Assembly: GCF_964194155.1 (NCBI RefSeq)
Contig: NC_135901.1
Location: 26,970,001-27,034,000, forward strand
Source of the DNA: Cetorhinus maximus
Lineage: Eukaryota
DNA length: 64,000 nucleotides
Reading direction: 5' to 3'
Shown: positions 1 through 64,000 of the stretch, piece after piece
Layout of the letters: each line of letters opens with the position of its first letter
How positions within the stretch are numbered: the first letter of the stretch is position 1
Notes under the pieces: model-generated
Told to the model about the DNA's origin: nothing
The model's database searches: none
What the model saw: only the letters and a program-made list of their open reading frames with translations
Translations under genes and position numbers: made by a program

Positions 1-39
1 AATTCTGCCAGCCCACAGAGCCAGCAGTGAGGTCGCACT

Positions 40-275
40 GAGGAGAGGACGTTCACCTGCTCCATGTGTAACAAGAGACTCATTCAGTCATCCCACCTCC
101 TGATACAAAAATCCAATCACACAGGGGAGAGGCCATTCATCTGCAACAAATTTGGGAAGTGATTCAGTTGGCCATCACCCTGCTGAGACTCCAGCAAGGT
201 CAGCAGTGCTTGGATCCTCCTGTTATTGCAGCTGCTAGTTATAGCCAGGACTGAACCATGTTCATTCTGACATTT
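40..275 (+). pseudogene. Decayed 3' remnant of a C2H2 zinc-finger gene plus the family 3' UTR motif
   Basis: Translates [40 protein letters not shown] with lost His/Cys ligands. Followed by ctgttattgcagctgct...aggactgaaccatgttcattctgaca, the motif seen after the other ZNF stops. Confidence 0.75.
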
Positions 276-329
276 GCTATGTCGCTTTATGGCAGTGCAT
301 ATGTTCCACATGAGCTTCCTTCAATCCTA

Positions 330-865
330 CTTCATCACCCTTCCCTATCAGCAGAACCTTCTATTCCTTTCTTTCTCTTATGTTCATCAAGGTTCTCCTC
401 CAATGTACCTGTCACTCACCTGAACTGCTTCATGTGGTAGCGAGGTCCATATTCTCACCTCCCTCTGAACAAAGAAACTTTCCTCCCAAATTCCTATTGA
501 ATTTATCAGCGGTTTTCTTATAATTATAGCCCCATTTCTGGTCTCGCCCACAAGTGGAAACTCTACGTCTCTACCTCAACCCTATCACACCCCTTCTTAA
601 TCTTAAATCCTCTACCAGATCAGCCCTCAGCCGTCCCTTTTCCAGATAAAAAAGCCCCAGTTTGTTCAATCAATCCTGTAACTTAAACACTCTCAGTTCT
701 GGAATCAGCTCTGTGAATCTTTCTTGCATCTTCTCCAGTTCCTCTCTATCCTGTTGGATAATGAGGACACCCAGACTGTTTGCAGTATTCCAACTGTGGT
801 CTAACCAAGGCTCAATATAGGTTTAACGTTTCATCTTTGCCTTTCAGTGCTATTTCTCTAGAAAT
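330..865 (-). mobile_element. CR1-group LINE 3' fragment, degenerate
   Basis: Reverse complement resembles the CR1 ORF2 C-terminus and 3' UTR seen in the better-preserved copies in this window. Confidence 0.65.
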
Positions 866-869
866 GAAT

Positions 870-1385
870 CCCATGTATGGGCCCCACAATTCAGGAAGGA
901 TGTCAAGGCCTTGGAAAAGGTGCAGGGATTTAGTATGGGGACAGGAATGAGGAACTTCAGTGATGTGAACACACTGGAGAGGCCGGGGTTGTTCTCCTTA
1001 GAGCAGTGAAGGCTAAGAGGACATTTGATAGAGGAGTTCAAGATCATTAATGGTTTACTTCAAGTAAATAAAGAGAAACTGTATCCACTGACAAAAAGGT
1101 TGTTAACCAGAGGACACAGGTTGAAGGCAATTGACATAAAAGCCAGAGGGGAAATGAGGAAGATAAATCTTTACACAGTGAGGTATTGTGATCTGGAATG
1201 CATCGCCTGAAAGGCTGATGGAAGCAGATTCAACAAAGGGAATTGGATAAATACTGGAAGGGGACTAGTTTGCAGGGCTGATGGGGAAAGGACAGGACAG
1301 TGGGACTAATTGAGTAGCTCTTTCAAAGAGCCAGCAGAGGCACGATGGGCCGAATGGCCTCCTGTGCTGTGAGATTCTGTGATCA
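870..1385 (+). mobile_element. CR1-group LINE 3' fragment
   Basis: WAPQFRKDVKALEKVQ and LIEEFKII...RGHRLK motifs. Ends in gggccgaatggcctcctgtgctgtgagattctgtgat, a CR1-type 3' end. Confidence 0.75.
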
Positions 1386-1594
1386 CAGATAAATAAATGT
1401 GTCTGTAATATCTACAGTGATGTCAATAATGTCTGGAATTCCCATCATTCCCCTGCCATCTCTTTGAAAGGACTCTCTGATTCATCCAACTGCTCTGCTC
1501 TTTCCCCACAGCCCTGCAAATTCCTTCCTTTCAAGTATTTACCATTTGGAAAGATACCATTGAATCTGCTTTCAGGCAGCTCAGAACAACTTGC

Positions 1595-1910
1595 TGTGTC
1601 AAAAAAATAAAATCTCATCTCCCCCTCTAGCTCCTTCGCCAATTACCTTAGAGGTACCTTTCTGTTGAAGAGCCTGCCAACCCCTCTCACCCACTTTCCC
1701 TGGTGGAAAGTGCAGAAATCTAATCATGAAAAGTCCACAAAAATCAAATATTTTTACTGATAAAACTTTATTAATGAAACAGAACATGGTTAAAAAAACT
1801 CAGAAAATTACTTCAAGATCAAAGACAACCAGAGTAAAAGGATGTGCACAATGTTCTGGACCCAAATGGTTTCTCTTCGGCTCCTCTGTACCCTGTCCCA
1901 GTGACTCCCC
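1595..1910. repeat. Partial copy of the repeated spacer module X
   Basis: Aligns by eye with 30240-30560 and 42840-43150 (aaatctcatctccccctct...aagtgcagaaatctaatcatgaaaagtcca...ggatgtgcacaatgttctggacccaaatgg). Confidence 0.75.
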
Positions 1911-1939
1911 GCTTCCCAGGGCCCCAATGTTGAAGTTCA

Positions 1940-2175
1940 GCAGGGGAGTTATCCCCAGTGTCCTAGTGAAAATTTATCAATTAACATCACTAAAAACAGA
2001 TCATCCGGTCATTAACGCATTGCTGTGATCACATTGCTGGGATCTTGCTGTGTGCAAATTGGCTGCTGCATTTCCTACATTTCCACAGTGACTGCACTTC
2101 AAAAGTACTTCTTTGGCTGTAAAGCACTTTGGGATGTCCTGTGGTCGTGATAGCTGCTATAGAAAAGCAAGTTTT
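1940..2175 (+). mobile_element. tRNA-derived DeuSINE/SacSINE1-like SINE, 3' half
   Basis: gggagttatccccagtgtcct...cacttcaaaagtacttctttggctgtaaagcactttgggatgtcctgtggtcgtga matches the 3' half of the full copies at 11508, 30982 and 58374. Confidence 0.75.
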
Positions 2176-2279
2176 TAAATTTAAAATTTATGTCACCTGA
2201 TCTTGTTATCTGTAACTTAACTGATTTCCGCCATCCCCAACTTGCCATTTAATAAATTCACTTATGGTTCGGATAAGAC

Positions 2280-2480
2280 ATTGACTTATACAACTTTATG
2301 CGGGTGATCAGTCTGTCAAAGCGTAACCCTCTCTGGCTCCTTCTTTGACAGTAATTCTTGAGGAATTCGGCCTCAGGAGTCTGGCTCCTTCTTTGACAGT
2401 AATTTCCTTGGAACTAGGCCTCGGGAGTCTTCAGTACTTGGCTAGCAAGGAACACCTTCAGAACTTCTACTTTTATCCCC
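2280..2480. repeat. LTR-like repeat with an internal ~48-nt tandem duplication
   Basis: tctggctccttctttgacagtaatt...ggcctc(a/g)ggagtct occurs twice. A homologous copy lies at 31675-31850. Family not identified. Confidence 0.5.
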
Positions 2481-4671
2481 AAAGTGACCATTTCCTTACG
2501 TCAGAGTTGGGCCTGTTGTAACATGACAATTGGTCAATTTGGTTACGAGTTAAATTAATTGGATCCTCAATTACTTACGCCACCATCTCTCATTATCTTA
2601 GACAGGAAGACAATAGAACTGTTTCACACTATCCCTTTATCTGATTCTATACCATCACTTATTCATACAGATTCAAATTTTAAGGCTAATCAGAGCTTGA
2701 AGGTCTCTCTTGCCAGTACATTTCTCTTCATTGCACATTCTTTACATACACAGCAATGAACATTTTACATTTTTACAGAAAATAAAACTCCACGTTTTAC
2801 TATAATTACTGATTCATTATTGATTCATTAATTGTAACTCAATTAAGGCTCACTACTTATTCAATCAACTATTACTGACTGGTCGCTAATTAATACAGCA
2901 ATCCTTAATAAATACATTTGGTTAATACAAGATACACTGGTTCAAAAGGACAGTTTGTGGAAGACAATAGCATTTTTTCTTACTAATCCTGACTAGATTA
3001 AACAATGAGCTGGACTTTGGCAGAATATGATGTCCTGTAGCTAATGAAAGTTAGAAAATAATTTATTTGTTTAAACAATTTCTGCTAGTTTTGCAGTTTC
3101 TTGAAACATTTAGGTTCATATAGTGTTATTTTAAAAATAAAGATCCAGCCTTTACAATATGATTATCTATTACATTGATTCACTAATGAGAACTTAATCA
3201 AGGTTCATTACTGAATAATCGTTTGTATCATGACTGGCTTTTAATATGAAATCAATACATAGTTAATAAAGAAAAGTTACAGAGTGTGAAATGGCTGCAG
3301 GAAGCCACATGTTAGTTTAAAATGGCTTCCTTGACCTTGTTACTTATGACAGTGAATACAGTGTGAAAGTGATTGAATTCTACAACTAAACTTGATTACC
3401 CAGGGGTTCCTATACAGTTTTCTATGTTAAACAGTGACGACACTTCATTGGCTGTAAAATGGTTTAGGAGGTCCTGTGGTCGTGAGAGGTGCCATAGAAA
3501 TGCAATTTATTTCTAATTGTTCGCAAACTTGGATATTTAAAATCAGGCCCCTCACCAAAATCATTGATAAAGATTGAGCTTTAATTTTGTGTAATAACCA
3601 TGTCTTTGACACCATTTTGAATGCTCTGTGAAAATCCAAACACACTATATCCTGAATGATTTGTTTGAAAACACAGCGAGCCGTTGTGATTTGGAATTCG
3701 CTGCCTGAAAACAGTGCGAGCAGGAGGTTCAATTATATCTTTCAAAGGATATGGGACAGATTCTTGAAAGGAAAAGGAAACTGCAGGATAATGGGATTAA
3801 TTGGAGAGCTCTTTCAAAGAGCTAGCATAAGCACAAAGGGCCAATTGGCCTCCTGTGCTCTATGAGTCTCGTGTGCATTTAAAGCAATTGGAACGGGCCT
3901 GGAACCCATTCCCTATGAGGGGGGTAGAAGCAGAGGTGAGGCAGTGACTTCAAAAGGAAACTGCATGGGCACTTGATCAAAATGAACCTACAGGGATAAG
4001 GGGTTGGGATGGGGCAATGGAACTGCTCGACAGAGAGCCAGCATTAACTCAAAGAGCTGAATGGCCCCATTCTCTGCCCTAATGAACACATGGGAGAAGA
4101 GCTTCAGCTGCCCCAGTCTCTCCAACTAAGTGAAGTCCCTCATCCCTGGTGCCATTCTCCTCAATCTCCTCTGCAACCTTTCGAAGGACTTCACATCTTT
4201 CCTAAAGTGTGGGGCCCAGATATAGGGTTTCATTCCAGAGGGATGGAATTGAAAAGCAGAGAGGTTATGTTCAACTTGTTTCGAACCATGGTTAGACTAC
4301 ACTGGGAGTACTGTCAACATTTGTGATCTCCATTTAGAAAAAAAGAAATAGAGGCACTGGAGAAGGGGCAACAAAGATTCACAAGAATAATATCAAAACT
4401 GAGAGGACTTAATGTGGAACTATCTACCACAGCGAGTGGTTGAGGTGGATAGCTTGAATACAATTAAGCGGAAGCCAGGTACATAGGCGAGGTAGAAATA
4501 TGCACTCCCAGGCTCAAGGTGCATCAGCCCACTGGAAGCAAAGTCCTGAGACCGACCAGTCCAGCAGAAAGAAACCCTCCGACCCTCCCACTTCACCAAT
4601 GTCAGAATGAACATGGTTCAGTCCTGGATGTGATGAACAGCAGCAACAACAGCAAAATCCAACCCCTGTAA

Positions 4672-5430
4672 TCACTTGTGAACTCGCTGATGTCTCTGCA
4701 TGTGGGATAATTGAGTGAATCCCTTCCCACACACTGAGCAGCTGAACGGCCTCTCACCAGAGTGAACTCGCTGGTGGATCTGCAGGTTGGCTGACTGAGT
4801 GAATCCCCTCCCACACACAGAGCAGGTGAAGGGCTTCTCTCCATTGTGAATTCGCTGGTGTGTCAGCAGGGTGGATGAATGACTGAAACCCTTCCCACAC
4901 ACAGTACAGGTGAACGGCCTCTCCCTGGTGTGAACTCGCTGGTGTATCAGCAGGGCGGATGACCTTCTAAACCTCTCCGCACAGTGAGAACAGCTGAATG
5001 GTCTGTCCTCAGTGTGAATGCGCTGGTGGATCATCAGGTCCTGAGAGCTTTTGAAGCCGCTCCCACAGTCAGAGCATTTAAAAGGTCTCTCACTCGTGTG
5101 GGTGACATGGTGCTGCAGCAGGTTGGATAACTGAGTGAATCCCTTCCCACACTCAGGGCAGGTGAATGGCCTCTCACCAGAGTGAACTCGCTGGTGGATC
5201 TGCAGGTTGGATGACTGAGTGAATCCCTTCCCACACACAGAGCAGGTGAACGGCCTCTCCCCGGTGTGAACTCGCTGGTGTCTCAACAGGGAGGATGACC
5301 TTCTAAACCACTTTGCACAGCGAGAGCAGTTGAATGGCCTCTCCCCGGTGTGAATGCGTTGATGAGCTTCCAGCTCAGATGGGAATTTGAATCCTTTCCC
5401 ACAGTCCCCACATCTCCATGGTTTCTCCAT
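4672..5430 (-). CDS. C2H2 zinc-finger protein, 9 fingers, no effector domain (G1)
   Basis: 252-aa ORF of tandem CX2CX12HX3H repeats with HTGERPF-type linkers. The family 3' UTR follows at ~4520-4671. Confidence 0.9.
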
Positions 5431-5722
5431 TTGCTGGTATCTCTCCAGGTTCTACAAACAGATGAAGAATCGTTTGCACAGAACACGTGTACGGTCTCTG
5501 TCCTCGCTGTGAATGGTGCAATGTTTTTTCAGGTTTAAGCTCTTTCCACAGTCAGTGCATTGGAAGCCTCTCATTCGGGTGTGTGGGTCTCGGGCCTTTT
5601 TCAGTCCCCCTGATGTTTAGAACCTTTTGAAGCCGACAGAACACAGAAACATTTCCCCTTCTAGGTTCAAAGGATGTCAGACAGTTTCCTTCTAGATTCA
5701 AAGGCTAATGATATTCAGTTCC

Positions 5723-6570
5723 AAGGATGTCAAATCTCTTTAAGAGAGAGAGACCTGGGCCAACCTTTCCAGAGTCTGCACCCTCCCTGGATTCACTTCC
5801 TTTCCCTTCAGTTCCTGCAAGTCAACAATTTGCCCCCAGAATGAGAAAAGAAACGGAAAGGGGGAAACATTGATTTCCTCACAGATGTTGCCCAGAGGAG
5901 GAAGTTTCAGTCTGAAGCTCATTGTCCAACTTCCGCATTGTGACGTCCACAATGGAACCCTGCCTGAATCAGCCAATAGGAATCATTCTGCTCCGCGGTG
6001 ACGTCCTCGGGTTCCAGTCTGCAGGCCAGGCGCGCGGACACGGGAGCCCCGCCCCTACCCATTGATACCCCTCCCCTTACCCCTCCCCTTCCCCCTCCTC
6101 GAGCCAAGGTTTCCAGGCAACCGGTTGACGGCTCCGGCCAGAGCGAGAAGCTGCTCGGAGAACTCCGGAGAGGGGAAGCTGCGCATGTGCGGGGGAGAGC
6201 CCGCTCCTTCCCTTCATGCTGAGGGAGTGACCAATGGGAAGAGTTGGAGGACCGGAAGGACTCTGGTCCTCCAGCCAATCAGAGCGCGGACTTTGTGCGA
6301 ATGAAGCTTGAGCTTCACACAGACAAAAACTTCCTCCTGTGTCCAACATCTGTGAGTAAAACACTTTCTTTTCTCCCCCTTTCCATTTCTTTTCTCATTC
6401 TGGGGGGAAATTGTTGACTTGCAGGAACTGAAGGGAAAGGAAGTGAATCCAGGGAGGGTGCAGACTCTGGAAAGGTTGGCCCAGGTCTCCCTCTCTCTCT
6501 CTCTCTCTTAAAGACATTGACATCCTTTGCTCCCTCAGCTTGACACATTTATTTGTCTGGCTAAAAGGAT
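5723..6570. promoter_or_regulatory. Bidirectional promoter cassette 1 with inverted arms; core orientation opposite to cassettes 2-4
   Basis: CpG-rich core with CCAAT x3, tgacgtc x2, gcgcatgtgcg, ccggaag/cttccg and a GC box. Flanked by inverted copies of the agagagacctgggccaacctttccagagtctgcacc... arm. Lies between divergent G1 and G2. Confidence 0.85.
6425..6474 (+). other. Predicted 50-nt leader exon inside the promoter arm, present in every arm
   Basis: Upstream donor catct|GTGAGT (6352), pyrimidine tract and ttgcAG acceptor, purine-rich exon, then donor aag|GTTGGC. Its phase matches the downstream acceptor ttcacAG|GATATT at 7624. Splicing is inferred. Confidence 0.6.
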
Positions 6571-7154
6571 CTGTAATAAAGTACATTTATTATTAATTCT
6601 AGTCCTGTAATATTGTACTGTAGCCATATATATTTCCAGTCATAGAGTCAAACGGCACAGAAAGAGTCCATTCGACAAGTTGAGTCCATGCCAACTCTCT
6701 GTAGACTAATCAAGTCTGTCCCATTCCCCCTCTATATCCCCCTTCCCCTGCAAATTTATTTCTTTCCAAGTCCCATCCAATTTCATTTTGAAATCATGAA
6801 TTATCTCCACTTCCATTACCCTCGTAAGCAGCGAGTTCCAGATCATGACCACTTGCTGCCTAATTAAAGTTCTTCCTCAGATTCTCCCTGTCTCTAATCA
6901 GTAAATTTATGAAGACCCTCAACTCTTGGGCAAGAAGCAGTATGCATGGCCTGTTGATCAGCATGCAAGCAAGGGGGTGAAAGGTTATCAGGGGTAGGCG
7001 GGAATGTGGATCTTATTGAATGGCAGTGGAGGCTCGAGTGGCCTTCTCCTCATTCTAATTCGTATGTTTGTCTGATCACGAGAACAGGGAGGTTGTATAT
7101 TAGGTACAGCAGAGTGAGAATGGAGGGACAGTGTGTGGGGTGAGATTTACACCT

Positions 7155-7525
7155 TTTTAAAAAATATTTGTTCATGGGATGTGGGCATCGTTGGCTAGAC
7201 CAGCATTTATTGCCCATCCCTAATTGCCCTTTTTCAGACAACATTTAAGAGTCAACCACATTGCTGTGGGTCTGCAGTCACATGTAGGCCAGACCAGGTA
7301 AGGACAGCATATTTTTTTCAGTAAGGACATCAGTGAACCAGATGGGTTTTTATGACAATCGGCAATGATTTTGTGGTCATCATCAGACTTTTAATTTCAG
7401 ATTTTTATTGGATTCACATTTCACCATCTGCCATGGTGGGATTCGAACCCAGGTCCCGAGAGCATTTCTCTGGGTCGCTGACAGACTAGTCCAGTGACAA
7501 TAATGCTATGCCACTGCCTCCCCAA
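7155..7525 (-). mobile_element. tRNA-headed SINE sharing its 3' end with the LINE at 60735
   Basis: Minus-strand head ggcagtggcatagc...gggttcgaatcccacc carries a B box. The tail atttattgcccatccctaattgc also occurs at the LINE end at 60740. Confidence 0.7.
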
Positions 7526-7969
7526 AATGAGAGAAGAAAGAATCTTCCATAGAAACTACAATTCTCTTTTCTGAATTTCTATCCTGCACTGACAGCGATG
7601 ACTTCTGTAAACATCTTTCACAGGATATTAGAAGGGGAGGATTTATGGACAGAAATCTCACATCAAATGTCACATCAAGATCTGAGAGAGTCATTCCATT
7701 CATGGGAACCGAATGTCATCGGGAGAAATCTTTGTTTGCTCTGTCTGCTTCAGAAGATTTTAAACATCAGTGTGACTGGAAAAGCACCGAGACACACACA
7801 CCCGAGTGAGAGTGTTCCAATGCACTGACTGTGGAAAGAGTTTGCACCAGTTACACAGCCTGAAAACAACATCACCATTCACAGTGGGGAGAGACCATAC
7901 AGGTGTTCTGTGTGTACACGAGGCTTCAACTGACCATTAAAGCTGGAGAGACACAAGGATACGCGCACC

Positions 7970-8812
7970 ATGGAGAAACCGTGGAAATGTGGGGACTGTA
8001 GGAAGGGATTCCCTTCCCCGTCTGCGCTGGAAACTCATCGACGCATTCACACCGGGGAGAGGCCATTCACCTGCTCCATGTGTGGGAAGGGATTCAATGA
8101 TTCATCCCACCTGCAGACACACCTGCGAGTTCACACCAAGGAGAGGCCATTCACCTGCTCTGAGTGTGCGAATGCATTCAGTGATTCATCCGCCCTGCGG
8201 AGGCACCGGAGAGTTCACTCTGGGGAGAGGCCATTTATCTGTTCTGAGTGTGGGAAGGGATTCACTCAGTTATCCAACCTGCAGAAGCACCAGCGAGTTC
8301 ACACCGGGGAGAGGCTGTTCACCTGCTCTGAGTGTGGGAAGGGATTCACTCAGTTATCCCACCTGCTGCGACACCATGTCACTCACACGAATGAGAGACC
8401 GTTTAAATGCTCTGACTGTGGAAGTGGCTTCAAAAGCTCTCCGGAACTGATGGGCCACCAGCGCATTCACACTGAGGAGAGACCTTTCCGCTGCTCTGAG
8501 TGTGGGAAGGGTTTTAGATGGTCAACAACCCTGCTGATACACCAGCGAGTTCACACCGGGGAGAGGCCGTTCACCTGCTCTGTGTGTGGGAAGGGATTCA
8601 GGCATTCATCCACCCTGCTGATACACCAGCGAGTCCACACCGGGGAGCGGCTGTTCACCTGTACCGTGTGTGGGAAGGGATTCAGCCATTCGTCCACCCT
8701 GAGAAAGCACTGGCATGTTCACACCAGGGAGAGGCCATTCACCTGTTCCGTGTGTGGGAAGGGATTCACTCAGTTATCCAGCCTGCGGAGACACCAGCGA
8801 GTTCACAAGTGA
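7970..8812 (+). CDS. C2H2 zinc-finger protein, 10 fingers (G2)
   Basis: 280-aa tandem finger ORF with accATGg Kozak context. The family 3' UTR follows at 8813-8980. Confidence 0.9.
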
Positions 8813-9099
8813 TTCCAGGGGTTGGATTCTGCTGTTATTGCTGCTGTTAATCACATCCAGAACTGAACCATGTTCATTCTGACACTTGGTGAAGTGGGAG
8901 GGTCAGAGGGTTTCTTTCTGCTGGGCTGGCCGGTCTCAAGACTTTGCTTCCAGTGGCTGATGCTCTTTGATCCTGGGAGTGCACATTTCCACTGAAATGA
9001 CCCACAAAAGCTGATGAAGGACATTTATTTTATCCTGAATAGTAAATAGTGTTTTTCCTACCACTACAGGTAGATCCAAAATAAATACATTTGTCTCTA

Positions 9100-9700
9100 T
9101 TCCTTTGAGTCTACAGCACAGGGCCAGGCCAGTCGGCTCAATTGGTCTCTGTCAGTATTTATGCTCCACATGAGCCTCCACCCACCCCTCTTCATCTCCC
9201 CCCATCAGAATATCCTTCTATTCCTTTCTCCCTCATGTATGTATCTAGCTTCCCCTTAAATGTATTCATGCTATTCACCTCAACCACTCGCTATGGTAGC
9301 GAGTTCCACGTTCTCACCACTCACTGGGTAAAGAGGTTTCTCATCAAATCCCTATTGGATTATTGAACCCCTTCATCATCTTAAAGACTCCATCAGGTCA
9401 CCCTTCAGTCTTCTCTTTTCTAGAGAAAAGCAGCCCCAGCCTTTCCTGAGGGTTAAATGCTCTCAGTTCTGGTATTATTCTTGTGAATCTTTGTTGCCCC
9501 ATCTCCAGTGCCTCTATTTCCCTTTTCTAAATGGAGATGACAAATGTTGACAGTGCTCCCAGTGTAGTCTAACCATGGTTCGAAACAAGTTGAACATAAC
9601 CTCCCTGCTTTTCAATTCTATCCCTCTAGAATGGAACCCTATATCTGGGCCCCACATTTTAGGAAAGATGTGAAATTCTTAGAGAGGGTGCAGAGGAGAT
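9100..9700. repeat. CR1 3' fragments forming a duplicated ZNF 3' flank
   Basis: Near-identical blocks at 38450-39100 and 56230-56880, and an inverted partial copy at ~4100-4480. Confidence 0.7.
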
Positions 9701-11507
9701 TTTTTTTGGGTGGGGGGGGTCACCCGATGTTGAAAAAAGGCTGTTGATAGAGGTGCCACCCTCTTCTCGTCTGAGGTCTGAGTAGGTTCACTTTCCAGGA
9801 ATCCCCTCTGCCCGTGAACTCCTCCCACCTGCCTCAGAATTGATGCCGGGTGGGAAACCGTCCTTAAGTGGTCATTAATTGCCTACTTAAGGACTTCAAT
9901 TGGGGCAAGGGTGGGTGGGCCAGCCTCGGTCTTGCCCATCCCACCGTAAAATTGCGGAGCGGTCAGGATAGGTGGGAGGGCATTAGGAAGAGGAATTTTA
10001 TGGGCCTCCCTGCCTACAAACCCGCTGGTGGTGGACTGCAAAATTCTGCACAATGACAGCTTCCAGATAGTTATAAAAACTCAATTGATTCACTCATAAC
10101 CTTCAGGGAAAGGACTTTATCATCCCCTCCCAAACTGCCTACACGTGACCCTTGATCTACCCGTGCTTACCTTTTAATGTTCTCAGGGGAACTAGGAATG
10201 ACATTCTCCAGGGAGCCCCCATTGATATCTCCCTCTGAGCAGCAACCCCAGTTTTTCCATCCTTCCCCTTCACCTAACTTCATACACAATGCACCTGTAG
10301 GGGGCTAATCAAACCATCCTAATTATTCCACGTACCAATACCCCTTGGGCTCAGCATGATCAACAATCATCTCACCTCTCTTCATTTTCCTCCAGAGTGC
10401 CAATTGGTTCACAAACAAAGTGTTACAAATTCAAAGACTACAGCCTCTCTCGTGTAATGAACTGCATGTAAGATGACTGCCTGCAGGGACTCCATCGTGG
10501 CAGAGGTCACATGACTACAGCAAGCCAGATAGGAGATTGACGAGAGTGGGATCGGGGATGAGGCACGTCAGTTAGTTGGAGAGACTGGAGCAGTTGTAGC
10601 TCTTCTCTTTAATTCAAATGTGCATTGGGGCAGATTTGGCCCATTGAGTTCATATTAGCTCTCTGAAGAGCAAACTATTCTGTCCTATTTTCCTGTTCTA
10701 CCCCCATATCCCTGTAGGTTTATTTCCCTCAGGTGCCTCTTCAATTTACTTTTGAAATCATTCCATCATCTCAGCTTCCACCCCCCTCTTAGGAAGTGGG
10801 TTCCAGGTCATTACCACTCACTTGAAATGCTTACGAGGCTCGTAGAGCACAGAATGAGGCCATTCGGCCCATTGTGTACATGCCGGCACTTTGAAAGAGT
10901 TATCCATTTCATCGCATCGCCCTGCAATTTCTTTTTCAGGCAGCGCTTTCCACATCACAAAACTCGCTGTGTTTTTAAACAAATAATTCAGGATATAGTG
11001 TGTTTGAATTTTCACAGAGTATTCGGAATGCTGTCTAAGACAAGGTTATTACACAAAAATAAGACTTAATCTTTATTCATGGTTTTGATGAGTTAAACTG
11101 AGTGTAATATATCCAAGTTTGTGAACAATTAGAAATTAAATGGCATCTCTCATGACCACAGAACCTCCTAAAGCATTTTACAGCCAGTGAAGTACTTTTG
11201 AAGTGTAGTCACTGTTGTAATGTAAGAATCTGTAGATAGGCCTGGGTAGTCAAATTTAGTTTTAAAATTCAATCACCTTCATACCGTATTCACTGTTATA
11301 AGTAACAAGGTCAAGGAAGCCTTTTAAACCTCTAACATGTGGCTACTTTCAGCTTTTTCATCTTCTGCAACTTTTCTGTGTTGACTATATATTGATTTCA
11401 TATTAAAAGCCAATCATGAAACAGATGAATATTCAGTAATGAACCTTGATTCACTTCTCATTAGTTACAGATAACAAGATCAGATGACATAAATCCTAAA
11501 TTTAAAA

Positions 11508-11950
11508 ACCTGCATTTACATAGCGTCTTTCACAACCACAATGCATCCCAAAGTGCTTTGCAGGCAATGAAGTACTTTTGAAGTGCAGTCACTGTTGAAA
11601 TGTTGGAAACGTGACAGCCAATTTATACACAGCAAGATCCCACAAACAGCAACATGATACTGAGCAGATGATCTGTTTTGAGTGATGTTGATTGAGGGAT
11701 AAATATTGGCAGGGCACTGGGGATAACTCCCCTGCAAAATAGGGAACTTCTATGTCCATCTGAAGCAGCAGGCAGGGCCCTTGGGTTCGTATCTCAACCA
11801 GGAGACAACAGCTCCAACAATGCAGCACTCCCTCAGCGCTGGCACGAGGAATGTTGGATGTGATTTCTGTCTTTAGGTCCCAGGACTGGGACTTGAACCC
11901 ACAACCTTCTGACTCAGAGGCGCGAGTGCAATCTGCTGAGTCACGGCTGA
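11508..11950 (-). mobile_element. Full-length DeuSINE/SacSINE1-like tRNA SINE
   Basis: Minus-strand head gccgtgactcagc...ctctgagtcagaaggttgtgggttcaagtcc (A/B boxes), central gagggagtgctgcattgt, and tail aaagacgctatgtaaatgcagg. Confidence 0.85.
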
Positions 11951-12049
11951 CACTGTGGACAATTGTCATGACCACAGCCAGTGTTAATTGCTGCACAAAC
12001 CAAATCCCAGAGGGAAACTTGGCATTGGACTTTTCTGTTCTTTTTTTAA

Positions 12050-12900
12050 AAATCCAGTCTGGAGCAACTGCACTGCTGAGATTTGGCACAAATTTCCGAT
12101 AAAATCCACTCATGCGAGGAAATCTCAAAACTTCCCATTTTGCTGTAGGCACTGGGAATTCCACAACAGCTTTTCCTTTTGCACCTCGTGGGGCCACTTG
12201 ACCGTGTCCAACAGTGTGAGCTAAATACGTGACTTGCACGTTCAAAAGTTCACTTTTAGCCAAATTCGCGACAAAATTGGCTTCCAGTCGATCAAACAGT
12301 TCCTTTAAGTGTTGTAAATGTTCCTTAGCACGTTTGACTGAACACTATTTAGTCATCAAAATAAACAGCACGATTGTCACAGTCACTTTGTTTGTTGGTC
12401 TCTGAAATGTTGCTGGTGCATTTTTGATACCAAAAGGCATTGCTTTGCATTGGTGCAAAACATCCGGTGTCACGAAAGCTGATATCTCTTTTGCCCTCTC
12501 TGATAAGGGTACTTACCAATATCCTAGCAGCAGGTCAATTTTTGTGATAAATGTTGACTGTCCCAATTTCTCGATACAATATTCCAAACATGGAATAGGA
12601 TATAGGTCAGCTTTCGGTACTACATTCACTTTTCTCAATCATCAATACATCGTCTTTGTGGTCCATCCGGTTTTGGCACCATGACAATAGGTGAGCTCCA
12701 ATTATTGTAACTGGGCTCAATAATGTCAATTTGAAGCATGAGTTCAATTTCTTTTCACACTTGAGCTAATTTTACTGGATTTTTTACTGGATTTAATCTC
12801 TATGGGTGTTGCCTTTTGAATCTGAATTCCCCACATCAACATCATGTACAGCTAAATTTGTTTTCCCCAGTTTATTTCCACAAATTGCTTTGTGTGATTG
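12050..12900 (-). pseudogene. Gypsy reverse transcriptase remnant; RNase H and most of the 3' LTR deleted
   Basis: YPIPCLEYCIEKLGQSTFITKIDLL.GYW, MPFG.KNAPATFQR, VTYLAHTVG and FYRKFVPN motifs, interrupted by stops and frameshifts. Confidence 0.85.
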
Positions 12901-13099
12901 CAATAGCTCTTTTAAATCACTCCGACACTTTTCTGGAAGGTAATCCAATATTCCAGCTAAATTCTTAAGCACGCCATCATTGTCCAGTTTAATCAAAGGA
13001 AGATCAATTTTAGAATCCTTAATTCCTACATCTGTTTCTTTACTTATAACTACCAATACCTCCTCCTGTCTATTCTCTCTGTCAAAGTATTTTTTGAGC

Positions 13100-14110
13100 G
13101 TATTTACATGGCTCAGTCGCTGACTCTTCCTTCTATAAGGGGATTACGATGTTTACCTCACTCAGTTTCTTTTTGACCTGGTGAGGTCCACTAAACTTTG
13201 CCTTCAATGATACTGGCAACAATATTAACACTTTTCCCCCAGCCACAAAATTACAAGCTTTTGCCCTCTTATCTGCATTTGCCTCCATCACTTGTTGATA
13301 TATCTTTAAAATGTTTCCGAGCTAGCTCACATGCCTTACTTAATCTCACTCTGAATTTCACCAAATAATCTAGAAGAATAGTTTCAGAACTTAAATTTAC
13401 TAATTTCTCCTGAATTAGTTGGAGTGGTCCCCTCACTTCATGACCATAAATTAACTCGAAAGGACTGAACACTGTTGACTCATTAGGAGCGTCCCTAATA
13501 GCAGACAACAAGAATGGAACCCCTCGATCCCAATCATGTGGAAAGTCTTGACTGTATGCGCTAATCATAGTCTTTAAAGTCTGATGCCACCTTTCTAAGG
13601 CACCTTGTGATTCAGGGTGATAGGCTGACGACGTAAATTGCTTTATTCCTGGGCTGCTCATTCTTTCTTTAAACAGCTGTGACATGAAATTCGAACCCTG
13701 ATCCGATTGCATTTCTGTTGATAATCCATATGTTGTAAAAAAAATTCTTAACTCCTCTACCATCACCTTTGCTCTAATTTTCCTTAAAGATATTGCTTCT
13801 GGAAATCTCCTGGACACATTCATGATTTGTCAGTCAGTACTGATTCCCACTTTTAGTCTTAGGGAGTAGTCCTGCACAATCAATCAGAACCCTGTTAAAG
13901 GGTTCCTCAAATGCTGGAATTGGAATTAAAGGTGCAGGCTTAATTATTGCCTGAGGTTTTCCTATCACTTGACATGTGTGACATGCTTGGCAGAATTTGA
14001 CTACATCTTTATGTAGTCCAGGCCACTAGAAATGTTTTTGTTTCTTAGCTCGAGTTTTCCTAATCCCCAAATGTCCAGCCATTGGAATTTTATGAGCCAC
14101 TCTCACAATC
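13100..14110 (-). pseudogene. Gypsy integrase remnant (HHCC and catalytic core)
   Basis: GHLGIRKT...WPGLHKDVVKFCQACHTCQ, then ORF 13269-13823 with SDQGSNF and ERWHQTLK. Confidence 0.85.
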
Positions 14111-15247
14111 TGGTACCCAGATGGTATCACTATTTGGTGCACTATCGCCCACTTTTCATTTGCCTAAACCTGAGGCAGTCTCCATTTCCTCATTAACACA
14201 TTGTTCGGAATGTAATAACACTCTGGAGTGTATTCTGCTCCTGTTTCAGAATAAGCTGGCATAATTGCTTCAAGTCTGGATCCTGCTGCTGTAACCCCAC
14301 TAACTTCATTGAATTAAACAACTCAGCCTCAACCTCTCTAATCTTTTTTTCCTGCTTAATCCTTTCAAAGATTGATCCAGCCAACTGAAATTCAGCATCC
14401 TCCCCGTGTCTTTTAGATTCTTCCTCCCCCTGTTTAACTTGTGTGTTTGTGACCTCGTCACCACACAATCTGGAAACAATCCAGGATGCTCTTTCTGTAA
14501 AACCTCTGTAGGTTGTGTCTCAGCGGGCTGCTCTACTACAGTAGGCATAGTCAATAACTATGATCCAGCTGTATCGTTCCCTAGAATAAATTGAATCCCT
14601 GCAATGGGCAATTTCTCTACCGCCCCAACAATCACTTCTCCTGTTTTCAAATCACTTTTTAAATTCACCTTATACAATGAAATATCTTTGACTCCTCCAT
14701 GAATCCCCCGGATCAAAACTCTCTCCTGCAATAACCCTTCTGGACAACAGGTGGCACTATCCCATAACATTAAGGACTGGCTAGTCCCCGTGTCTCTTTC
14801 CTTTTCTTCCCTGCACACATGGGTACACCTTTCCTTTGCATATAAAATCTCTGTACCTTGCCTTTCAGAGCTCCCTTGGGTAGGTTGTGAACATGTTGCC
14901 AATTCTCTCGCTACCACTGATTCTTCCTGCTCCACCTGTACAAAATCCACCAGTTTTTCTTGCCCCTGGATCCCAGAGCCCACAGTTCTCTTACTTCAGA
15001 ACTTTTTCTGAGTTCCTATCACTGCAATCGGTTTCCCGGTTAACCTCCACCTATATGATATTGTATGTCCAGTCTGATTGCAATGGGAGCATATCAGTTT
15101 CCTTCCTTTAATTCTATTTTCCACATTTCCATCTTTAATAGACTGGCGTCCTTCAGCTTGATCCTTATCACAAACATTTTTACCATCGCTAGGTTTTCTA
15201 AATCTCCCATGTCCTCGCTGATTTCCATATGACCCTTTTCCTACACT

Positions 15248-15805
15248 CTACTGTTTGTGTGAAATTTCATACGTATCGGCTAAAACAGCAGCTTCTCTGA
15301 TGTTTTTACTTTGTCTTTCAGCTAAATATGTCTTGGTGTTTACTGCAATGCTATTTCTAAATTCTTCCATAAACATAACCTCTCTTACATTTTCAAATGT
15401 CTTGTCTAATTTTAATGCTCTGAACCATTGATCCCAGATCATTTCTTTTTCTCTTGCAAACTCCACAAATGTCTGATGAGGTCTCTTCCTGAAAGTCCTA
15501 AACTTTAACTGGTCAGCTTCAGGGACAAGCTCATAAGCATTGAATACGGCCTTCTTTACTATCTCGTAATCTGCAGACTGTTCCTCTGATAAGCTTGCAT
15601 ACACATTCATTGCTGTGCCTGACAAAACACTCTGTAACATGATAGTCCAAGCATCACTTGGCCAACTCAATTTCATAGCAATCTTTTCCAATGAGGTGAA
15701 ATGTCTTTCAATTCCATCCTCTGTAAATTTAAGCACTAACCGAAGATTTTTAGTTAAATCAAATTCCTCATCGGACATCGGAATCACTATCTCTCCTTTC
15801 TTCAT
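15248..15805 (-). pseudogene. Gmr1-type gag capsid region (SCAN-related C-terminal domain)
   Basis: FEK-like/W...LSG.A..VYASL and DYEIVKKAVFNAYELVPE...KFR motifs typical of Gmr1-like Gag. Degenerate zinc knuckle near 15050-15090. Confidence 0.75.
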
Positions 15806-16502
15806 TTATTCTAAGCGTCACTTTAGACAATTCATACTGTCTGGCTCCTTTCTCTCTCTGTAGCTCTCTATCTCTTTCCCTACCTCTTTCCTCAATTGGT
15901 AACTTCTCTCTCTGAAGTTGAAGTTCAATCTTTCACATTTCTATCTCCCGTAATCTTTTCCTTTTCCTGCTCATCTCTTTCCCATTGAAGCTTTTTTAAA
16001 AATTCTATTTATTTTCATCTGTCTTTTTATTTTTCAAGTTTTGTCATTTCTCTTTCTTTCTAACTCGAATTGTTTTCATTTCTTTTTCTTTTCCTCTTTC
16101 TTCCAATTCAAGCTTTTGCCTTTCTCTATCTCTTTCTATATCAAGCTGCTTCTTTGGCAACTGAAGTCTTACTGCCTCTAGCTGTGACACACTAGTTTCA
16201 GGTGTCCCTTCCTCCAACTTTAAATGCAGGGTAAGTACTTTAACTGCATCAGCCTTACGAAATTCCGCTTTTATCTCTACCTGCACTTCATCTGCTAACT
16301 CTCTCAACTGAGTTTTAGTCAGAGATTTCAAATACTCCATAGTCACATTTTCCACTCCTAGAAAAGTTGTAGCAATTGCCAAAGTCATTTCGCAGTCCAG
16401 CCACTTAAAAAACCCTCAACACAAAACTCCTGAGTTCAGCCTTTTTCTCACACTCGTATCCCTTAGATTCACAAACTCCAACCCAATCAAGGAATTTTAA
16501 TA

Positions 16503-16521
16503 CTCCCGCGAAGAGCCCCCA
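16503..16521 (-). other. Primer-binding site, tRNA-Pro-like
   Basis: Minus strand tgggggctcttcgcgggag lies 4 nt after the LTR's terminal CA. It resembles the tRNA-Pro PBS TGGGGGCTCGTCCGGGAT. Confidence 0.7.
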
Positions 16522-16833
16522 TATTTGTTATGACCACAACCGATATTAACCGCTCAGCAAACCAAATCCCAAGGGGAAACTTGGCGTATGGGCAATACCA
16601 TTTTTTTTGTATTCGGAAAATGAGAAGAAAACATATTGATCACAGCAGCGATTCAAGTAACACTTTTGGGATTTTAAAAATTAAAAGTACAAGTTTTATT
16701 AATAAAAACAGAAGAAAACTTAAGCACTCAAGATTATAGTTGCACAGTTAAATTTAGTTTTACAACACATTCCCTCTAAAAGACTCCGTACTTGGTTAGA
16801 CCCACAAGGTCTAGGCAACATTCCTTTATACAT

Positions 16834-16967
16834 AAAAGCAAAATACTGCGGATGTTGGAAATCTGAAACAAAAACAGAAAACACTCTAAAAACTTAGCAG
16901 GTCGAACAGCATCTATGGAGAGAAAAAACAGTTACTGTTTCGTGTCCATATGGCTCTTCTTCAGAGC
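16834..16967 (-). mobile_element. Short Penelope-type terminal fragment inserted in the LTR, with 12-bp TSD
   Basis: tcctttatacat is duplicated at 16822-16833 and 16968-16979. The minus strand carries ctgaaga...gaaac, a hammerhead-like core. Confidence 0.65.
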
Positions 16968-17216
16968 TCCTTTATACATGTTTAGCTATAAAAATCCAGT
17001 AATATTACTCAAGGCAAACTGTTGTAGCTTTAATAAAAGCATACCACATGACCTGTATCCCCATTCCACTCTGCTGTGGAAATCCAAGCCTTCAGAACAA
17101 GACTGTTTCTTGCAGCCCAAGACTTCACACGCACACATGCTTCTTAACAGAATAACACAATACTCCCCAAAAATATATTTTTTAAAAACCTCCATTCCTC
17201 ACGTCGTGGGGACCAT

Positions 17217-18585
17217 GGAATCAGTGGTGGGCAAGATTCTAGGAACAACTATTCGGGATAGAATTGGTCGTCTCACAGAAAAAATATGGGTTGATAAGGA
17301 AGAGCTAGTGTGGATTTCTAAAGGAGAAATTGCGTTTAACTGACTCGCTGGAGGTTTTTGAAGAGGTATTAGAAAAGGTCAATGAGGGTAATGCTGTTGA
17401 TGTGGTGTACATGGACTTTCAAAAGGCACTTGATACAGTGTCACAGAACAGACTTGTGAGAAAAATTATTGCTCATGGAATAAAAGGGACAGTAGCAGCG
17501 TGGATACAAAATTGGCTGAAACATAGGAAGCAGAGAGTAAGGGTCAATGGATATTTTTCGGCCTGCAGGAAGGTTTGTAGTGGAGTTCCCCAGGGGTCGG
17601 TACTGGGACCCTTGCTTTTCCTGGTATATATTAATGATCTAGATCTTGGTGTGCAGAGGACAATTTCAAAGTTTGCGGTTGGTACGAAGCTTGGGAGTGT
17701 TGTGAACTGAGAGGAGGACGGTGTGGAACTTCAAAAGGACATAGGCAAGTTAGTGGAGTGGGCAGATAGATGGCAGATGAAGTTCAATGCAGAGAAGTGT
17801 GAGGTGATGCATTTTGGTAGGAAGAACATGGGCAGGTAACATAAAATAAGGAGTGAGATTTTGAAGGGGGTGCAGGAGCAGAAAGACTTGGGTGTATATG
17901 TGCATGGATCATTGAAGGTGGCAGGACAGGTGGAGAGAGCAGTTAGTATCCTGGGCTTTATTAATAGGGGCATTGAGTACAAGAGCAGAGAGGTTATGTT
18001 GAATTTATATAAGACACTCGTTAGACCTCAGCTGGAATATTGTGTACAGTTCTTGGCACCCTATTATAGGGAGGATGTGAACACATTGGAGAGAGTGCAG
18101 AAGAGGTTTACAAGAATGGTTCCAGGGATGAGAAACTTCAGCTATGAGGATAGATTGGAGAGGTTGGGACTGTTCTCCTTGTAGAGAAGAAGGCTGAGAG
18201 GAGATTTGATAGAGATGTTCAAAATCATGAGGGGGCTGGATAGGGTAGATAGGGAGAAGCTGTTCCTGCTCGTAAGAGGATCAACAACGAGAGGGCACAG
18301 ATTTAAAGTCATTTGCAAAAGAAGCAAATGTGACGTGAGAAAAAACTTTTTCACACGACGGAGTGGGTGGGGTCTGGAATGCACTGCCTGGAAGTGTGAT
18401 GGAGACAGGTTCAATCGAGGCATTCAAGAGGGCATTAGATGATTATTTGAACAGAAACAATGTGCAAGGATACGGAGGAAAAGCCAGGGGAATGGCACTA
18501 GATCATAAAATTCATATGGAGAGCCGATGCAGACACAATGGGCTGAATGGCCTCCTTCTGTGCTGTTAAAACTCTGTGATTCCGT
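17217..18585 (+). mobile_element. CR1 LINE, 5'-truncated RT and 3' end
   Basis: VDVVYMDFQKALD, SGVPQGSVLGPLLFLVYINDL and LYKTLVRPQLEYCVQF motifs with a few stops. Possible TSD gaccat at 17211-17216 and 18586-18591. Confidence 0.9.
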
Positions 18586-19035
18586 GACCATTGGAGATTT
18601 CTTCCTGTCGCTTAAATCTGGTCAAACTTCTTTTCCCCTCACACGAACTGAAGTGAGCTGTAGCCAACACAAGATAAAATCTGTAACTACCTTCTGTGAG
18701 AAACAATCAGATAAATTAACAAAAGAACCTTCTAACCTGTACAGCCCATATCCATGGCAAAGTGGCACGCTTTGGGAAGTTCCAAACAGAAATGCAAACT
18801 AAATAGCTTTTACTTTTAAAACACCCTATAATATTATGATCCATATGAAATATGAACCAATATATTTACAACAAAGTTCAAGGAGCATCAGCCACTGGAA
18901 GCAAAGTCGTGAGACCGGCCAGTCCAGCAGAAAGAAACCCTCCGACCCTCCCACTTCACCAACTGTCAAAATGAACAGAGTTCAGGCCTGGATGTGATTC
19001 ACAGCAGCAATAACAGCAGAATCCAAACCCTGCAA

Positions 19036-20046
19036 TCATTTGTGCACTTGCTGGTGTCTCAGCAAGTGGGGCAAATGAGTGAATCCCTTCCCACACTCAG
19101 AGCAGCTGAACGGCCTCTCCCTGGTGTGAGTTTGCTGATGTGACTGCAGGTGTGATGAAGTTTTGAATCTCTTCCCACACTTCGGGCAGGCGAAAGGCCT
19201 CTCCCCAGTGTGAGCTCGCTGATGTTTCAGAAGGCTGGATGAATCTTTGAATCTCTTCCCACACTCAGAGCAGGTGAATGGCCTCTCCCCACTGTGAACC
19301 CGCTGGTGTTGCAGAAGATTTGATGAGTGTTTTAATCGCTTTCCACACACGGAGCAGATGAATGGCCTCTCCCCAGTGTGAACTCGCTGGTGTGATATTA
19401 GGTGGGATAACCGACTGAATTTTTTCTCACACTCAGAGCAGGTGAACGGCCTCTCCCCAGTGTGAACTCGCTGGTGTATCCGCAGATTGGGTAACCCAGT
19501 GAATCCCTTCCCACACGCAGGGCAGGTGAACGGCCTCTCCCCAGTGTGAACTCGCTGGTGTGTCCGCAGGTTGGGTAACCAAATGAATCCCTTCCCACAC
19601 TCAGGGCAGGTGAATGGCCTCTCCCCAGTATGAACTCGCTGGTGTGTCCGCAGGTTGGGTAACCCAGTGAATCCCTTCCCACACTCAGGGCAGGTGAACG
19701 GCCTCTCCCCGGTGTGAACTCGCTGGTGTATCAACAGGTTGGAAGACCGAGTGAATCTCTTCCCACACTCAGAGCAAATGAATGGCATCTCCCTGGTGTG
19801 AACTCGTTGGTGTGTCCGCAGGTTGGATAACCAAATGAAACTCTTCCCACACTCAGCACAGGAGAATGGCCTCTCCCCGGTGTGAACTCGTTGGTGTATC
19901 TGCAGGCTGGATGACTGAGTGAATCCCTTCCCACAGTCAGGGCAGGTGAAAGGCCTCTCCCCGGTGTGACTGCGCCGATGAGTTTCCAGCTCAGATGGGA
20001 ACCGGAATCCTTTCCCACAGTCCCCACATTTCCACGGTTTCTCCAT
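19036..20046 (-). CDS. C2H2 zinc-finger protein, 12 fingers (G3)
   Basis: 336-aa tandem finger ORF. Recent internal finger duplications ([14 protein letters not shown] alternate). The family 3' UTR is at ~18885-19035. Confidence 0.9.
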
Positions 20047-21439
20047 GATCTAGGTTTGATGATCAGTTGAAGCCTTGTCCAGACACACACACAACACGTG
20101 TACAGTCTCTCCCCGCTGTGAATGGTGTGATGTGTTTTTCAGGCTGTGTAACTGGTTACAGTTCTTTCCACAGTCAGTGCACTGGAAACACTCTCACTCG
20201 GGTGTGTGTGTCTCGGTGCTTTTCCAGTCCCCCTGATGTTTAAAGCCTTTCAAAGCAGACAAACTTTTCTCTTTCTAGATACAAAAGTCAATGATATTTA
20301 GGTCCTGATGAATCGAGTGACTCTGTCAGACTCTGGCCTGACATTTGGTTTGAGATTTCTGTCTGCAAATTCTCCGCTTCCAATTTCCTGTAAAAGGAGT
20401 TTACAAAAGTCATCACTGTCAGTACAGGATAGAAATTCAGAACAGACAATTCTAGCTTCTACGGAACATTCTTTCCTCTCCTTTGGGCTGCCCAATGAAT
20501 GGAAAGACGTCTGTATCGCTGGACTTAAAATGGTTGTAATTTACAGGACTGTTTCACTGGGTTAAGATGCAGGCAATGCAAGGAAGAACCTTAGTTAGGT
20601 AGCGAATGGTCATGACCTGGAACTCGCTCCCTACGAGGGTGGTGGAAGGGGAGAATTTCAAAATGAAATTGGATGGGCACTTGAAGGAAATAAACTTGCA
20701 GGGAAATGGGGATATCGAGGGGGAATGGGACTGACTGGATCGTTCTACAGAGTCGGCATGGACTCAAATTGCCAAATGGACTCCTTCAGTGCCATAATGA
20801 CCGTATGACTGGAAATATATAACCTAGCTACAGCACTATATTACAAGACTAAAAATAATAATAAATGTGCTTTATTGCGAACCATAAATATCTCTAATAT
20901 GTACCATACAATAACACTAGACATATCTCTGTTGTGACGAACTCCATGGAGATTGATCACCTTAAATCCCCAGACAACCCCAACAGAATAAACCAAACGA
21001 CAAGGTTTCACTTGTTTAAAACTTTTACTGTAACAATCAAACTAAAATCAACATAAAAGAAGCATAAAATAAGAGACAAATAGTATTTGAATGGATAGGA
21101 TAAATTTGACTTTAAATCGCTCGTACAATAAAAACAGGCTCCACAAAGTCACAAGCATTTCCCCCCTCAGCATATATGGCACTAATTCCAGTTACAGAGT
21201 CCCACACCTCTCTGTATTTTCCAGGGGAAACAGATGTTGGACACAGGAGGGAATTTTAGTCCATGTGAAACTAAAAATAAAAGGTGTGCTGTTTAAAATC
21301 AAACTGCATTGACTAGGAAGAAAATGAAGGGAAGACATTTTGCAAAGTCCCCTCCCCTCCCCCACTCCCACAGCTGGCAGCCCAGCACACAGGCACAGAA
21401 AGCGCTGCTGAGCCGAGCTGTCCAGAGCAGGAGCAATGA

Positions 21440-22030
21440 CATTTGGATTTCGGACTGTTGTCTGCAATTCATCCTCTTCTAATATCCTATGAATGGATTG
21501 ACAAAAGTGATCACTGTCGGCAGACAATTCTATGGAATATATGGAATGTTCATTCCTCTCTCATTCCCCAAGAGCTGTAAATCTCCGTTCACACACTCTC
21601 ACTCCATTCTCACTCTGCTGTACCTAATAGACATCCTCCCAATTCTCCTGAAGGTACCCATTCATGCTGATCAACAGATCTACACTCATCGCTTCTTATC
21701 AACAAACTTGAGAATCTTAATATAAATATATTTACTGACGTTGGTGGAAGCAAAAATGATCAATCATTTCAAATTGAAACTGGATGGGCACTTGAAGAAA
21801 ATAAACTTGCAGTGTTGGAGTATATAGAGGGGGAATGTGAATGACTGGATTGCTGAACAGAGAGTCAGCATGGACTCGAGATGCCGAATGGATGTGCCAA
21901 AATGTCTGGCTATGACTGGAAATATATAACGTAGCTACAGTTACAGGACTAGAAGTAACAATAAATTTACATTATTACAGAACATTAAATAAATAAATAA
22001 TATATTTAATAGGTGCCATAAAACAAAACT
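21440..22030 (-). repeat. Second, more decayed copy of the ZNF intron and acceptor region
   Basis: Repeats 20340-20930 (ttctaatatcct...aaaagt.atcactgtc...gactggaaatatataac.tagctacag). The two copies are separated by an unidentified insertion at ~20934-21430. Confidence 0.55.
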
Positions 22031-24090
22031 AGACATATCTTTATCCTATATTAATTTACTGCCCCCTTAAATGTCAGCCATCCCATGGGGAAACCACCCC
22101 TTTAATTGTGAACATTAGGAAAGAGACCATCCTTTTAGCCAGACAAATAAATGTGTCAAGCTGAGGGAGCAAAGGATGTCAGTGTTGGGACCACAACTTT
22201 TCACTTTATACATTAATGATCTAGATGAAGGAACTGAGGGCATTCTGGCTAAGTTTGCAGATGATACAAAGATAGGTGGAGGTACAGGTAGTATTGAGGA
22301 GGCGGGGAGGCTGCAGAAGGATTTGGACAGGTTAGGAGAATGGGCTAAGAAGTGGCAGATGGAATACAACGTGGGGAAGTGTGAGGTCATGCACTCTGGT
22401 AGGAAGAATAGAGGCATAGACTATTTTCTAAATGGGGAGAGAATTCAGAAATCTGGAGTGCAAAGGGACTTGGGAGTCCTAGGACAGGATTCTCTTCAGG
22501 TTAACTTGCAGGTTGAGTCGGTAGTTAGGAAGGCAAATGCAATGTTGGCATTTATTTCGAGAGGACTAGAATATAAAAGCAGGGATGTGCTGCTGAGGCT
22601 TTATAAGGCTCTGGTCAGACCACATTTAGAATATTGTGAGCAATTTTGGGCCTCGTATTTCAGGAAGGATGTTCTGGCCCTGGAGAAGGTCCAGAAGAGG
22701 TTTACGAGAACCATCCCAGGAATGAAAGGCTTAACATATGAGGAACGTTTGAGGACTCTGGGTCTATACTCGTTGGAGTTTAGAAGGATGAGGGGGGATC
22801 TGATTGAAACTTACAGAATATTGAGAGGCCTGGATCGAGTGGACGTGGGGAAGATGTTTCCATTAGTAGGAGAGACTAGGGCTCGAGGGCACAGCCTCAG
22901 AGTAAAGGGAAGACCTTTTAGAACAGAGATGAGGAGAAACTTCTTTAGCCAGAGAGTGGTGAATCTATGGAATTCATTGCCACAGAAGGCTGTGGAGGCC
23001 AGGTCATTGAGTGTATTTAAGACTGAGACAGAAAGGTTCTTGATTGGTCAGGGGATCAAAGGTTACGGGGAGAAGGCGGGAGAATGGGGTTGAGAAACTT
23101 ATCAGCCATGATTGAATGGCGGACCAGACTCGATGGGCCGAATGGCCTAATTCTGTACCTATGTCTTATGGTCTTATTATGGTCTTATGTCAATGTCTTT
23201 AAGAGAGAGAGAGAGAGAGACCTGGGCCAACCTTTCCAGAGTCTGCACCCTCCCTGGATTCACTTCCTTTCCCTTCAGTTCCTGCAAGTCAACAATTTCC
23301 CCCCAGAATGAGAAAAGAAATGGAAAGGGGGAGAAAAGAAAGTGTTTTACTCACAGTTGTTGGACACAGGAGGAAGTTTTAATCTGTGTGAAGCTCAATC
23401 ATCATTCACACAAAGCCCGCGCTCTGATTGGCTGGAGGACCGGTGTCCTTCCGGTCCTCCAACTCTTCCTATTGGTCAATCCCTCAGTATGACGGGTGGG
23501 GGCGGGCTCTCCCCGGCACATGCGCAGCTTCCTCTCTCCCGAGTTCTCCGAGCGGCTTCTCGCTCGGGCCGGAGCCGTCAACCGATCAACCTTGGCTCGA
23601 GAAGGTGGAGGGGGAGGGGGAACAATGGGTGGGGGCGGGGCTCCCGTGTCCGCGCGCCTGGCCTGCAAAATGGAGCCCCAGGACGTCACCGCGCAGCAGA
23701 GTGATTCCTATTGGCTGGTTCGGGAAGGGTTCCATTGTGGACGTCACAATGCGGAAGTTGGACAATGAGCTTCAGACTAAAACTTCCTCCTCTGGGCAAC
23801 GTCTGTGAGGAAATCAATGTTTCCCCTTTTCCATTTCTTTTCTCATTCTGGGGGCAAATTGTTGACTTGCAGGAACTGAAGGGAAAGGAAGTGAATCCAG
23901 GGAGGGTGCAGACTCTGGAAAGGTTGGCCCAGGTCTCTCTCTCTCCTAAAGACATTGATATCCTTTGCTCCCTCAGCTTTGTTTATTAGATTTATTTATT
24001 TGTCTGGCTAAAAGGATGGTCTCTTTCTTAATGTTCGCAATTAAAGGGGTGGTTTCCCCAGGAGATGGCTGACATTTAAGGAGACAATTT
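22030..24090. promoter_or_regulatory. Bidirectional promoter cassette 2; left arm interrupted by a CR1
   Basis: Same arms and core (core ~23410-23770) as the other cassettes. Lies between divergent G3 and G4. Confidence 0.85.
22182..23186 (+). mobile_element. Young 5'-truncated CR1 LINE with 6-bp TSD
   Basis: Uninterrupted 305-aa RT C-terminal ORF (FADD) and cttatggt-type tail repeats. atgtca at 22176-22181 and 23187-23192 reconstitutes the intact arm seen at 36161. Confidence 0.92.
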
Positions 24091-25437
24091 CAGGGTGTTT
24101 AACTGTCCTGTATTTTAAGAGATTGCTCCTTATTTTGCCTTTTGTCCTGTATTTCTAGGACAGCTTGTGGGAAACTGATCCCGGGAATCTCCAGGGTGAG
24201 TTTGAGTGATTCAAGTGGGACTGCAAGTGAGTGATTCGGCCAGCAGAGAGATGATGATGATGTGACTAAACAAGATAAGTTGTAAGTTTTAGTTTATTTT
24301 AAACCCCACCCCTCCCACTATTATTGTCTCTAGACACCTCCTCCCCATCCCCTCTCATATTGAAACCCAAACCCCCATCCAACCTGCTCTCACGGTCACC
24401 AGCATCCCACCACCACCCACTCCCCCATCCATGTCTCCAACCCCACAGCTGAAGTGTCCGTTATTTTATTTTGTAAGACTTCTGCCCCCTCGGCAATATA
24501 GTAATAGAGGACAAAGGTATGTCTAATGTTGTCATGGGTGACACTTTAGATATATTATTTATAGTTCTGTAATTAAATTCATTTATTATTCTTTCTAGTC
24601 TTGGAAGCGAGTACTGCAGATACTTAATATATTTCCAGTGATAGTCATTATGATAACTTGACTCCAGACTGACTCTCTGTAGAGTGACTCAGGCAGTCCC
24701 ATTCCCCCTTCTATATCCCCGTTCATTTCCTTCAAGTGTCAATTCAATTTCATTTTGAAATTATTGATCGTTTCTGGAACCACCACCCTCATAGGCTGTG
24801 GCTTCCAGGACATCACCACTGGCTGTTGAAATAAAGTTCTTCCCCACAGCATCATGTGTCTCTCTAATCATGTAATAGAGTCCTGTGTATTACACATATT
24901 TTTAGTGCAGTACTATTGGGTGTATATGAGGTACAGCAGGGTGAGAATGGAGTGAGAGTGTGTGGGATGGAGATTTACAGCTTTTGTAGAGCGAGAGAGG
25001 AAAGAATGTTCCATAGAAATGAGAATTGTCTGTTCTGAATTTCTAACCTGTACTGACAGTGATGAATTTTGTAAACTCCTTTAACAGGATATTCGAAGGG
25101 GAGGCCAGAAATCTCAAACTAAACTTCACATCAAGATCTGACAGAGTCACCCCATTCATCGGGAGCTGAATATGATCGGCTTTTGAATCTGGAAGGAGAA
25201 ATGTTTGTCTGTTCTGTCTGCTTGCAAAGGTTTCCAACATCAGTGTGACTGGAAAAGCACCAAGTCACACTCGAATGACAGTGTTCCAGTGCACTGACTC
25301 TGGAAAGAGCTTTAACCAGTTACACAGCCTGAAAAAACATCACCATTCACAGTGGGGAGAGGCCATACATGTGTTGTCTGTGTGGACGAGGCTTCAACTG
25401 ATCGTCAAACCTGGAGAGACACAAGGACACTCACACC

Positions 25438-26448
25438 ATGGAGAAACCGTGGAAATGTGGGGACTGTGGGAAGGGATTCAAAGCCCCGTCTGAGCTGGAA
25501 ACTCATCGGCGCAGTCACACTGGGGAGAGGCCATTCACCTGCTCTGAGTGTGGGAAGGGATTCACTCAGGTATCCCACCAGCAGAGACACCAGCAAGTTC
25601 ACAGCGGGAGGAGACCGTTCACCTGCTCTGAGTGTGGAAAGGGTTTCGCTGATTTATCCGCCCTGCAGATGCATCGGCGAGTTCACACCGGGGAGAGACC
25701 CTTCACCTGTTCTGAGTGTGGGAAGGGATTCATTCAGTTATCCCACCTGCAGATACACCAGCGAGTTCACACCGGGGAGAGACCCTTCACCTGTTCTGAG
25801 TGTGGGAAGGGATTTAGTGATTCATCCACATTGCTGACTCACCAGCGAGTTCACAGCGGGGAGAGGCCATTCACTTGCTCTGAATGTGGGAAGGGATTCA
25901 CTCGGTCATCCTACCTGCTGACACACCAGCGAGTTCACACCGGGGACTGGCTCATCTGCTCTGAGTGTGGGAAGAGATTCACTCGGTCATGTGACCTGCT
26001 GGCACACCAGCGGCTACACACTGGGGAGAGGCCATTCACCTGTTCCGTGTGTGGGAAGGGATTCATTCTGTCATCCACCCTGCAGACACACCAGCGAGTT
26101 CACACTGGGGAGAGGCCATTCACCTGTTCCGTGTGTGGGAAGGGATTCACTCGATCATCCCACCTGCTGAGGCACCAGACAGTTCACACCGGGGAGAGGC
26201 CATTCACCTGCTTTGAGTGTGGGAAGGGATTCACTCGGTCATCCCATCTGCTGACACACCAGCGAATTCACACCGGGGAGAAGCCATTCACCTGCTCCAA
26301 GTGTGGGAAGGGATTCAGTGATTCATCCTCCCTGCTGAGACACCAGCGGGTTCACACCGGGGAGAGGCCGTTCACAGGCTCTGAGTGTGGGCAGGGATTC
26401 ACTTGTTCATCCGAGCTGCTGACACACCATGATAGTCACACTGATTAG
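25438..26448 (+). CDS. C2H2 zinc-finger protein, 12 finger units with the last degenerate (G4)
   Basis: 336-aa ORF with accATGg start. The next finger (RTFRCSDCG) is cut by an LTR. Confidence 0.88.
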
Positions 26449-26475
26449 AGAACTTTTAGATGCTCTGACTGTGGC

Positions 26476-27620
26476 TGTTAATTGTATCAATTGAGGTTAA
26501 GTATATACAGGTGGACATCATGGATTGGATAGTTACTTGAGCACATATAAAGAGACCCTTACTGACATAGAGTGTAGTGGAGTCAGGAGATATATACCTG
26601 TAATGTTTCACTCAGTGAATAAATCTATACAAAGCAAAGACTGGCTCCAGTTTCCTCCTTCACCATCAGGCTGTCAGGATTATAACATGGTAACAGAGAA
26701 TGCTTGTCTAAAGGTGAAGGTTGGAAACTAAAGGAAAATAAAATTTCAGACAGAAACTTACAACCTGAATAGCTTTTGTGAGAAATGGCTGAAAGCAAGT
26801 GGGAATTGTCAGGGTCTGATTACCCGCCGATGTTCTCGGAGTCTGAGCCACACGACCAGTGGAAGAATGAAGTGGATATGTGGACACGGGTTACGTCCCT
26901 ACCAAGGAGGAAACAAGGTCTGGTCTTGGCATCGTCATCTCCCAACAAAAGTAAAATCAGAAGCAAAGTATTTAGTGAGCTGGATACTGGTCAATTGGAT
27001 ATTGATGAAGGTTTGGATCTTTTATTCAGGTTCACTGATGAGATTTGCAAGAAAGATGATCTATTGGATGCCTATGAAGCATAGTTGGACTTTGACATGT
27101 TTTGAATGAGGGTGAAAGTATCCTTAGCATATCTGGAAATCACAGCAAAATACAGGATTGGAACAGCACTAATAGGTGAATGAACCCCAGGAATGACCAG
27201 GGAATAGTTAACAGGTGTTTCAGGTCTGGCTCAAAATATCATTATGTGATGAACTGCCCAAAGTGGAAAATCAGGGTCTTCGAAGTGACACATGATACAG
27301 AGAATTCTGAGGCTGAAGATGATGATGATGATCACTCTGAAGGAATTGTACTAGTCACAAGGAGCTTTGGTCCAGTGATGAGTATGTTAGTCACAGACTC
27401 ATTCAACTGTGCTGTGTTAGACAGTGGCTGCACCTCGTCAGCATGTGGATTAGATTGGTGAACATGTTACCAAGATTCACCTCGTACTGAGGATCGACAC
27501 AAGGTTAAGGAGTGTGAAAGTTTTACTTGTCTTGGTTTGGTGATGTCAACACACTGAAGTCACGAAAAAGAGTGGGGATTCCCTGCAAAATACCTGGAGT
27601 CAGCCTCTTTATCAGTGTAA
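26476..27620 (+). mobile_element. Ty1/Copia (GalEa-like) LTR retrotransposon 5' fragment
   Basis: 212-bp LTR TGTTAA...ATAACA (26476-26687) with AATAAA, then PBS tggtaacagagaatg similar to the initiator tRNA-Met complement. Gag DYPP...DQWKNEVDMW, degenerate knuckle CFRSGSKYHYVMNC, and protease AVLDSGC. Confidence 0.8.
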
Positions 27621-28009
27621 TCTGTTAGACTTCACCTCGATGACACATTTGTGTAATTAATAAGGCTTATATTACCAAATTGTACTGTATGTAAGCTTAA
27701 AGATGAACAGTCTTCAATTGCCTGGCTCTTTCAGTTCCAGATACTGTAATGTAGCTTTAAGGAAAAAAAAACTGGTGTTAAGGTCAGGAAGGGGTCAGAG
27801 CACCAGGTGTTCCAGGACACCCTGTTTAGATACAAGTTATAGTTCACAGGTCGAAGGGACTCCAAGCTGATTGGCTCAATTTGTTGTGGGGAAATGAGGA
27901 ACACTTTTCCCATTGGTCAAGAGTCACAAATATTTGTTTAAGAAGTTGTTAGTTTTGTTGAACAGCTGCACCAACATGGGTTAAATGTTACAAAGTTACC
28001 TTCAAAAAG

Positions 28010-28390
28010 GTCCATTTGGTAACTCGAGTCCATGCTGACTCTCTGTAGAACAATCCAGTCAGTCTCATTCCCCCTCTATATCCCCGTATCCCTGCAAGTT
28101 TATTGCCTTCAAGTGCCCATCCAATTTTCTTTTGAAATCGTTCATCATCTCTGATTGCACCACCTCATAGGCAGCGAGTTCCAGATTATTCTCACTCACT
28201 GTGTAAAAAAAGCTTCTTCCTCACATCCCCCCCCCACATCTCTCACTTAAAACCTTCAACCTGTGTCCCCTCGTCCTCGGCGTGAACAGCTTTTCTTTGC
28301 CCAGCTGATGTAAACCTGTCATAATCTTGTCCACCTCTATCAAATCTCCCCTCCACCTCCTTTGCTCCAAGGAGAACAGTCCCAGCCGGA
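28010..28390 (-). mobile_element. CR1 3' fragment
   Basis: Reverse complement of ttctccttggagcaaaggagg...gggagatttgatagagg plus the CR1 3' UTR. Confidence 0.7.
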
Positions 28391-30975
28391 ACAAAGAAAC
28401 AAGATATGTTCATGTCTGGAATAAAATGGGAATGTTTACAATTCCACTGGGCAGTGAAGGAATTGGAATAATTCACCTTGGGTGTAGTTGAATGGAATAG
28501 ATCAATCTGGTATCCATGTAGATTCTAGTGAAATTCAGGGAAGTGTAGACAAGATGAATAAGTCGATAGCTTTCTCTCGGAAATGTTTATATCATTTGCC
28601 TCTGAACCCTTTTTTAAAAGAAAACCACAGTTGGAATCCTGGCCACTACCTGAAATATCGGGACTGCACAGAGTGAGATCAGCAAAGCTCTTGAGGCAGA
28701 CCCACCGTCCCACCACACACCCCAACCTCCACCGCCCCCATGAACTTCAGATAAGATAACATGAAAGTCAAAAAATGTCTGGCATGCTATTGGGATACCA
28801 GTGTACATGCAGATGTGATTTGTTAGATGTTAAGCAACTAATAGGAGGAAATTCATGGTGAAATACATGGAGGAGTCCCAAACATACACAGTGACTTGAC
28901 AAACAGTATGACATGAAATGGTTAATGTGGCCAGAGGAATGAGACAACATTTTGATGTGATCAAGGCACTGACACACGCTCCAGAGAGAAACTGACTTTA
29001 AAACAGTCAGGATAGAATTAAAGACACCAGTCATGGTTGAAAAGTGAGTAAAACTAAAGTGAAAGGGATAAAAAATTATGGATTGGAACAACTGAGGGCT
29101 TGGGAGAAATAATCCTGAGTGAGAACTTTCCACAAGTCGGACAGGGGTAAGGAGAGAGTTGGAGAATCTTTTACATCCATGCTTGATCTGTAGCTTGAAG
29201 CATACGTCCTTATGTACGAGTAACCTAGAACTCATGGCGCTCCTTCAGGAGAAGATAAGATCGAGTAGATGTTACCCCAGGCGGGGCCAAAACAGAACTG
29301 GAAAATAACGGAGTGAAATTGAGTGAGGGGTCGGAGAGAGAGATCTCCTGCCCCTTAAGGTGTGGACTGTAAGAATCCTGGGGTCCCCCTACTTCGGGTT
29401 TTCTTGCTAATTAGTGAACACTGAATTAAAAACTATGACTGGCTGTGCATTGATTTTTAATTTGATTGTTACACTTCTGTTTTTATTCCTGTTGTGATTA
29501 CTCTCGGGGTGAGAATGGTTGACAGGTGACAGGATGGGGAATTGTGCTTTGGGTCTTCGTTGACCAAATGTTTTATTGATCCGAAAGGTGTAAAAGGGGC
29601 CAAACTTCAGCAGAAATCTGGCAGAGCTGAGAACAGACGACTTGCTATGTGGGAACAGGGAGATGAACAGCTCCCAGAGGACAGAGAAATCAAGAGTGCC
29701 TTGAATCCTAGATGACACCTGGGTGTCAAGGCCACCATGTTTTCACTGCTTGGCATGGGAATGCCGACTCCCTGTACCGGGGACGGAGCGTGGGAAGCCA
29801 ATTGTTTGAGAGTTTTGACATGGCTTGGGCAGGTACAGATGATTCAATGACAGGTTTTGTAATTGGTCCGTTCAAATGTTAGCTCAGCAATGATTGGGTT
29901 AAATCAGTCTCCATAGACTTTGTGATGTAAAAAAGTATCAGAAGGGATTCCCCGAGCACAGAGATTTGTAGAGGTTTTACATATTGCATTGACTGGTGCC
30001 ATGGCATCTGGGGCAGAGCAGGGAGCATTGACGTGGAGATGGTGCTTCTACCCAGAGTGTAATGGTAATGCTGCTGCACTTTGATACTACTGCTCAGACA
30101 TGAGCAAGTGTCAGATCTTATTTATACTGAATAAAATCTAACCACTGTCACCAATAAGGGTTATCACTGTGAATCATTTCAGAGTTTGGAAAAGGGGATA
30201 AAGGGTTAATTGACTCCCTGACCCCCATTTTCTAACATCGCTGTGTCAAAAATAAAATCTCATCTCCCCCTCTGGCTCCTCTTCCAATTACCTTAGAGGG
30301 ACTCACTTTCTGTTAAAGAGCCTGCCAACCCCTCTCACCCACTTTCCCTAAAGTGCAGAAATCTAATCATGAAAAGTCCAGAAAAATCAAATAATTTTAC
30401 TGATAAAAGTTTATTGATGAAACAGAACATGATTAAAAACCAAACAGAAAATTACTTGAGGATCAAAGACAACCAGAGTAAAAGGATGTGCACAATGTTC
30501 TGGACCCAAATGGTTTCTCTTCGGCTCCTCTGTACCCTGTTCCCGTGACTCCCCGCTTTGGACACAGGGGCACTAAACCCCGGGGGTTGGGTCACCATCA
30601 GCACCGGTCACCCCCTCCCGTGTCCCGATTGGTTGGAGGCCCATTTCCCAGTCAGTCCTCCAGCACCTTCCTGTCTCTCTATCAGTGTGACGCCCATGGC
30701 AGTTTCCCAACTGGGGCGCAGGTCCCGTTATTCTCAGCTAAATTCAGCCCTCAGCTCTGTCGCCTGGCTGTCATTGACACGAGCAATGGGGAGACAGGAA
30801 GATGCTGGAAGCTCATATGGGAAGTTGAAACTGGTGGGCTGAACCAACACTTCAACATTTGTCAGTTAAATGCTTGTATTTTATACGGGCTTTTACTCTT
30901 TAGATGAATGCACTTGGGGGGAAAGGGTGGGGGCTTCTAAAGGGTAACTTTCCCTTTCTAACTCTGTATTGTCTA
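28390..30975. repeat. Spacer module X, copy 1
   Basis: Highly similar to 39480-41283 plus 42810-43381, and to the reverse complement of 58835-60712. No recognisable TE protein. Confidence 0.85.
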
Positions 30976-30981
30976 TAATGT

Positions 30982-31405
30982 CAGCCGTAGCTCAGAAGGT
31001 TGTTGGTCCAAGTCCCAGTCCAGGGACCTGAGGACAAAAATCAAATCCAACATTCCAAGTGCCAGCACTGAGGGAGTGCTGCACTGTCAGAGCCGCTGTC
31101 TTTTGGATGAGGTGCTAACCCAAGGGCCCCTGCTGCAGCTTCAGCTGGACTTAGAATTTCCCATGGCCACTATTTTGAAGAAGGGCAGGGGAGTTATTCC
31201 CGGTGTCGTGACCAATGTTTATCAATCAACATCACTTAAAAACAGATCATCTGGTCATTATCACATTGCTGTTTGTGGGATGTTGCTGTGTGTAAATTGG
31301 CTGCCGCGTTTCCTACATTACAACAGTGTCTGCACTTCGAAAGTACTTCATTGGCTGTAAAGCACTTTGGGGCGTCCTGTGGTTGTGAAAGGCGAGATGC
31401 AAGTT
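30982..31405 (+). mobile_element. DeuSINE/SacSINE1-like tRNA SINE with a partly deleted head
   Basis: gccgtagctcagaaggttg...gagggagtgctgcactgtc...aaagtacttcattggctgtaaagcactttgggg...gaaaggcg. Confidence 0.8.
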
Positions 31406-31896
31406 TTTCAATTCAAGAACTATGTTACCTAATCTTGTTCACTGTTACTTAATTGATTTCAGCCACCCTCAACTCTTTTTCATTCATTTATGGGATGTGG
31501 GTGTCGCTGGCCAGCCCAGCATTTATTGCCCATCCCTAATTGCCCTTGGCATTTCATCAATTCACTTTGGTTCGGACAAGACTTTAACCTATTTAGGCAA
31601 AGGCAGAATTCTCTGGGTAGTAAATTTAAAAAGAAGTTTATTAAAAGAAAAATGTTCACTTCACAACTTTAGGACATTGACTTTTACAACTTCATGTGGG
31701 TGATCAGTCCGTAGAAGCGTAACCCTCTCTGGCTCCTTCTCTGACAGTAAATCTTGCGGGAGTCTGGCTCCTTCTCTGACAGTAATTTTCTTGGGACGCG
31801 GCCTCAGGAGTCTTCAGAACTTGGCCTGCAAGGGAGACCTTCAGAACCAAGATTCCAACCTTCACCATTCGGCAAGCAAGCATTCTCTGTTACCAT

Positions 31897-33894
31897 CGAA
31901 AAGTTACAGCACAGAAGGAGGCCATTCGGCCCATCTTGTCCATGCCAGCCCGAGGACACCCAGGTGCCCTTTCCAATCCCACCTCCCTGCACCCGGCCCA
32001 TAGCCCTGCAGCTTACAGCACTTAAGGTGCAGATCCAGGTACTTTTTAAAAGAGTTTAAAGTTTCTGTCTCTACCACCAACTTGGGCAGCGAATTCCAGA
32101 CACCCACTACCCTCTGCGTAAAAAAGTTCTTCCTCATGTCCCCCCTACACCTTCTGCCACTTATCTTGAATCTATGTCCTCTGGTTCTACAATTCTCCAC
32201 CAAGGGAAACAATTTTATCCTGTCCACTCTATCTATTCCCCTCATAATTTTGTACACCTCAATCAAGTCACCTCTCAGCCTTCTTTGTTCCAAGGAAAAT
32301 AACCCCAACCTATCCAATCTCTCCTCGTAGCTACACTTTTCTAACCCTGGCAACATTCTTGTAACCCTCCTCTGCACTCTCTCCAGAGCTATTACGTCCT
32401 TCCTGTAATGAGGTGACCAGAACTGCACACAATACTCCAGCTGTGGCCTCACCAGTGTTTTATACAATTCCAACATTACACCCTTACTTTTATATTCTAC
32501 ACCTATGCCAATGAAGGAGAGCATTCCATATGCCTTCTTTACAACCTTGTCTACTTGAACTGCTGCCTTCAGGGACCTGTGTACTTGTATGCCAAGATCT
32601 CTCACTTCATCTACCCCTCTTAGTATATTCCCATTTATTTTGTAATCCCTGTAACTGTTTGACCACCCTAAACGTATGACCTCACACTTATCTATGTTAA
32701 AATCCATCTGCCACATTATCGCCCACTCCACCAACCCATCTATATCGTTTTGGAGATTATGGCTATCCTCTACACTATCCACTACTCGGCCAATCTTTGT
32801 GTCATCTGCAGATTTCCCAATCGTGCCCCTTACGTTCACGTCCAAATCATTAATATATAACACAAACAGCAAGGGTCCCAACACCAAGCCCTGTGGAACA
32901 CCACTTGAGACAACTTTCCATTCGCAAGGGCATCCATCGACCATTACCCTTTGTTTCCTGTTACAAAGCCAACCTTTTATCCGGTTTGCCACATTACCCC
33001 GAATCCCATGGGCTTTTACTTTCCTGACCAATCTGCCATGGGGGACCTTGTCAAATGCCTTTCTAAAATCCATGTACACAACATCCACTGCACTACTTTC
33101 ATCAACCCTTCTTGTCACTTCCTCAAAGAATTCAATCAAATTTATGAGGCAAGACCTTCCTTTAACAAATCCATGCTGGCCATCCCTGACTAGTCCATGC
33201 CTTTCCACATGACAGTTAATCCTATCCCTCAGGATTGATTCTACTAATTTGCTCACCACCGATGTAAGACTAACTGGCCTATAATTGTTTGGTTTTTCCT
33301 TTGATCCCTTTTTAAACAATGGAACTACATTTGCATTTCTCCAGTCCTCCGGTACCTCCCCTGCATCGAGTGAAGATTGAAAAATCATCCTCAGAGCATC
33401 TGCTATCTCCTCCCTGACTTCCTTCAGCAGCCTCGAAAACAATCCATCTGGCCCTGGTGATTTACCAACTTTCAAGGATTTCAATCCTTCGAGTACTTCC
33501 TCTCTCTTTATGACTATCCCGTCCAATATCTCGCAGTGTTCCACCTGAACTACTAGATCTACATCCTCCCTTTGTAAACACACAGACAAAATATTCATTC
33601 AGAACCCTTCCCACAGCCTCTGCATCTACACAGAAGTTTCCATCTTCATCTCTGATAGGCCCCACTTTTTCCTTAACTAACCTTTTAGCATTAATGTATT
33701 GGTAAAACATCTTTGGGTTATCTTTAACTATACTTGCGAATCTTTTTCCATGCCCTCTCTTTGATTTCCTTATTTCTTTTTTTACTTCGTCCCTGCACTT
33801 CCTATATTTGTTTAGGCTATCTGCAGTGCTTAGTTCTTTGTGCCTATTGTACACTTTCTTTTTCTGTTTGATCTTCCCCTGTATTCCTCTAGGC
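31897..33894 (-). mobile_element. Young CR1 LINE (~2 kb, near-intact RT) inserted at a Copia PBS
   Basis: 564-aa ORF with KSPGPDG, NYRPVSLTS, QHGF, DF.KAFDKV and GVPQG motifs, plus a frameshifted upstream ORF. TSD accat at 31892-31896 and 33895-33899. Confidence 0.92.
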
Positions 33895-33898
33895 ACCA

Positions 33899-34110
33899 TG
33901 TTATAATCCTGACAGCCTGACAGCGAAGGAAGAAACTGGAGTTAATCTTTACTTGGCATAGATTTATTCACGGAGTGAAACAATTCAGGTATATACCTCC
34001 TGACACCACTCCACTCTATGTCACTAAGTGTCTCTTCATATGTGCTCAAGTAACCATCCAATCAATGCCCTCCCCCTGTATACACTTAACCACAGTTGAT
34101 ACAATTAACA
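33899..34110 (-). mobile_element. GalEa-like Copia LTR, second copy; PBS and leader displaced to ~31852-31895
   Basis: Reverse complement of 26476-26687 (tgttaattgtatcaac...ggctgtcaggattataaca). The PBS complement aagcattctctgttacca lies beyond the CR1. Confidence 0.85.
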
Positions 34111-34197
34111 TTTATAGTCCGAACAGAAAAGGGCTCTAACTGAAGTACTTCCATGGAGACTCAGGAAGTTGGATGAATCAGTGAATCCGTTCCCTCA

Positions 34198-34287
<90 letters not shown>

Positions 34288-35064
34288 TCAGGTGAACGGA
34301 CTCCCTCCAGTGTGAATTCGCTGGTGTCGCAGCAGGTTGGTTAACCGAGTGAATCCCTTCCCACACATGGAGCAAATGAATGGCCTCTCCCTGGAGTGAA
34401 TTCGCTGGTGTGTCAGCAAGTGGGATGACTGAGTGAATCCCTTCCCACACTCCGAGCAGGTGAATGGCCTCTCCCTGGTGTGAACTCGCTGGTGTGTCAA
34501 CAGGTAGAATGATCGAGTGAATCCCTTCCCACACTCAGAGCAGGTGAACAGGGTCTCCCCAGTGTGAACCCGCTGATGTGTCAGCAAGTGGGATGAAAGA
34601 GTAAATCCCTTCCCACACTCAGAGCAGGTGAACGGCCTCTCCCCGGTGTGAATGCGCTGGTGTGCCAGCAAGCTGGATGACTGAGTGAATCCCTTCCCAC
34701 ACTCAGAGCAGATGAATGGCCTCTCCCCAGTGTGAACTCGCTGGTGTGTCAACAGGTGGGATGAAAGACTGAATCCCTTACCACACATGGAACAAATGAA
34801 AGGCCTCTCCCTAGTGTGAACTCGCTGGTGTGTCTGCAGGTGGCATGACTGAGTAAATCCCTTCCCACACTCAGAGCAAGTGAATGGCTTCTCCCCAGTA
34901 TGAACTCGCTGGTGTTTCAGCAGGGTGGATGACTGAGTGAATCCCTTCCCACAATCGCAGCAGGTGAATGGCCTCTCCCCGGTGTGACTGCGTCGATGAA
35001 TCTCCAGCTCCGATGGGGCTTTGAATCCCTTCCCACAGTCACCACATTTCCATGGTTTCTCCAT
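34288..35064 (-). CDS. C2H2 zinc-finger protein, 9 fingers, prematurely stopped (G5)
   Basis: ORF from MEKPWKC ends at a TGA replacing a finger Cys. Further finger sequence continues to ~34115. Confidence 0.85.
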
Positions 35065-36014
35065 GATGCTCAGTTGAAGCCTCAGCCACACACAGAACAC
35101 ATGTGCGTTCTCACTCTGCTTTGAACAGTGCAATGTATTTTCACAATGTGTAACTGGTTAAAGCACTTTCCACAGTCAGTGCACTGGAACACTCTCACTT
35201 GGGTGTGTGTGTCTCGGTGCTTTTCCAGTCACACTGATGTTTAAAATCTTTAGAAGCAGACAGAGCAGACCAACATTTCTTCTAGCTTCAAAGGCAGATA
35301 TTCAGATCCTGATGATTCAAGTGACTGTCAGATCTTGATCTTACCTTTGGTTTGAGATATTTGTCTACAAATCCTTCCCTTCTAATATCCTGTAAAAGAA
35401 GTTTACAAAAATCATCACTGTCAATACAGGATAGAAATTGAGACAATTCTCATTTCTATGGAACATTCTTTCCTCTCTCATTCCCCAAAAGGTGCAAGTC
35501 TCCGTCCCATACACTCTCCCTCCACTCTCACTCTGCTCTACCCAATATACACTCTCCCAATTCCACTGAAAGTGCGGATTTAAGCTGATCAATAGATCCA
35601 TGCTCACCACTTCCTGTCCAGTTCACAGAGATGTCAAAATCATATACACATATAGTACTGGACTAAAATGTCTGGACATTTTGGACCTTTTTTGAATACA
35701 CAAATGGTTGGCAGTCAACAGCTCATGGTTGCATTCACCATGCCAATGTTTCAACCAATCAAGGCTTGCTTGCCAACCAAACAGCACCCATTACTCATGC
35801 AGCATAAATTGTTATTCCCTTTGAAATTTGGTATTCTTTTGTCTGTCCTGATGAGGTAAAGATGAAAAGCTTCTGCAGCTTGTCTCTTTCTACAGCAAAA
35901 CTTAAGTTCTGTACAAGCAAACAGCTATTAATATTCGAAGACTAGAAATAATAATAAATGTTCTTTATTACAGAACCATAAATAATTTATCTAATATGTA
36001 CCATATAACAACAC

Positions 36015-36950
36015 GAGACATATCTCTGTTCGATATTAATTTACTGTTCCCTTAAATGTCAGCCAACTCCTGGGGAAACCACCCCTTTAATTGTGAACAT
36101 TAGGAAAGAGACCATCCTTTTAGCCAGACAAATAAATGTGTCAAGCTGAGGGAGCAAAGGATGTCAATGTCTTTAAGAGAGAGAGAGAGAGACCTGGGCC
36201 AACCTTTCCAGAGTCTGCACCCTCCCTGGATTCACTTCCTTTCCCTTCAGTTCCTGCAAGTCAACAATTTCCCCCCAGAATGAGAAAAGAAATGGAAAGG
36301 GGGAGAAAAGAAAGTGTTTTACTCACAGATGTTGGACACAGGAGGAAGTTTTAGTCTGTGTGAAGCTCAATCTTCATTCACACAAAGCCCGCGCTCTGAT
36401 TGGCTGGAGGACCAGAGTCCTTCCGGTCCTCCAACTCTTCCTATTGGTCAGCTTCTCAGCATGAAGGGAAGGGGCGGGCTCCCGTGTCCGCGAGCCTGGC
36501 CTGCAGACTGGAACTCGAGGACGTCACCGCGGAGCAGGGTGATTCCTATTGGCTGATTCAGGCAGGGTTCCATTGTGGACGTCACAATGCGGAAGTTGGA
36601 CAATGAGTTTCAGACTAAAACTTCCTCCTCTGGGCAACATCTGTGAGGAAATCAATGTTTCCCCCTTTCCATTTCTTTTCTCATTCTGGGGGCAAATTGT
36701 TGACTTGCAGGAACTGAAGGGAAAGGAAGTGAATCCAGGGAGGGTGCAGACTCTGGAAAGGTTGGCCCAGGTCTCTCTCTCTCTCATAAAGACATTGACA
36801 TCCTTTGCTCCCTCAGCTTGACACATTTATTTGTCTGGCTAAAAGGATGGTCTCTTTCCCAATGTTCACAATTAAAGGGGTGATTTCCCCAGGAGATGGC
36901 TGACATTTAAGGGGGAAGTAAATGAATATAAGACAGGGATATGTCTAGTG
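36015..36950. promoter_or_regulatory. Bidirectional promoter cassette 3 with an internal core deletion
   Basis: Inverted arms at ~36046-36304 and ~36660-36916. The core keeps CCAAT, CRE and ETS motifs but lacks the NRF1-like segment. Confidence 0.85.
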
Positions 36951-37843
36951 GTTATGTGATGCCTTGTCCATATACTATTTAAGGCTTTATAAACTTCATT
37001 TATTCTTGGTTGTTGGCTTATAATATAGTGTCATACCGACAGTTATATGTTTCCAGTCAGAGTCATTATCACAGAGAAAGAGTATATTCAGCAACTCGAG
37101 TCCATGCTGAATCACATCCCAGTTTATTTCCTTCAAGGGCCCCATCCAGTTTCATTTTGGAATCATTCATTGTCTCTGCTTCCACCACCCTCATAGGCAG
37201 CGAGTTCCAGGCCATAAGCACTTGCTGCAGAATTAAAGTTTCACCTCATCCTCTCTCTTTTGCTAATCAGTAAGTATACATATATATTTCTGTACATAGA
37301 TATTTAGATTAGCTGTGTCCAGGACAGGAAAAAGTGACCATGGATCTGTCAATCAGCATGAATCGGCACCTTCAGGAGAATTGGGAGGGTGTGTATTAGG
37401 TACAGCAGAATGAGAATGGAGGGCAAGTGTATGGGATGGAGATTTATATTTGACAGTGATGATTTTTGTAAATTCCTTCCACAGGATATTAGAAGCGGAA
37501 GATTTGCAGACAGAAATCTCAAATCAAGCTACACTTCAAGATCTGACAGAGTCATTTGATTAATTGGGTCTTGAATATCATTGGCCCTTTGAACCGAGCA
37601 GGAGAAATGTTTGTCTGTTCTGTCTGCTTCAAAAGGTTTTAAGCCTCAGTGTGACTGGAAAAGTACCGAGAGAGACGCACCCAAGTGAGTGTTCCAGTGC
37701 ACTGACTGTGGAAAGAGCTTTAACCAGACAGGCTGAAAAATCATTGCCCCATTCACAGTGGGGATGGACCGCATGTGTGTTTTGTGTGTGGATGAAGCTG
37801 CCTTTGATCATCGAATCTGGAGAGGCATAAGTACACCCACACC

Positions 37844-38340
<497 letters not shown>

Positions 38341-39159
38341 TTTACGTTGTAATGATCCACAAAAGCTGATGAAGGACATTGTTTTATCCTGGATAGTAAA
38401 TAGTGTTTTTCCTACCACTACAGGTAGATCTAAAATAAATACATTTGTCTCTGTTTCATTGAGTCTACAGCACAGGGCCAGGCCAGGCAGCTCAATTGGT
38501 CTATGTCAGTATTTGTGCTCCGCATGAGCCTTCACCCACCCCTCTTCATCTCCCCCCATCAGCATATCCTTCTATTCCTTTCTCCCTCATGTATGTATCT
38601 AACTTCCCCTTAAATGTATTCATGCTATTCACCTCAACCACTCTCTGTGGTAGCGAGTTCCACATTCTCTCCGCTCGCTGGGTAAAGAGGTTTCTCATGA
38701 AATCCCTGTTGGATTATTGAACCCCTTCAGAATATTAAAGACTTCCATCAGGTCACCCTTCAGTCTCCTCTTTTCTAGAGAAAAGCAGCCCCAGCCTTTC
38801 CTGAGTGTTAAATGCTCTCAGTTCTGGTATTATTCTTGTGAATCTTTGTTGCCCCTTCTGCAGTGCCTCTATTTCCTTTTTCTAAATGGAGATCACAGAT
38901 GTTGACATTGCTCCCAGTGTAGTCTAACCATGGTTCGAAACAAGTTGAGCATAACCTCTCTGCTTTTCAATTCTATCCCTCTCAAATGGAACCCAATATC
39001 TGGGCCCCACACTTTAGGAAAGATGTGAAGTTCTTAGAGAGGATGCAGAGATTTACGAGAATGGCACCAGGAATGAGGGACTTCAGTTAGTTGGACGCAC
39101 TGGTGCAACTGAAATTTTTCACTTTCGATCATGGAGTCATTAGGACATACAAGTAGACC

Positions 39160-39475
39160 ATTCAGCCCATCAAATCCATATTTCACACAAGTACCCATCC
39201 AATTGCCTTTTTAAATTGTTCAACGTCTCTGCTTCCACCCAGCTCATTGGCAGCCAGTTCCAGGTCATTACCACTCGCTGTGTGAAAATATTCCTCCTCA
39301 CATCCCCCCTGCATCTCCTGCCCAAAACCTGAAATCTGTGTCCCTCTCATCTCTGTACCATCAGCGAATGGGAATAGCTTTTCTTTGTCCACCTTATCTA
39401 AACCTGTCATAATCTTGTACACCTCTATCAAATCTCCCCTCAACCTCTTTTGCTCCAAGGAGAACAATCCCAGTC
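39160..39475 (-). mobile_element. CR1 3' fragment
   Basis: LGLFSLEQKRLRGDLIEVYKIM in ORF 39183-39638. Confidence 0.75.
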
Positions 39476-39479
39476 TGAT

Positions 39480-42400
39480 GTCTACAATAAAGAGCAAACA
39501 AAATGTGTTAATGTCTGAAATCAATTGGGAATGTTTGATTTCTGTTTTAAAGATATGATGAATATATTGTATTGGACAGGAAAGGAATTGGAGTAACTCA
39601 CCCGGGTGATCAGTGGAATGTATCAATCTGTTATCCACCTACATTCTAGTGAAAGTCAGGGAGGTGTAGATGAGATGAATAAGTTGATAGATTTCTCCGG
39701 GAGATATTTACATCCTTACATATGAATTTTGTTTTAAAGAAAACCACATTTGACAGTCTGGCCACCACCTGAAATATCAGGACCATAACAGGGGGAGATA
39801 AGCAAAGACAGACACTTACTTTGATCTTTTGATAAGTGCACCTGAAAGGTCAGAATATGTGGCCTGACATTGGGATATTGGTTTGAGTGTGCAGATGTGA
39901 TTTGTTACATGTGAAGACAATAGCACGTGTAAATTCATGGTGAAGTGGACTGAAGACTGGATCCCAAACATGTGCAGCTACTTAACAAAAAATATGACAT
40001 GAAATGGTTAATGTGACCAGGAGAATGAGACAATATTTTGACATTATCAAGGTATTGACACATACTCCAGAGAGAAACTGACTTTAAAATAATCAGTATA
40101 GAATTAAACACACTGGTCATGGTCACAAAATGAGTAAAATTGAAGTAACAGAGATAAACATTTGGACTGGGTCAATTAAGGGCTTAGGAGAAATAATCCT
40201 GAGTGAGAACTGTCCACAAGTTGGACAGGGGTAAGGAGAGAGCTGGAGTATCTTTTACATCCATGCTTGATCTGTTGCTTGAAGCACATGTCCTTATGTA
40301 CTAGTAACCTAGAACTCATGGCGCTCCTTCAGGAGAAGAAAAGATCAAGTAGATGTTGCCCCAGGTGGGGCCAGAACAGAACTGGAAAATAATGGAGTGA
40401 AATTGAGTGAGGGGTCAGAGAGAGAGTTCTCCTTCCTCTCAAGGTGAGGACTGTAAGAATCCTGGGGGACCCCCTACTTCAGGTTTTCTTGCTAATTAGT
40501 GAACATTTAATTAAAAACTATGACTGGCTGTGCATTTATTTTTAATTTGATTGTTACACTTCTCCTGTTTTTATTCCTGTTGTGATTACTCTCTGGGTGA
40601 GGATGGTTGACCGGTGACAGGATGGGAAATTGTGGTTTGGGTCTTCATTAACCAAATGTTTTATTGATCCGAAAGGTGTAAAAGGGGCCAAACTTCAGCA
40701 GAAATCTGGCAGAGCTGAGAACAGACGACTTGCTATGTGGGAACAGGGAGATGAACAGCTCCCAGAGGACAGAGAAAACAAGAGTGCCTTGAATCCTAGA
40801 CGACACCTGGGTGTCAAGGCCACCATGTTTTCACTGCTTGGCATGGGAATGCTGACTCCCTGTACCGGGGACGGAGCGTGGGAAGCCAATTGTTTGAGAG
40901 TTTGACGTGGCTTGGGCAGGTACAGATGGTTCAATGACAGGTTTTGTAATTGGTCTGTTCAAATGTTAGCTCGGCAATGATTGGGTTAAATCAGTCTCCA
41001 TGGACCTTGTGATGTAAAAAAGTATCACAAGGGATTCCCCGAGCACAGAGATTTGTAGAGGTTTTACATATTGCATTGACTGGTGCCATGGCATCTGGGG
41101 CAGACCAGGGAGCATTTACGTGGAGCTGGTGCTTCTACCCAGAGTGTAATGATAATGCTGCTGCACTTTGATACTACTGCTCAGACATGAGCATGTGTCA
41201 GGTCTTATTTATACTGAATAAAATCTGTCACCAATAAGGGTTATCACTGTGAATCATTTCAGAGTTTGGGAAAGGGGATAAACGGTGAATACATACAAAT
41301 TAGGAGCCATTCAGCCCCTCAAGCCTGCCCCTCCATTCAATAAGATCATGTCTGACCTGATTGTGGCCTCAATCCACTTTCCTTCCTACACCCTACACCC
41401 TTTCACTCCCTCGTCAATCAAGAATCTATCAAACTCAGCCTTAAAACTATTCAGTGACCCGGCCTCCACCACTCTCTGGTGAAGGGAGTTCCACCCCCTT
41501 AGAGAAAAAAATTCTCATCTCTGTCCTAAATGCGAGATCCCCTTGTTTTTAAACTGTATCCCCTATGTCTAGTCTGTCCCACAAGGGGAAACATCCTTTC
41601 AGCGTCCACCCTGTCAAGTCCCCTCAGGTTCTTATATGTTGCAATGAGATCACCTCTTATTCTTCTGAACTCCAGTGGGGTAGACCATTAAGGACAGAGA
41701 TGAGAAGAAACTTCTTCACTCAGAGGGTGGGAGAACCTATGGAATTCTCTACCACAGAGGCTGTGGAGGTCAAGTCACTGACTATATTAAAGAAGGAAAT
41801 ACATAGATTGCTGGACTTTAAGGGTGTTAAGGGGTATGGGGAAAGCACGGGAGTACAGCGTTGGGATCAAGGAACAGGCATGATCATATTGAACTGTGGA
41901 GCAGGCTCGCAGGGCCGAATGACCTTCTCCTGCTCCTATGTTCTACGAAGAAAGGCCTAACCTGTCCAACCTTTCCTCAGAGGATAAGCCCCTCATTCCA
42001 GAAATCAGGCGAGTGAACCTTCTCTGAACTGCTGCGAATGCAATTATGTCATTTCTTGAATAAGGAGACCAAAATTGTACACAGTATTCCAGATGTGGTC
42101 TCGCCAAGGCCCTGTACAGCTGCAGGAAAACATCCCTACTTTCATTTTCCATTCCCCTTGCAATAAACACAAACATGTCATTTGCCTTCCAATCACTTGT
42201 TGTACCTGCAGATTAACTTTTTGTGGCTCATGTACCAGGACACCCAGATCCCTCTGTACCTCAAGAGTTCTGCAATCTCTCTCCATTTTAATAATATGCT
42301 GTTTTTTTTAATTCTTCCTGCCAAAGTGGACAAGTTCACATTTTCCCACATTATACCCAATCAACCAAATTTCTGCTCAGTCACTTAACATATCGATATC

Positions 42401-43381
42401 ACTTTGCAAACTCCTGAAGTCCTCTTCACAGTTTATTTTCCTACATATTTGTGTAATCAGCAAATTTAACCACCATACATTCAGTCCCATCATCCAAGTC
42501 ATTGATATAGATTATTAAAGGTTGAGGGCCCAGAACTGATCTCCTGTGGCACTCCACTTGTCACATCTTACCAACCCGAAAATGACCTATTTATGCCTAC
42601 TCTCTGTTTCCTGTTAGCTAACCAATCCTCTATCTGTGCTAATATGTTACCCCCTCCACCACCAGTTCTTATTTTGTGTAGTAACCTTTGCTGTGACACC
42701 TTGTGAAATGACCTCTGGAAATCTAAGTAAACCACATCTACAGGTTTCCTTTTATCCACATTCTTTGTTACTTCCTCAAAGAACTTAGATAAATTAGTGA
42801 ATCACGATGGACTCTGAACTCATTTTCTAACATTGTGTGTTAACAGAAAAAAACCTCATCTCCCCCTCTGGCTCCTTTGTCAATTACCTTAGAGGGACTC
42901 ACTTTCTGTTAAAGAGCCTACCAACCCCTCTCACCCCTCTTCCCTAAAATGCATAAATTTTATGAGGAAAAGTCTGGAAAAATCAAATATTTTTACTGAT
43001 AAAGTTTATTCATGAAATGGAACATGGGGAACAAAACAAACAGAAAATTACTCGAGGATCAAAAAGAACCAAAGTCAAAGGATGTGCACAATAGTCGGGA
43101 CTCAAATGGTTTGTTTTCGGCTCCTCTATACCTTGTTCCTGTGACTGCCTGCTTTGGACACAGGGGCACTGAATCCTGGGGGTCAAGTCACCATCAACCC
43201 ATGTAATTGCTTCCCACGCCCGATTGGTTGGAGGCCCATTTCCCAGTCAGTCCTCCAGCACCTTCCCGTCTCTCTATCAGTGCGACGCCCATGGCAGTTA
43301 CCCAACTGGGGTGCAGGCCCGTTATTCTCAGCTAAATTCAGCCCTCAGCTCCATTGCCTGGCTGTCACTGTCACGAGCAAT
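39480..43381. repeat. Spacer module X, copy 2, split by nested CR1 fragments
   Basis: 39480-41283 and 42810-43381 are collinear with copy 1. Confidence 0.85.
41290..42805 (-). mobile_element. Nested or rearranged CR1 fragments: minus ~41290-41675, plus ~41676-41945, minus ~41950-42805
   Basis: LYRALARPHLEYCVQFWSP and VDVVYLDFQ on the minus strand. RTEMRRNFFTQRV on the plus strand. Confidence 0.8.
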
Positions 43382-44139
43382 TTCCAAAAAGAAATTCAAA
43401 TTCAGTGAACTAATTAAAGGATCACATGACAAGACTTCAAGTTTTATGACTTTTACTGCAGCAAACATACTAGAAGCAACAACGAATAAACACAATATTT
43501 GTCGGCAACATACACTTTAAACAAGCAAACATAACTTTGCTATTTTACTTTTAACACAATTAAAAATCCCACTCCACGGTTATACTTTACTCTGTTGCTT
43601 AAGTAGACACTTAGTTCTCCTTGAACCTGTCCAAAGTGATTATTTGCTCCCGAGTGTTTACTTCCATTCTTTTCCTTTCCCAGTCTGGCAACCTTTAACC
43701 CCAGAACTGTCTTTCACAGTGAAGGTTCTCCTGGGTTCTCCCTCTAACTCAAGCAAGGCGAATCTTCCAGTCTTGTTTTAAATCCTCATTAATTTGGTTT
43801 TTCAATCTGAGCACAAGGTCCCATCCACATTCCCATGTGGTGAAACAGAGACATGCCATCTCTATCAGCTCTCTCTTTCTTGGACCCTGGCAGACTGATC
43901 TGTCTGTGAAATTCAGGTATGCCTTTTAGGAGAACTTTCCAATCTGATCCTACAATGGCTTCCTGTGGATCCTTCCCCTATCAGACCCCATCTCTATGGC
44001 AATGTGAATCACATGGGCCTTGGATCCAGATAGACATGCCAATTTGTTATCTTTCAGACTCCCAACTCCATTCTATCTTGAAATTAAATACACAATTAAA
44101 TATAGCCATTAACAAAATCTTACATTTTCAATACCTTCC

Positions 44140-46660
44140 TGGGACTTTGGAGTCGAACAGAATATTGCAGGGTGCATGACATTTAGGGAGGACAGGAAGC
44201 TTGGAAAAGGTGGAGGGGTGGCACTGTTAATTAATGATGGCATTAACACAATAGAGAGTGATGGCCAATTTCAGGGAACCAGAATGTAGAAGCAGTTTTG
44301 GTAGAGATGAGCAATGATAAAGGGAAGAAGTCACATGTGGGAGTGGTGTACGGGACACCTAACAGTAACCACCTGGTAGGATGGAGTAGAAAGGAAGAAA
44401 TAATGGGAACATGTCAGAAAGGTACGATGATAAATATGGGGGATATTAATCTACATATAGACTGGAAAAATCAGATGGGCAAAAGTAGCCTAGATGGGAA
44501 GTTCATAGAATGTTTTCAGGATAGTTTCTTAGAACAGCACGTTCTGGATCCAATCAAAGGGCAGGCTATACTAGACCCGGTATTGTGCAATTAGATAAGA
44601 TTAATTAATGACCTCATAGTGATGGCGCCCCGAGGTTGCAGCAATCACAATATGATTGAATTTTACATTCAGTTTGAGGGAGAGAAGTGTGGGTCAAAGA
44701 CTAATATTTTAAACTTAAAGAAGGACAATTATGAGGGCATGAAAACAGAGCTAGCTAAAGTGACCTGACAAATTAGGTTCTGGGATAGGTCAGTAGAGAT
44801 GCAGTGACAAACATTAATGGAGATATTTCAGAATATACAGAATAGATGCATTCCAATAAGAAAGAAAAATTCCAAGGGGACGATGCACAATCTGTGGTTA
44901 ACTATAAAAGTTAAACATCGTATCAAACTTACAGAAAAAGCATATAATTGCACAACGATGGCTGGCAGATCAGAAGATTAGACAGAGTATAAAAAAAAGC
45001 AAAGACAGACTAAAAGATTAATAAGGAGGGAAAAAGTAGAGTATGAGAGAAAGCTAGCTGGAAGTAGAAAAACAGAGTTTCTCTAGATGTTTAAAGCAGA
45101 AAAGAGTTAACAAAGTGAGCATTGGTGTTATAGAAAGTGAGTCTGGGGGATTAATAATGGAAAATAAGGAGATGGCAGATGAATTGAACTGGTATTTTGC
45201 ATCAGTCTTCACTATAGGGGATACAAATAACATCCCAGAAATAGCTGTAAATCAGGAAATGGAAAGGAGGGAGGAACTCAAGAAAATTACAGTCACCGTA
45301 GAAGTGGTACTGAGCAAATTTGTTGGAGCTGCAGGCTGACAAGAAGCCAGTTCCTGATGGACTTCATCCTAGGGTCCTAAACGAAGTGGCTAGTGAGATA
45401 GTTGATGCGCAGGTTGAAATTTTCCAAAATTTCCTAGATTCAGGAAGGTTCTGTTAGATTGGAAAATAGTGAGTGTAAGTCCTTCATTCAAAAAGGGAGA
45501 CAGAAAGCAGGCCAGTAAGCTTAACATCTGCCAGAGGGAAAATGTGAGAAGCTATTATTAAAGACATTATAACAGGGCACGTAGATAAATTCAGGGTAAT
45601 CAGGCAGAGTCTACATGGTTTTGTGAGAGGGAAATCATGTTTAACGAACCTATTGGAGTGCTTTGAAGAAGTAACATGCGCTGTGGATAAAGGGGAACCG
45701 GTGGAACACTAACTTAGATTTCCAGAATGCATTTGATGAGGTGCCACATCAAAGGTTATTGTGGAAAATAAAAGCTCATTGTGTAGGGGGTAACATATTG
45801 GCATGGATAGAAGATTGGCTAGCTTACAGGGTATAGAGTAGGCATAAATGGGTCATTTTTTGGTTGGCAAGATGGTAACGAGTGGTGTGCCACAGTGATC
45901 AGTGCTCGGGCCTCAACTTTTTCCAATTTATATAAATGACTTGGATGAAGGGACCGAAAGTATGGTTGCTAAGTTTGCTGATGACACAAAGATAGGTAGG
46001 AAAGTAAGTGAAGAGGACATAAGGAGACTACAAAAGGATATAGGCATGCTAAGTGAGTGGGCAAACATCTGGCAAATGGAGTGTAGTGTCGGAAAATGTG
46101 AAATTGTCAATTTTGGCAGGGAGAATAAAAAAGCATATTATTGAAATGGTGAGAGATTGCACAGCTCTGAGATGCAGAGGTATCTGGGTGTCCTTGTGCA
46201 TGCATCGCAAAAGCTAATTATTCAGGCAAATCAAGTAATTAGGAAAGCTAACAGAATGTTATTGTTAGAAGTAGGGAGGTTATGCTTCAGTTATACAGGG
46301 CATTAGTGAGACCACATCTGGAGTACAGTGTACAGTATTGGTCTCCTTATTTAAGGAGGGATGTAAATGTGTTGGAAGCAATTCAGAGAAGGTTTACTAG
46401 ACTAATACCAGGAATGGGAGGGTCGTCTTATAAGGAAAGGTTGGACAGGCTGGGCTTGTATCCACTGGAGTTTAGATGAGTAAGAGGCGACTTGATTGAA
46501 ACATACAAGATGCTGAGGGGCCTTGGCAGGGTGGATGTGGAGAGGATGTTTCCTCTTGAGAGAGAATCTGGAAATTGGGGTCACGGTTTAAAAGTAATGG
46601 GTCACCCCTTGAAGACAGAGGAGAACTTTTTTCTCTCAGAAGGTAGTGAGTCTTTGGAAC
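44140..46660 (+). mobile_element. Old CR1 LINE ORF2 (endonuclease end plus RT), heavily mutated
   Basis: GGGVALL, VGVVY..P, MGD.N...IDW, LGPQLF.IYINDLD...FADDTK and LVRPHLEY motifs, with many stops. Confidence 0.85.
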
Positions 46661-47298
46661 TCAGCTTCTTGGTCCTCCTTTGCTGAATTCAAAAAAAGCT
46701 CAATTCAAAACATGCTCCAATCCTCAGGCTTACTAATTTTTTTGGCCACTTTATGAGCCTCTTCCTTTGATCTAATGCAATCTTCAACTTCTCTTCTTGG
46801 CCATAGTTGCATCACTTTTCCTGTTGGGTTTTTGTTCCTGAAAGGAATCTATATTTGTTGTAAATATGTTACAATTCCTTCAATGTTAGCTATTGCCTGT
46901 CATCGATTTTCATGTAGTTTCCCAGTCTACCACAGTCAGCTTGACCCTCAAACTGTGATAGTTTTCTTCTGTGAGAAACACCCAGATAAAGGATACAAAA
47001 GAACCATCTAACCAGCACAGCCCATCTCCATGGCAACCTGGCATGCTTTGGGTGGTTCCAAAAAGAAATGCAAACTAAATATCTTTTAACTTCCAAATAC
47101 CCTTTCATTCTGTGATCCTTCTGAAATATGAAACTCGGTATTCTGAACATCAGCACATTGGGGGCAAAGTCGTGAGACCGGCCAGTCCAGCAGAAAGAAA
47201 CCCTCCAACCCTCCCACTTCACCAAGTGTTAGAATGAACATGGTTCAGTCCTGGATGTGATTAACAGCAGCAATAACAGCAGAATCCAACCCCTGGAA

Positions 47299-48477
47299 TC
47301 ACTTATGAACTCGCTGGTGTCTCAGCAGGTCGGATAACTGAGTGAATCCTTTCCCACACTCAGAGCAGGTGAACGGCCTCTCCCCGGTGTGAACGCGTTG
47401 ATGTCTCTGCAGGCTGGATTTCTCAGTGAAGCCCTTCCCACACTCAGAGCAGGTGAATGGCCTTTCCCCGGAGTGAACTCGCTGGTGTCTCAGCATGTTG
47501 GATAGCTGAGTAAATCCCTTCCCACACTGAGAGCAGGTGAACGGCCTCTCCCCGGTGTGAACTCGCTCGTGTTCCTGTAGCGTGAATAACTGAGTGAATC
47601 CCTTCCCACACTCTGAGCAGGTGAACGGCCTCTCGCCAGTGTGAACTCGCTGGTGTATCAGCAGGGTGGATGATGCAGTGAATCCCTTCCCACACTCAGA
47701 GCAGGTGAATGGCCTCTCCCCAGTGTGAACCTGCTGGTGCACCTGCAATTTAGATAACCGAGTGAATCCCTTCCCACACTCAGAACAACTGAACGGCCTC
47801 TCCCTATTGTGAATTTGCTGGTGTGTCCGCAGGTGGGATACCTGAGTGAATCCTTTCCCACACTCAGGGCAGGTGAATGGCCTCTCCCCAGTGTGAACTC
47901 GCTGGTGTATCTGCAGGTGGCCTAACTGAGTAAATCCCTTCCCACACTCAGAGCAGGTGAACAGCCTCTCCCCAGTGTGAATTCGCTGGTGTATCAGCAG
48001 GTGGGATAACTGAATAAATTGCTTTCCACATTGGGGGCAGGTGAATGGCCTCTCCCCGGTGTGAACCCGTTCATGTGACTGCAGTCTGCACAACCGACTG
48101 AATCCCTTCCCACACTCTGAGCAGGAGAACGGCCTCTCCCCAGTGTGAACACGCTGGTGTGTCAGCAGGGCAGATGAATTCCTGAATCCCTTCCCACACT
48201 GTGAGCAGGTGAACGGTCTCTCTCCGGTGTGAAATTGCTGGTGCCTGTACAGGTTGGATGAATCAGTGAATCCCTTCCCACACTGAGAACAGGTGAATGG
48301 CCTCTCCCCAGTGTGAACTCGCTGGTGTACCTGCAGGTGGTATAACCGAGCGAATCCCTTCCCACACTCAGAGCAGGTGAATGGCCTCTCCCCGGTGTGA
48401 CTGCGTCGATGAGTTTCCAGCTCTGATGGGGATTTGAATCCCTTCCCACAGTCCCCACATTTCCACGGTTTCTCCAT
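47299..48477 (-). CDS. C2H2 zinc-finger protein, 14 fingers (G7)
   Basis: 392 aa from the accATGg start, all fingers intact. The family 3' UTR is at ~47150-47298. Confidence 0.92.
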
Positions 48478-49084
48478 GGTGCGCGTGTCCTTGTGTCTCT
48501 CCAGGTTCAACAATCAGTTGAAGCCTCGATCACACAGAGAACACGTGTACAGTCTCTCTCCGCCGTGAATGGTGATGTATTTTCAGGCTGTGTCACTGGT
48601 TTCTGCTCTTTCCACAGCCAGTGCACTAGAAACACTCGCACTCAGGTGTGTGTCTCAGGACTTTTCCAGTCACGCTGATGTTTAAAATCTTTTGAAGGAG
48701 ACAGAACAGACAAACATTTCTCCTTCTAGACTCAAAGGCTGATCATATTCTGGTCTAGATAAATCCAGTGACTCTTTGAGAATTTGACCTTTGGTTTGAG
48801 ATTTCTGTCTGTAAATCCTCCCCTTTTAATATCCTGTAAAAGGAATTCACAACAGTTGTCACTGTCAGTACAGGACAGAAATTCAGAACAGACAATTCTC
48901 GTTTCTATGGAACATTCTTTACTCCCTCGTTCCCCCAAAAGCTGTAAATCTCTGTCCCACACAGTCTCCCTCTGTTCTCACTCTGCTGTACCTAATATAC
49001 ACTCTCCCAATTCTCCTGAAGGTGCTGATTCATGCTGATCAACAGATCCACATTCACCGCTTCCTGTCTAGGACAAAGAGATCA

Positions 49085-51110
49085 TAAGAAATAGGAGCAC
49101 AAGTAGGCCATTCGGTCCATCGAGCCTGCTTGGCCATTCTATGAGATCATGGCTGATCTACCTCAGCACGATTTTCCTGCACTATCCCCAATATCCCTTC
49201 ATATCTAAAACCTATCAATTTCTGTCTTGAATATATTTAATGATTGAGCCTCCACAGTCCTCTGGGGTTGAGAATTCCAAAGCTTCATCACCCTCTGAGT
49301 GAAGAAATTCCTCCTCATCTTACCTTTAACTCCATTTTTCTGCCTGTCCCCCATAACCCCTCGACTCCCTTGTCAATCAAAAATCGGTCTAACTCATCCT
49401 TGAATATATTCAATGACCCAACCTCCACTAGTCCCTGCGGAAGAGAATTCCAACATGCTGAGACACCAGCGAGTTCACTCCGGTGAGAGGCCATTCCCTC
49501 TGAGTGTGGGAACGACCGTCTGAGGGAAAAAATTCCTCCTCATCTCCGACTTCAATGGGAGACACCTTATTTTTAAACTGTGTCACTATTTCTAAACTCC
49601 CCCATGAGCGGAAACATCCTCCCAGCATCTATCCTATCAAGCTGCCTCAGAATCCGATATGTTTCAATAAGATCACCTCTCATTCTTCTCAACTCCAATT
49701 TGTCTAGGCCCAACCTGCTCAATGTTTCCTCATAAGGCAACCCCTTCATCCCAGGAATCAGCTGAGTGAACCTTCTCTGAACTGCTTCCAATGCAAGTAT
49801 ATCCCTCCTTAAAGAAGGAGCCCAGAACTGTACACAGTACTCTAGGTGCGGCCTCGCCAATACCCTATACAGCTGCAGTAAGACTTCCTGACTTTTATAC
49901 TCCATCCCCCTTGCAATAAAGGCCGACATTCCAATTGCCTTCTTCATTACTTGATGTACCTGCAGACTGAAATCTTGTGATTCATGTACAAGGACACCCA
50001 GATTCCTCTGTACTGCAGCATTGTGCAGCCTCTCTCCATTTAAATAATATTCCACTTTTCTATTCTTCCTGCCAAAGTAGACAATCTCACATTTCACACA
50101 TTATACTCCATCTGCCAATTTTACACCCACTCACTTCACCTATTGCCATACCTTCGTGGACTCTTTGTATCCTCCTCACAATTTGCTTTCCCACCTATCA
50201 TTGTATCATCAGCAATTTTGGCTACAATACAGTCAGTTCCTTCATCCAAGTCATTAATATGGATTGTAAATAGTTGAAGCCCCAGTATTGATCCCTGCAG
50301 GACTTCACTGCTTACATATTGCTAACCTCAAAGTGACCCATTTACCCCGATTCTCTGTTTCCTGTTAGTTTGCCAATCCTCTATCCGTGCTAATATATCA
50401 CCCCCAACACCATGAGCTCTTATCTTGTGCAGTAACCTTTTATGTGGCCCCTTAGCGAATGCCTTTTGAAAATCCAAATATGTGACATCTACTGGTTCCC
50501 TAATGATAGACGTTAGACTGACTGGCCTATAGTTTCCTGCTTTCTGTCTCCCTCCTCCCTTGAATAGTTGTGTACAATTGTAGTTTTCCAATCTGCTGGG
50601 ACCGTTCCAGAATCTGGGGAATTTTCGAAGCTGACAAACAATGCATCTACTATCTCTGCAGACACTTCCCTTAAGACCTGAGGAAACAGGCCATCAGGTC
50701 CTGGAGACCTGTCAGCCGTTAGTCCCATTAGTTTTCCTGAGATTTTTGTTCTAGAGATCGTGATTGTTTTAAGTTTCTTCTTTCCTTTGGTCCCCTGCTT
50801 TTTTATTATTCTTGGGATTTTTTTAGTGTCTTCTACTGTGAAGACAGATACAAAATTCTTGTTCAAAGCCTCTGCCATTTCCATCTTTGCCATTATTAAT
50901 TTTCAAGTGTCACCCTCTAGGGGATCAAGGCTTGCTTTCACTACTCTTTCCCTTGTTATATACTTCTGGAAGCTTTTACTGTCTGTTTCATATTTCTTGC
51001 TAGTTTTCAGTCATACTTCAGTTTCTCTCTCTCTTTTTGTTCATGATGCTTTGCTGGTGTCTAAGATTTTTCCAAACCTCTGGCCCACCACTAACCTTTG
51101 CAGCATTAAA
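49085..51110 (-). mobile_element. CR1 LINE fragments in the G7 intron
   Basis: SPGPDG, NYRPVSLTS, YLDFQKAF and ARPHLEYCVQFWAP motifs, with at least two 3' ends (cataagaaataggagc at 49083). Confidence 0.85.
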
Positions 51111-51574
51111 AATCATCACCCAGGCTGCTAGTCTTAAATATCTGTCAGTGCCTATAATAATGGGCTAAGTGTAACATACAGCAGAGGATGATTTCAACAG
51201 GAATATGAGTGGGATATGAGGAAGAACTTTATTTCAGCAGCAGGTGGTCATGTCCTGGAACTCGCTACCTCTGAGGATGGTGGAAATGGAGACAATCAAT
51301 AATTTCAAAATGAAATTGGTTGATCATTTGATGGAAATAAACTGGCGGGGGAATGGGAGTATAGAGGGGGAATGGGACAGACAGGATTGCTCCAGGGAGT
51401 CGGCATGGACACAAGTTACCGAATGGGCTTCCTCTGTGCTGTAATGACTCTGTGACTCGAAATACATAACGTAGCTACGTATATATATATATAAAACAAG
51501 ACTAGAAATAATAATAAATAAACTTCATTAAAGAACCATAAATAAGATATCTAATATGTACCATATAACAACAC

Positions 51575-52650
51575 CAGACATATCTCTGTCCTATATTAAT
51601 TTACTGTCCCCTTAAATGTCAGCCATCTCCTGGGGAAACCACCCCTTTAATTGTGAACATTAGGAAAGAGACCATCCTTTTAGCCAGACAAATAAATGTG
51701 TCAGGCTGAGGGAGCAAAGGATGTCAATGTCTTTAAGAGAGAGAGAGAGAGAGAGACCTGGGCCAACCTTTCCAAAGTCTGCACCCTCCCTGGATTCACT
51801 TCCTTTCCCTTCAGTTCCTGCAAGTCAACAATTTCCCCCCAGAATGAGAAAAGAAATGGAAAGGGGGAGAAAAGAAAGTGTTTTACTCACAGATGTTGGA
51901 CACAGGAGGAAGTTTTAGTCTGTGTGAAGCTCAATCGTCATTCACACAAAGCCCGCGCTCTGATTGGCTGGAGGACCAGAGTCCTTCCGGTTCTCCAACT
52001 CTTTCTATTGGTCAGCTTCTCAGCATGCAGGGAAGGGGCGGGCTCTCCCCCGCACATGCGCAGCTTCCCCTCTCCCGGGTTCTCCGAGCGGCTTCTCGCT
52101 CTGGCCGGAGCCGTCAGCCGGTTGCCTGGAAACCTTGGCTCGAGGAGGTGGAGGGGGAACAATGGGTGGGGGCGGGGCTCCCGTGTCCGCGCGCCTGGCC
52201 TGCAGACTGGAACCCGAGGACGTCACCGCGGAGCAGTGTGATTCCTATTGGCTGATTCATGCACGGATTCCATTGTTGACGTCACAATGCGGAAGTTGGA
52301 CAATGAGCTTCAGACTAAAACTTCCTCCTCTGGGCAACATCTGTGAGGAAATTAATGTTTCCCCCTTTCCATTTCTTTTCTCATTCTGGGGGGAAATTGT
52401 TGACTTGCAGGAACTGAAGGGAAAGGAAGTGAATCCAGGGAGGGTGCAGACTCTGGAAAGGTTGGCCCAGGTCTCTCTCTCTCTCTCTCTTAAAGACATT
52501 GACATCCTTTGCTCCCTCAGCTTGACAGATTTATTTGTCTGACTAAAAGGATGATCCCTTTCCTAATGTTCACAATAAAAGGGGTGGTTTCCCCAGGAGA
52601 TGACTGACATTTAAGGGGACAATAAATTAATGTAGAACAGAGATTTGTTT
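51575..52650. promoter_or_regulatory. Bidirectional promoter cassette 4, the most complete copy
   Basis: Inverted arms at 51606-51868 and 52360-52620 with about 8 substitutions by eye. Core has ATTGG x3, cgcacatgcgca, ggggcggggc, gacgtcac x2 and cggaagt. Confidence 0.9.
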
Positions 52651-53565
52651 AGTGTATATTAGTAATGGTTCTTTAGTAACAGAGATAGAGTCATTACAGC
52701 ACAGAAGGAGCCCATATGGTAACTCGAGTCCATGTTGACTCTCTGCAGAGCAATCCAGTCAGTCCCATTCCCCCTTTGTATCCCCATTCTCCTGCAATTC
52801 TATCTTGTTCAAGTGCCCATTCAATTTCATTTTAAAATCATGAATTGATTCCACTTCTATCACCCCTGTATTCAGCAAGCTCCAGATCATGAACAATCAC
52901 TGCCTAAAAAAAATTTATCTTCAGATTTTCCCTGTCTCTCTGATCAGGAAATATACTTATATGAAGATTTTCACATCTTGGATAGGAAGTAATGAGTTGC
53001 ATCTGCGAATCAGCATGAATCAGCCCCTTCAGGAGAATTGGGAGGGTGTATATTAGGGACAGCAGAGTGAGAATGGAGGCAGACTGCGTGGGATGGGGAT
53101 TTGCAACTTTTGGGGAATGAGAGAGAAAAGAATGTTCCACAGAAACTAGAATTGCCTGTTCTGAATTTCTATCCTGTACTGATGACTTTTGTAAATTCCT
53201 TTTACAGGATGTTAGAAGGGGAGGATTTACAGACAGAAATCTCAAACCAAACATCACATCAAGATCTGACAGAGTCACTCAATTCCTCAAGACCTGAATA
53301 TCATCAGCCTTTGACTCTGGGAGAAATGTTTTTCTGTTCTTTCTGCTTCATAAAATTTCAAACATCAGTGTGACTGAAAAACACCGAGACACACACACCC
53401 GAGTGAGAGTGTTCCAGTGCACTGACTGTGAAAAGAGCTTTAACCAGTTATATAGACTGAGAAAACATCACCATTCACAGCGGGGAGAAACCGTACACGT
53501 GTTCTCTGCGTGAACGAAGCTTCAACTAATCATCGACCCTGGAGAGACACAAGGACACCCGCACC

Positions 53566-53820
53566 ATGGAGAAACCATGGAAATGTGGGGACTGTGGGAA
53601 GGGATTCAAATCCCCATCTGCACTGGACACCCATCGACGCATTCACACCGGGGAGAGGCCATTCATCTGCTCTGTGTGTGGGAAGGGATTCACTAAGTCA
53701 TCGAACCTGCTGACACACAAGCGAGTTCACACCGGGGAGAGGCCGTTCATCTGCTCCGTGTGTGGGAAGAGATTCACTGAGTCATCCAGCCTGCGGAGAC
53801 ACCAGAAACTTTTCAACTAA
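53566..53820 (+). CDS. Short C2H2 zinc-finger ORF, 2 intact fingers and 1 incomplete (G8); possibly a pseudogene
   Basis: 84-aa ORF with accATGg start, followed directly by the family 3' UTR. Confidence 0.7.
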
Positions 53821-54254
53821 ATACAGATTTTGGATTTTGCTGTTATTGCTGCTGTTAATCTCATCCAGGACTGAACCACGTTCATTCTGACACTTGGTGA
53901 AGTGGGAGGGTCGGAGGGTTTCTTTCTGCTAGACTGGCCGGTCTCATGATTTTGCTTCCAGTGGCTGATGCTCTTTGAGACTTGTTGCGAATATCTAGTT
54001 TCATATTTCATATGAATTACAGAATGAAAGGGTGTTTGGAATGGAAAAGATATTTAGTTTGAAACTGTTTGGAACTCCCCAGAGCATGCCGGGTTGCCAT
54101 GAAGATGGGCTGTGCTAGTTGGAAGGTTCTTTTGTTTAATTTATCCGGGTGTTTCTCACAGAAGGAAACTACAAAGGTACCAGTCTAAGCTGCCTGTGGT
54201 AGATTGGAAAACTACATTAAAAGTTATGATGCTAGACAGACAATTTAAGGAATG

Positions 54255-54358
54255 CAGAGGTAGTGGTTCAGCGGTATTGTCACTCGACCAGTAATCCAGA
54301 GACACAGGGTAATGCTCTGGGGTCGTGGGTTCGAATCTCACCATGGCAGATGGTGCAG
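54255..54358 (+). mobile_element. tRNA-SINE head fragment, same family as 7155-7525
   Basis: gtattgtcactcgaccagtaatccagagac...gggttcgaatctcaccatggcagatggtg. Confidence 0.65.
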
Positions 54359-54364
54359 TCCCTT

Positions 54365-54612
54365 CTAACTGTGAACTATAACTTGTATCTAAACAGGGTG
54401 TCCTGGAACACCTGGTGCTCTGACCCCTTCCTGACCTTAACAACAGTTTTTTTTCCTTAAAACTACATTACAGTATCTGGAACTTAAAGAGACAGGCACT
54501 TGAAGACTTTTCATCACTAAGCTGACATACAGTACAATTTGATAATGTAAGCCTTATTAATTACACAAATGTGTCATTGAAGTGAAATCTAACAGCCAAC
54601 ACTGATAAAGTA
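54365..54612. repeat. Unidentified ~250-bp repeat, inverted homologue of 27605-27850
   Basis: tatctaaacagggtgtcctggaacacctggtgctctgaccccttcctgaccttaaca is shared. Both copies give YNLYLNRVSWNTWCSDPFLTLT in the ORF track. Confidence 0.7.
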
Positions 54613-54743
54613 TTGATAATGTTCATTTTGACACTTGGTGAATTGGGAGGGTCAGAGGGTTTCTTTCTGCTGGACTGACTGGTCTCGTGACTTTGCTTCC
54701 AGTGGCTGATGTTCTTTGAGCCTGGGAGTGCACATTTCCACTA

Positions 54744-56140
54744 AACATAAGAACATAAGAACTAAGAGCAGGAGGAGGCAATTCAGCCTCTCGAGCCTGC
54801 CCCGCCATTCATTATGATCATCGCTGATCTCATTTCAGCCTCAGCTCCAAGTTCCCGCCCTCTCCCCATAACCTTTCAACCCATTACTAATTAAAAATCT
54901 GTCTGTCTCCTCCTTCAATTTATTCAGCGTCCCGGCATCCACTGCACTCTGAGGTAGTGAATTCCACAGATTCACGACCCTTTGAGAAAAATAATTCCTT
55001 CTCATCCCTGATTTAAATCTACTGCCCCTTAGCTTAAAACTATGGCCTTTCATTCTAGAATGCCCCAGAAGGGGAAACATCCGCTCCACGTCTACTTTGT
55101 CTATCCCCTTTAGCATCTTATATACCTCAATTAGATCTCCTCTCATCCTTCTAAACTCTCACGAGTACAGGCCTAAACTGCTCAATCTCTCCTCATAAGA
55201 CAAGCCCCACATCTCTGAAATCAATTTAGTGAACCTCCTCTGAACCACCTCCAGTGCAACTGCATCCTTCCTCAAGTAAGGGGACCAAAACTGTGCACAG
55301 TACTCCAGGTAAGGTCTCACCAATGCCTTGCACAATTGAAACAGTTCCCTATTTTTATACTTTATTTCTTTAAAATGCCAAAATTCCATTTGCCTTCTTT
55401 ATTACCTGCTGTACCTGCACACTAACTTTCAGCGATTCATGCATGAGGACTCCCAGATCCCTCTGCACTGAAGCATTCTGAAGTTTCTCTCCATTTAAAT
55501 AATAAGTCGCCTTTTTATTCTTCCAACCAAAATAGATAACCTCACATTTATCCACATTAAACTCCATCTGCCACATTTTGGCCCATTCACCTAACCTGTC
55601 CATATCCATTTGTAAATTTCTTATTTCTTCATTGCTACTTACTTTCCCACCTATTTTGGTGTCATCTGCAAATTTAGCTATTGTACCTTCTGTCCCTGAA
55701 TCCAAGTCATTAATATAGATTGTAAATAGTTGGGGCCCAAGGACCGAACCCTGTGGCACCCCACTAGTTACAGCTTGCCATCCAGAAAAAGACCCATTTA
55801 TCCTGACTCTCTGCTTTCTGTTGGTTAGCCAATCCTCTAGCCAAGCTAATATATTACCCCCAACTCCGTGTGATCTTATCTTGTTTATTAATCTTTTGTG
55901 CGTCGCCTTATCGAAGGCCTTCTGGAAGTCCAGGTATACCACATCTACAGGATACCCATTATCCACTTTGCTTGTCACATCTTCAAAGACACTCTAGCAA
56001 ATTAGTCAAACACGATTTAGTCTTCATAAAACCTCTGATGGATTGCATTTTGACTTTGCAAATGCCCCATTACTACTTCCTTAATAATGGATTCCAACAA
56101 TCTCCCAACGACAGATGTTAAACTAACTGGTCTATAGTTT
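54744..56140 (-). mobile_element. CR1 LINE, 5'-truncated, inserted in a ZNF 3' flank
   Basis: RT ORFs 55370-55978, 55159-55389 and 54841-55146. Tail (cataagaa)n at 54744-54760. Confidence 0.9.
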
Positions 56141-57309
56141 TGCAAAAGCTGATGAAGTACATGTGTTTTATCCTGGATAGTAAATAGTGTTTTCCCTACC
56201 ACTACAGGTAGATCTAAAATAAATACATTTGTCTCTGTTCCATTGAGTCTACAGCACAGGGCCAGGCCAGTCGGCTCAATTGGTCTCTGTAAGTATTTAT
56301 GCTCCACATGAGCCTCCACCCACCCCTCTTCATCTCCCCCATCAGCATATCCTTCTACTCCTTTCTCCCTCATGTATGTATCGAGCTTCCACTTAAATGT
56401 ATTCATGCTATTCACCTCAACCACTTGCTGTGGTAGCGAGTTCCACATTCTCACCACTCGCTGGGTAAAGAGGTTTCTCATGAAATCCCTATTGGATTAT
56501 TGAAACCCTTCATCATCTTAAAGACTTCCATCAGGTCACCCTTCAGTCTTCTCTTTTCTAGAGAAAAGCAGCCCCAGCCTTTCCTGAGGATTAAATGCTC
56601 TCAGTTCTGGGATTATTCTTGTGAATCTTTGTTGCCCCTTCTCTCGTGCCTCTATTTCCTTTTTCTAAATGGAGATCACATATGTTGACAGTGCTCCCAG
56701 TGTAGTCTAACCATGGTTCGAAACAAGTTGAACATAACCTCCCTGCTTTCAATTCTATCCCTCGAGAATGTAACCCTATATCTGGGCCCCACACTTTAGG
56801 AAAGACGTGAAGTTCTTAGAGAAGGTGCAGAGGAGATTGACGAGAATGGCCCCAGGGATGAGGGACTTCAGTTAGTTGGAGAGACTGGAGCAGCTGAAAT
56901 TGTTCTTCTTAGATCACAGAGTCATTCGAGTAGAGATGGAGTCCATTCAGCCCATCGTGTCAATGCCGGCTCACTGCAGAGCAAACCAGTCAGTCCCATT
57001 GCCTCGTTCTATCCCTGTCGCTCTGAAAATTTATTTCCCACAACTGCCCATCCAGTTTCCTTTTGAAACCGTCACTGTCTCTGCTTCCACCCACCTCACA
57101 GACAGCGAGTTCCAGGTCATTACCACTCACTGTGTAAAGACATTCCTCCTCAAATCCCCCCATATTGTTTCATTTTCATTCTTTCATGGGGTGTGGGTGA
57201 GCTGCCTTCTTGAACCACTACAGTCCACGTGGTGTAGGTACATCCACAGTGCGGTTAGGGAGGGAGTTCCAGGATTTTGACCCAGTGACAGTGAAGGAAC
57301 AGTGATGTA

Positions 57310-57885
57310 GATATATCTCCTGTACAAGACCTTAAATCTGTGTCCCCCTCGTCCTTGTACCATCAGTGAATGGGAACAGCTTTTCTTTGTCCACCTTATC
57401 TAAACCTGTCAGAATCTTGTACACCTCTATCAAATCTCCCCTCAACCTCCTTTACTCCAAGGAGAACAACCCCAGCTTCTCCAACCTAACCTTGTGGCTA
57501 AAATCCCTCATCCCGGGAACCATTCTGGTAAATCTCCTCTCCACCCTCTCAGGGACCCTCATATCCTTCCTAAAGTGTGGTGACCAGAACTGGACTCAAT
57601 ACTCTAGTTGTGGCCTAACCAGAGCTTTATAAAGGTTCAGCAAAACTTCCCTGCTTTTGTTCTCAATCCCACTATTTCTGAAGCCCAAGATCCCATGTGC
57701 TTTGCTAATTCCTCTCTCACTCTGTCCTGCCAGCTTCAATGATCTCTGCACATGAACCCCCAGGTCCCTCTATCCCTGCTCACTCTTTAGAACTGGGCCA
57801 TTAAGTCTATATTTCCTCTCCCTACCCCCTCTGCCAAATTACATCACCTCACACTTCTCTGTATTAAATTCCATCTGCCACTTCA
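57310..57885 (-). mobile_element. CR1 3' fragment
   Basis: Reverse complement encodes LYKALVRPQLEY.VQFWSPHFRKD and LFSLE.RRLRGDLIEVYK. Confidence 0.8.
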
Positions 57886-58373
57886 GAGAATGTTGAGGGG
57901 AGATTTAAGTGTTAAACTAAACATTCAGAGAAGAGGAGGCACTGCTTTCTTTAATATGTCACCCACAATTGAAGATGATCCCCTCCCTTTAAATGCACAA
58001 GACTCATAGAGCACAGGAGGAGGCCATTCGGCCCATCATGCTCCTGCTGGCTCTTTGAAAGAGCTGTCCAATTAATCCCATCACCCTGCAATTTTCTTTT
58101 CCTTTCAAGAATCTGTCCCATTCCCTTCTGAAAGATACAGTTGAATTTGCTTTCAGCGCGTTTTCAGGCAGTGAATTCCAAATCACAACAACTCACTGTG
58201 ATTTTTAAAACAAAAAATTCCTCATCTTGGATGTGGTGTGTTTGGATTTTCAAAAAGCGTTCAGAAAGGTGTCAAACAGGAGGTTAATACACAAAATGAG
58301 CTCTCAATCTCTGTGAATGATTTCGATGAGGGACTGAGTGTAATGTCTCCAAGTTTGCTGACAATTAAACAAG

Positions 58374-58833
58374 GACTTGCATTTCTATAGCGCCTTTCAC
58401 GACCACAGGACATCCCAAAGCGCTTTACAGCCAATGAAGTACTGTTGAGGTGTAGTCACTGTTGTAATGTAGGAAACATAGCAGCCAATTTACACACAGC
58501 AAGATCCCACAAACAGCAATGTGATCATGACCAGATGACCTGTTTTTAGTGATGTTGATTAAGGGATGGATATTGACCAGGACAACGGGGATAACTCCCT
58601 TGCTCTACTTTGAAAGAGTGTCCATGGGATCTTTCACATCCACCTGAGAGGGCAGACAGGGCTGGCAGTTTAACATCTCATTCGAAAGAAGGTTGCACTG
58701 ACAGTGCAGCACTCCCTCAGTGCTGGCACTGGGAATGTTGGCTTTGATTTTTGTTGTCAGGTCCCAGGAGTGGGACTTGATCCCACAGCCTCCTGACCCA
58801 GAGGTGAGAATGTTACCCACTGAGCCACGGCTG
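58374..58833 (-). mobile_element. Full-length DeuSINE/SacSINE1-like tRNA SINE
   Basis: Head gccgtggctcagtgggtaac...gtgggatcaagtcccac and tail gaaaggcgctatagaaatgcaagtc. Confidence 0.88.
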
Positions 58834-58834
58834 A

Positions 58835-60712
58835 CACTATAGACAATACAAAGTTAGAAACGGAAAGTTACCCTTTGCCTCCAGTGTCTAAATCTAATAA
58901 AATCCCCAGTATAAATAACAAGTGTTTGAGTGACAAATGTTGAAGTGTTGGTTCAGAGCCACAAGTTTCCACTTCCCATTTGAGCCTCCAGCACCTTTCT
59001 GTCTCTCTATTGCTCGTGACTGTGACAGCCAGGCGACGGAGCTGAGGGCTGAGTTTAGCTGAGAATAACGGGGCCTGCGCCCCAGTTGGGAAACTGCCAT
59101 GGGCGTCGCACTGATAGAGAGACAGGAAGGTGCTGGAGGACTGACTGGGAAATGGGCCTCCAACCAATCAGAGCACAGGAGGGGGTGAACGTGGCTGATG
59201 GTGACCTGACCCCGGGGTTCAGTGCCCCTGTGTCCAAAGCGGGGAGTCATGGGAACAGGTTACAGAGGAGCCGAAGAGAAACCATTTGGGTCCAGAACAT
59301 TGTACACATCCTTTTACTCTGGTTGTCTTTGATTCTCAAGTAATTTCCTGTTTATTAATCACATTCTGTTTCATTAATAAACTTTTATCAATAAAAACAT
59401 ATGTTTTTTGGACTTTTCATGATTAGATTTCTGCACTTGAGGGAAGTGGGTGAGAGAGGTTGGCAGGTTCTTTAACAGAAAGTGAGTCCCTCTAAGGTAA
59501 TTGGCAAAGGAGCCAGAGGGGGAGATGAGATTTTATTTTTGACACAGCGATGTTAGGAAATGGAGTTCAGGGAGTCAATTAACCCTTTATCCCCTTTTCC
59601 AAACTCTGAAATGATTCACAGTGATAACCCTTATTGGTGAGAGTGGTTAGATTTTATTCAGTATAAATAAGACCTGACACATCTCATGTCTGAGCAGTAG
59701 TATCAAAGTGCAGCAGCATTACCATTACACTCTGGGTAGAAGCACCATCTCCACGTAAATGCTCCCTGCTCTGCCCCAGATGCCATGGCACCAGTCAATG
59801 CAATATGTAAAACCTCTACAAATCTCTGTGCTCGGGGAATCCCTTCTGATACTTTTTTACATCACAAAGGCTATGGAGACTGATTTAACCCAATAATTGC
59901 TGAGCTAACATTTGAACGGACCAATTACAAAACCTGTCATTGAACCATTTGTACCTGCCCAAGCCATGCCAAACTCTCAAACAATTGGCTTCCCACGCTC
60001 TGTCCCCGGTACAGGGAGTCAGCATTCCCATGCCAAGCAGTGAAAACATGGTGGCCTTGACACCCAGGTGTCATCTAGGATTCAAGGCACTCTTGCTTTC
60101 TCTGTCCTCTGGGAGCTGTTCATCTCCCTGTTCCCACATAGCAAGTTGTCTGTTCTCAGCTCTGCCAGATTTCTGCTAAAGTTTGGCCCCTTTTACACCT
60201 TTCGGATCAATAAAACATTTGGTCAATGAAGACCCAAACCACAATTTCCCATCCTGTCACCTGTCAACCATCCTCACCCAGAGAGTAATCACAACAGGAA
60301 TAAAAACAGGAGAAGTGTAACAATCAAATTAAAAATAAGTGCACAGCCAGCCATAGTTTTTAATTCAGTGTTCACTAATTAGCAAGAAAACCCGAAGTAG
60401 GGGGTCCCCCAGGATTCTTACAGTCCACACCTTGAGGGGGAGGAGAACTCTCTCTCCGACCCCTCACTCAATTTCACTCCGTTATTTTCCAGTTCTGTTC
60501 TGGCCCCGCCTGGGGTAACATCTACTCGATCTTGTCTTCTCCTGAAGGAGCACCGTGAATTCTAGGTTACTCGTACATAAGGACATATGCTTCAAGCAAC
60601 AGATCAAGCCTGGATGTAAAAGATTCTCCAGCTCTCTCCTTACCCCTGACCAACGTGTGGACAGTTCTCCCTCAGGATTATTTCTCCCAAGTGCTTAATT
60701 GTCCCAATCCAT
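58835..60712. repeat. Spacer module X, copy 3 (inverted)
   Basis: Reverse complement of ~29080-30975. Confidence 0.85.
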
Positions 60713-60734
60713 TTTTTTTTTTTATTGATTCAGT

Positions 60735-61550
60735 TCAATATTTATTGCCCATCCCTATTGCAATTGAGAAGGTGGTAGTGAGCTGCCTTCTTGAACCGCT
60801 GCAGTACATGTGGTGTAGATGCACCCGCAGTGCTGTTAGGGAGGGAGTTCCAGGATTTTGACCCAGCGACAGTGAAGGAACGGTGACATATTTCCAAGTC
60901 AGGATAGTGAGTGGCTTGGAGGGGAACTTCCAGGTGGTGGTGTTCTCATGCGTCTGCTGCCTTTGTCCATCTAGATGTAATGGTCGTGGGTTTGGAAGGT
61001 GCTGTCTGAGGAGCCTTGGTGAGTTCCTACAGTGCATGTTGTAGATGGTACAACCTGCTGCCATTGTTCGTTGGTGGTGGAGGGAGTGAATGTTTGTGGA
61101 TGTGGTGCCAATCAAGTGGGCTGCTTTGTCCTGGATGGTGTCAAGCTTCTTAAGTGTTGTTGGAGCTGCACTCATCCAGGCAAGTGGAGTTTATTGCATC
61201 ACACTGCTGACTTGTGCCGGGTAGATGGTGGACAGGCTTTGGGGGAGTCAGGAGGTAATTTACTCGCTGCAGGACTCCCAGCCTCTGACCTGATCTTGGA
61301 GCCACAATGTTCATATGGCTAGTCCAGTTCAGTTTCTGGTCAATGGTAACCCCCAGGATGTTGATAGTGGGAGATTCAGCGATGGTAATGTCATTGAATG
61401 TCAAGAGGCGATGGTTAGATTCTCTCTTGTTGGAGATGGTCATTGCCTGGCACTTGTCAGCTCTGGCCTGGATATTGTCCAGGCCCTGCTGCATTTGGAC
61501 GCGGACTGCTTCAGTATCTGAGGAGTCACCGAATGGCGCTGAACATTGTG
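60735..61550 (-). mobile_element. Non-LTR retrotransposon 3' fragment (CR1/Jockey group, distinct family) inserted in the G9 3' UTR
   Basis: INILGVTIDQKLNWTSH and MSAAPTTLKKLDTIQDKAAHLI RT C-terminal motifs. A small piece also occurs at 57180-57300. Confidence 0.8.
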
Positions 61551-61603
61551 TGGTCCTGGATGAGATTAACAGCAGCAATAACAGCAAAATCCAAAATCTG
61601 TAA

Positions 61604-62446
61604 TCACTTGTGAACTTTCTGGTGTCTCCGCAGGCTGGAGGACTGAGTGAATCCCTTCCCACACTCGGAGCAGATGAACGGTCTCTCCCCGGTGTGAACT
61701 TGGTGGTGTATCAGCAGGTGGGATGACTGAGTGAATCCTTTCCCACACTCTGAACAGGTGAACGGCCTCTCTCCATTGTGAACTCGCTGGTGTATTTGTA
61801 GGGTGAATGACACACGGAATCCCTTCCCGCACACCGTGCAGATGAACGGCCTCTCTCCAGTGTGAACTCGTTGGTGTGCCAGCAGGTGAGATAACTGAGT
61901 GAATCCCTTCCCACACACAGAGCAGGTGAGCAACCGCTCCGTGGTGTGAAATCGCTGGTGTTTCAGCAAGCTGGATGAATCACAGAATCCCTTCCCACAC
62001 ACAGAGCAGGTGAATGGCCTCTCCCCAGTGTGAACCCGCTGGTGTGCCCGCAGGCTGCATAACCGACTGAGTCCCTTCCCACACTCAGAGCAGGTGAACG
62101 GCCTCTCCCCGGTGTGAAGTCGCTTGTGTCTCAGCAGGTGGGCTGACTGAGTGAATCCCTTACCACACGCAGAGCAGGTGAATGGCCTCTCCCCAGAATG
62201 AACCCGCTGGTGTGTCTGCAAATCCCATGAGTGAGTGAATCCCTTCCCACATTCAGAGCAGGTGAATGGCCTCTCCCCAGTGTGAACTTGCTGGTGTCTC
62301 AGCAGGTGGGATGACAGAGCGAATCCCTTCCCACACTCAGAGCAGGTAAATGGCTTCTCTCCAGTGTGTGTGTATCGATGAATCTTCAGCTCAGATGGAA
62401 AGCGGAATCCCTTCCCACAGTCCCCACATTTCCACCGTTTCTCCAT
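61604..62446 (-). CDS. C2H2 zinc-finger protein, 10 fingers (G9)
   Basis: 280-aa tandem finger ORF with accATGg start. Confidence 0.9.
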
Positions 62447-63334
62447 GGTGTGGGTGTCCTTGTGTCTCTCCAGGTTCGACGATCAGTCACACTAATGCTT
62501 AAAATCTTCTGCAGCAGATAGAACTCACAAACCTTTCTCCCATGTTTAAAGCTGATGATATTCAGGTCCGAAGAATTGAGTGATTTTGTCAGATCATGAG
62601 ACGATGTTTGGTTTGAGATTTCTGTCTGTAAATCCTCCTCTTCTAATATCCTGTAAAAGGAATTTACAAAAGTCATCACTGTCAACACAGGATAGAAACT
62701 CAGAACAGACAATTCTAGTTTCTATGGAACATTCTTTCCTCTCTTGTTCCCCAAAATCTGTAAATCTCCGTCCCACACATTGTCCCTCCATTCTCACTCT
62801 GATGTACCTAATATATGCCCTTCTAATTCTCCTGAAGGTACCATTTCATGCTGGTTGACAGGTCTATGCTCACCACTTCCTGTCCAGGAAACCTGAAAAT
62901 CTTCATGCTGACAGCCACATTAATGTTTATATATAGTTATAAATTACCGGTCTAAATATGTGTGTAATCTACAGTCCGGTATTACTTGATTCAAAATACA
63001 AGGAGGATGTGAGAAAGAACTTTATTTAGGCAGTGTCATGAATTCGATTCGCTGCACATGAAGATGGTGCAAGCAAAAATTATCAGTGCTTTCAAAATGA
63101 AATGGGATGGGAACTTGAAGGAAATAAACTTGCAGGAGAAGGGGGTATATGGGGGGAATGGGACCGACTGGATTGTTCTACAGAGAGTCGGCATGGACTC
63201 GAGTTGCCGAATGGGCTCCTTCTGTGCTGTAATGACTCTGTGACTGGAAATAAATAGCACGCTACAGTATTGTATTGTAATATAAAATATACTTTATTAC
63301 AGAACCATAAATAATATATCTAATATGATATAAC

Positions 63335-64000
63335 AACACTAGACATATCTCTGTCCTATATTAATTTACTGTCCCCTTAAATGTCAGCCATCTCCTGGGG
63401 AAACCACCCATTTAATTGTGAACATTAGGAAAGAGACCATCCTTTTAGCCAGACAAATAAATATGTCAAGCTGAGGGTGCAAAGGATGTCAATGTCTTTA
63501 AGAGAGAGAGAGAGACCTGGGCCAACCTTTCCAGAGTCTGCACCCTCCCTGGATTCACTTCCTTTCCCTTCAGTTCCTGCAAGTCAACAATTTACCCCCA
63601 GAATGAGAAAAGAAATGGAAAGGGGGAGAAAAGAAAGTGTTTTACTCACAGATGTTGGACACAGGAGGAAGTTTTAGTCTGTGTGAAGCTCAATCTTCAT
63701 TCAAAGAGAGAGGAGGAGCAGCAGCAGCTTTGCTGGGCAGTGATGAGCAGGTGAACAAGCTCATTGTCCAACTTCCGCATTCCGACAATGGGAGAAGCGC
63801 TGATTGGCTGGAGGACATAAGTCCTTCCGGTCGTCCAGCCTTTCCCGTTGGTCAATCCACCGCACTAAGACAATGAGGAAGCGGAACCAGAGCCCACGTG
63901 GGAGAGACTTTGACCAGCAGCCGCGCTGAGCTGTTGTCCAATCCGCAGTATTTTCTCTCTGTAACCAGTGCTATTGCTCCCAATGGGACACTGGGTGCTG
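63335..64000. promoter_or_regulatory. Cassette 5: standard arm joined to a different, related promoter core; runs off the window
   Basis: The arm matches the others up to aagctcaatcttcattca (~63703), then diverges. It keeps gattggctggaggac...gtccttccggtc.tccag and aagctcattgtccaacttccgcatt. Confidence 0.75.

Follow-up and report, generated by a model that had tools for sequence, protein, structure and literature searches.

We regard it as likely that the core between the first two genes of the window is a two-way promoter whose arms are simply the 5' ends of the genes on either side, made nearly identical by ectopic conversion starting at the promoter, and that crossovers at the same place re-pair partner genes and occasionally switch a gene to the other side of a core. 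The window, that is the whole stretch of DNA analysed, comprises 64,000 nucleotides (C24, NC_135901.1, 26,970,001-27,034,000); coordinates below are window positions unless given in Mb. In the cluster to which it belongs, arm sequence is decoupled from gene ancestry, arms carry cluster-specific alleles and patch hybrids, genes have changed partners, and not a single flipped pair of cassettes was observed.

Anatomy of the cassettes

Nine C2H2 finger genes (G1 to G9) lie in the window amid remnants of retroelements. Each has the same plan, consisting of a short exon 1, a GT donor, a single intron and one exon with the entire finger array. The closest named proteins belong to sharks and rays, including Pristiophorus, Heptranchias, Scyliorhinus, Heterodontus and Chiloscyllium, which suggests that the family is elasmobranch-wide. 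The features are:

4672-5451, minus strand: G1, B side, open frame with C2H2 fingers alone; intron and acceptor lost by deletion
5723-5925, minus strand: B arm of G1 (exon 1 end, donor GT at 5882, intron start), shortened by a deletion at ~5723
5883-6351, no strand: cassette 1 core, putative asymmetric two-way promoter, TATA-less, donors 470 bp apart
6309-6570, plus strand: A arm of G2 (exon 1 end, donor GT at 6352, homogenised intron start)
7624-8812, plus strand: exon 2 of G2 (A side) with acceptor at 7624; an open finger array at 7934-8812 follows degenerate fingers
8813-9695, plus strand: G2 3' UTR and flank, second homogenised zone
23187-24088, no strand: cassette 2 core and arms; A donor 23354 (minus strand) of G3, B donor 23805 (plus strand) of G4
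26445-26691, plus strand: LTR-like insert 3' of the G4 array; matching copy 3' of the G5 array at 33895-34140 (minus strand)
35931-37026, no strand: cassette 3 core and arms; A donor 36326 of G5, B donor 36643 of G6; internal deletion of ~150 bp
51498-52655, no strand: cassette 4 core and arms; A donor 51890 of G7, B donor 52343 of G8
63278-63703, minus strand: A-type donor (63649) and arm of G9; upstream sequence differs, no partner donor within 3.5 kb

A preliminary description of this DNA had correctly recognized the A and B ends and their order, with B at 5882 (minus strand) and A at 6352 (plus strand) in cassette 1, and A on the left and B on the right in cassettes 2 to 4. Position 5723, which it had given as the left limit of the element, turned out to be the border of the deletion in G1 that extends from donor +159 into exon 2. 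As judged from its sequence, the core is a two-way promoter of ~450 bp between head-to-head C2H2 zinc-finger genes, and what had been called 'inverted arms' comprises, for either gene, its own exon end, the splice donor and the initial ~280 bp of the intron. The hallmarks of a bidirectional promoter are present, i.e. divergent genes less than 1 kb apart and a CpG-rich, TATA-less spacer of 470 bp from donor to donor. The cores have a mean GC content of 57% and a CpG observed/expected ratio of 0.63, as compared to 45% and 0.33 for the region, and the core of cassette 1 contains what we take to be CCAAT, CRE-like, GC-box, NRF1-like and ETS-like motifs. The A and B ends can be told apart by the sequence upstream of about -45, by the surroundings of the donor and by position +21; further in, they are nearly identical, with perfect inverted runs between the two arms of a cassette measuring 95, 78, 78 and 93 bp in cassettes 1 to 4. 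In one study of organism C, whose contigs we guess to be of RNA type, 11 (X15) and 9 (X16) contigs pass from 51890, where the A donor of cassette 4 lies, into exon-2 sequence, and three X15 contigs at the B donor show mixed continuations. The B donor reads GTGAGG; the usual splice donor is GTGAGT.

In most window genes, degenerate fingers (7740-7935 and equivalents) precede a recurrent in-frame stop, which is followed by a MEKPW start. Positions 11589-16415 (minus strand) harbour an LTR-retrotransposon-like element, which is broken and shows matches to integrase (rve) and a SCAN-like gag. The two G1/G2 frames scanned gave no match to KRAB, SCAN or BTB; the only KRAB match genome-wide, at C34:9123034-9123144, is possibly PRDM9. 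Neither an Rfam search of positions 4000-10000 nor a metagenome scan with an A-donor 22-mer returned any match.

Extent of the cluster

An exact 28-mer of the A end occurs 270 times in the genome and an exact 37-mer of the B end 57 times, 56 of the latter on C24 within 26.98-31.33 Mb. A gap-free stretch of 1.264 Mb contains 160 donor ends, which form 48 two-ended cores, the other 64 being single and mostly of type A. Relative to the chromosome, pure cores of this stretch are oriented AB in 15 and BA in 14 cases; given this even split, the left/right contrast between cassette 1 and cassettes 2 to 4 carries no information. A single open frame is retained by only 74 of 151 genes, indicating that some relaxation of selection is real.

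Neighbouring genes change strand far more often than they follow one another on the same strand: successive donors along the 1.264 Mb are arranged head-to-head in 62, tail-to-tail in 61 and in tandem in 36 cases, and 64 ends are without a partner donor within 3.5 kb. The B side decays more: 12 of 34 genes typed BBB have one open frame as compared to 54 of 96 AAA genes. The distance from donor to exon-2 block is below 500 nt in 19 of 46 B-side genes versus 1 of 96 A genes.

Copies outside the cluster, a biased sample of 10 families picked by exact 28- or 37-mer matches, are mostly located on whole finger genes, with 4 of 17 lacking fingers. They include a near-identical set dispersed on C24 (L122, L125, L126 and L128 at 0.39, 10.99, 12.95 and 15.74 Mb), three members of which (L122, L126 and L128) are ~99% alike in exon 2 and thus far younger than any duplicate of the dense cluster. 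In a second dispersed set (L123, L124 and L127 at 1.68, 4.93 and 13.14 Mb of C24) the arm is interrupted and no fingers are found within 5 kb. L121 (C2:97.71 Mb) is an isolated 43-bp piece across an A donor, beside a repeat that is also present in the cluster.

Gene lineage and core side

The view that gene lineage does not follow core side, as put forward in the preliminary description, is wrong for recent duplicates. Among 165 gene pairs that are at least 88% identical in the finger array, 20 have an untyped end, and the 145 typed pairs comprise 90 A-A, 44 B-B and 11 A-B combinations (three upstream donors aimed at the gene of a nearer donor, the source of three 100% pairs, were dropped). 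In a tree of the exon-2 5' block, which included 134 genes and omitted 17 with a short or missing block, the B label changes 13 times as compared to 31 times for shuffled labels. Seven of these changes are forced by well-supported branches, and a single B clade is rejected (AU p 3e-104). Side is thus strongly clustered on the tree; recent duplications have passed it on, and it has switched on several occasions since the old radiation.

The supposed close relatives on opposite ends are in fact not close, as exon-2 5' distances are 0.154 for G4-G5, 0.192 for G2-G6, 0.150 for G3-G8 and 0.141 for G7-G8, and most gene pairs of the region are separated by 0.14-0.3. The nearest relatives of G3, G4 and G6 occupy their own side (d 0.084, 0.046 and 0.045, respectively); G8 alone has its nearest relatives on the opposite side (d 0.09). 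The marks that had been cited for kinship mostly exist, but are too common to indicate it: the KAPSELE start of G4 and G5 is found in 10 and the HHVTHT finger of G1 and G2 in 29 of 151 genes, and the 3' flank common to G2 and G6 reappears, taking the G2 copy as reference, in 41 other genes of both sides at an identity of at least 88%. The same holds for the insert of G4 and G5, which is real (84% over 247 nt) but has 42 hits in the region; it lies 3' of the array in no fewer than 14 genes, from both sides, and marks a 3' lineage. Its poly(A) signal and ACA end suggest that it is LTR-like. The 3' UTR variant ascribed to G8 and G9 is not confirmed, the two having just 81 nt in common at 86%.

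Homogenised arms

Identity among A ends is ~95% from 0 to +200 and then falls gradually, without a sharp end, to 90% at +220, 85% at +280 and ~72% past +340. A terminal-inverted-repeat transposon was considered for the core and rejected in view of this gradual fall and of the outside copies, most of which sit on whole finger genes. Arm distances remain flat at 3-6% across gene distances of 2-22%, and arms are ~2% away from the cluster majority regardless of gene ancestry, a value that shows no dependence on how old the nearest paralogue is (rho -0.03 for 73 A ends). Close paralogues, that is those less than 5% apart, have 71% of their non-majority alleles in common in exon 2, 82% in the distal intron and 51% at +280 to +340, as compared to 0-9% between -58 and +280. 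At +44, all 111 intact cluster arms carry C and seven of ten outside families carry A, and positions +54, +55 and +248 behave likewise. The cluster genes g93, g63 and g126 are sister to the outside copies L122, L126 and L128 (100 SH-aLRT), with each set mostly bearing the alleles of its neighbours. Moreover, the patch hybrids g32 (BAA) and g85 (BBA) can be compared to g108 and g155 (both BBB), respectively, whose genes are 92-100% alike: the members of each pair sit in cassettes with both genes in common, and the diagnostic patch alone differs, both flanks being kept. Decoupled genealogy, non-reciprocal patches and, by comparison to 10 outside families only, group-specific variants are thus all present, as in concerted evolution.

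Linkage between A/B state and sequence is complete at +21, drops to ~78% at +55, which is the end of a G run and may mutate often, and is absent from there to ~+290. Hybrid ends are one-way, with 16 BAA and no ABB among 277 ends, and therefore call for selection or a donor bias; selection for the A donor or donor abundance could account for them. In the inner core (-160 to 0 from the donors), the closest paralogues differ by 7-11% as compared to 4% in the gene, which may reflect a higher mutation rate, the decay of CpG sites or exchange among diverse cores.

The stop codon marks the beginning of a second homogenised zone; here, identity between unrelated genes rises from 80% to 92% within 50 nt. 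A common 3' UTR motif is present in 109 of 151 genes, and one 3' flank is 89-95% alike among genes that are 15-22% apart in exon 2. The middle, from distal intron to last finger, has ~80% identity.

Re-pairing of genes and orientation of the core

Exchange between cassettes, one of the two mechanisms proposed in the preliminary description, is supported, in that it has likely re-paired genes with promoter ends over evolutionary time, the B genes not being one clade. The gene tree contains 7-13 side changes, and 17 of 31 multi-member families pair with more than one partner family. Core pairs with one gene in common carry it on the same side in 91 and on opposite sides in 4 cases at 90% identity; the corresponding numbers at 87% are 125 and 33, with noise from the common 3' zone owing to short B introns. 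In the side-switched families g16/g38, g48/g135 and g29/g22, the intron is 83-96% alike from +250 on. That is, the whole intron beyond this point moves with the gene, which places the break in the arm, between -50 and +250. A strict grouping of introns by A versus B, named beforehand as evidence to the contrary, is accordingly not seen. Duplication ends fall into cores in 48 of 209 distinct cases as compared to 7.7% expected, a threefold enrichment, and into core and intron pooled in 63 of 209 cases versus 21.5% expected (p 0.002), both values being overestimates, as alignments continue across a core whose sequence is similar in every copy. The duplicated blocks measure 5-56 kb, and 37 of 68 are inverted.

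The other proposed mechanism, an inversion of the core in place through crossover between the two arms that flank it, at least on an evolutionary timescale, appears improbable to us, even if later re-pairing is assumed to mask the flipped cassettes. The core is flanked by inverted repeats in the four cassettes, whose perfect runs of 78-95 bp make the mechanics possible, and the side changes with breaks in the arm would also fit. However, among 81 oriented cores, pairs with both genes in common have them on the same side in 37 of 37 cases at an identity of at least 90% and in 72 of 72 cases at 87% or more, leaving no flipped pair. These pairs, which are not independent, represent 19 cassette types present at least twice; the sequence used comprised 1.26 contiguous Mb plus 63 further stretches of the cluster (about 26.9-31.3 Mb), with 60 stretches picked by exact B-end, A-end or core matches and not at random, and 4 untypable cores and every core with a gap exceeding 1.3 kb were dropped. 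A smaller test on 39 cores (9 of 48 dropped) yielded no flipped versus 15 and 21 same-side pairs. The two arms of a cassette are no closer to each other than to foreign arms (0.042 versus 0.044, 38 cores, p 0.14), have 4 of 291 rare alleles in common as compared to 0.6% by chance, and show no correlation of microsatellite lengths (37 cores). Nor is there a trace of exchange between the two genes of a cassette, the best 200-nt window averaging 0.845 within (58 cores) and 0.846 between cassettes (p 0.76). G1/G2 have the top within-cassette window (0.905), and yet the G2 array is nearer to g87 (89%) than to G1 (84%). Finally, a flip upstream of the donor would leave ABB opposite BAA, and the lack of the reciprocal type among the 277 ends argues against it. 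Reads on cassette 1 were swamped by repeats and contained no usable joint. Three 'opposite strand' joints at cassette 4 were not counted as inversions, since each is represented by one contig and the paralogues number in the hundreds.

Both mixed-side families at 90% derive from one cassette type, G7/G8, both genes of which have opposite-side members: g153 combines a G7-like gene with a B upstream, and in g25 and g134 a G8-like exon 2 is preceded by a 5' intron of G7 type. This pattern could have arisen from one old inversion and subsequent re-pairing, and is the only hint of such an event; two separate exchanges explain it equally well.

Alternative explanations

The main rival to conversion is strong purifying selection on the arms, acting on the promoter and on control elements in the first intron and recently released, so that homogenisation would only be apparent. 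We consider this unlikely, although several observations speak in its favour. The variant spectrum of the arms is star-like, with 2% of variants in at least five copies as compared to 57% expected under steady unbiased exchange, which rejects ongoing even-handed conversion and requires the assumption of a past or donor-biased phase. The arms of outside copies are also more conserved than exon 2 and in most cases deviate from the majority by 3-8%, two reaching 13% and 16%; purifying selection therefore contributes. About half of the genes are broken, and at many core positions the majority letters agree across organisms A, B and C, of which B and C are close relatives. However, steady selection predicts that ~70% of arm variants are common to close paralogues, far above the 0-9% seen; the cluster-specific alleles cross gene lineages; and patch hybrids as well as common 3' flanks require exchange. 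A release of selection is at odds with the finger structure, which is still constrained on recent branches (pN/pS about 0.1-0.2 at the C/H and F/L codons), where the arms drift approximately neutrally. No positive selection was seen at DNA-contact residues on these branches, their pN/pS of 0.49-0.68 resembling that of other positions.

An assembly artefact, in which near-identical arms were collapsed or mis-joined, is very doubtful. No public contig spans an arm, but the arms are ~2% off the majority, mostly through private variants, collinearity at ~93% extends over duplicated blocks as long as 56 kb, and run X1, which may be the source sample, contains four unique pieces of cassette 1 with zero differences. 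We give even less credit to a programmed switch in which RAG or a site-specific recombinase would recognise a short signal within the arms. The inverted arrangement invites this idea, and germline-joined immunoglobulin genes exist in cartilaginous fish. Still, the best RSS-like match has 3-4 mismatches and a 24-nt spacer, a quality that 4 and 15 of 100 shuffled sequences attain as well, the exchange points range from about -45 to the 3' UTR, and the nine window ORFs scanned (of 46 listed) contain no recombinase family. Neither a switch nor a signal nor an enzyme was thus found in these ORFs and in the RSS search, whose result is at chance level.

Discussion

Conversion is likely the cause of the homogenised arms. 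Breaks would arise at the CpG-rich promoter, presumably in meiosis and directed by the promoter itself, and would be repaired from any of the hundreds of paralogous cores, not mainly from the other arm of the same cassette. Non-crossover repair would homogenise a few hundred bases. A crossover between like ends would re-pair partners or duplicate and invert blocks of 5-56 kb, and a crossover within the stretch common to A and B would make a gene switch side. The active phase is probably over, dating back to about 2% of divergence per lineage and to before the split from organism C. The arms are ~2% off the majority, the youngest true duplicates are 97.7% alike, and the likely orthologue of the G2 intron in organism C differs at 11 of 337 letters; taken together, these values would date the fading of this phase to around that split.

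According to PMC5519329, recombination in species that lack full PRDM9 function takes place at promoter-like features, and the SSXRD domain is missing in some cartilaginous fish. An SSXRD search of the present genome gave no match anywhere, with the controls being equally silent. It is conceivable, albeit tentative, that the cluster represents a fossil map of promoter-directed meiotic breaks, in which hundreds of copies of a single hotspot promoter drove a shuffling that kept the 5' and 3' ends uniform as the finger middle diverged, swaps of half-cassettes at the core built new pairs, and a true inversion occurred occasionally among the side changes. The processes themselves, concerted evolution and ectopic recombination, are known; the case is unusually large and clean.

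As in interlocus gene conversion and NAHR within segmental duplications, there are non-reciprocal patches, homogenised islands and rearrangement ends in the most similar sequence. Unlike there, the exchange is centred on promoters, involves many dozens of genes (160 ends in 1.26 Mb) with a fall-off at ~300 bp, and has a second zone at the stop codon, with a diverged middle in between. The bacterial invertible promoters fimS and hin are induced or enzyme-driven on/off switches. The mating-type inversion of Ogataea (Hansenula) polymorpha, as portrayed in PMC4238957, is likewise an induced or enzyme-driven on/off switch, and resembles our case in that the orientation of a segment would set which gene lies at which end. 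In contrast to these systems, splice donors are present at both ends here, and contigs, by our guess of RNA type, cover both first exons. The flip/flop region on Saccharomyces chromosome XIV (PMC9731477) is similar in having an inverted repeat made of genes that is recurrently homogenised, according to the abstract by implication without a dedicated recombinase. There, repeats of 4 kb flank 24 kb and both orientations are found, whereas the arms described here measure ~0.3 kb and homogenisation extends over the whole cluster instead of operating between the two arms of a pair, with no flipped copy seen.

KRAB-ZNF and zebrafish FiNZ-ZNF clusters share with the present one a fast turnover, a single finger-array exon, segmental duplication and many broken copies, judging from PMC10547256, the main text of which makes no mention of shark, cartilaginous, gene conversion or head-to-head. 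Unlike KRAB-ZNF genes, the two G1/G2 frames scanned lack KRAB, SCAN and BTB matches. Promoter-directed meiotic hotspots of species without full PRDM9 function, as outlined in PMC5519329, are similarly centred on promoters, which here are CpG-rich and TATA-less, but our data reflect ectopic exchange between paralogues instead of mapped breaks. A literature search, with most subscription journals outside its scope, revealed no paper on this cluster or its promoters, and the portions seen of PMC8892340 and PMC8455134 contain nothing on it.

Taken together, the claim of a vertebrate invertible promoter is removed for this locus. To our knowledge, the origin of new genes and their partners in large zinc-finger clusters is poorly resolved. 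The cluster offers a measurable profile in this respect, comprising a homogenised reach of ~300 bp past the donor, a decay of linkage from +21 to +55, and an enrichment of duplication ends at promoters. Should promoter-directed breaks be the cause, the cluster would provide a test of where recombination is placed in cartilaginous fish, given their partial PRDM9.

Follow-up and report, generated by a model that had tools for sequence, protein, structure and literature searches.

The window analysed here is a stretch of 64,000 nucleotides of Cetorhinus maximus (contig C24, NC_135901.1, positions 26970001-27034000; genome of 4.0 Gb). It holds nine MEKPW-type C2H2 zinc finger (ZNF) genes, most of them in head-to-head arrangement about a short region that is rich in CpG and flanked by two inverted arms. 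The features of one such gene, together with the 5' end of its divergent partner, are as follows.

5723..5921, minus strand: arm B, which is the partner gene's 5' end and repeats 6309-6527 in inverted orientation (84% over 220 nt; 100% over 6420-6480)
5922..6300, no strand: CpG-rich region between the two divergent ZNF genes, likely a bidirectional promoter
6309-6527: arm A, the inverted counterpart of arm B
6301..6351, plus strand: exon 1, 3' portion, whose upstream ATG has a weak context (C at -3, A at +4)
6352..6424, plus strand: start of intron 1, its donor GTGAGT used in contigs; near-identical among paralogues
6425..6474, plus strand: proposed exon 2, not seen joined to exon 1, with no codon-position signal; may be a minor cassette exon
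7624..7723, plus strand: first part of the last exon, the 'ILEGEDL...' frame; neutral 5' UTR, the stretch with the inferred old start missing in this copy
7737..7799, plus strand: dead finger 1, with stops TAA at 7761-7763 and TGA at 7773-7775
7821..7885 (end approximate), plus strand: dead finger 2, frameshifted in this copy
7904..7969, plus strand: dead finger 3, with stop TGA at 7931-7933; its linker Thr codon forms the -3 A of the start context
7970..8812, plus strand: working ORF MEKPW..., 280 amino acids with 10 tandem C2H2 fingers and a stop directly after the last finger

Within the CpG-rich region CCAAT at 6231, a CRE-like TGACGTC and GCGCATGTGCG are presumably promoter motifs. A search of Rfam over 5650-8000 gave four matches, all far below the cut-off.

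The protein of 7970-8812 matches PF00096 of Pfam with an E value of 1.7e-62. Its 10 fingers are encoded in one exon and connected by TGEKP-type linkers, as in a tandem C2H2 poly-ZF gene (at least five fingers), and they extend from residue 5 to the end of the ORF. SCAN and BTB were absent among the 25 of 57 Pfam families listed for it. Across the genome, KRAB (PF01352) gave one match, on contig C34, and none on C24 (150 of 152 candidates scored). The product of the MEKPW ORF would thus be a finger-only DNA-binding protein, and the original prediction that the family makes such proteins, without KRAB, SCAN or BTB, is supported; no KRAB exon was seen. On the minus strand at 15251-15805, between ZNF genes, a gag-like ORF has a Pfam SCAN match over the cut-off (E 1.9e-08). 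It sits within an LTR-retrotransposon-like element (about 11500-16500), the kind of element from which SCAN derives, and no SCAN-finger fusion was seen.

Paralogues were sampled over 1.06 Mb of the cluster. The 137 last-exon acceptors found there, many with short or broken ORFs, are clustered copies with birth and death; 116 have a good acceptor and a start motif. A 40-mer at the border of the proposed intron 1 and exon 2 has 250 exact occurrences in the genome (control 0), and the sites among the matches listed (100) are all on C24. Both ZNF subfamilies (see below) spread over 0.3-64.7 Mb of this 65-Mb contig, so that nearly a whole chromosome is made up of finger-only genes.

Divergent A/B arm pairs number 20 in the sampled cluster blocks. 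A core of 110 nt (6352-6486) and its inverted arm-B copy are 98-99% identical to the majority in 105 arms of these blocks. Pairwise divergence of the core is about 3%, irrespective of a leader divergence of 5% or 30%, and in the contigs one relative carries near-fixed differences at 6409 and 6414. This suggests either cluster-wide homogenisation or a tightly kept control element. Arm-to-arm conversion within pairs was rejected as the source of the near-identity, none of 52 derived alleles being common within the 20 pairs. In the partner gene (5430-5921, minus strand) a deletion that took out the long intron together with the exon-3 acceptor joins arm B straight to mid-leader sequence, and the nine-finger ORF is still intact.

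Upstream exons and their splicing

An ATG at 6301, the donor GTGAGT after 6351, an acceptor before 6425, a GT after 6474 and an acceptor before 7624 are present. Joining 6301-6351, 6425-6474 and the sequence from 7624 onward gives a 101-codon frame that ends 141 nt before the main ATG. The signals, the peptides and the frame of the predicted in-frame splicing exist; the joints listed in contigs are different. Contigs from relatives, built from runs only guessed to be RNA, were used to follow the splicing; start sites cannot be read from them. Those leaving the match at 6352 go on with the start of exon 3 at 7624 (8 in run X1 and 3 in run X8, from two studies). No 6351-6425 joint was present among the 10 joints listed, which come from 24 of 156 loose-end rows after 10 rows at a CT repeat beside donor 2 were dropped. 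The in-frame three-piece join is close to chance, since each arm offers two donors and several ATGs in three frames, enough for several in-frame paths. Minor use of 6425-6474 as an exon is possible; a catshark gene model (P0127) holds the exon-2 peptide with a different join. Contig depth was raised over 6425-6474 in four runs, a measure that cannot rank gene parts.

In run X2, three contigs pass from the exon-1 donor into sequence other than exon 3, indicating that some paralogues use another downstream exon. Over 5930-9100 no contig joint was usable, the region being swamped by an intron repeat and the finger arrays. The directly joined form of exons 1 and 3 was not found as genomic DNA. Retrocopies were tried as a record of splicing and given up: pattern searches gave 10 and 1 matches (controls 1 and 4), and none of the nine read was a ZNF retrocopy. 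In C24 blocks at 21.5, 25.4, 36.3 and 37.2 Mb the first 105-110 nt of the last exon also stand on their own farther upstream, as a unit with a donor-like GTAAGT at its end, and this unit forms an extra exon in shark gene models P0029, P0128 and P0144.

With the direct 6351-7624 join, ATG 6301 is out of frame with ILEGEDL and opens a 78-codon upstream ORF in this copy. Across copies the context of this ATG is weak, with T or C at -3 and A at +4. Exon 1 is open here only through a private T>A change at 6325, a position that reads T in nearly all the contig depth of three of the four runs and in most of the fourth. The family majority (75 arm-A copies) reads MKIELHTD and then TAA at codon 9, an 8-codon ORF; 28 of 34 linked arm-A genes with the exon-1 ATG stop after these 8 codons. 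The ATG, an open frame and phase 0 occur together in only 9 of the 75 copies, and an open exon 1 is not the state of the family.

Selection on the leader and the probable linker start codon

The last exon of this gene opens with a 346-nt leader, 7624-7969. Leaders of 300-400 nt from 111 paralogues were aligned, and the remainder of the 116 were left out. The majority leader is 364 nt long, in frame with MEKPW, and consists of a 42-codon stretch followed by three C2H2 fingers with three stops. As predicted, in other copies the ILEGEDL frame enters FxCSxC..TSV, a stop and two more fingers, and every copy is broken: in none of the 111 is the leader open from the acceptor to the MEKPW ATG. The three common stops are TAA in 80, TGA in 84 and TGA in 97 of the 111 paralogues. 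Stops common to so many copies mean a single inherited decay, before the family expanded. Gene models in Pristiophorus and Heterodontus likewise terminate at the finger-1 TGA, and one in Carcharodon does so at the finger-3 stop, so the decay is old. On the minus strand of C24 near 33.66 Mb (L186 region) an older copy has an ORF of 337 codons, which begins within the leader and passes by a frameshift into the finger frame; it is probably due to chance.

The selection tests rest on tree-based parsimony counts of changes, set against neutral rates that take sequence context into account. The leader evolves without coding constraint, like untranslated sequence. Its dN/dS is 1.04 (0.94-1.16; 118 codons, 111 paralogues), with 1.10 (0.91-1.33) for the 42 pre-finger codons and 1.01 (0.89-1.14) for the dead fingers; the corresponding values are 0.94-1.14 for the intron, read in three frames, and 0.55 (0.42-0.68) for the MEKPW ORF over its first 58 codons. 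Stop gains in the leader number 141 (139.8 expected), and in the ORF they are depleted to 26 (74.7 expected). Indels per 100 nt amount to 40.8 in the leader, 45.8 in the intron and 6.3 in the ORF; those of the leader show no preference for threes (27 of 148). Exon 1 of arm A has a dN/dS of 1.29 (0.98-1.69). The upstream ORFs do not have the constraint of a conserved-peptide uORF, their values being 1.29 and 1.08 in arm A and 1.60 and 0.99 in arm B.

The strength of a start context is measured by the Kozak rule. ACC-ATG-GAG was confirmed at the MEKPW start in six of the nine window copies, and eight of the nine have A at -3 and G at +4. Within the 1.06 Mb sampled, ACCATGG is found in 77 of 116 copies, and 108 of the 111 aligned paralogues retain A at -3. 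The MEKPW ATG was lost 8 times, against 19.7 losses expected. Among the matches listed (100 of 161), the linker codon after finger 3, counted by eye, is ATG in 93, ACG in 7 and GGG in none.

The sister subfamily and a proposed history of the start codon

Sister genes were sought by a protein search of the genome, in which 150 of 17788 candidates were scored as matches, covering most of C24 and small contigs. They have the first 109 nt of the last exon in common with the MEKPW family. All 25 have an ATG where the MEKPW family reads CTA or GTG, and 24 of 25 have a stop upstream of it at one site. They are without 144 nt, corresponding to finger 1 and most of finger 2, and their N-terminus begins with a finger tail, TVHSGEKPY, which points to a deletion in the sister lineage. 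Finger 3 is intact in them and is followed by an N/T/S-G/R-EKPW linker, that is, G or R at the position of the MEKPW family's ATG. This form, taken with the retention of the ATG, supports the proposal that the start is a TGEKP-type linker codon turned ATG.

The first sister sample, largely picked by protein score, gave a dN/dS of 0.61 (0.41-0.88). Blocks were then picked by position, and 53 copies were found in them by DNA: 25 sister genes, 14 older long-leader genes and 14 unclassified copies, which were left out. These 25 sister genes gave 0.85 (0.69-1.07), with two majority stops and 3 of 25 open, and the older long-leader genes 0.91 (0.65-1.26). The pre-finger stretch is a stop-ridden 5' UTR in the sister subfamily too. 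The proposed old start before finger 1, N-M-E-G-E-M-F, is kept in 17 exact copies; in these and in 8 near copies the frame always closes within 43 codons. No form with all three fingers intact was found, and the ancestral form is thus a deduction. A search for fingers 1-2 with X at the stops gave no candidate, which is weak evidence.

The leader 7624-7969 is most probably (a probability of about 0.8) a 5' UTR fossil, dating from a single downstream shift of the start codon in an early shark ancestor of the family. What is observed directly comprises the sequences, the common stops, the neutral evolution, the sister form and the retention of the new ATG; from these we infer the order of events and the route of ribosomes to MEKPW. 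The ancestral last exon would have had about 109 nt of UTR and then a start, AAC-ATG-G, from which translation would run through MEGEMFVC and fingers 1-3 to a TGEKPW-type linker. The acidic pre-finger stretch, upstream of this old start, would already have been UTR. In one lineage, the sister subfamily, an in-frame deletion of 144 nt would have removed finger 1 and most of finger 2 while the old start was kept. In the MEKPW lineage, fingers 1 and 3 would have acquired stops and the linker an ATG, for which its Thr codon could already supply A at -3. The old ATG would then have decayed to GTG or CTA, and tandem duplication may have carried the fossil leader into hundreds of genes. Against this reading, automated gene models from other sharks translate the pre-finger stretch together with the fingers in one frame; these are probably artefacts. 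In arm-B genes, moreover, breaks are slightly rarer in the first codons of the old frame.

An upstream ORF with a function of its own in the arm-B genes appears unlikely. In this explanation the leader is non-coding and acts as a translational brake, the arm-B ORF being kept open for the act of translation and not for its peptide. A wider version, that the ORF of 44-75 codons is translated and kept open across sharks as a brake or as a short peptide in common, with the arm-A partners using the 8-codon ORF, is a little less likely still. The arm-B ATG lies 56 nt before the donor and is in phase with ILEGEDL after direct splicing, giving an ORF that starts MRKLDNELQ. About 128 arm-B sites exist, and 34 genes were sampled. 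Of these, 12 came from 20 new loci picked by an intron motif; the other 8 loci had no usable exon 3 and were dropped. In all 12 newly read genes the frame stays open over a minimum of 44 codons, counted from the ATG position, and 10 of them keep the ATG; stop gains in the 34 genes number 10 against 17.0 expected; the first stop in the old frame comes later in arm-B than in arm-A genes (p 0.03, with copies that are not independent); and a catshark RefSeq model, P0130, has the arm-B join to exon 3. However, tree-aware breaks per substitution are 0.083 in arm B and 0.115 in arm A (p 0.18; p 0.08 for codons 1-25), and the arm-B value equals the intron rate of 0.08. The 12 new genes alone have 6 stops against 8.4 expected, the dN/dS of the ORF over 34 genes is 0.99, and 19 of 30 arms have kept the ATG, which shows 12 changes. 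Retention of the open frame has p values of 0.05-0.18 depending on the test, a hint at best among some twenty tests. A retained-intron ORF in arm B (MSFRL...) was also tried and rejected, with a dN/dS of 0.69 (0.40-1.21), 10 stops against 7.9 expected and an open frame in 14 of 30.

On the fossil reading, ribosomes would arrive at the MEKPW start through leaky scanning or reinitiation, passing a small number of upstream ORFs that are short and weak. Of the 111 exon-3 leaders, 109 carry one or more upstream ATGs, and the gene with the ORF at 7970-8812 has six. Short upstream ORFs are found in nearly all copies, so that a role is conceivable for a shorter transcript or a different start site. 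Gains of upstream ATGs are hardly depleted (150 seen, 160.6 expected), as if their cost were low. This would fit an origin of most protein-making transcripts by a start or splice near MEKPW, with the dead fingers mostly outside the mRNA and the upstream ATGs irrelevant. Such an origin is improbable, as contigs join exon 1 to the 7624 acceptor, acceptors of this type are kept in most copies, and the ATG at leader position 121 was lost 31 times against 19.7 expected.

The original prediction, in which an acidic N-terminal domain of three exons was formerly joined to the fingers and now survives as a functional micropeptide, is very improbable and already largely refuted. The majority leader is open for 51 codons into finger 1, some shark gene models hold the exon peptides, and exon 2 is very well conserved, with an arm-B dN/dS of 0.35 (0.12-0.82) on 13 changes; but this conservation reaches equally into the intron, with no codon pattern and an arm-A value of 1.06, most arm-A exon-1 ORFs close after 8 codons, and neither exon 1 nor the pre-finger stretch, neutral in both subfamilies and upstream of the likely old start, is constrained. 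Nor does an undescribed ZNF-associated domain emerge: the leader peptides have no Pfam match over the cut-off, their profile matches are short automated shark models with unrelated N-termini, and the ESM Atlas search gave no usable hit, a result that bears on neither absence nor novelty.

Other sharks and known zinc finger systems

Every leader homologue with a name comes from a shark (10 of 12 carry names in one search and 16 of 20 in later look-ups); these span Pristiophorus, Heterodontus, Carcharodon, Scyliorhinus, Mustelus, Stegostoma and Chiloscyllium, with no ray or chimaera among those named. At least one of the 35 leader profile matches (P0138) is an unrelated repeat protein, and a region search with P0006 gave mostly generic finger proteins. 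A literature search, covering few subscription journals, found no paper describing the shark MEKPW family. The family would offer a clean case of a start codon that shifted into a C2H2 linker ahead of a large expansion, the older state being preserved in the sister subfamily. It is also a warning about automated shark gene models that translate this UTR. If the finger-only ZNF genes of sharks silence transposons, the leader does not supply the missing effector domain.

Lineage-specific tandem poly-ZF clusters, many of their genes without an annotated N-terminal domain, were described by Emerson and Thomas 2009 (PMC2604467), whose available text gives finger-only proteins, missed exons, pseudogenes and unannotated domains as options for the effector-less genes. 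The shark family resembles those clusters in having its fingers on one large exon and clustered tandem paralogues. It differs in that the choice among the options can be made, the candidate domain being neutral and the start lying in a former linker. In the part of Tadepally et al. 2008 (PMC2443715) available, mammalian C2H2-ZNF genes lose effector domains by degeneration. As in the shark leader, once-coding 5' parts are recognisable there in DNA and not as protein; the shark decay, in contrast, hit three fingers and not KRAB or SCAN, and preceded the expansion.

The cyprinid FiNZ, a conserved 28-residue coding exon in the available text of Wells et al. 2023 (PMC10547256), belongs to a system with hundreds of ZNFs on one chromosome, a lineage lacking KRAB-ZNFs and a short acidic pre-finger stretch, as in sharks; the main text, as available, makes no mention of sharks. 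In contrast to FiNZ, the shark stretch is unconstrained and stop-ridden: dN/dS is 1.10 in the MEKPW family and 0.85 in the sister genes, and none of the 111 aligned MEKPW leaders is open. With tetrapod KRAB-ZNF clusters the shark family has in common a birth-and-death array and small 5' exons with one finger exon, whereas the single KRAB match of the shark genome lies outside C24. KRAB is among the families lost in cartilaginous fishes according to the available text of a whale shark paper (PMC8455134), and PRDM9 alone is reported in whale shark in that of PMC11603059. The shark family thus fits lineage-specific poly-ZF clusters without an effector, combined with decay of 5' coding sequence, and is neither FiNZ-like nor of the KRAB-ZNF type.

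Follow-up and report, generated by a model that had tools for sequence, protein, structure and literature searches.

A common promoter and intron start of a zinc-finger gene cluster in Cetorhinus maximus, probably kept near its ancestral sequence by short gene conversions

The closest described counterpart of the locus reported here is that of the chorion genes in the silkmoth Bombyx mori, where the HcA/HcB and A/B genes are arranged as head-to-head two-exon pairs (PMC4639761, available text). Both loci are tandem clusters of such pairs with a short promoter in common, both include some unpaired genes and pseudogenes, and for both gene conversion has been invoked; the Hc promoters are given in the same text as >90% identical among pairs. 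A second point of reference are the tandem C2H2 zinc-finger (ZNF) clusters of vertebrates, such as those of the KRAB-ZNF and the fish FiNZ-ZNF genes, which are large, lineage-specific and rich in broken copies, as is the cluster described below; in zebrafish, subsets of ZNF genes have promoter architectures in common (PMC10547256, available text). That text contains no instance of 'gene conversion', 'cartilaginous' or 'chondrichth'. Localised, long-lived conversion is known from gene pairs (PMC2720389, in part), and classical interlocus conversion leaves long-lasting, localised tracts of high identity between paralogues, introns included, as are found here (PMC3924818 and PMC2720389, both in part). 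Its rate is reported to be lower with lower identity and greater distance (PMC3924818, in part). Recombination is directed to promoters where PRDM9 is missing or partial, and loss of the SSXRD has been reported for some cartilaginous fish (PMC5519329, in part). Neither the cluster nor its promoter is described in the literature we searched (mostly open access, main texts without supplements), and the cluster is not described in the available portions of PMC10547256, PMC10620051 and PMC8455134.

The locus lies on NC_135901.1 of Cetorhinus maximus (C24 below), a chromosome of 65 Mb in a genome of 3.99 Gb. The window is the 64-kb stretch of C24 from position 26,970,001 to 27,034,000, and coordinates without further specification refer to it. 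We consider it probable that a cassette of promoter and intron start serves as the common front end of an estimated 500 ZNF genes and is kept near-ancestral by short conversions that favour the majority sequence. By analogy, the cluster would work like the chorion locus without being homologous to it, as a new variant of chorion-type concerted evolution. In the chorion locus the shared promoter measures 330 nt, there are 21 pairs, the A and B genes belong to different families and coding exons are the homogenised part (PMC4639761, available text). Here, in contrast, the distance from donor to donor is ~450 nt, copies number in the hundreds, both ZNF genes of a pair belong to one family and the homogenised part is non-coding (arm 96% identical, coding sequence ~60-85%).

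A preliminary description of the window had noted four cassettes, each with inverted arms around an asymmetric CpG core, and a half copy. Self-BLAST of the window, by which the inverted arms and cassette copies were located, confirmed this architecture, with the arms of cassette 4 at 51571-51933 and 52304-52655. The other copies lie at 5723-6570, where the orientation is reversed, and at 22028-24088, 35938-36950 and 63005-63703. The cassette is, however, larger than first described. An arm comprises the last part of a non-coding exon 1, its GT donor and ~270 nt at the start of intron 1, and the genes that bear it are two-exon C2H2 ZNF genes, two of which form the palindrome when placed head-to-head. 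Read outward, each arm runs from a short exon end through the GT donor into the intron start, and the intron closes with AG before the ZNF exon. The finger ORF begins within exon 2, so that exon 1 likely carries no coding sequence.

In cassette 4, the core (51891..52342, no strand assigned) is CpG-rich and asymmetric, is likely a bidirectional promoter and holds the 3' ends of both non-coding first exons, the left (L) one ending at 51891 on the minus strand and the right (R) one at 52342 on the plus strand. Its GC content is 0.59 and its 27 CpG correspond to an observed/expected ratio of 0.70, compared with 0 CpG in the arms and a ratio of 0.31 for the whole window. Word matches were found for CCAAT (51963, 52007, 52247) and GC boxes (52035, 52169), and NRF1-like (52052), ETS (51984, 52290) and CRE-like (52219, 52278) words are predicted; all are predicted sites, to which we presume the usual factor names to apply. 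The L arm (51600..51890, minus strand) starts with its GT donor at 51890-51889 and extends ~290 nt into intron 1 of the left ZNF gene; the R arm (52343..52630, plus strand) starts with the donor at 52343 and covers the intron 1 start of the right gene. Both have gradual outer edges. The left gene has its exon 2 at 47299..48833 (minus strand, acceptor AG before 48833) with an ORF at 48477-47299 that encodes 392 aa and 14 C2H2 fingers without other domain. Exon 2 of the right gene (53208..53820, plus strand, acceptor AG before 53208) contains an ORF at 53566-53820 that ends after 84 aa and 2 fingers, and this gene is likely a decaying copy.

Ahead of the ORF start, exon 2 carries ~350 nt of degenerate zinc-finger sequence, for example at 53208-53565, which likely belongs to the 5' UTR. 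Across 70 ZNF genes, identity is 95% in the first 30 nt of the ORF and 60-85% in later fingers. Between its start and the finger ORF, exon 2 has no open frame in 5 of 5 genes that carry an ATG there. R exon 1 contains, in the cassette 4 copy (52287-52342), an ATG whose frame would continue into exon 2 after splicing. L exon 1 contains a short upstream ORF (51923-51950), and a translational asymmetry between the L and R sides is possible.

Cassette 1 (5723..6570) lies in reverse orientation, with its R donor at 5882 (minus) and its L donor at 6352 (plus). The preliminary description had noted shorter arms here; both arms are indeed shortened, and the reason is deletions. Its R gene has a ZNF ORF at 4672..5430 (minus strand, 252 aa, 9 fingers), for which no acceptor homologue was found, and exon 2 of its L gene (7624..8812, plus strand) contains an ORF at 7970-8812 of 280 aa and 10 fingers. 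In cassette 2 (22028..24088, plus orientation; L donor 23354, minus; R donor 23805, plus), the L arm is interrupted at about 22186-23186 by a ~1-kb LINE piece with a 6-bp direct repeat at its flanks. Its L gene (exon 2 at 19036..20387, minus strand; ORF 20046-19036) encodes 336 aa with 12 fingers and its R gene (exon 2 at 25088..26448, plus strand; ORF 25438-26448) 336 aa with 11 fingers. Cassette 3 (35938..36950, plus orientation; L donor 36326, minus; R donor 36643, plus) has a core that is short by ~130 bp; its L gene (exon 2 at 34288..35389, minus strand) has an ORF of 258 aa at 35064-34288, and its R gene (exon 2 at 37485..38293, plus strand) a degenerate array without a Met-started finger ORF. 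At the putative half copy, which the preliminary description placed at 63335, the window edge does not truncate a cassette. What lies there is an L arm (63278..63703, minus strand, donor 63649) with an upstream promoter of a different type, followed by an exon 2 at 61604..62650 (minus strand) with an ORF at 62446-61604 of 280 aa and 10 fingers.

In protein searches a ZNF ORF matched vertebrate ZNFs at 37-61% identity. Unlike in KRAB-ZNF genes, the ORF lies wholly within exon 2, and the two window ORFs scanned consist of tandem C2H2 arrays only, with no match to KRAB or another effector domain. The window also contains a decayed LTR-type retrotransposon with an integrase core match (11463-16415, minus strand), as well as LINE pieces that include an open reverse transcriptase frame of 564 aa (31904-33598); a LINE ORF matched CR1-like reverse transcriptases.

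Arm identities of the order first reported (~95-97%) were reproduced. Over intron positions +28 to +270, left and right arms agree at 232 of 240 positions in cassette 4 (96.7%) and at 235 of 240 in cassette 3 (97.9%), and arms of different cassettes are 95.8-98.7% identical. The introns beyond are far more diverged, as had been claimed, the inverted introns being 60-73% alike past +300. L and R carry fixed differences in their innermost ~70 nt, where exon 1 ends and the donor lies, and are only 80-86% identical there.

We then surveyed contiguous samples totalling 1,264 kb (1.26 Mb) of the 4.4-Mb cluster and found 159 copies, 115 L and 44 R. The GT donor is intact in 150 of the 159, and a same-strand ZNF array follows within <9 kb downstream of 150 of the 159; conversely, 148 of the 163 ZNF arrays sampled have a copy upstream. 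An acceptor homologue was located in 137 of 150 genes, with AG in 131. Divergent pairs <1.5 kb apart comprise 94 of the 159 copies, most tight pairs having a donor-to-donor spacing of about 430-470 nt, and 65 of the 159 are not in tight pairs. The proposed association of the arm with ZNF genes holds in this survey. Among donor pairs up to 8 kb we counted 19 LR, 21 RL, 19 LL and 0 RR; this mixed orientation (19 LR, 21 RL), together with swapped partners and a majority sequence that is still ancestral, distinguishes the cluster from the chorion locus.

Across the genome, a 38-mer gave 254 exact matches versus 0 for its reversed control, which excludes chance; the 100 matches listed are all on C24. 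All 34 matches of an L probe fall at C24 26.93-31.24 Mb. An R probe gave 110 matches, and among the 100 listed 96 are on C24 (0.38-31.33 Mb) and 4 on small contigs. The dense domain spans about 26.93 to 31.35 Mb of C24, and the sampled density extrapolates to about 550 copies. ZNF arrays without arms occur at both borders of the cluster (C24 26.80-26.91 and 31.35-31.43 Mb), those at the left edge all on the plus strand. Some R-probe matches form inverted pairs ~34 kb apart (C24 10.98/11.01, 11.08/11.11, 12.94/12.97 and 15.73/15.76 Mb; also on contig C565), which suggests a repeated ~34-kb segment with ZNF pairs. A second type of left gene, in which L exon 1 is followed by an unrelated intron start, occurs at C24 0.38-26.3 Mb and in 6 copies within the cluster, its copies being 8-13% apart. 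In the common L arm, exon 1 of this second type seems to be fused to the R intron; if true, such a chimera is how the palindrome arose.

That the CpG core between divergent ZNF genes carries the motifs of a bidirectional promoter had been proposed earlier, and sequence variation agrees. In 34 tight LR cassettes, the predicted promoter words vary half as much as other core cells (69 of 2215, 3.1%, versus 581 of 9254, 6.3%), a level reached by 0 of 96 slid masks. CpG columns of the core are not hypermutable (6.2% versus 4.9%). Constrained words and non-hypermutable CpG are as expected of an unmethylated, working promoter, and in most tight pairs the divergent genes have 5' ends <1 kb apart; the core is likely a bidirectional promoter. 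One splice joint, which connects the final base of R exon 1 (52342) with 53222 in a contig of run X18 (guessed to be RNA), supports rightward transcription. No leftward joint was found among the 12 matches listed of 154; contigs of this kind cannot show start sites.

To compare arms with the genes behind them, we used 103 genes with full arms and measured exon 2 with its acceptor; gene 30077178, which had been matched to its neighbour's exon 2, was left out of later analyses (102 rows) and is still in some tables. Arms are 4.2% apart and exon 2 20.8%. Arm distance is flat over physical distance, from the same cassette to 4.4 Mb, and over exon-2 distance from 3% to >24%; over type it is near flat (LL 4.0, LR 4.6, RR 4.9%). 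In a set of 40 introns whose length is typical, the sequences are 95-98% identical at +40 to +240, most alike near +90 to +140 and about 70% identical past +320. Of the arm variants 65% are singletons, against 19% for a neutral (Kingman) coalescent. Deviation of arms from the majority is U-shaped along the cluster, with 1.2-2.0% at the ends and 2.6-3.2% in the middle (rho 0.42), and the gradient was repeated in three held-out samples (3.0, 2.6 and 1.8%). Branch lengths of close exon-2 pairs give no hint of a lower mutation rate at the left end of the cluster. For the chorion locus, Eickbush and Burke reportedly described conversion gradients.

Arms outside the cluster bear on the ancestral state. 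From the probe matches we picked 14 full arms beyond the domain, representing about six independent lineages. They lie 5.6-12.3% (6-12%) from the column majority of the cluster; for five arms close beyond the left edge of the domain the mean is 7.4%. The exon 2 deviation is 12.3% inside (n=102) and 12.6% outside (n=27), which indicates genes of like age. Cluster and outside majorities differ at only 2 of 236 columns, implying a stem of ~1.1%. Since outside arms have drifted and the majorities are near equal, cluster arms have stayed near ancestral while their private variants turn over. Contigs of three coded organisms carry the same majority letters in the 40 matches listed of 154. The consensus turnover and species-specific fixed differences of neutral concerted evolution were not found in these comparisons (stem ~1.1%).

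Direct signs of exchange were seen at the cassette. L-type runs of at least 2 letters occur at the exon/donor boundary in 7 of 48 R-core genes, some R-flanked on both sides; 2 of the 7 may share an origin. At the first six sites, none of 94 L-core genes has such a patch in the reverse sense; cases confined to a single site were 3 and 2, respectively. In 16 pairs of sister loci, some of which share a gene, the flanks are 5.9% (upstream) and 5.3% (downstream) apart, the arms 4.2%, equal to the family-wide distance, and the cores 8.5%; the core exceeds the flanks in 10 of 12 testable pairs (p=0.005), so that cores have become detached from the flanks around them. Sister arms share 0.3-0.6 variants. 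Sister cores still have 2-14 minor variants in common, so that either core replacement is partial or the core mutation rate is raised. Sister arms at family-wide distance and L patches in R genes together indicate gene conversion. The preliminary description had attributed the likeness of the arms to conversion or strong selection; conversion is involved, and selection alone fails (see below).

Partners are swapped at the same place. Among 27 pairs with a common downstream flank and at least 500 nt of upstream alignment (10 more pairs were too little aligned), the upstream flank is non-sister in 10, sister in 16 and borderline in 1. When units with one exon 2 <10% apart were compared (39 rows minus three with the mis-assigned gene 27097393, leaving 36), the other side is not close in 30 of 36; the 6 with both sides close all belong to one family of four units. 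On the exon-2 tree the L/R labels need 14 changes, at least 5 of them forced by well-supported branches, although they are still somewhat clustered (6 of 500 shuffles as low). Non-sister flanks, mismatched units and label changes thus show that promoter halves and exon 2s have been re-paired at the cassette. With 65 of 159 copies not in tight pairs and 30 of 36 unit comparisons mismatched, the earlier idea that the gene-promoter-gene unit expands as a stable whole is not supported.

Homogenisation of the 5' end of this ZNF family is real, family-wide and position-dependent. In the reading we favour, short gene conversions between any copies of the cluster would be frequent and would favour the majority sequence. 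Breaks may arise at or beside the open CpG promoter and sometimes be repaired from a paralogue; the pull to the majority could have its source in donor choice that depends on identity, in weak purifying selection or in both. A crossover within this stretch would connect one half of the promoter with a new exon 2, giving the genes new partners, and the palindrome would be a by-product of the intron start that the two paired genes have in common. Mano and Innan (2008) are said to have found that conversion strengthens selection in multigene families. Promoter-directed recombination would put breaks at CpG-island promoters, where exchange appears here (PMC5519329, in part). A search of the genome for the SSXRD of PRDM9 matched 0 of 46 candidates, and its control was silent as well, so that it gives no information on PRDM9. 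GC-biased conversion left no signal: arm deviations are AT-biased (equilibrium GC 0.32 versus 0.46 in the arm), and W-to-S variants do not reach higher counts.

Simulations used 550 copies in the final runs and 350 in earlier ones. With conversion biased by donor (c=90 mu, beta=1, tract 60, n=550), pi was 0.042, the singleton share 0.65, drift 0 and the distance between sisters 0.040. The data gave similar values of 0.042, 0.65, ~0.01 and 0.042; with two free parameters tuned after the data were seen, and tract length and copy number assumed, this fit speaks for sufficiency and is not proof. Weak selection with conversion fitted almost as well. Neutral conversion gave 21% diversity or, if fast, 9% singletons (0.09) with drift of 0.09-0.11, in contrast to the 0.65 and ~0.01 seen here. 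The flat arm similarity, without decay over physical distance inside the cluster, counts against simple conversion, which would predict such decay. The absent decay, the U-shaped gradient and the one-way L-into-R patches are not explained by our best reading. A bolder form of it, which we put forward tentatively and regard as possible rather than probable, is that the cluster proofreads itself by majority rule: repair would prefer the likest donors, which are near consensus, and the ancestral sequence would be frozen with little or no selection, in a socket into which zinc-finger arrays are swapped.

Among the alternatives, the one that fares best holds that near-absolute purifying selection acted on the arm until recently and that neutral drift followed since the last wave of duplication, conversion being incidental. 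Its simulation, likewise tuned afterwards, matches these summaries (pi 0.042, singletons 0.645, drift 0, sister distance 0.044), mid-cluster arms deviate by ~2.9%, about half the flank distance of sister loci, and no gene pair in the cluster is much younger than mid-cluster arms and sister flanks would imply. We nevertheless think it unlikely. It would require 240 intron bases to be frozen in hundreds of paralogues, yet not in same-aged copies elsewhere on the chromosome. The arms tolerate the LINE insertion and deletions (20 of 44 R arms and 15 of 115 L arms are shortened), and L genes with cut arms have kept their frame in 14 of 15 cases, compared with 58 of 87 full-arm L genes; among R genes breakage is more frequent, 7 of 21 with full arms having kept the frame. 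Arms of broken genes deviate by only 2.4% versus 2.1% (p=0.05). The arm shows no sign of RNA structure (folding z 0.63) and matches no Rfam family at the gathering threshold. Mosaics, over-diverged sister cores and the dependence on location are left unaccounted for.

Replacement of older promoters by one young cassette, which swept the cluster in a single burst of drive or recombination, would suit the star-like variant spectrum (65% singletons versus 19%), the staggered tract ends and the one-way L-into-R patches. However, a simulated sweep from a single copy moves the majority by ~9-10%, and about 1% is observed, so that a sweep is contradicted unless the donor copy was itself frozen; we regard it as very improbable.

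In Y-chromosome palindromes, a unique spacer separates inverted arms whose likeness is maintained by conversion. A corresponding arm-to-arm process, driven by hairpins or cruciforms, could be read from inverted arms 97-98% alike around a ~450-bp spacer, and the L patches on the R side could derive from the partner. Arms here, however, are ~0.3 kb long, and those of the same cassette are 4.3% apart (n=16) versus 4.2% overall, no closer than non-partners, so that homogenisation is family-wide and not arm-to-arm. Solo and palindromic L arms deviate equally (43 versus 26 arms, p=0.94), and both exon 2s of a unit are 21.5% apart versus 20.8% overall. Each unit had initially been seen as one palindrome with its own homogenised centre; these comparisons do not support that view, and arm-to-arm conversion as the main process is scarcely credible. 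Cruciform-driven repair was dropped as paired and solo arms do not differ.

Inverted arms in hundreds of copies could also point to a MITE or an element with long terminal inverted repeats, and assembly polishing can draw repeats toward a majority; both readings are hardly tenable. Among the matches listed, copies are confined to one chromosome region and small contigs, and in the sample 150 of 159 precede ZNF arrays, always at the ZNF 5' end. Tract ends are staggered from 190 to 612 (median ~295, 40 introns) without a common edge, no direct repeat of at least 8 nt spans the outer edges of cassettes 3 and 4, and the arms run on into homologous intron. Extent, staggered edges and this continuity rule out a MITE. 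Against an artefact, independent contigs derived from the reads of four runs give deep coverage of the arms and show identical letters, and each copy retains ~5 private differences. At 51704 and 52353, cassette 4 carries letters that occur in no contig of run X1, a run that otherwise matches perfectly over 305 nt next to the arm; these are possibly a polymorphism or a recent conversion.

The least credible alternative, constant strong purifying selection on the arm without exchange, agrees with the constrained promoter motifs, the intact GT in 150 of 159 copies and the majority letters shared by three coded organisms in the matches listed, but in simulation it predicts sister arms 0.9% apart with ~4 shared variants (observed, 4.2% and 0.3-0.6), and site-wise variation is uncorrelated between cluster and outside arms (rho 0.01).

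In this ZNF family the usual pattern is inverted, the intron start being five times more uniform than the protein-coding exon. With hundreds of copies, same-aged controls outside and a gradient along its length, the cluster offers a natural setting in which to ask two questions: whether donor choice during conversion could hold a sequence fixed in the absence of selection, and in what way very large ZNF repertoires maintain a common expression programme as the DNA-binding arrays diversify and change partners. Should breaks prove to lie at the cassette, the cluster would also bear on where recombination is targeted in this lineage. If majority-rule proofreading were true, recombination mechanics alone could yield extreme conservation of non-coding DNA.
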